Assembly (NCBI GenBank): GCA_031459625.1
Contig: JAVKIH010000031.1
Coordinates: 1-29,403 of the forward strand
Source: Candidatus Geohabitans tengchongensis
Lineage (GTDB): Bacteria; Sysuimicrobiota; Sysuimicrobiia; Sysuimicrobiales; Humicultoraceae
Direction: 5' to 3'
DNA length: 29,403 bases
Position 1 is the first letter of the stretch, and each line of letters begins with the position of its first letter. Below are positions 1 to 29,403 of the stretch, piece after piece. Below the pieces are notes generated by a model. It was given only the letters and a program-made list of their open reading frames with translations, searched no databases and was not told the DNA's origin. A program made the translations under genes and the position numbers.

Positions 1-397
1 GGGAGGGCCGGAGCAGGCGGTCGATGGTGGCGGGGCTGATGGTGCGGAGCGCCTCGCCGAGACGGGGCGGGAGACGCAGCTCACCCTGGCGCTCCAAGAC
101 GCGGAGCAGCTCGGGGAGAAAGGGGGCCAGGCGCTTGGAGCCGAGATAATCGCTGGTCTCCCAGAGGCGCTGCAGGGCCTGGGCCACCGGAGGTCCATAC
201 TGGACCGGCCGCCCGCGTCGGCGCTGGCGGGGGCCTCCGGGCTGCAGAGGCGGTTGCAGCAGGCGGATGGCCGACTTGCGATGGTAGCCGGTCACGCGGC
301 AGAACTCGTTGAGGATCCGGCTCTTCTCGCCACGGGCGGCGAGGGCGTAGGGGGGACGGAGACGAGCAGCGTACTCCCGGATGCTCTGCGAGCTCAT
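1..397 (-). CDS. Transposase, N-terminal part (ISNCY-like, integrase-core/DDE type); runs off the window edge
   Basis: Not in the ORF track because it has no stop in the window. ATG at 397 follows AGGAGG (402-407). Reads MSSQSIREYAARLRPPY..EKSRILNEFCRVTGYHRKSAIRLL..RRGRPVQYG..LWETSDYLGSKRL..ISPATIDRLL, motifs typical of this transposase group. Confidence 0.85.
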   Translation of the reverse strand, partial: MSSQSIREYAARLRPPYALAARGEKSRILNEFCRVTGYHRKSAIRLLQPPLQPGGPRQRRRGRPVQYGPPVAQALQRLWETSDYLGSKRLAPFLPELLRVLERQGELRLPPRLGEALRTISPATIDRLLRPS

Positions 398-411
398 GGT
401 GCCTCCTGATC

Positions 412-467
412 CGGTAACCGGATTTATGAGGCAACACTACCCCGCTCGGTAACCTGAATTATGAGGC
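412..467. repeat. Two 21-bp direct repeats, probable transposase-binding sites
   Basis: CGGTAACCGGATTTATGAGGC (412-432) and CGGTAACCTGAATTATGAGGC (447-467), 19/21 identical, 35-bp period. Confidence 0.85.
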
Positions 468-478
468 GGATCGGGGGG

Positions 479-508
479 TTGACAATCCGCACCCCTCTCT
501 GCTAGCCT
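479..508 (+). promoter_or_regulatory. Sigma70-type promoter of the ilv-leu leader, with -35 inside the IS end
   Basis: TTGACA (479-484), 18-bp spacer, TG-extended -10 TGcTAGCCT (500-508). Confidence 0.7.
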
Positions 509-577
509 CCGTCGTAACTTCAGGCAGCGCCGTGGCCGAGCGCAGGCCGGGGTCTCCTGGAGGCTATACGGCGGCGA

Positions 578-693
578 AGGAAGTGCGCCTAGGGTTCCAC
601 GGCGCCCACAAGGTGCCGGTCGGTCCAAGCGGCGCAGGCGGGCCCGGGTGGTCCGCTACACCGTCAGGACAAAAGCCTGAGGGATAGGTTCCT
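578..693 (+). ncRNA. ykkC-yxkD-fold riboswitch, most likely subtype 2a (ppGpp)
   Basis: GGAAGTGCGCCTAGGGTTCC..GGTCCAAGCGGCGCAG..ACACCGTCAGGACAAAAGCCTGAGGGATAGG core. P0 helix AGGAA(578-582)/TTCCT(689-693) is typical of subtypes 2a/2b. Lies upstream of a T-box and BCAA genes. Confidence 0.85.
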
Positions 694-726
694 CGCGGGA
701 CACTATTCGCTCGGGCGTTTTTCTTT
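675..726 (+). terminator. Intrinsic terminator of the riboswitch expression platform (ON switch)
   Basis: GCCTGAGGGATAG..CTATTCGCTCGGGC stem followed by GTTTTTCTTT. The left arm is the 3' strand of the aptamer. Confidence 0.8.
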
Positions 727-760
727 CGCACCGAGCGCAGGCGCTGCCCACCAGGCAGTG

Positions 761-1013
761 GCGATGAGGGGAAGCAGTAGGCCGTCGGAGCGGTGGTGAG
801 AGAGCCGGGCCAGGTGCGAGCCGGCCACCGCCCCGCCGCCGAACTCGTCCCCGAGCCGTAGGGTCGACGGCCACCGGCTCAGGCCCTACCGGTCGCCCCC
901 GATATCGGGCGAAGAGTTCCAGGGCGCAGGGCGCACGCCGGGCGGCGCCAGCCCCTGGAAGTAAGGTGGTACCACGGAGCCATCCGTCCTTACGGGTGGC
1001 TTTGTCCGTTTTT
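761..1013 (+). ncRNA. T-box riboswitch with leucine specifier (CUC)
   Basis: Stem I with AGTA, AGAGA bulge and GGTGCGA distal loop; specifier loop GAA-CTC (844-846). T-box AAGGTGGTACCACGG (963-977) pairs with CCGTCCTT. UGGU matches an A discriminator base as in tRNA-Leu. Confidence 0.92.
976..1013 (+). terminator. T-box terminator
   Basis: GGAGCCATCCGT-CCTT-ACGGGTGGCTTT hairpin followed by GTCCGTTTTT; mutually exclusive with the antiterminator. Confidence 0.75.
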
Positions 1014-1160
1014 CGAGGGCGCACGGCTGACGCCCAGCGCCGACCCCGGCTGGCGCAGGCGGCAGCCGGCGGGCAGGCGGCGGACGGCAGTGCCGACCGC
1101 GACGGGGAGCGCGCGCCGCCGGCGCTGCAGAGACTGCACGAGAAGGGAGGGAGACCAGGC

Positions 1161-2874
<1,714 letters not shown>

Positions 2875-2882
<8 letters not shown>

Positions 2883-3429
2883 CGCCGCGCCCACCCCGCA
2901 GCCCGGAACGGCCGCCGCCACCGCCACGGCCAACGGCGGCGGGGGCGGGCCGCGGACGCTGGGCGTGCTCGTGGAGATGCGCGCGGCGGTGCTGGAGCGC
3001 GTGGCGGGGCTGCTGCGCCGCCGCGGCTACCCGGTGCGCGAGCTGGTCCTGGGGCGCACCGAGGAGCCGCACCTGGCCCGCCTCTTCGTCGTGCTGGAGG
3101 AGGGGGCGTCCGGCGAGCAGGTGGCCAAGAACCTGAACAAGCTCGTGGACGTGCGGCGGGTGGCCGACCTGAGCGCCCAGCCCACGGTGGTGCGGGAGCT
3201 GGCGCTCATCAAGGTGGACGTCACGCCGGGGACCCGCCAGGAGGTGCTGCTGGCCGCGCGGGTCTTCCGCGCCCGGGTCGTGGACATGGGGGAACGCACG
3301 CTCACCCTCGAGGTGAGCGGACGTCCCGAGAAGGTCGACGCCCTCTACCGCCTCCTGCGCCGCTACGGGGTGCGGGAGCTGGTCCGGTCGGGCCCGCTCG
3401 CCCTGGTGCGCGGGCCGCAGAGCACCTGA
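2875..3429 (+). CDS. ilvN: Acetolactate synthase small regulatory subunit (ACT domain)
   Basis: [21 protein letters not shown] and ELVRSG motifs. TTG start after AAGGAG; overlaps the ilvB stop. Confidence 0.9.
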
Positions 3430-3458
3430 GCACGGCTGACGGAGGGAGGGGAGCACGC

Positions 3459-4481
3459 ATGGCACGCATCTACTACGACGCCGACGCCAGCCTGGCGCCG
3501 CTGCGCGAGCGGCGCGTCGCCGTGATCGGCTACGGCAGCCAGGGGCACGCCCACGCGCTCAACCTGCGGGACAGCGGCATCGACGTGGTCGTGGGCCTCT
3601 ACCCCGGCAGCCGCTCCTGGGCCGCCGCCCAGGAGGCCGGGCTGGCGGTGCGGGAGACGGCCGAGGCGGCGCGCGAGGCCGACGTCGTCGTCCTCCTCAT
3701 CCCCGACGAGGTGCAGGGCCAGGTCTACCGGGAGGCCATCGCTCCGCACCTGCGCGCGGGACGGGCGCTGGCCGTGGCGCACGGCTTCAGCCTCCACTAC
3801 CACCAGGTGGTCCCGCCGCCGGACGTGGACGTCTTCATGGTCGCCCCCAAGGCCCCCGGCCACCTGATGCGCCGGCAGTTCGTGGCCGGGCAGAGCGTGC
3901 CCGCCCTGCTGGCCATCCACCAGGACGCCTCGGGCGGGGCCAGGGAGCTGGCGCTCGCCTACGCCCGGGGCGTGGGGTGCACGAAGGCGGGCGTGATCGA
4001 GACCACCGTGCGCGAGGAGGTGGAGAGCGACCTCTTCGGGGAGCAGGCCGTGCTCTGCGGCGGGGTGACCGAGCTCATCAAGGCCGGCTTCGACACCCTG
4101 GTCGAGGCCGGCTACCAGCCGGAGATCGCCTACTTCGAGTGCCTCAACGAGCTGAAGCTCATCGTCGACCTGCTCTACGAGGGGGGGCTCGCCTGGATGC
4201 GCCACTCCGTCAGCAACACCGCCGAGTACGGCGACCTGACCCGCGGCCGGCGCATCATCACCGAGGCCACCCGGGCGGAGATGCGCCGCCTGCTGCGCGA
4301 GATCCAGGACGGCACCTTCGCCCGCGAGTGGATCCTGGAGAACCAGGCCGGCCGGCCGGTGCTGGAGGCGCGGCGACGGGAGGAGGCGGCCCACCCCATC
4401 GAGGAGGTGGGGCGGCGGCTGCGCGCCATGATGCCCTGGCTCGCCACCCGCCCGGAGGTGGCCGCGGCCGGAGGACGCTGA
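3459..4481 (+). CDS. ilvC: Ketol-acid reductoisomerase
   Basis: [36 protein letters not shown]. Confidence 0.97.
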
Positions 4482-4482
4482 G

Positions 4483-5699
<1,217 letters not shown>

Positions 5700-5703
<4 letters not shown>

Positions 5704-6974
5704 CGCTGACCGAGCAGATCCTGGCGGCCCACGCGGGTGTCCCGCGGGTGACCCCCGGAGAGGTCATCGAGGTGCGGGCGGACTTCGTCTTCGCCAACGA
5801 CATCACTGCCCCGCTGGCCATCCGCGAGTTCGAGCGCATGGGGGCCCGGCGCGTCTTCGACCCCGAGCGGGTCGCCATCGTCTTCGACCACTACGTGCCG
5901 GCGAAGGACATCGCCTCGGCGGAGCAGTGCCGCATCGCCCGCGAGTTCGCCCGCCGCCACCACCTGCCGCACTTCTACGACGTGGGCCGATCCGGCATCG
6001 CCCACGTCCTGCTGGCCGAGGAGGGGTTCGTCGTTCCGGGAGACGTCTTCTTCGGCGCCGACTCCCACAGCTGCAACCACGGGGCGCTCGGCGCCTTCGC
6101 CACCGGGGTGGGCTCCTCCGACCTGGCCGCGGCCATGGCCCTGGGGCGCCTGTGGATGCGCGTGCCGGAGACCGTGCGCTACGAGTTCCGCGGCCGCCTG
6201 CGGCCCTGGGTGACCGGCAAGGACCTGATCCTGCACGTCATCGGCGACATCGGCGTGGACGGCGGGCGCTACGGGGCCATGGAGTTCGTGGGGGAGGCGT
6301 TGCAGGACCTGACCATGGACGAGCGCTTCTCCATCACCAACATGGCGGTCGAGGCGGGCGCCATGAACGGCATCATGGAGGCCGACGAGACGGTGCTGGC
6401 CTGGGTGCGCCCCCGCGCCCGCCGCCCCTGGACCGTCTACCGCAGCGACCCGGACGCGCGCGTGGCCGGGGTGCGCACCTACGACGTCTCGACGCTGGAG
6501 CCGGTGGTGGCGGTCCCGGCGTCGCCCGGCAACGTGGTCCCCGTGCGCGAGGTGGCGGGCGTGCGCGTGGACCAGGTCTTCATCGGCACCTGCACCAACG
6601 GACGGCTGGAGGACCTGCGCCTGGCCGCACGGGTGCTGGCCGGCCGCCGCGTCCACCCGGAGACGCGCCTGCTGGTCATCCCGGCCACCCCCGCGGTCTA
6701 CCGGCAGGCGCTCGCGGAGGGGCTGCTCCAGGCCTTCCTCGACGCCGGGGCGGCGGTGAGCACGTCCACGTGCGGGCCCTGCATCGGCGGCCACATGGGC
6801 GTGCTGGCGGACGGCGAGGTGTGCGTCTCCACCAGCAGCCGGAACTTCGTGGGCCGCATGGGCCACCGCCAGAGCCGCGTCTACCTGGCCAACCCGGCAG
6901 TGGCGGCGGCGGCGGCCGTGGCGGGGCGTCTGGTGCACCCCGCCGACGTCGTGCGCGACCTGGTCCCGGCCTGA
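5700..6974 (+). CDS. leuC: 3-isopropylmalate dehydratase large subunit (short, type-2 LeuC/HacA family)
   Basis: MTLTEQIL start overlapping the leuA stop (ATGA); DSHS, IGTCTNGR, CGPCIGG, RNFVGRMG. Confidence 0.94.
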
Positions 6975-6988
6975 GGGGGGCGCGGGTG

Positions 6989-7507
6989 ATGCAGCTGCGC
7001 GGACGCGCCCACCTCCTCGGCGACCACGTCGACACCGACGGCATCATCCCGGCGCGCTACCTGGTCACCACCGACCCCGGCGAGCTGGCCCGCCACTGCT
7101 TCGAGGACCTGGACCCCACGCTGCGGGAGCGCATCCGGCCGGGCGACATCCTGGTGGCCGGCCAGAACTTCGGCCAGGGGAGCAGCCGCGAGCACGCGCC
7201 CATCGCCATCAAGGGGCTCGGGGTCGGGGCGGTGGTGGCGCGCTCCTTCGCCGGGATCTTCCACCGCAACGCCTGCAACGTGGGCCTGCCGCTGGTGGAG
7301 TGCGCCGAGGCCCGCGACCGGGTGCGCGACGGGGACGAGGTGGAGGTCGACCTGACCGCCGGGTGGGTGGTGAACCACACCCGCGGCGAGCGCTACGCCA
7401 TCACCCCGCTGCCGCCGTTCATGCGGTACCTGCTGCAGTCGGGCGGGATCGTCGAGTATGTCCGGGCGGCGCTGGCCGCCGCGGAGGCGGGCGGCGCCGC
7501 CCCCTGA
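6989..7507 (+). CDS. leuD: 3-isopropylmalate dehydratase small subunit
   Basis: VDTDGIIPARYL, NFGQGSSREHA, SFAGIFHRN. Confidence 0.94.
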   Translation: MQLRGRAHLLGDHVDTDGIIPARYLVTTDPGELARHCFEDLDPTLRERIRPGDILVAGQNFGQGSSREHAPIAIKGLGVGAVVARSFAGIFHRNACNVGLPLVECAEARDRVRDGDEVEVDLTAGWVVNHTRGERYAITPLPPFMRYLLQSGGIVEYVRAALAAAEAGGAAP

Positions 7508-7565
7508 GCGGTGTGCCGATGATGGTGCGTGAACGACTGGGCGCCAAGGCAAAGGAGGTCATGGG

Positions 7566-7733
7566 ATGACGGACCGGGAGCAGGACGGGCAGACGCCACA
7601 CCGGCCCTCGGCGGAGGCAGAGGTGCCGCGGGCCAACGAGGAGCCGTGGGAGCGGGACCGGCGCGAGCGTGAACGCCGTGCTGCCGAGCGCGAGGCCGGC
7701 TGGGTGCGCGAGCGGATCCAGCAGCTCTTCTAG
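7566..7733 (+). CDS. Small charged hypothetical protein (55 aa)
   Basis: Strong RBS AAAGGAGGT (7551-7559). Reads MTDREQDGQTPHRPSAEAEVPRANEEPWERDRRERERRAAEREAGWVRERIQQLF*. Its stop abuts the leuB GTG. Confidence 0.6.
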   Translation: MTDREQDGQTPHRPSAEAEVPRANEEPWERDRRERERRAAEREAGWVRERIQQLF

Positions 7734-8873
7734 GTGACGCGGCAGGCGGACCCGATGCCGACCGGCGCCGGCGGCACGGGCGCGCGCCCGGACGGCTGGA
7801 CGATCGCCGTCCTGCCCGGCGACGGCATCGGGCCGGAGGTCACGGCCGAGGCGGTGCGCGTCCTGCTGGCGGCGGCCGAGCGCGCCGGCGTGCGCGTGCA
7901 CCTGCGCGAGGGGCGCATCGGCGGGGCGGCCCTCGACGCCACGGGCGACCCGCTGCCGGCCGAGACGCTGCGGCTGTGCCGGGAGGCCGACGCGGTCCTG
8001 CTCGGCGCCGTCGGCGGTCCGCGCTGGGACGGCCGGTCCCAGGAGCACCGGCCCGAGCGCGGCCTCCTGCGGCTGCGCCAGGCCCTCGGCGTCTACGCCA
8101 ACCTGCGGCCCGTGCGCCTGCCGCCGTCACTGGTGGACGTCTCGCCGCTGCGTCCCGAGCGCGTGGGCGGCACCGACCTGGTGATCGTCCGCGAGCTCGC
8201 CGGCGGCGCCTACTTCGGCGAGCCCCGCTGGTACCGCGACGAGGAAGCGGTGGACACGATACGCTACCGGGCGGAGGAAGTCCGCCGCGTGGCCCGCGTC
8301 GCCTTCGCCCTCGCCCGGGGGCGGCGGCGGGAGGTGGTCTCGGTGGACAAGGCGAATGTCCTGGCGACCTCGGTGTTGTGGCGGACCGTGGTGGAGGCGG
8401 AGGCCCGCGCCCATCCGGACGTGGCGGTGCGTCACCTGCTGGTGGACGCCTGCGCCCTGGAGCTCGTGCGGGCCCCGCGCCGGTTCGACGTGGTCCTGAC
8501 GGAGAACCTCTTCGGCGACATCCTGAGCGACGGGGCCGCCGGGCTGGTGGGCTCGCTCGGCCTGCTGCCGTCGGCCAGTGTCGGAGAGACGCATCCGTGG
8601 CTGTACGAGCCCGTGCACGGCTCCGCGCCTGACCTGGCGGGGCGGGGCGTGGCCAATCCGCTCGGGGCCATCCTCAGCGTGGCGATGATGCTGCGAACTT
8701 CGCTCGGTCATCCGGAGCTGGCGACGGCGGTGGAGCAGGCGGTCGACGAGGTCCTGCAGGCCGGCATCCGCACCCCGGACCTCGGCGGGACGGCCACGAC
8801 GGCCGCGGTGGGCGAGGCCGTCGCGTCCGCCCTCCAGGAAGGTCAACCGCTCGTCGGGGGCAGGCCCGCATGA
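7734..8873 (+). CDS. leuB: 3-isopropylmalate dehydrogenase
   Basis: [42 protein letters not shown]. Alternative in-frame ATG at 7755. Confidence 0.95.
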
Positions 8874-10558
8874 GCCCCCCGGCGGTCCCCCGTCCCCACA
8901 GCCGGCGGCTCCTCGACGGCCCCGAGCGCGCGCCCGCCCGAGCCTACTTCCGCGCCGTGGGCTACAGCGACGACGACCTCCGGCGGCCGCTCATCGGCGT
9001 GGCCCACGCCTGGATCGAGCTGATGCCCTGCAACATCCACCTGCGCGACCTGGCCGCCCACGTCAAGGCCGGCATCCGCGCCGCCGGCGGCACGCCGGTG
9101 GAGTTCAACACCATCGCCGTCTCCGACGGCATCGCCATGGGCACCCCGGGCATGCGCAGTTCGCTGGTCAGCCGCGAGGTGATCGCCGACTCGATCGAAC
9201 TCGTGGCCCGCGGGCACCTCCTCGACGGCCTGGTCGCCATCACGGGGTGCGACAAGACCATTCCCGGGGCGGTGATGGCCCTGGTGCGTCTCGACCTGCC
9301 CGGCCTGATGTTGTACGGCGGCTCCATCCAGCCCGGCCGCTACCAGGGGCGGGATGTGACGATCCAGGACGTCTTCGAGGCCGTGGGCGCCTACCAGGCC
9401 GGGCGCCTCTCGCTGGAGGAGCTGTACGCGCTCGAAGCGATCGCCTGTCCCGGGCCGGGGGCGTGTGGCGGGCAGTTCACCGCCAATACCATGGCCATGG
9501 CCTTCGGGATGCTGGGGATCGCCCCCATGGCGGCCTCCGACCTGCCGGCCACCCATCCGGAGAAGGCCGCGGCGGCGGCAGAGGTCGGCCGGCTGGCGGT
9601 GGAGCTGGTCCGGCGGGAGGTGGGCGCACGGCGCTTCGTCACGCGCGAAGCCCTCGAGAACGCCATCGCCGCCGTGGCCGCGAGCGGCGGGTCGACCAAC
9701 GCCGTCCTCCACCTGCTGGCTGTGGCCCACGAGGCCGGGGTCCCGCTCGACCTGGAGGACTTCGACCGCATCAGCGCGCGCACACCCCTGCTGGCCGACC
9801 TGAAGCCGGGCGGGCGGTTCGTCGCCACCGACCTCCACCGCGCCGGCGGCACCCGCCTGCTGGCGCGCCGGCTCCTCGACGCGGGGCTCCTCCACGGCGA
9901 CGCGCCCACGGTCACCGGCCGGACGATCGCCGAGGAGGCGGCGCTCGCCGAGGAGGCCCCCGGGCAGGAGGTCGTGCGCCCCCTGCACGCCCCGCTCCGC
10001 CCACACGGAGGGTTGGCCATCCTACGTGGCAGCCTGGCCCCGGAGGGGTGCGTGGTGAAGCTGGCCGGTCACGAGCGCCTCGTCCACACCGGCCCAGTCC
10101 GCGTCTTCGATCGCGAGGAGGAGGCGTTCGCGGCGGTCCGCGAGCGGCGGATCCACCCGGGCGACGTCGTGGTGATCCGCTACGAGGGGCCGGTGGGCGG
10201 ACCAGGGATGCGGGAGATGCTCGCCGTCACCGGGGCCCTCGTCGGAGCGGGATTGGGCGAGTCCGTGGCGCTCATCACGGACGGGCGTTTCTCCGGCGCC
10301 ACCCATGGGTTGATGGTGGGGCACGTGGCCCCTGAGGCCGCCGTGGGCGGCCCCCTGGCCGCGCTGCGCGACGGTGACGAGATCACCATCGACGTCCCGG
10401 CCCGGCGTCTGGACGTGGCCCTGCCGCCCGAGGAGCTGGCTGCCCGCCTGCGCGCCTGGCCCGGCCCGCCTGCAGCCTCCCGGGATGGGGCAGGGGTGCT
10501 GGCCAAGTACGCCCGGCTCGTCTCCTCGGCGTCGAAGGGTGCGGTGACCACGGCCTGA
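8870..10558 (+). CDS. ilvD: Dihydroxy-acid dehydratase
   Basis: [35 protein letters not shown]. Confidence 0.96.
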
Positions 10559-10709
10559 GGATACCGAACGCGACTCGCCCCGGGGCGAGCGTGACGCACG
10601 ACCGGCGTCGGAGCGCCCCGGCCCGGCGTTATCGCGGCGTGAACGGCGCTCTGCCCGAGGCGCGGCGTCCCGGGCCGTGGGACCGGCGCACGGGCCGGGC
10701 ACGAGTCCA

Positions 10710-10738
10710 TTGACGGAGGCCCGGTTCGCCCTCATACT
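10710..10738 (+). promoter_or_regulatory. Sigma70-type promoter
   Basis: TTGACG-17 bp-CATACT, 6 nt before the SAM riboswitch P1. Confidence 0.75.
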
Positions 10739-10744
10739 GGACCT

Positions 10745-10880
10745 CGCATCAGGAGCGGTCCCGACGCGGACCCGGCAACCTGGGACGGACACCCAAGGTG
10801 CCTGCCTGCCGCCCGGCTGAGCCGGCGGCGGGGATGCGGTCTCGACAGGCCCCGGCCTGGACGAGGCAACCGTGTCCGAT
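10745..10880 (+). ncRNA. SAM riboswitch, SAM-I/IV variant
   Basis: P1 CGCATC(10745)/GATGCG(10833); ATCAGGAG junction; P3 GGCAACCTGGGACGGACACCCAAGGTGC. The loop CGGACAC pairs with 3' GTGTCCG (10872-10878) as pseudoknot PK-2. P2 is short and has no kink-turn. Confidence 0.88.
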
Positions 10881-10884
10881 GGCA

Positions 10885-10922
10885 GCCCGCGCTCCTGGTG
10901 GAGAGCGGGCGTTGATGTTTTC
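10885..10922 (+). terminator. Probable terminator of the SAM riboswitch platform
   Basis: GCCCGCGCTCC-TGGT-GGAGAGCGGGC hairpin followed by an interrupted T tract GTTGATGTTTT. Confidence 0.55.
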
Positions 10923-10959
10923 TGGGGGTCCGCAGACGGCGTTCCGAGAGGAGGGAGAG

Positions 10960-12258
10960 ATGGCCCGGCACCTGCGCTGTCGCCTCTGTGGCACGACCTA
11001 CCCGCTCGAGCCCCGCTACGTCTGTGAGGAGTGCCTCGGACCGCTCGACGCCGTGAGCGTGGTCGAGGGCGGGCCCGCCGGGAGCGGGAGCGGGGAGGCG
11101 GAGGCCCTCCGCCGCACCATCAGCGCGGGACCGCCCACCCTGTGGCGCTACGCGCCGTTCCTGCCGGTCGACCCCGACCCCGCGAGCGACCTGGGCGCCG
11201 GCTGGACGCCGCTGCTGCCCGCCCCGCGCCTGGGCGCCGCGCTGGGGCTGCGGCGCCTCTACCTGAAGAACGACGCCGCGAACCCCACCTGGTCGTTCAA
11301 GGACCGCGTCGTCGCCGTGGGGATCGCGGCGGCGCGCCAGTTCGGCTTCACCGTGGCGGCGTGCGCCTCCACCGGCAACCTGGCCAACGCCGTGGCCGCC
11401 TGCGCCGCCCGGGCCGGCCTGCGGGCCGTCGTCTTCGTGCCGCGCGGGCTCGAGGCGGAGAAGCTCGTCCTCTCGGCGGTGTACGGCGCGACGATCGTCG
11501 AGGTCGACGGCACCTACGACGACGTCAACCGCCTCTGCACCCAGGTGGCCGACGAGTACCGCTGGGCCTTCCTCAACGTGAACCTCCGCCCCTACTACGC
11601 CGACGGGGCCAAGACCCTGGGCTACGAAGTGGCGGAGCAGCTCGGCTGGCGGCTGCCCGACCACGTGGTCGTGCCCATGGCCTCGGGCAACCTGCTGGTG
11701 AAGATCGCGCGCGCCTTCGCGGAGCTGGCCGAGGTCGGCCTGGCGGCGGCGCGACCGGTGCAGGTCCACGGCGCCCAGCCTGCGGGCTGCGCGCCCATTG
11801 CCGCGGCCTTCGCCGCCGGGGCGGCGCAGGTGGCGCCGGTGCGGCCGCAGACCGCGGTGCGCTCGCTCGCCATCGGGAGCCCGGCCGACGGCCTCTTCGC
11901 CCTCCGGGCGATCCGCGACAGCGGCGGCCGGGCAGTGGCGGTGACGGATGAGGAGGCCGCCGACGCCGTCGCCCTGCTGGCGCGCACCGAGGGGCTCTTC
12001 ACCGAGAGCGCCGGCGGCGTCACCGTGGCGGCGCTGCGGCGCCTGGCGCAGGCGGGCGCCGTCGACCCCGAGGCGACGGTGGTGGTCTACCTCACGGGGA
12101 TGGGGCTGAAGACGCGGGAGAACCTGGTCCCGCTCCCCGGGCCCGTCGCCATCCGGCCCACGCTGGCGGCGTTCGAGGCGGCGGTGTTGCCGCGCCTGGA
12201 GGGCGTGGCTGCGGCCGCTGCGGGTGCCGGCGCCGCTGCGGCAGGAGGTGAGGGCTGA
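10960..12258 (+). CDS. Threonine-synthase-family PLP enzyme, probable O-phosphohomoserine sulfhydrylase
   Basis: N-terminal CxxC..CxxC ribbon, NPTWSFKDR (PLP lysine), CASTGNLA, NVNLRPYY, GAKTLGYE. ATG 10960 follows GAGGAGGGAG. Confidence 0.88.
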   Translation: MARHLRCRLCGTTYPLEPRYVCEECLGPLDAVSVVEGGPAGSGSGEAEALRRTISAGPPTLWRYAPFLPVDPDPASDLGAGWTPLLPAPRLGAALGLRRLYLKNDAANPTWSFKDRVVAVGIAAARQFGFTVAACASTGNLANAVAACAARAGLRAVVFVPRGLEAEKLVLSAVYGATIVEVDGTYDDVNRLCTQVADEYRWAFLNVNLRPYYADGAKTLGYEVAEQLGWRLPDHVVVPMASGNLLVKIARAFAELAEVGLAAARPVQVHGAQPAGCAPIAAAFAAGAAQVAPVRPQTAVRSLAIGSPADGLFALRAIRDSGGRAVAVTDEEAADAVALLARTEGLFTESAGGVTVAALRRLAQAGAVDPEATVVVYLTGMGLKTRENLVPLPGPVAIRPTLAAFEAAVLPRLEGVAAAAAGAGAAAAGGEG

Positions 12259-12542
12259 TGCCCCGGGTGCGCATCCCCGCCCCGCTCCGCCAGCACGCCG
12301 ACGGTCAGCGCGAGGTGGCGGTGGCGGGTGCCACGCTGGGCGAGGTCCTGCGCGCCCTGACCGAGCGCTGGCCCGGGCTGCGCCCGCGGCTGCTCGACGG
12401 CGACGGCGGGCTCCACCCGTTCGTGAGCGTCTTCGTGGACGGTGAGGACGTGCGCCTGCTCCAAGGACTCCAGACCCCGTTGCGGGCTGACGCCGAGGTG
12501 ACGATCCTGCCGAGCATGGCCGGCGGCGCCGAGCGGCCGTGA
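12258..12542 (+). CDS. MoaD/ThiS/CysO-family ubiquitin-like sulfur carrier protein
   Basis: VRIPAPLR..FVSVFVDGEDVR..LPSMAGG-AERP; coupled to the upstream gene through TGATG. Confidence 0.9.
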   Translation: MPRVRIPAPLRQHADGQREVAVAGATLGEVLRALTERWPGLRPRLLDGDGGLHPFVSVFVDGEDVRLLQGLQTPLRADAEVTILPSMAGGAERP

Positions 12543-12546
12543 CGGC

Positions 12547-12967
12547 CTAGCCCTTCACCGCCGCGGCCAGGATGCCGCGCACGAGGGCCCGCTGCAGGGC
12601 AAAGAAGACGGCCACCGGCAACGCCATGGAGACGAAGGCCGCTGCCGTCAGCAGCTGCCAGTTCTGCCCCCTGAGGGTGGAGAGGACCTCGCGCCCGCGG
12701 AAGGGCATCCAGGCCAAGGCATAGGCGGCGTAGTTCTGCAGGGTGAAGGTCCAGGGCGGCCGCAGCGCGGTCCACCAGTCGGTCGAGGCCACGCCGCGGC
12801 GGCCGGAAGGAGCTCACCAGCAGGCCCAGGGTGGGCAGGAGCCACAGCAGGCAGACCCCCAGGACGACCAGGTGCGGTGATCGTCGGCGCCAGCAGGGGG
12901 ACGATCACCCGCCAGAGATGGCCACGGTGTCGGGCCGCGGGTGCAGCTGGACGCGCAGCGTCCTCAT
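12547..12967 (-). pseudogene. Collapsed relic of carbohydrate ABC permease genes (MalF/AglF- and MalG/AglG-like fragments)
   Basis: Abutting fragments, partly out of frame: WRVIVPLLAPTIT | HLVVLGVCLLWLLPTLGLLVSSFRP | WWTA..FTLQNY | AAYALAWMPFRGRE | GQNWQLLTAAAFVSMALPVAVFFALQRALVRGILAAAVKG*. Confidence 0.75.
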
Positions 12968-13004
12968 CCTCGAGAGTCGAGCTCCGCCGCCGGCCAGCGC
13001 CGAC

Positions 13005-13487
13005 CTACCGGGCCCTCGCGCGTTGACGCCCCCCGGCCGGCACCTGCCCGGCCGGCTGCTCGGGCGCGGTGCCCAACCGGTGCTCGTAGCTGAGCGCCCC
13101 GCCGAGCCATCCCGCGTAGCCCAGTCCCAGGACCCCGATGAGCGAGAGGATGTACCCGGTCGGCGTCTGTGGGGTACGCCAGCGCAGGTACAGGTTCACG
13201 GCGTAGAGGGCGACCACGACCAGGTTGACGGCCATGTGGCGGGTCGCCGTGCCCCGCACCTCCGGTCCCATGGGGATGGTGAGGTAGTCGACGAACCCGA
13301 AGAGGGCGGCCAGCAGGCCGCCCACCAGCCCGAAGGCAATGAGCCAGGTCCCCATGGCCGTCCAGAAGTCGGAGCCGCCCAGCAGGGAGAAGATGTCGGC
13401 AACCAAGGAGCCGACGAAGAAAGCGATGGGAAACGGCACGAGCATCGGGTGAATCGGGTGACGCCACAGCGTGGCCTTGCCCTGCAT
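13005..13487 (-). CDS. DUF2231-family membrane protein
   Basis: HPIHPMLVPFPIA, GFVDY, H..VN and GWLGGALSY motifs; about 4 TM segments; RBS GGAGGG. Confidence 0.85.
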   Translation of the reverse strand: MQGKATLWRHPIHPMLVPFPIAFFVGSLVADIFSLLGGSDFWTAMGTWLIAFGLVGGLLAALFGFVDYLTIPMGPEVRGTATRHMAVNLVVVALYAVNLYLRWRTPQTPTGYILSLIGVLGLGYAGWLGGALSYEHRLGTAPEQPAGQVPAGGRQRARAR

Positions 13488-13599
13488 GATCTGACCCTCC
13501 TCTGGTCCTCCCCTGAACCTTTTCCCTTGCTCACCCCCATGCTTGCTGTCCTGTGTCGCGATCCTCAAGTCAGTCTCGGCCGTCAGACAAGCCTGTCTT

Positions 13600-13625
13600 G
13601 TTTCGCGGACACCGCGCGGTGGTAA
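13600..13625 (+). promoter_or_regulatory. Possible SigB/SigF-type stress promoter
   Basis: GTTT-N16-TGGTAA, one mismatch to GTTT-N15-17-GGGWAW. Confidence 0.4.
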
Positions 13626-13647
13626 CCCCCACTCGGAGGTGATGACC

Positions 13648-14151
13648 ATGGTGCACCATCAGCACGACGTGATCCGCCGCTACCTGCAGGACGCCCTGGC
13701 GGCCGAGCAGAGCTTCGAGAACCAGCTCAAGCAGTTCGCCGAGGATAGCCAGCAGCCGGAGCTGCAGCAGCTCTTCCGGCAGCACGCCGACGAGACCCGC
13801 TGGCAGGCGGAGCGACTCAAGGGGCGGCTGGAGGTCCTGGGCGGTGCGCCCTCCGGCGTGAAGGGGTTCATGGCCAACCTCTTCAGCCTGGGCCCCAAGG
13901 TGGCCCAGATGGGACACGACCCCTCCGAGAAGGGGGTGCAGAACCTCATCGCCGCCATCGCCGTCGAGCACAGCGAGCTGGCCATGTACGAGGCCCTGGC
14001 CCAGGTGGCCGCAGCGGCGGGTGACCTGGAGACCGAGCAGCTCGCCCGGGACATCCAGCAGCAGGAGGCGCGGGCGGCCGAGATGCTCTGGCCCTACGTC
14101 GGGCGGACGGCCCGGGAGGCCTTCCAGCAGGTGGCGATGACGTCAGGCTAG
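13648..14151 (+). CDS. Ferritin-like DUF892 (YciE/YciF-like) protein
   Basis: YLQDALAAE, H..ET..Q.ERL, EHSELAMYEAL; RBS GGAGGT. Confidence 0.85.
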   Translation: MVHHQHDVIRRYLQDALAAEQSFENQLKQFAEDSQQPELQQLFRQHADETRWQAERLKGRLEVLGGAPSGVKGFMANLFSLGPKVAQMGHDPSEKGVQNLIAAIAVEHSELAMYEALAQVAAAAGDLETEQLARDIQQQEARAAEMLWPYVGRTAREAFQQVAMTSG

Positions 14152-14199
14152 CGCGTGGGCTGCGCCGCCGGGACGGGGCGCGTGGTCTACGCCGGCCAC

Positions 14200-14238
14200 G
14201 GCAGGGGACGGGGACCGTGCCTGGGCTCGTCCCCTGCC
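14200..14238. terminator. GC-rich inverted repeat, possible terminator
   Basis: GGCAGGGGACG / CGTCCCCTGCC perfect 11-bp arms; no U tract. Confidence 0.45.
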
Positions 14239-14284
14239 CCGTCCATCCCCCATAGAGCTGTCGAGGAGGCTACGATAGTGCCCG

Positions 14285-14821
14285 GTGGCCTCCATGACTG
14301 CCCTGTCGCCCACGCACGCGACTCCCCCGGCGGACGCCCCCGCGCAGGGGGGGGTCGCCAGGCCGCGGCGGCGACAGCGTCGTATCGCCCTGGCCGCCCT
14401 CAGCGTGGCCGGCTTCCTCGACGCCCTCTACATGCTGGCCTACCACGAGGGGCTCATCGACCGGCTGGTCTGTCCGTTCTTCGGGGAGGGGTGCGAGCGG
14501 GTAGGGCGCTCCCCTCACGCGGTCCACTTCGGGCTCCCCAATGCCCTCGTCGGCGCGCTGGGCTACGCGGTCATGACCACACTGGCCGTGGCGCTGGGAG
14601 ACCGCCCGGCGCGGCAGCGCCCTTACCGGGTGCTGGCCCTCGGCGCCACAGCCGGAGCGGCGGCGGCCGCCAGTGCCGTCCTCACCTACGAGCAGCCGGC
14701 CCGCGTGGGTGCCTGGTGCTTCTGGTGTCTGCTCTCCGCCGCGCTCAACGCTGCCATCCTCCCGCTGGCCCTGGCCGAGGTGCGCGAGGCCCGGTCGGCC
14801 CGCCATGCCCTCTACCCGTAG
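14285..14821 (+). CDS. Vitamin K epoxide reductase (VKOR) family protein
   Basis: Loop cysteines CPFFGEGC..V..S, GLPNALVG and active-site WCFWC. Alternative start ATG 14294. Confidence 0.88.
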   Translation: MASMTALSPTHATPPADAPAQGGVARPRRRQRRIALAALSVAGFLDALYMLAYHEGLIDRLVCPFFGEGCERVGRSPHAVHFGLPNALVGALGYAVMTTLAVALGDRPARQRPYRVLALGATAGAAAAASAVLTYEQPARVGAWCFWCLLSAALNAAILPLALAEVREARSARHALYP

Positions 14822-14828
14822 GGCGGCC

Positions 14829-15536
14829 GTGGACCGGGACGAGGTGCGTCGGATCCTGGGCGCCTGCGAGGCGGCGCTGGAGGAAGGACCGGTGGACCTG
14901 CGGCGCCTGGGCTTCTGGCGGGCGGTCGAGGCGGTCAAGCGCCATCCCGAATGGCTGGACGAATTCGGTCGGCGCATTGCCGTGATCGACCGCCGGGCCT
15001 TCCAGCGCCAGGTCTGGATCCTCCTTCCCCTGGAGAGAGGGCTCCCGCTCCTCGCAATGGGGGCCGGGGTGGGCGCGGGGCTCGTGGTGGGCGCTCTGGA
15101 GGCACCGGCTCCGGCGCGAGGCATCCTCCTCCTGGCCGGGGCCGGAGTGCTGCTCGGCACGACGCACGACCTGGCCCACTACCTGGCGGGGCGGGCGGCC
15201 GGGATGACCTTTACAGATCTCTACGTCCTCAAGCCGCTGCGTCCTCAGCCCGGGATCAAGGTCGACTACGAGAGCTACCTGCGCGCGCCTGCGGCGGCGC
15301 GTGCCTGGATGCATGCCTCGGGGGCCCTGGTCACGAAGCTCATCCCCTTCCTCCTGCTCCCGGTGGCCCTGGCCGCCCGCGCCCCCCGCTGGACCGTCCT
15401 GGTCCTCCTGGCGCTGGGGGTGGTCCAGATCCTCACCGACCTGCTCTTCTCCACGCGCTCGTCCGACTGGAAGCGCGTCCGGCGGGAGCTCCGCCACGCT
15501 CGGCGCCAGGCCCGCCGACGAGAACCCCCTCCATAG
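14829..15536 (+). CDS. Membrane protein with HDxxH motif (M50/zincin-like)
   Basis: About 4 TM segments; TTHDLAHYLAG, RAWMHASG and FST.SSDW motifs. Start uncertain (GTG 14829 or ATG 14805). Confidence 0.7.
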   Translation: MDRDEVRRILGACEAALEEGPVDLRRLGFWRAVEAVKRHPEWLDEFGRRIAVIDRRAFQRQVWILLPLERGLPLLAMGAGVGAGLVVGALEAPAPARGILLLAGAGVLLGTTHDLAHYLAGRAAGMTFTDLYVLKPLRPQPGIKVDYESYLRAPAAARAWMHASGALVTKLIPFLLLPVALAARAPRWTVLVLLALGVVQILTDLLFSTRSSDWKRVRRELRHARRQARRREPPP

Positions 15537-15614
15537 CAGCCCGGAGCAGCGCCAGCCCGCCACCAGGAGCGCCGTCCGCAGCAGCCCCGGTGGCATCCCC
15601 ACCGGTAGGCTCTG

Positions 15615-15652
15615 GTTTCTGTCGGCGTGAGCGCGGGTAAGGGTGCTAGAGT
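15615..15652 (+). promoter_or_regulatory. Candidate dual sodA promoter (SigB/SigF-type plus extended -10)
   Basis: GTTT-N16-GGGTAA (15615-15640) and TGcTAGAGT (15644-15652). Confidence 0.5.
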
Positions 15653-15713
15653 AGAGACGAGCCCATACCAGCCACGGCCTGCCGTGGCCATCACGCCACG
15701 AGGAGGTGAGAGC

Positions 15714-16344
<631 letters not shown>

Positions 16345-16349
<5 letters not shown>

Positions 16350-16400
16350 CGGTCGTCGACCGCTAGCCGGCCCGCGGGTCGCCCCGGCGGCCCGCGGGCC
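16345..16400. terminator. Tandem hairpins between the convergent sodA and cyclase genes
   Basis: GCTAGCGGTCG-T-CGACCGCTAGC (16345-16367) and GGCCCGCGGG..CCCGCGGGCC (16369-16400). Confidence 0.55.
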
Positions 16401-16455
16401 TCGTGCTGCGTGGTGGGACCCGGGAAGCGCTGGCCAGGTCGCAGGGTCCGCCCGA

Positions 16456-19314
16456 TCAGGTCGTGGCCCCGGACGGATCGGGCGAGCTCACACCCGGCGG
16501 CTGTCCAGCCTGACGACCGCCGACGGCGTAGGCCACGACGTTGTCCAGCGGCAGCGTCCGACCGTGCTCCCAGGTCTCCTGAAACCGGTGCTCGCCCAGG
16601 GCGTCCCGCACGGTGGCCACGTGCTCCGGGTAGGTGTCCCGGATGAAGGGCGGCGGCGGGATGCCGAGCCTCTCGCGCAACGCCTCCCCGGCGCCCAGCA
16701 GGACCGCCGCCCGTTCCGCCTGCCCCTCGCGCGCGGCCACCACCCCGAGCCCCGTGAGCGCCGTGGCCATCCCCCGGCGCTCCCCGAGCTGGTGACGCAG
16801 GCGCAGGCTCTCGGCGAAGAGTGCCGCCGCCCGTCCCCGCTCGTCCTCGTGCCACGCGATGATGGCCAGGTTGCTGAGCGCGAAGGCCATCCCGTAGGTG
16901 TCGCCGATCGCCCGGGTGAGGGCCAGGGTCTCCTCCTGCACGCGCCGGGCCTCGGCGTAGTCCCCCAGCTCGGTGATGACGAGCCCCAGGTTGGTGAGGA
17001 CGAGCGCGGTGAGGGCGCGGTCGCCGTTGACCCGGGCGAGCCGGACCGCCTCCTCCAGCAGGCCTCGCGCCTCCTGGTAGCGGCGGCGCCCGCGGGCCAC
17101 CAGCCCCAGCACGCTCAGCGCGCTCGCCCGCGGCAAGGCGTCGCCCACCTGCCGGCTGAGGGCCAGGCTCTCTTCGCCCAGCTGGGCCGCAGCGTCGTAC
17201 CGCTCGATCCGACAGGCCTCGAACCCCAGGATGTTCAGACAGTGCACCGCACTGCGCGTGTCGCCGAGCTGCCGGGCCAGCTCGAGGCTCTCCTGAGCCA
17301 GCTGCACGCCCCGGGCGAAGTCCCCCTGGAAGAAGGCGAAGAAGGCGGCCCCGTTGAGGACGGGCACGCGTACCTCGGCGGAGGCCTCGCCGGCGCAGTC
17401 GAGGAGGACGTCCAGCCAGGCCCGCCCCTCGCGCCAGTGGCCGCGGATCTCCCAGTACCGCCAGAGCTGGCCCGCCAGGCGCAGCCCTGCGTCGACGGCC
17501 CCGCTCTCCAGGCTCCAGGCCAGGGCCGTGCGCAGGTTGTCGTGGTCCGCCGCCAGGCGGTCGAGCCAGCCTTCCTGCCCCGGCCGGCCCAGGGCCGGGT
17601 CCGCGAGCCTGGCCAGCCCCAGGTAGTGGTCGCGGTGACGGTCGCGCAGGTGCTGCTCCTCCCCGGCAGCGACGAGGTGCTCCTGGGCGTAGAGCCGCAC
17701 GGTCTCCAGGAGGGTGTAGCGGCCCCGCTCCTCGTCGAAGAGGACGAAGGACTTCTCCACCAGGCGGCTGAGCACGTCGAGCACGTCGGCGGCGGCCAGG
17801 CGGCCTCCCGGTCCGTCCCCCGCAGCCGGCGTGCCGTCGCCGGTCCCGGACGCCACGCCTGCGGGGTCGTCGGCAGTCACCGCCTCCGCCGCCTCCACGT
17901 CGAAACCGCCGGCGAAGACCGCGAGTCGCCGTAGCAGTGTGCGCTCCGCTTCAGCGAGCAGGTCGTAGCTCCAGTCCAGCGCCGCCCGCAGCATCTGGTG
18001 GCGGGTCGGGGCGCCGCGGTCCCCGCGGGTGAGGAGGCGAAACCGGTCGTCCAGCCGCGAGGCCACCTGCTCCAGCGAGAGGGCCCCCAGCCGCGCGGCG
18101 GCCAGCTCGATGGCCAGCGGGATGCCGTCGAGCCGCCGGCAGATCTGCAGGACCACCGGTGCGGTGGCCTCGGTCAGGCGGAACCGCGGCTGGCTCAGCG
18201 CCGCCCGGTCGAGGAAGAGGCGCACCGCCTCTGACTGCTCGGCAGCCGTGAGCGTGGGTGTGGCCTGCGGGTCCGGTAGCGCGAGCGGCCGCACCCGGTA
18301 GACGACCTCTCCGGGGACGCCGAGGGGCTCCTGGCTCGTCGCCAGGACCCGGAGCTCCGGGCAGCGCTCCAGGAGGTGGCGGGCCGCCTCGGCGCACCCG
18401 GCCAGCAGGTGCTCGCAGTTGTCGACGACCAGCAGCAGGCGCCTGGCGGCCAGCGCATCCGCCAGCGTGAGGGCGAGCGGCCTGTGCACCTCTTCGTGGA
18501 CGCCGACGGCTGCGGCGATGCGCTGCGGGATGAGGGATTCGTCGCGCAGCGCCGCCAGTTCCACCCACCACACCCCGTCCGGGAAGCGGCGCAGGAGGTC
18601 CGAGGCCACCTGCAGGGCGAGACGCGTCTTGCCCCCGCCGCCCGGGCCGGTGAGGGTGACGAGCCGCGTCCGCTGCAGCAGCGCGGCGATCTCCCCGAGC
18701 TCGCGCTCACGCCCGACAAAGGTGGTGAGGGGACGCGGCAGGTTGTTGGGCAGGGTGTCCAGGGTGCGCAGCGGCGGGAAGTCGGCGGGGAGCCCCGGGA
18801 CGAGGAGTTGCCAGATGCGCTCGGGGTGGGCCAGCCCGGCCAGGCGGTGGAGCCCCAGGTCCCGCAGCTCGACGCCCGGCGGCAGGTCCCCGGCCACCAG
18901 GGCGCGCGTGGCGTCGGAGAGGACGACCTGGCCGCCGTGCCCGGCCGCGACGAGCCGCGCCGCCAGGTTCAGGGGGCGGCCGGCGTAATCCCCCCCGCGC
19001 AGTTCTGCACTGCCGGTGTGCACCGCCATGCGCACGCGCAGCCCTTCCGGCAGCGGCCAGGGCTCTCGGGCGAGGGCCTCCTGCGCCGCCGTTGCGGCGG
19101 CCACCGCGTCCGCCGCGTTGCCGAAGGCCGCGTAGAGCGCATCGCCCACGTGCTTGAAGACGTGGCCGCCCCGCTCCTCCAGCACCTGGCGGAGCAGCGC
19201 GTCGTGCCGGGTCAGCGCCAGGGTCATCGCCTGGTGGTGCTGCTCCCACAGGGGCGTGCTGCCTTCGATGTCGGTGAAGAGGAAGGTCAGGGTCTGGCGC
19301 GACGGGGCAGCCAT
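16456..19314 (-). CDS. Class III adenylate cyclase - STAND (NB-ARC-like) ATPase - TPR protein
   Basis: FTDIEGST, FKHVGDA and DYAG..LNLAARL (cyclase); NNLP..LTTFVGR, GPGGGGKT, LLVVDNCEH and LDGIPLAIELAA (STAND); C-terminal TPR-like repeats. Confidence 0.92.
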   Translation of the reverse strand: MAAPSRQTLTFLFTDIEGSTPLWEQHHQAMTLALTRHDALLRQVLEERGGHVFKHVGDALYAAFGNAADAVAAATAAQEALAREPWPLPEGLRVRMAVHTGSAELRGGDYAGRPLNLAARLVAAGHGGQVVLSDATRALVAGDLPPGVELRDLGLHRLAGLAHPERIWQLLVPGLPADFPPLRTLDTLPNNLPRPLTTFVGRERELGEIAALLQRTRLVTLTGPGGGGKTRLALQVASDLLRRFPDGVWWVELAALRDESLIPQRIAAAVGVHEEVHRPLALTLADALAARRLLLVVDNCEHLLAGCAEAARHLLERCPELRVLATSQEPLGVPGEVVYRVRPLALPDPQATPTLTAAEQSEAVRLFLDRAALSQPRFRLTEATAPVVLQICRRLDGIPLAIELAAARLGALSLEQVASRLDDRFRLLTRGDRGAPTRHQMLRAALDWSYDLLAEAERTLLRRLAVFAGGFDVEAAEAVTADDPAGVASGTGDGTPAAGDGPGGRLAAADVLDVLSRLVEKSFVLFDEERGRYTLLETVRLYAQEHLVAAGEEQHLRDRHRDHYLGLARLADPALGRPGQEGWLDRLAADHDNLRTALAWSLESGAVDAGLRLAGQLWRYWEIRGHWREGRAWLDVLLDCAGEASAEVRVPVLNGAAFFAFFQGDFARGVQLAQESLELARQLGDTRSAVHCLNILGFEACRIERYDAAAQLGEESLALSRQVGDALPRASALSVLGLVARGRRRYQEARGLLEEAVRLARVNGDRALTALVLTNLGLVITELGDYAEARRVQEETLALTRAIGDTYGMAFALSNLAIIAWHEDERGRAAALFAESLRLRHQLGERRGMATALTGLGVVAAREGQAERAAVLLGAGEALRERLGIPPPPFIRDTYPEHVATVRDALGEHRFQETWEHGRTLPLDNVVAYAVGGRQAGQPPGVSSPDPSGATT

Positions 19315-19527
19315 ACCCGTAGCGTACCCCCCGCCGCGACCGTTGGCCATCCGGCGTTGCGCGCCGGCAGGGTGCGGTCGCGGCTGCGAGGGTGACCACC
19401 GGCCCGCGCCGTCGACGGCGGGCCTGTGCCCCGCACCGCCCGGCGGGCAGCCCACCAGGAAGCCGCCCTCCGGAGCCGGAAGCCTTCACGTATGGCAGAT
19501 CGTCCGGCCACGAAGATCGTCACGGCC

Positions 19528-20778
19528 ATGCGGTGGATGGTGCTGGCGTGCGCCTGTGCGGTGGCGGTAGCGCCGCTCCCTGTCGCCCGCGCGGCGCCCC
19601 CGGCGTTCGGCGAGGGCGTGGCCGCCGGGGACGTCCTGCAGGACCGCGCCGTCCTGTGGACCCGCGCGCCCGCTCCCGGCCCGGTGACGCTCCTGCTGGG
19701 CACCAGTGCCGACCTCCGCCGTGGCAGGACGGAGCAGGCCGTGGCGCACCCGGGCGACGGCCTGGCCGTGCAGGTCGAGGTGAACCGGCTGGCCGCCGGC
19801 ACGCGCTATACCTACCGGTTCAGGCAGGGAGGGGTACAGAGCCCTCTCGGGACCTTCGTCACCCCGCCCCCACCCGGGAGCGCCGCCTCCGTGACGGTGG
19901 CGTGGAGCGCCGACACCGGAGAGGAGTTCCGCCCCTTCCGCATCTTCGACGCCCTGGCGCGGCTGCAGCCCGACCTCTTCCTCTTCCTGGGGGATACGGT
20001 GTACGCGGACGTCGGCGAGCGGGCCGTCACCCTGGCCCAGTACCGCGCCAAGTACCGGGCCAACCGGGCCGACCCGCACCTGCAGGCAGCGCTTGCCCGG
20101 ACGGCGGTGTGGGCCACCTGGGACGACCACGAGGTGGCCAACAACTTCGACGCCTCGCATCCGCGGCTCGACGTGGGCCGCCGCGCCTTCCTGGAAGCCT
20201 GGCCGGTGCGGCCGTCGCGCGAAGAGCCCGGGCGACTCTACCGTCGCGTGCGGTGGGGGGCGCTGCTCGAGGTCTTCCTCCTGGACACCCGGCAGTACCG
20301 CTCGCCCGCCCGCCACCCCGACGGGCCCGGCAAGACCATGCTGGGCGCCAGGCAGAAGCGGTGGCTGCTGGAGGGCCTGGCCGCTTCCACCGCGCCGGTG
20401 AAGGTCGTCGCCAGCAGCGTCCCCCTCCGCTACCACGGGCGGGACTCCTGGGAGGGCTACGCGCACGAGCGCGACGAGATCCTGGCCTTCCTGCGCGCCC
20501 GCGACGTGCGCGGCGTGGTGGTGCTGAGCGGCGACGTCCACTACCCGGCGCTGCTGCGCCACCCGGAGGGAGTGCTGGAAGGGATCGCGGGACCGCTGGC
20601 GGCCTTTCCCAACCCGGACCCGCCCGCCGCGGGACGACCGGCCACGCTCTGGTGGGGATTCGCCCGCTTCAACTTCGGGGTCGTGCGCGTGGCCCCGGGG
20701 TGGCTGACCCTGGAGTGGTACGACCACCGCGGCGACCTCCTCTACCGCTTCCGGACCGCGCTGCCCTCCCGCCAGTAG
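19528..20778 (+). CDS. phoD: Alkaline phosphatase D family protein, secreted
   Basis: GVAAGD..VLWTR, LGDTVYAD, WDDHEV, LDTRQYR, SGDVH; N-terminal signal peptide ending ARA. Start uncertain. Confidence 0.9.
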   Translation: MRWMVLACACAVAVAPLPVARAAPPAFGEGVAAGDVLQDRAVLWTRAPAPGPVTLLLGTSADLRRGRTEQAVAHPGDGLAVQVEVNRLAAGTRYTYRFRQGGVQSPLGTFVTPPPPGSAASVTVAWSADTGEEFRPFRIFDALARLQPDLFLFLGDTVYADVGERAVTLAQYRAKYRANRADPHLQAALARTAVWATWDDHEVANNFDASHPRLDVGRRAFLEAWPVRPSREEPGRLYRRVRWGALLEVFLLDTRQYRSPARHPDGPGKTMLGARQKRWLLEGLAASTAPVKVVASSVPLRYHGRDSWEGYAHERDEILAFLRARDVRGVVVLSGDVHYPALLRHPEGVLEGIAGPLAAFPNPDPPAAGRPATLWWGFARFNFGVVRVAPGWLTLEWYDHRGDLLYRFRTALPSRQ

Positions 20779-20830
20779 GCCGCACGGACATGGCCGTGAG
20801 GGCTGCGCGAGGGGGCGGTGAGGCTGGAGC

Positions 20831-21745
20831 ATGAGCGCCCGGGCCCGCGGCTACCTGGCGGTAACGGCGTCGGCCGTCCTGTGGGGGCTGAGCGGGGTGG
20901 TGGCCAAGGCCCTCTTCAACCAGGCGGTGGCGCCGAGCGCGCTCATGGCGGTGCGGCTGACGCTGGCGTTCGCCGTCGGGTTCCTCCTGGTCGCGCTCAC
21001 CCGCCCGGCGGCCCTGCGCCAGGCCTGGCGCCACCGCCTCCCCATCGCCGCGGTCGGCCTCGCCCAGCTGGCCGGGTCGTACACCTACTACGTCACCGTC
21101 AGCCTGACCACCGTGGCCACGGCGATCTTCCTGGCCTACCTGGCTCCGGTCCTGCTGGTCCTCTGGGAGCGGGTGGTCGAGCGCCGGCCGCTCACGCCGT
21201 TGCGCGCCCTGGCGGTGGCGGTGGCCGTGAGTGGCTCCTACCTGCTGGTCGTCTCGCCGCAGGGCCTGCAGACGACGCCAGCCGGTTTGCTGTGGGGCTT
21301 GGGCGCCGCCGTCACCTTCGCGGCGCACAGCCTGCTGGCGCGGCGCCAGGTGGTGCGGGTGGATCCGTGGGCAGCGCTGGTGCTGGCGCTGGGGGTAGGT
21401 GCGCTGGCGATGGCCCCGGTCGCGCCGCCGTGGCAGACGTTCACGGCGGGCTACGCGCCGGTGCAGTGGCTGCTCTTCACCCACCTGGCGGTCCTGGCCA
21501 CGCTCGTGCCGTTCGGTCTGTACCTGGCCGCGCTGCGGCACCTGACCGCGAGCGAGGCCGCGCTCACCGCCATGCTGGAGCCGCTGGTGGCGGCCGGAGC
21601 GGCCTCCGTCCTCCTGGACGAGGTCCTCACCACGCGCCAGGTCCTGGGAGGCGCCCTGGTCCTGCTGGCGACGGGCCTGATCCAGTTTCGCCCGGAGCAG
21701 GGTCGGCAGCCGACGGCCTTCCAGGCGTCACCTCCCGCCGGGTGA
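20831..21745 (+). CDS. EamA/DMT family transporter
   Basis: About 10 TM segments in two repeats; LWG.SG, YLAPV, MLEPLVA. Confidence 0.9.
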   Translation: MSARARGYLAVTASAVLWGLSGVVAKALFNQAVAPSALMAVRLTLAFAVGFLLVALTRPAALRQAWRHRLPIAAVGLAQLAGSYTYYVTVSLTTVATAIFLAYLAPVLLVLWERVVERRPLTPLRALAVAVAVSGSYLLVVSPQGLQTTPAGLLWGLGAAVTFAAHSLLARRQVVRVDPWAALVLALGVGALAMAPVAPPWQTFTAGYAPVQWLLFTHLAVLATLVPFGLYLAALRHLTASEAALTAMLEPLVAAGAASVLLDEVLTTRQVLGGALVLLATGLIQFRPEQGRQPTAFQASPPAG

Positions 21746-22265
21746 ACGCGGTCATCCCGCCGGCCGGCGGCCCCGTGTCCCGGCGGGCGGCACGGAGGCG
21801 GTGGAACACGTCGAGGGGGCCCACGGCTGCCGCCGGCTGGCGGGGCGCCTCCGGCGGAGGAGTCACCCCCTGCTCGTCGCACCGCGCTTCCAGTGCCCGC
21901 ACCGCGGCCGCCAGCCGCGCCACCTCTGCCTCTACGGCGGGAAGGGATCGCCGGTACTGCGCGTTGGCCGCCTCGAGGGCTGTGACGTTCATGCGCAGCG
22001 TCCGCACGCTCTCGTCTGCCAGGTAGGCCCGATGGCGCAGGAGGGCGAGCTCGGCCCTGGCGGCGCCCCAGGCGTTCACCGTCTCTTCGGCCGTGGGGTC
22101 CCCCGGGCCTGGGGCGTGGAGGGCCGCACCGTAAGCCAGCAGGATCCGGACCCCATCCTGCAGGTTCCAGCCGCGCTCAGCCACGAAGGCCTCCAGCCGC
22201 TCCAGGAGGGCGCCGGGGATGGCCACGGCAAGGCGGGCCAGGGCAGGGAAGACCAGGTTGGTCAC
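21627..22265 (-). CDS. Uncharacterised protein: predicted ribbon-helix-helix N-terminus plus coiled coil (paralog B)
   Basis: GTG 22265 overlaps the upstream stop (GTGA). RLAVAIPGALLERLEAFVAERGWNLQDGVRILL fits an RHH pattern; heptad region follows. A low-complexity tail overlaps the EamA 3' end. Confidence 0.7.
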   Translation of the reverse strand: MTNLVFPALARLAVAIPGALLERLEAFVAERGWNLQDGVRILLAYGAALHAPGPGDPTAEETVNAWGAARAELALLRHRAYLADESVRTLRMNVTALEAANAQYRRSLPAVEAEVARLAAAVRALEARCDEQGVTPPPEAPRQPAAAVGPLDVFHRLRAARRDTGPPAGGMTAFTRREVTPGRPSAADPAPGETGSGPSPAGPGRLPGPGAW

Positions 22266-22783
22266 GGCATCGCCCACCGCCGCCACAGCCGTTGCAGGCG
22301 TGCGGCCAGGCGTGCCGCCAGCGAGCACGGGTGGGCCCGCTCCGGAGCCTGACCCTCGAGCACGCTGTGCAGCTGGTCCCGCCGCCGCTGCAGCCGGGGG
22401 ATCTCCGCACGCAACTGGAGCATCCTGGCCTTAAAGTGCGCGTTCTCCTCCTCCAGCGCCGCTACCCTGGCGCTGAGGCGCTGTACCTCCACTTCGCTGG
22501 CGATGGTGCGGGCCCGCATCGACACCACCAGCGCCTCCGCTTCCCGTCGCCTCAGGATCTGCAGGCGACGGGCCCCCGATTCTCCCACCGATCCGCCCGC
22601 TCCCCCGACGATTGCTGCCAGTGTGCTCCACTCCGCCTCGTCCCGGATGTACTGCTCCAGGCCCTCCCCGAGCAGCGCTCCCAGTCGGTGGGGAAGCTCG
22701 GCTCCCTCTCCACCGGCCGCGCGCACGACGTCGCGGGCGTCGTACGCCAGGAGCTCGACCTCGACCGTCCTTGGGGGTGTCAT
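22262..22783 (-). CDS. Uncharacterised protein: RHH-like N-terminus plus coiled coil (paralog A)
   Basis: ATG 22783 lies just after the riboswitch terminator; 173 aa; heptads VQRLSARVAALEEENAHFKARMLQLRAEIPRL; aligns with paralog B. RBS is weak. Confidence 0.7.
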   Translation of the reverse strand: MTPPRTVEVELLAYDARDVVRAAGGEGAELPHRLGALLGEGLEQYIRDEAEWSTLAAIVGGAGGSVGESGARRLQILRRREAEALVVSMRARTIASEVEVQRLSARVAALEEENAHFKARMLQLRAEIPRLQRRRDQLHSVLEGQAPERAHPCSLAARLAARLQRLWRRWAMP

Positions 22784-22795
22784 GGTCTGCCCATC

Positions 22796-22832
22796 AAAAA
22801 AGCCCCCACCGACCCAGCGGTCAGTAGGAGCT
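22796..22832 (-). terminator. Intrinsic terminator of the fluoride riboswitch (ON switch)
   Basis: Minus strand AGCTCCTACTGACC-GCTG-GGTCGGTGGGGGCT-TTTTT; the left arm overlaps the aptamer pseudoknot strand. Confidence 0.88.
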
Positions 22833-22879
22833 ATCAGCCCGCGGGGCATCCCCCCGGGCACATGGCGAGCTCCATCGCC
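22824..22879 (-). ncRNA. Fluoride (crcB-motif) riboswitch
   Basis: Minus strand GGCGATGGAGCTCGCC-ATGT-GCCCG..CGGGC-TGATAGCTCCTAC: P1 GGCG/CGCC, pseudoknot GGAGCT/AGCTCC, conserved GAUG, CUGAU and CUAC. Confidence 0.88.
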
Positions 22880-22900
22880 GGAGCTATGCGCTTCGACCCC

Positions 22901-22929
22901 AGTATAGGCTGCCACCCTACAGTCCTCAA
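22901..22929 (-). promoter_or_regulatory. Sigma70-type promoter for the fluoride riboswitch unit
   Basis: Minus strand TTGAGG-17 bp-TATACT, 21 nt upstream of the aptamer. Confidence 0.8.
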
Positions 22930-23025
22930 CCTGGAGACCGGGGAGCACGGCTCGGATGCGATGGCCAGCGTGCTGGTCGAGTGGCGCCACCCCCGGGCGT
23001 AGATAGTGCGCGGTGGCCTGCCCCG

Positions 23026-23859
23026 TTACCCGCGGCACCGTCGCGGCGACCGCGTCCGAGCGGACCGCGTCGCAGGCTGCGGGCTGCCAGACCGTGGTCC
23101 CGCGGGAGGCGGCAGGGGGAAGCCCAACCGGGCCAGGACCGCCCGCAGCCGCTGCGGGTGGTTGGTCATCACCCCGTCGACCCCCATGGCCACCACGCGG
23201 GCCATCTCCTCCGGCTCGTCGACGACCCAGGTCTCTACCTCCAGCCCGCCCGCGTGCGCCGCCTCCACCACGTCCGCCGACAGCAGCGACCAGTGCGGGT
23301 GGAGCACGCTGGCAGCGGCGTCTCGGGCCAGCCGCAGGGGGTCCACCGGCCGGGCCACGTACAGCACCGCGGTGCGGACCTGGGGCAGGTGGTCCCGTAC
23401 CTCCAGCAGCAGCGGGTGGTCGAAGGAGGAGACCGTGACCGCGGGGTGCCCGGACTGGCGGATCGCCTCGGCCACGCGCCGCGCCAGGCCTGGAGCGGGC
23501 CGCGGCGGGCGCTTGATCTCGGCGATCACGCGTACCGGGCGCAGCAGCGCCAGCGCCTCGGCCAGCGTCGGGATGCGCTCGCCGGCAAACGCTCCGGCGA
23601 ACCACCGTCCCGCATCCAGGCGCCGCAGCGCCCACAGGGGGAGGGCACCCACCGGACCCCGGCCGTCCGTGGTCCGCTCCAGGAGGGGGTCGTGGATAAC
23701 CACGGGCACCCCGTCGCTGGAGAGGTGCACGTCCAGCTCCACGCCGTCCACCCCGGTGGCCAGCGCCCGGCGAAAGGCCGCCGCGGTGTTCTCCGGCGCT
23801 TCCGCGGACGCGCCCCGGTGGGCGATGATCCGCGGCCCGCGTCGGGCCACGGGGCTCAC
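23026..23859 (-). CDS. ugpQ: Glycerophosphodiester phosphodiesterase
   Basis: [47 protein letters not shown] start overlaps the ugpE stop. Confidence 0.9.
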
Positions 23860-24580
23860 TTCTCCGTCTCCGTCAGCCCTCTGACGAACCACCGCTGCAT
23901 GACGACGACCACCACCACCGGCGGGAGCATGGCCAGCAGGGCCGTGGCCATGATGATGGGCCAGTCCACCAGCGCCTCCCCGGTGCCGATCATCTTGGTG
24001 ATGCCGATGACCACCGTCTCCATGCGCTGGCTGGTGGTGATCAGCAGCGGCCAGAGGTACTGGTTCCACCCGTAGATGAAGAGGATGACGAAGAGCGCGG
24101 CGATGGTGGTGGAGGAGAGCGGCAGGAGGACGCTCCAGAAGAAGCGCATGGGCCCCGCGCCGTCCACCTTGGCGGCGTCCACCAGCTCGTCGGGAACGGT
24201 GAGGAAGAACTGGCGGAAGATGAGGGTGGCCGTGGCCGAGGCGATCAGCGGGATGGTCAGCCCGGGGAAGGTATTGACCAGGCCCAGGTCGGAGACGCGA
24301 TCTTCCCCGCGGCAATGGTCAGGCCCATGATCAGGCTGTTGCGCATCATTTGCCGCACCGGCGCCCCCCGGATCCGCTCGCCGCTGCCCGTGGTCCAGGC
24401 CTGGACGTAGTTCCGCACCAGGTGGGAGCCGGGGAGCAGGCCCATCTCCCCCCGGCTCACCGTCCCCAGGTCGTGGGTGGAACCGACGAAGGCCAGGTAG
24501 ACGGGGAAGGCGAAGAGGGCCATTCCCAGCAGTAGGACCAGATGCGTCGTCCAGTCGCCCCGTCGCCAGCGCGGCGCCAT
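23856..24580 (-). pseudogene. ugpE: sn-glycerol-3-phosphate ABC permease UgpE with internal deletion and frameshift
   Basis: ..[15 protein letters not shown] joins at about 24297, out of frame, to [46 protein letters not shown]. Roughly 40 codons found in homologues are absent. Confidence 0.85.
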
Positions 24581-25461
24581 CAGTAGTACACCCGCCGCTC
24601 GATGTACCTGAACTGGATGGCCGTGAGCGTGATCACCACCAGGAGGAGGATCACGGACTGCGCTGACGAGCCGCCCAAATCCAGGTTGATCACCCCGTCC
24701 GTGTACACTTTGTAGATCAGCGTCTCCGTGGCCTTGCCTGGGCCGCCGCGCGTCAGCGCGTGGATGACCCCGAAGGTGTCGAAGAAGGCGTAGATCACGT
24801 TGACGATGAGCAGGAAGAACGTGGTCGGCGAGAGCACGGGGAAGGTCACTCGCCAGAACCGCTGCCGCCCGCTCGCCCCGTCCACCGCCGCCGCCTCCAG
24901 CAGCGACGGAGGGATGGACTGCAGCCCGGCCAGGAAGAAGATGAAGTTGTAGGAGACCTGCTTCCAGGCCGCGGCCAGGATGACCAGCAGGAGGGCATGC
25001 GTGCCCTTCAGCGTGTAGTCCCAGGGAATCCCCGCGCGCACCAGCGCCCGCCCCAGCATTCCGATGGTGGGGTGGAAGATGAACAGCCACAGGGCGGCGG
25101 CCACCGCCGGCGCCACCGCGTACGGCCAGATGAGCAGGGTCTTGTAGATGGTGGCGCCGCGGATCTGCTTGTCCGCCGTCACCGCCAGGAGCAGCCCGGC
25201 GGACATGGCCAGCAGGACCACGGCGGCGGAGAAGAGGAAGGTGGTCCGCAGCGCGCCCAGGTAGAACGGGTCGCTGAGGATGCGCCGGAAGTGCTCGAAC
25301 CAGACGAATTCGGTGCGCAGCCCGAAGGGGTCCTGGCGCAGGGTGGACTGGACGACGGCCTGGACGGCCGGCCAGTAGAAGAAGACCAGGACCACCGCCA
25401 GCTGCGGCGCCACCAGGAGGTAGGGCAGCAGGCGGCCGGGGAAGATGGCGCGGCGGGTCAT
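24580..25461 (-). CDS. ugpA: sn-glycerol-3-phosphate ABC permease
   Basis: [50 protein letters not shown]. Confidence 0.93.
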
Positions 25462-25553
25462 GGCCCGGCGCGGAGCACGCCGCCGGGCGGCCCCGCCGGC
25501 GAACCGTCACGGACGGGGCCGCCCGGCCCTCTCTCAGGTCGGCCGACCCGGGG

Positions 25554-26885
25554 TCACGGCCTCACCGTCTGCTGGAAGCGGCGCAGGATCTCGTTGCCGC
25601 GACGCACGGCATGGTCCAGCGCCTGCTTGGCCGTCTGCTGCCCCTGGAAGGCCTTCTCCGTCTCCTCGTAGATGACCACCCGGATCTCGGGCATGTTCCC
25701 CAGGCGCAGCCCCTTGGAGTTCTTCGTGGGCGGGGTGCGGGTGAGCTGCTTGATGGGCAGTTCCGCCCAGGGGAACCGCTGGTAGTAGCCGGTGGCCATG
25801 GCCAGCTGCATCCCCGTGTAGGTGATGGGCACGTAGCCCGTCTCCTGGTGCCACTTGGCCGTCTCCTCCGGGGAGCTGAGGAAGCGGAAGAACTCGGCCA
25901 CGCCGCGGTACTCGTCGGCTGTCCGCCGCGGCGAGGTCATCACCCAGAAGGCCGCCCCGCCGATGATGGAGTTCTTGGGCGCGCCCTTGACGTCGTCGTA
26001 GTAGGGGAGGAAGGCGATCCCCCAGTCGAACTTGGCCTCCCGGGAGATGCGCCCGTACAGTGCCGAGGAAGCGGTGACCATGGCGCACTCCCCCGACGGG
26101 AAGAGGGAGTCCCCGGCGGCGTCCCGCCCGCCGTACTTGAAGGTGCCCTCCCGGAGCATGTCCATGAGGAACTCCAGGTGGCGGACGTAGAGGGGCTCGT
26201 TGAGGGTCAGCTGGGCGTCGAAGCCTTCAAACCCGTTGGCCCTGGTCGCAAACGGCACGTCGTGGATGGCGCCGAAGTTCTCGAACTGCACCCACGTGGG
26301 CCAGGCCGTGGAGAAGCCGCAGGGAGCGGCGTTGGTCGCGCGGATGCGCTGCGCCGCCGCGCGGAGCTGCGCCCAGGTCTTCGGCGGGGCGTTGGGGTCC
26401 AGCCCGGCCTTGCGGAACGCGTCCTTGTTGTACCAGAGGACCGGGGTGGAGCTGTTGAAGGGCATCGCCACCATCCGCCCCGCGGCGTCGCTGTAGTAGC
26501 CGCGCACCGCCGGCAGGTAGATGGTGGGGTCGAAGGGCAGGCCCGCCTCTTTGAAGAGCTGGTAGACGGGTTTGATAGCCGGGCCGGCGGCCATCATGGT
26601 GGCGGTGCCGACCTCGAACATCTGCACGATGTGCGGCGCATTGCCCGCGCGGAACGCCGCGATAGCCGCCACCATGGTCTCCGGATAGGACCCCTTGAAC
26701 GTGGGGTTGACGCGGACACGGGCCTGCGCGGCGTTGAACCGGGAGGCGATCCCCTCCAGGGCCTCTCCCAGCGGACCGCGCATGGCGTGCCAGAACTCGA
26801 TGGTGACACGCTGGGCGGACACGGGCGGTGAGGCCAGGGCCAGCACCGCCAGCAGACAGGCGACCGTCAGCCATCGGACCTTCAT
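25554..26885 (-). CDS. ugpB: sn-glycerol-3-phosphate ABC substrate-binding protein
   Basis: Signal peptide, FWHAM, QMFEVGTATMM, PFNSSTP, NSIIGGA, SKGLRLGN; RBS GAGGGGGG. Confidence 0.93.
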   Translation of the reverse strand: MKVRWLTVACLLAVLALASPPVSAQRVTIEFWHAMRGPLGEALEGIASRFNAAQARVRVNPTFKGSYPETMVAAIAAFRAGNAPHIVQMFEVGTATMMAAGPAIKPVYQLFKEAGLPFDPTIYLPAVRGYYSDAAGRMVAMPFNSSTPVLWYNKDAFRKAGLDPNAPPKTWAQLRAAAQRIRATNAAPCGFSTAWPTWVQFENFGAIHDVPFATRANGFEGFDAQLTLNEPLYVRHLEFLMDMLREGTFKYGGRDAAGDSLFPSGECAMVTASSALYGRISREAKFDWGIAFLPYYDDVKGAPKNSIIGGAAFWVMTSPRRTADEYRGVAEFFRFLSSPEETAKWHQETGYVPITYTGMQLAMATGYYQRFPWAELPIKQLTRTPPTKNSKGLRLGNMPEIRVVIYEETEKAFQGQQTAKQALDHAVRRGNEILRRFQQTVRP

Positions 26886-26909
26886 CACCCCACCCCCCTC
26901 AAAGAGAGA

Positions 26910-28197
26910 ATCCTGCCGGGGCCCGCTGCCGTCGGTCTCGTCCTGTGGGGCTACGACCGGCTGGCCCGGGCGGCCGGATTGCGCCACCGCCGGCTGACCG
27001 CCCCAGAGGCGACTACGCTGGTGCCGGCCCTGCGGACCGAGCGCCTGCAGAGCGCCTTCCTCCTGTACGATGCCGCGGCCGACGACGTGCGGGCTGACCC
27101 ACGCCGTCCTGGCGTCGGCACGACGGTTTGGCGCCGTGACGGTGAACTACGCCCGTGCGGCGTCGCTGCTGCCCGACCGGGGCCGCGTGGCGGGGGCGGT
27201 GGTCGAGGACCGGCTCACCGGCCGCAGCGTGGTGGTCCGCGCCCGCCACGTGGTCAACGCCGCCGGCGTGTGGGCGGAGGAGGTGGCCGCCCTGGACGGT
27301 CGGCCCGCCTTTCGCCTCCGGCCCAGCAAGGGCGTGCACCTGGTGCTGCGCCGGGAGGTGCTCGGCGCCGAGGTGGCCCTGATCCTGCCGGAGACCGAAG
27401 ACGGGCGGGTCGCCTTTGTCGTGCCCTGGGCAGGGCGTGCCCTGCTGGGGACCACCGACGATCCCTACACGGGCCCGCTGGACGGGCCGGTAGCCTCCCG
27501 CCAGGAGGCCGCCTACCTGCTGCGCCATGCCCGGCGGTACCTGCGGCGGGTCGAGCCCGGAGACGTCGTCGGCGTCTGCGCGGGGCTGCGGCCGCTGATG
27601 GAGGGGGGCGGCGGGCGCGTCGCCGACCTCTCCCGCCGGCATGCCGTGGTGGAGTCTCCCCGGGGCCTGGTGAGCATCATCGGCGGGAAGTTGACGACGT
27701 ACCGGCAGATGGCCGAGGAGACCGTGGACCTGCTGGCGCGCCGCGACGGGGGAGGTCGTCCCTGCCGCACCGCCACCCTCCCCCTGGTCGGGTCGGCAGG
27801 GCTCGCCGAGGCCGAGCAGGCCCTGGCGAGCAGCGGGCTGGCACCGGAGCAGCAACGCCATCTGCTCCGCGGCTATGGCGGCGCGTCGATGGAGGTCCTG
27901 GCCCTGGCCGGGGCAGACCCGACCCTCCTGCACCCGCTGGTGGACGGGTTGCCGGTCGTGGCCGCAGAGGTGGTCTACGCCTGCGAGCGGGAGCAGGCCG
28001 TGTCGCTGGCCGACGTGATGTTCCTGCGCACCCGCCTGAGCGTGCTGGCCGACGACGCCGGGGAGGCGGCGCTGGAGCGGGTCAGCGAGCTGATGACCGC
28101 CGCGCTGGGCTGGAGTGCCGCCGAACGAAGACGCCAGCGGGAGCGATGGGAGGCGGCGGTGGACCGCGAGCGGGAGGCGCTGGCGGATCTGGCCTGA
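26910..28197 (+). pseudogene. glpD: Glycerol-3-phosphate dehydrogenase, 5'-truncated and frameshifted
   Basis: Begins mid-protein (LWGYDRLA..HRRL..YDAAADDVR); an extra G at 27091-27093 shifts into LTHAVL..VVNAAGVWA..KGVHLV..GTTD..GGKLTTYR. No start codon and no GxGxxG FAD motif. Confidence 0.85.
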
Positions 28198-28248
28198 CGC
28201 GGCGGGGCACCATGACGCCCGCCGGCGGGCGCACACCTGGAGGCGGAG

Positions 28249-29403
28249 GTGGCTGAGCCGAGCTGCGTGGCGGCACTGGACCAGGGGACGACCGGCACCC
28301 GGTGCATCCTCTTCACCCGTGACGGGCAGGTGCGAGCCACCGCCTACCGGGAGCACCGGCAGATCTACCCCCAGCCCGGCTGGGTGGAGCACGACCCGAT
28401 GGAGCTCTGGGAGAACACCTGCACGGTCCTGCGCGAGGCCCTGGCGAAGGGCGGCGTCGCCCCCGCCGAGGTCTGTGCGCTGGGCATCACCAACCAGCGG
28501 GAGACCACGCTGCTGTGGGACCGCCGCAGCGGCACCCCCCTCTACAACGCCATCGTCTGGCAGGACACCCGCACGCGGGACCTCTGCCAGCGGATCATCG
28601 ACGACGGCCTCGAGCCCTACCTGCGGGAGCACACCGGCCTGGTCAGCGCCACGTACTTCTCCGGTCCCAAGCTCGCCTGGCTCCTCGAGCACGTTCCCGG
28701 GGCGCGGGCCCTGGCGGAGCGCGGGGAGGCGCTGTTCGGCACCGTGGACACCTGGCTGATCTGGTGGCTCACGGGCGGGCCGCGGGGCGGCGTGCACGTC
28801 ACCGACTGCACCAACGCCTCGCGGACCATGCTCCTGGACCTGGCCACCCTGGAGTGGGACGAGGAGCTCCTCCGCTACCTGGGCATCCCCGGGAGCTGCC
28901 TCCCGGCCGTCCGGCCGTCCAGCGATCTCTACGGGATGACGCATCCCGACGGGCCCGCCGGCGGACCGGTGCCGGTCTGCGGCGACCTGGGCGACCAGCA
29001 GGCGGCGCTGGTGGGCCAGACCTGCTACGAGCCCGGGGAGACCAAGAACACCTACGGCACCGGCAACTTCCTGCTGATGAACACCGGCGAGCGCATCGTC
29101 TCCTCCGCGAGCGGCCTGCTGACCACGGCCGCCTACAGTCTGGGCCGCGGGCCTATGCCCTGGAGGGGTCCATCGCCATCACCGGGGCGGCGGTGCAGTG
29201 GCTGCGGGACAACCTGGGGCTGATCGCCACGGCGGCGGAGAGCGAAGCTGTGGCCGGGTCGGTGGAGGACACCGGGGGCGTCTACTTCGTGCCCGCCTTC
29301 TCGGGGCTGTTCGCGCCGCACTGGGACATGTCCGCCCGGGGGGTGATCGTCGGGTTGACCCGCTACACCGACCGGCGCCGCCTGGTCCGCGCCAGCCTGG
29401 AAG
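28249..29403 (+). pseudogene. glpK: Glycerol kinase, frameshifted; runs off the window
   Basis: [30 protein letters not shown]. The frame shifts at about 29150 into [29 protein letters not shown]. Confidence 0.88.

Follow-up and report, generated by a model that had tools for sequence, protein, structure and literature searches.

The minus-strand unit examined here most likely (probability about 0.8) encodes a fluoride-switched heterodimer that belongs to a wider fluoride regulon. It lies in a 29,403-nucleotide stretch (hereafter, the window) of a contig of Candidatus Geohabitans tengchongensis. The two genes of the unit, ORF1 and ORF2, are one module of a regulon that also comprises DUF6062, MFS, cation/proton antiporter and USP genes and a pair of MutS_V genes, and they are not a lone relay. 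A first-pass annotation, made from the sequence by itself, had proposed a promoter, a crcB-motif aptamer with an overlapping terminator, two coupled ORFs sharing a GTGA overlap, and a convergent EamA gene; all of these parts were recovered at the positions listed in Table 1.

Table 1. Positions of the unit and its flanking features in the window
Feature	Position	Strand	Remark
sigma-70-type promoter, TTGAGG-17-TATACT	22901..22929	-	1 found, 0.0 expected in shuffles
Fluoride (crcB-motif) aptamer, long second stem, 6-pair all-Watson-Crick pseudoknot	22818..22888	-	RF01734 match
Intrinsic terminator, 14-pair stem (22832-22801) and T run	22796..22832	-	takes up the 3' pseudoknot strand of the aptamer
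ORF1, 173 aa, RHH-like head and long coiled coil	22262..22783	-	uncatalogued family
ORF2, 212 aa, ORF1 paralogue, GTG start overlapping ORF1 stop	21627..22265	-	uncatalogued family
Non-conserved tail of ORF2	21627..21760	-	119 nt antisense to EamA
EamA-family transporter (PF00892)	20831..21745	+	convergent; bounds the unit without belonging to it
L107 junction (between 23015 and 22936)	22937..23014		1.6 kb more in L107

The promoter aligns with a TTGACA-17-TAGACT promoter of genome G001, and most orthologous leaders have the -35 word TTGAC in the 100 nt preceding them (22 of 25 contain its reverse complement GTCAA, against at most 19 in shuffles). A covariance-model search placed the aptamer at 31.7 bits (E 5.5e-7, model positions 1-64), just under the gathering score of RF01734 (34 bits), and the leader is not an RF01734 member by that cut-off; a gathering-level Rfam scan of the window returned nothing. 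The low score is explained by the long second stem. Orthologous leaders score above the cut-off, for example at 37.9 bits in G001 and 48.1 bits in G083, and the window leader was filed as their probable orthologue, expected from its sequence to work alike. The six pseudoknot pairs are kept in 26 of 26 orthologous leaders (100%; these are kin sequences, so the figure is not a probability), and P1 is paired in 95% of cells over the same leaders. Two-sided changes occur at three pairs, and pairing as high was reached by 0 of 500 shuffles, which for related sequences is again not a probability. In the terminator, 11 pairs are 97.6% paired over the 26 leaders and none of 500 shuffles equaled that value, while slid registers gave at most 60.5% in these related sequences; the overlap of the terminator with the 3' strand of the aptamer is that of an expression platform. 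Position 1 of the pseudoknot is U-A in the window leader and in 20 of the 26 leaders, U-G in four, and C-G in two. According to excerpts of PMC11077080, a wobble pair at this position widens the switching range, and at 65 C the read-through of a thermophile switch with G-C there was 80% without fluoride and 94% in its presence. As the window pseudoknot is without the wobble pair described as important in those excerpts, it may be leaky, leaving ORF1 and ORF2 partly on without fluoride.

Searches of Pfam and NCBIfam with both ORF products yielded no family above cut-off (sub-threshold coiled-coil matches only) and no match to PF02537 (CrcB) or PF00654 (CLC), which agrees with the earlier impression that neither product resembles a transporter or an enzyme. 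When their profiles were compared (26 ORF1 and 27 ORF2 cores), 104 columns aligned with an HH probability of 94.5 (E 8.1e-8), and by this sequence comparison the two are distant paralogues. A type II toxin-antitoxin pair was rejected as an interpretation because the ORFs are paralogous and neither matches a toxin family. The first matches in the ESM Atlas, at 0.87 and 0.89, fall under 0.9 and serve as leads only. Conservation is lost over roughly the last 40 aa of ORF2 (homologues have 132-174 aa), and the tail is frame-shifted relative to the close relative L107; judged from these alignments, it is a lineage-specific extension. Against L107, dN/dS is 0.31 for ORF1 and 0.20 for residues 1-130 of ORF2, values indicative of purifying selection on both genes in their two-gene arrangement. 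A 21-kb contig from another study (run X5) spans the region from EamA to the promoter with the arrangement of the window and no indel listed in the ORFs, so the arrangement is not an assembly artifact. Run X4 comes from an RNA library that may contain DNA, and its contigs are no guide to transcription of the unit.

Conservation was assessed in 94 genomes of the order, where carriers of the pair span 11 genera and, being kin, are not independent. ORF2 was found in 26 genomes and ORF1 in 27, the extra one being a seemingly split copy in G028 without an ORF2 match. ORF1 directly precedes ORF2 in all 26 carriers, and 25 of them have a same-strand fluoride switch at a distance of 30-200 nt upstream (23-48 bits, E<=0.001); the upstream switch of the 26th is weak (22 bits, E 0.044). 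None of the 26 has an exporter gene between its switch and the two ORFs, and the deletion of such a gene from the window was rejected. Fourteen metagenome loci were fetched, and the six that were scanned with Rfam all carry a switch. What follows ORF2 is variable: a same-strand DUF6062 gene in 15 carriers, an MFS gene directly in six, a convergent DUF6062 gene in three, a second switch with MutS_V genes in one, and the convergent EamA gene in the source genome, an arrangement shared with L107. Given this variability downstream, the switch, ORF1, and ORF2 form the constant core. DUF6062 is absent from 8 of the 26 carriers and so is not required as a partner; seven genomes besides the source genome retain the pair in its absence. 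As a two-gene unit alone, the pair occurs in the source genome, G002, G047, G050, G083, and L109. Gene calling missed some ORFs (e.g., ORF1 in L047, L058, and L064), so the carrier counts were taken from other scans. Named loci of one homologue search mostly duplicated loci of the genome scan and were counted once, and since our own DUF6062 profile gave false matches in GC-rich frames, Pfam was used as confirmation. No locus emerged from a direct scan for ORF1. Close homologues are labeled Armatimonadota.

In relatives, the core is clustered with genes for DUF6062, MFS, a Na_H_Exchanger-family antiporter, USP, and two MutS_V-only ATPases; a second switch is usually present as well. The pair is mostly linked to membrane transporters: 21 of 25 relatives have an MFS gene of one BLAST cluster within the fetched locus, and three more have it on another contig; it was not seen in the fetched locus of G083. 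The regulon parts are scattered in the source genome, where a second switch on contig C44 (43.3 bits) precedes a cation/proton antiporter gene and a side-by-side pair of MutS_V-only ATPase genes in which the stop of one overlaps the start of the next. The other fluoride-switched genes of this genome are unlinked to the pair, which fits the unlinked genes envisaged in the annotation. An MFS orthologue is located on contig C19 with no switch detected, and neither a DUF6062 nor a TPR gene was found in this assembly, which is 94% complete. The L107 locus has the same gene order as the window at 87-95% nucleotide identity; the extra 1.6 kb in L107 consists of a 54-bit fluoride switch and an MFS gene that is transcribed away from ORF1, stands back-to-back with the ORF1-ORF2 promoter, and matches the C19 copy at 89%. 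L107 is likewise without DUF6062 at the pair locus. The large MutS_V genes of L071 and L076 were set aside as ordinary MutS2.

CrcB was detected in 6 of the 94 genomes, three of them carriers (a tally that includes G024), and 5 of 25 relatives gave CLC matches, of untyped class. Both are missing from 20 of 26 carriers, several of which have incomplete assemblies, and neither was present in the five of five distant homologue genomes (completeness not stated) that were checked. The annotation had described the unit as having no fluoride exporter, which holds for CrcB and CLC in the 94% complete source assembly, but the second fluoride switch of this genome precedes a cation/proton antiporter. 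Only two families of bacterial fluoride exporters are described in the portions of PMC11139923 and PMC11777429 that were covered. Judging from these gene contents, the pair is probably part of another way of coping with fluoride. An extended version, in which switch-controlled modules make up a third fluoride-tolerance system of bacteria without Fluc or CLC-F, the RHH fold is repurposed to clamp a heterodimeric coiled-coil adaptor, and the MFS protein or the cation/proton antiporter is the fluoride exporter, is speculative and rather unlikely to be right in full.

A profile search of 1.84 billion representatives returned 82 matches, 23 of them at E<=1e-10, and the head and neck motif described below recur in many of the weaker matches. 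Two subsets of these matches led to 19 distant loci, six of which have a fluoride switch (two weak). Nine homologues from Chloroflexia (L086-L094) are lone copies with no switch and outside any fluoride context, and eight of them follow an RlmN-like gene (Pfam-checked for one). At the other ten loci, DUF6062 was identified by Pfam in eight (one below cut-off) and in a ninth by our own profile, and the neighbors include enolase, pyrophosphatase, DUF190-CBS, HEAT, and MFS proteins. The distant homologues behind fluoride switches belong to Chloroflexota and Caldanaerobacter and lie near DUF6062, enolase, or MFS genes. In Caldanaerobacter subterraneus, for instance, a single homologue of 110 aa (AAM25089.1) shares its locus with a 50.7-bit switch and with genes for DUF6062, a HEAT protein, and MFS; L097 also has a single-copy homologue, and one of the five distant genomes checked carries a further copy behind a second switch. 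In keeping with the candidate fluoride-response module that the annotation had put forward, the pair is conserved, uncatalogued, and placed behind a fluoride switch (25 of 26 carriers in the order).

The predicted monomers each show one long and two short helices (pLDDT 83.9 and 87.6). In Foldseek, the top rows for the ORF2 model were all RHH DNA binders (ORF56, CopG, StnY, Arc), none significant (E>=0.24), and the ORF1 monomer model had no match; VIA-align listed generic long-helix matches only (best Z 6.3), and RelB matches profile positions 6-51 with E 0.006. Matches to DARPins and of ankyrin length were dismissed as noise. When ORF1 and ORF2 were modeled together as a heterodimer, the complex score was 0.80 in three runs and 0.01 in the best of three controls. 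This mark is attained by 116 of 157 solved pairs and by 2 of 215 mismatched ones, and part of the score may come from resemblance to solved RHH dimers or coiled coils. The runs share at least 98% of contacts, with partner pLDDT of at least 89. In the predicted interface, N-terminal strands, second helices, and a parallel coiled coil of the two chains pack together, with contacts such as 1:5 with 2:12 in the antiparallel strands and 1:36-40 with 2:37-41 in the second helices. The ORF1 and ORF2 products are thus predicted to be, and probably are, one two-chain protein. Both chains are encoded in a single 287-aa frame in G091 (one genome, in which a lost stop codon is possible), and the strand charges of one chain complement those of the other (Spearman -0.62, confounded by clade). 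Invariant residues gather at the start of the coiled coil, namely R68, E70, L74, R75, and R77 of ORF2 and R78, E79, and R88 of ORF1 (core numbering, add 2). In the model, four invariant or near-invariant arginines meet at this neck, where the motifs of the two chains are in register, and a matching neck motif is found in distant homologues. The scaffold function that had been offered as one option is compatible with the modeled heterodimer.

From the class of the switch, transcription from the promoter would end at the terminator without fluoride, and fluoride would stabilize the pseudoknot such that RNA polymerase reads into ORF1 and ORF2. Translational coupling would then yield equal amounts of the two paralogous chains and hence one heterodimer, modeled as an intertwined RHH-like head continued by a parallel coiled coil of ~50 residues. 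The pattern of conservation suggests that the head pairs and registers the chains instead of reading DNA and that the arginine cluster at the start of the coiled coil would be the working surface. Gene linkage in turn points to an adaptor that would serve other regulon proteins induced by fluoride; its likeliest partner would be the DUF6062 zinc-type protein where present and otherwise the MFS protein or the antiporter; the module would belong to a fluoride-tolerance regulon in carriers mostly without CrcB and CLC. We favor this protein-binding adaptor tentatively, at a little less than even odds. Observations that speak against it are the possible influence of RHH and coiled-coil likeness on the complex score, the existence of single-copy homologues, and the nine Chloroflexia copies without fluoride context.

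The first-pass annotation had named, as its first option, a DNA-binding regulator that relays the signal to unlinked genes. DNA recognition by RHH regulators relies on a two-stranded sheet of basic or polar character. The net charge of the dimer head is negative in 25 of 26 pairs here, as well as in 20 of 20 and 14 of 14 distant homologues measured, and that of the sheet is 0 in 12 pairs, -1 in seven, +1 in four, +2 in two, and -2 in one. The outward strand residues are variable and sum to about 0, acidic ORF1 strands, often with Glu at outward positions, pairing with basic ORF2 strands. The 100-nt regions preceding 25 leaders have no palindrome in common and, apart from the -35 box, no common 5-7-mer. 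This charge and operator evidence lowers the standing of a fluoride-induced RHH transcription factor, which nevertheless draws on the Foldseek rows and the RelB match, on Pfam RHH matches that are weak and confined to a few of the 27 members (neither window protein matches), and on Thr or Arg at ORF2 strand position 9 in 22 of 27; the conserved arginines could contact the DNA backbone and the Chloroflexia singletons could be ordinary regulators. As most other regulon genes have a fluoride switch of their own, a relay is not needed. On these sequence features, DNA binding by the dimer is doubtful, and we regard control of unlinked genes as unlikely.

Still less probable is that the dimer by itself binds anions or metal-fluoride-phosphate species through the arginine cluster, thereby buffering or sensing them. 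The in-register arginines at the neck and the stand-alone two-gene units named above would suit such a role, but the structure comparisons revealed neither a pocket nor a known anion-binding fold, and arginines in a coiled coil are equally well explained by partner binding. A similarly low probability attaches to the idea that the unit is an operon leftover, in which DUF6062 was lost, the MFS gene moved, and the pair stayed behind as a leaky passenger of little role. The source genome does have no DUF6062 or TPR gene, an MFS orthologue without a switch, a frame-shifted ORF2 tail, and a sub-threshold aptamer without the wobble pair. Decay of this kind is hard to square with the dN/dS values of 0.20 and 0.31 against L107, which itself has no DUF6062 at the pair locus, with the intact pairs of switch and terminator, and with the retention of the pair without DUF6062 in seven other genomes.

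Compared with known systems, the unit resembles fluoride riboswitch operons in its aptamer with P1 and pseudoknot, its terminator over the 3' strand, and its predicted ON logic (excerpts of PMC2864571 and PMC11077080). It differs in the uncatalogued paralogue pair under control, the scarcity of CrcB and CLC among carriers (neither in 20 of 26), and an aptamer with a long second stem, 31.7 bits, and no pseudoknot wobble. The switch class and its links to mutS (PMC2864571), to Na+/H+ antiporters, pyrophosphatase, and enolase (PMC11139923), and to uspA, a USP gene (PMC5533749), are already known from the sections of these papers and of PMC11777429 that were available, and the regulon neighbors in relatives match these associations. 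Several frequent riboswitch neighbors are not known to have a tested role. Like CopG, Arc, ORF56, NikR, and RelB, the pair has a predicted strand-helix-helix head that dimerizes through its strand and second helix; unlike these RHH proteins, it is a modeled heterodimer of paralogues with an acidic head and conserved residues on a long parallel coiled coil, and no operator or toxin partner family was detected for it. The MutS_V genes behind the second switch resemble the tandem MutS4A/MutS4B pairs reported, with function unstudied, in the part of PMC2190696 covered; the likeness is one of gene arrangement, and in the source genome they are unlinked to ORF1-ORF2. Our literature search found no mention of the pair operon, of DUF6062, or of a fluoride riboswitch with Armatimonadota, and on ribbon-helix-helix proteins a general review only; most subscription papers were outside its scope, and the 2012 survey and the supplements of the 2010 survey may list such genes. 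New from the window are a two-gene form that lacks DUF6062 and is under selection, the relocation of the MFS gene, and the charge evidence against DNA reading.

The module is a defined pair of proteins found in three phyla, in carriers mostly without either exporter (20 of 26 in the order, 5 of 5 distant), and would bear on the fluoride tolerance of thermophiles and on the engineering of fluoride-tolerant defluorinating strains. C. subterraneus offers a cultured host for it. A weak match was also noted in Burkholderia (L016).

The second fluoride switch of this genome precedes a gene for an antiporter of the Na_H_Exchanger family and two overlapping genes for MutS_V-only ATPases. A USP gene is absent from this locus, although relatives have one at the corresponding place. 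At the MFS orthologue on another contig of the same genome, no fluoride switch was detected; the leader is replaced by DNA of lower GC content (54–56% versus about 76%), and the replaced stretch is close to the contig end. Within the order, genomes of one family (f4; loci L071 and L073–L077) do not have the ORF1–ORF2 pair and carry up to six fluoride switches. Downstream of these switches lie MutS_V pairs, MFS genes and operons of two kinds: one for MoxR ATPase–DUF58–DUF4129, the other a membrane operon of hydrogenase-4-like type. Some of these genomes encode DUF6062 proteins of about 500 aa.

Locus L063 encodes ORF1 and ORF2 as one protein. As the two genes share a frame and are separated by 9 nt at locus L061, the fusion can be explained by the loss of one stop codon. 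A 302-aa representative (P0053) also scores with both the ORF1 and ORF2 profiles. At nine Chloroflexia loci (L086–L094) a homologue occurs alone, mostly with an RlmN-like gene immediately before it, and no fluoride switch was found at these nine loci; this branch may have a different role. Two Chloroflexota loci have a gene of roughly 140 aa in first position behind the switch, and the copy checked (L102) had no Pfam match. A zinc-ribbon and HEAT-repeat protein repeatedly adjoins the homologue family and DUF6062.

The junction upstream of the ORF1 promoter is variable: strains in sequencing runs X5 and X9 do not have about 140–150 nt at this place, and the missing stretch takes in the last part of the GDPD frame. 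Elsewhere in the window, a stress cluster encodes a DUF2231 membrane protein, a DUF892 ferritin-like protein, a VKOR-family protein and an Fe/Mn superoxide dismutase. For the window's branched-chain amino acid operon and the genes following it, the gene labels come from reading translations rather than from a family scan.

Coordinates of the features in the window and at the fetched loci (L)
Feature	Location	Strand	Remark
Fluoride switch, antiporter, MutS_V pair	L007:4554-8955 (G000:C44)		switch 43.3 bits
MFS orthologue	L081:4272-5564 (G000:C19)		
Chromate-transporter-family gene	L013:10297-11481		divergent from second fluoride switch
Fused ORF1 and ORF2	L063:9972-10835		single 287-aa frame
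Roughly 140-aa gene	L102:3030-3455; L121:4410-4900		
Zinc-ribbon and HEAT-repeat protein	L097:6327-6752; L085:3370-3882; L121:2824-3282		
Variable junction	window 22943-23089		
Adenylate/guanylate cyclase–NB-ARC–TPR protein (STAND type)	window 16456-19455	-	adjoins PhoD phosphatase
Stress cluster	window 13005-16349		
Branched-chain amino acid biosynthesis operon, then threonine-synthase-like and small MoaD/ThiS-like genes	window 966-12542
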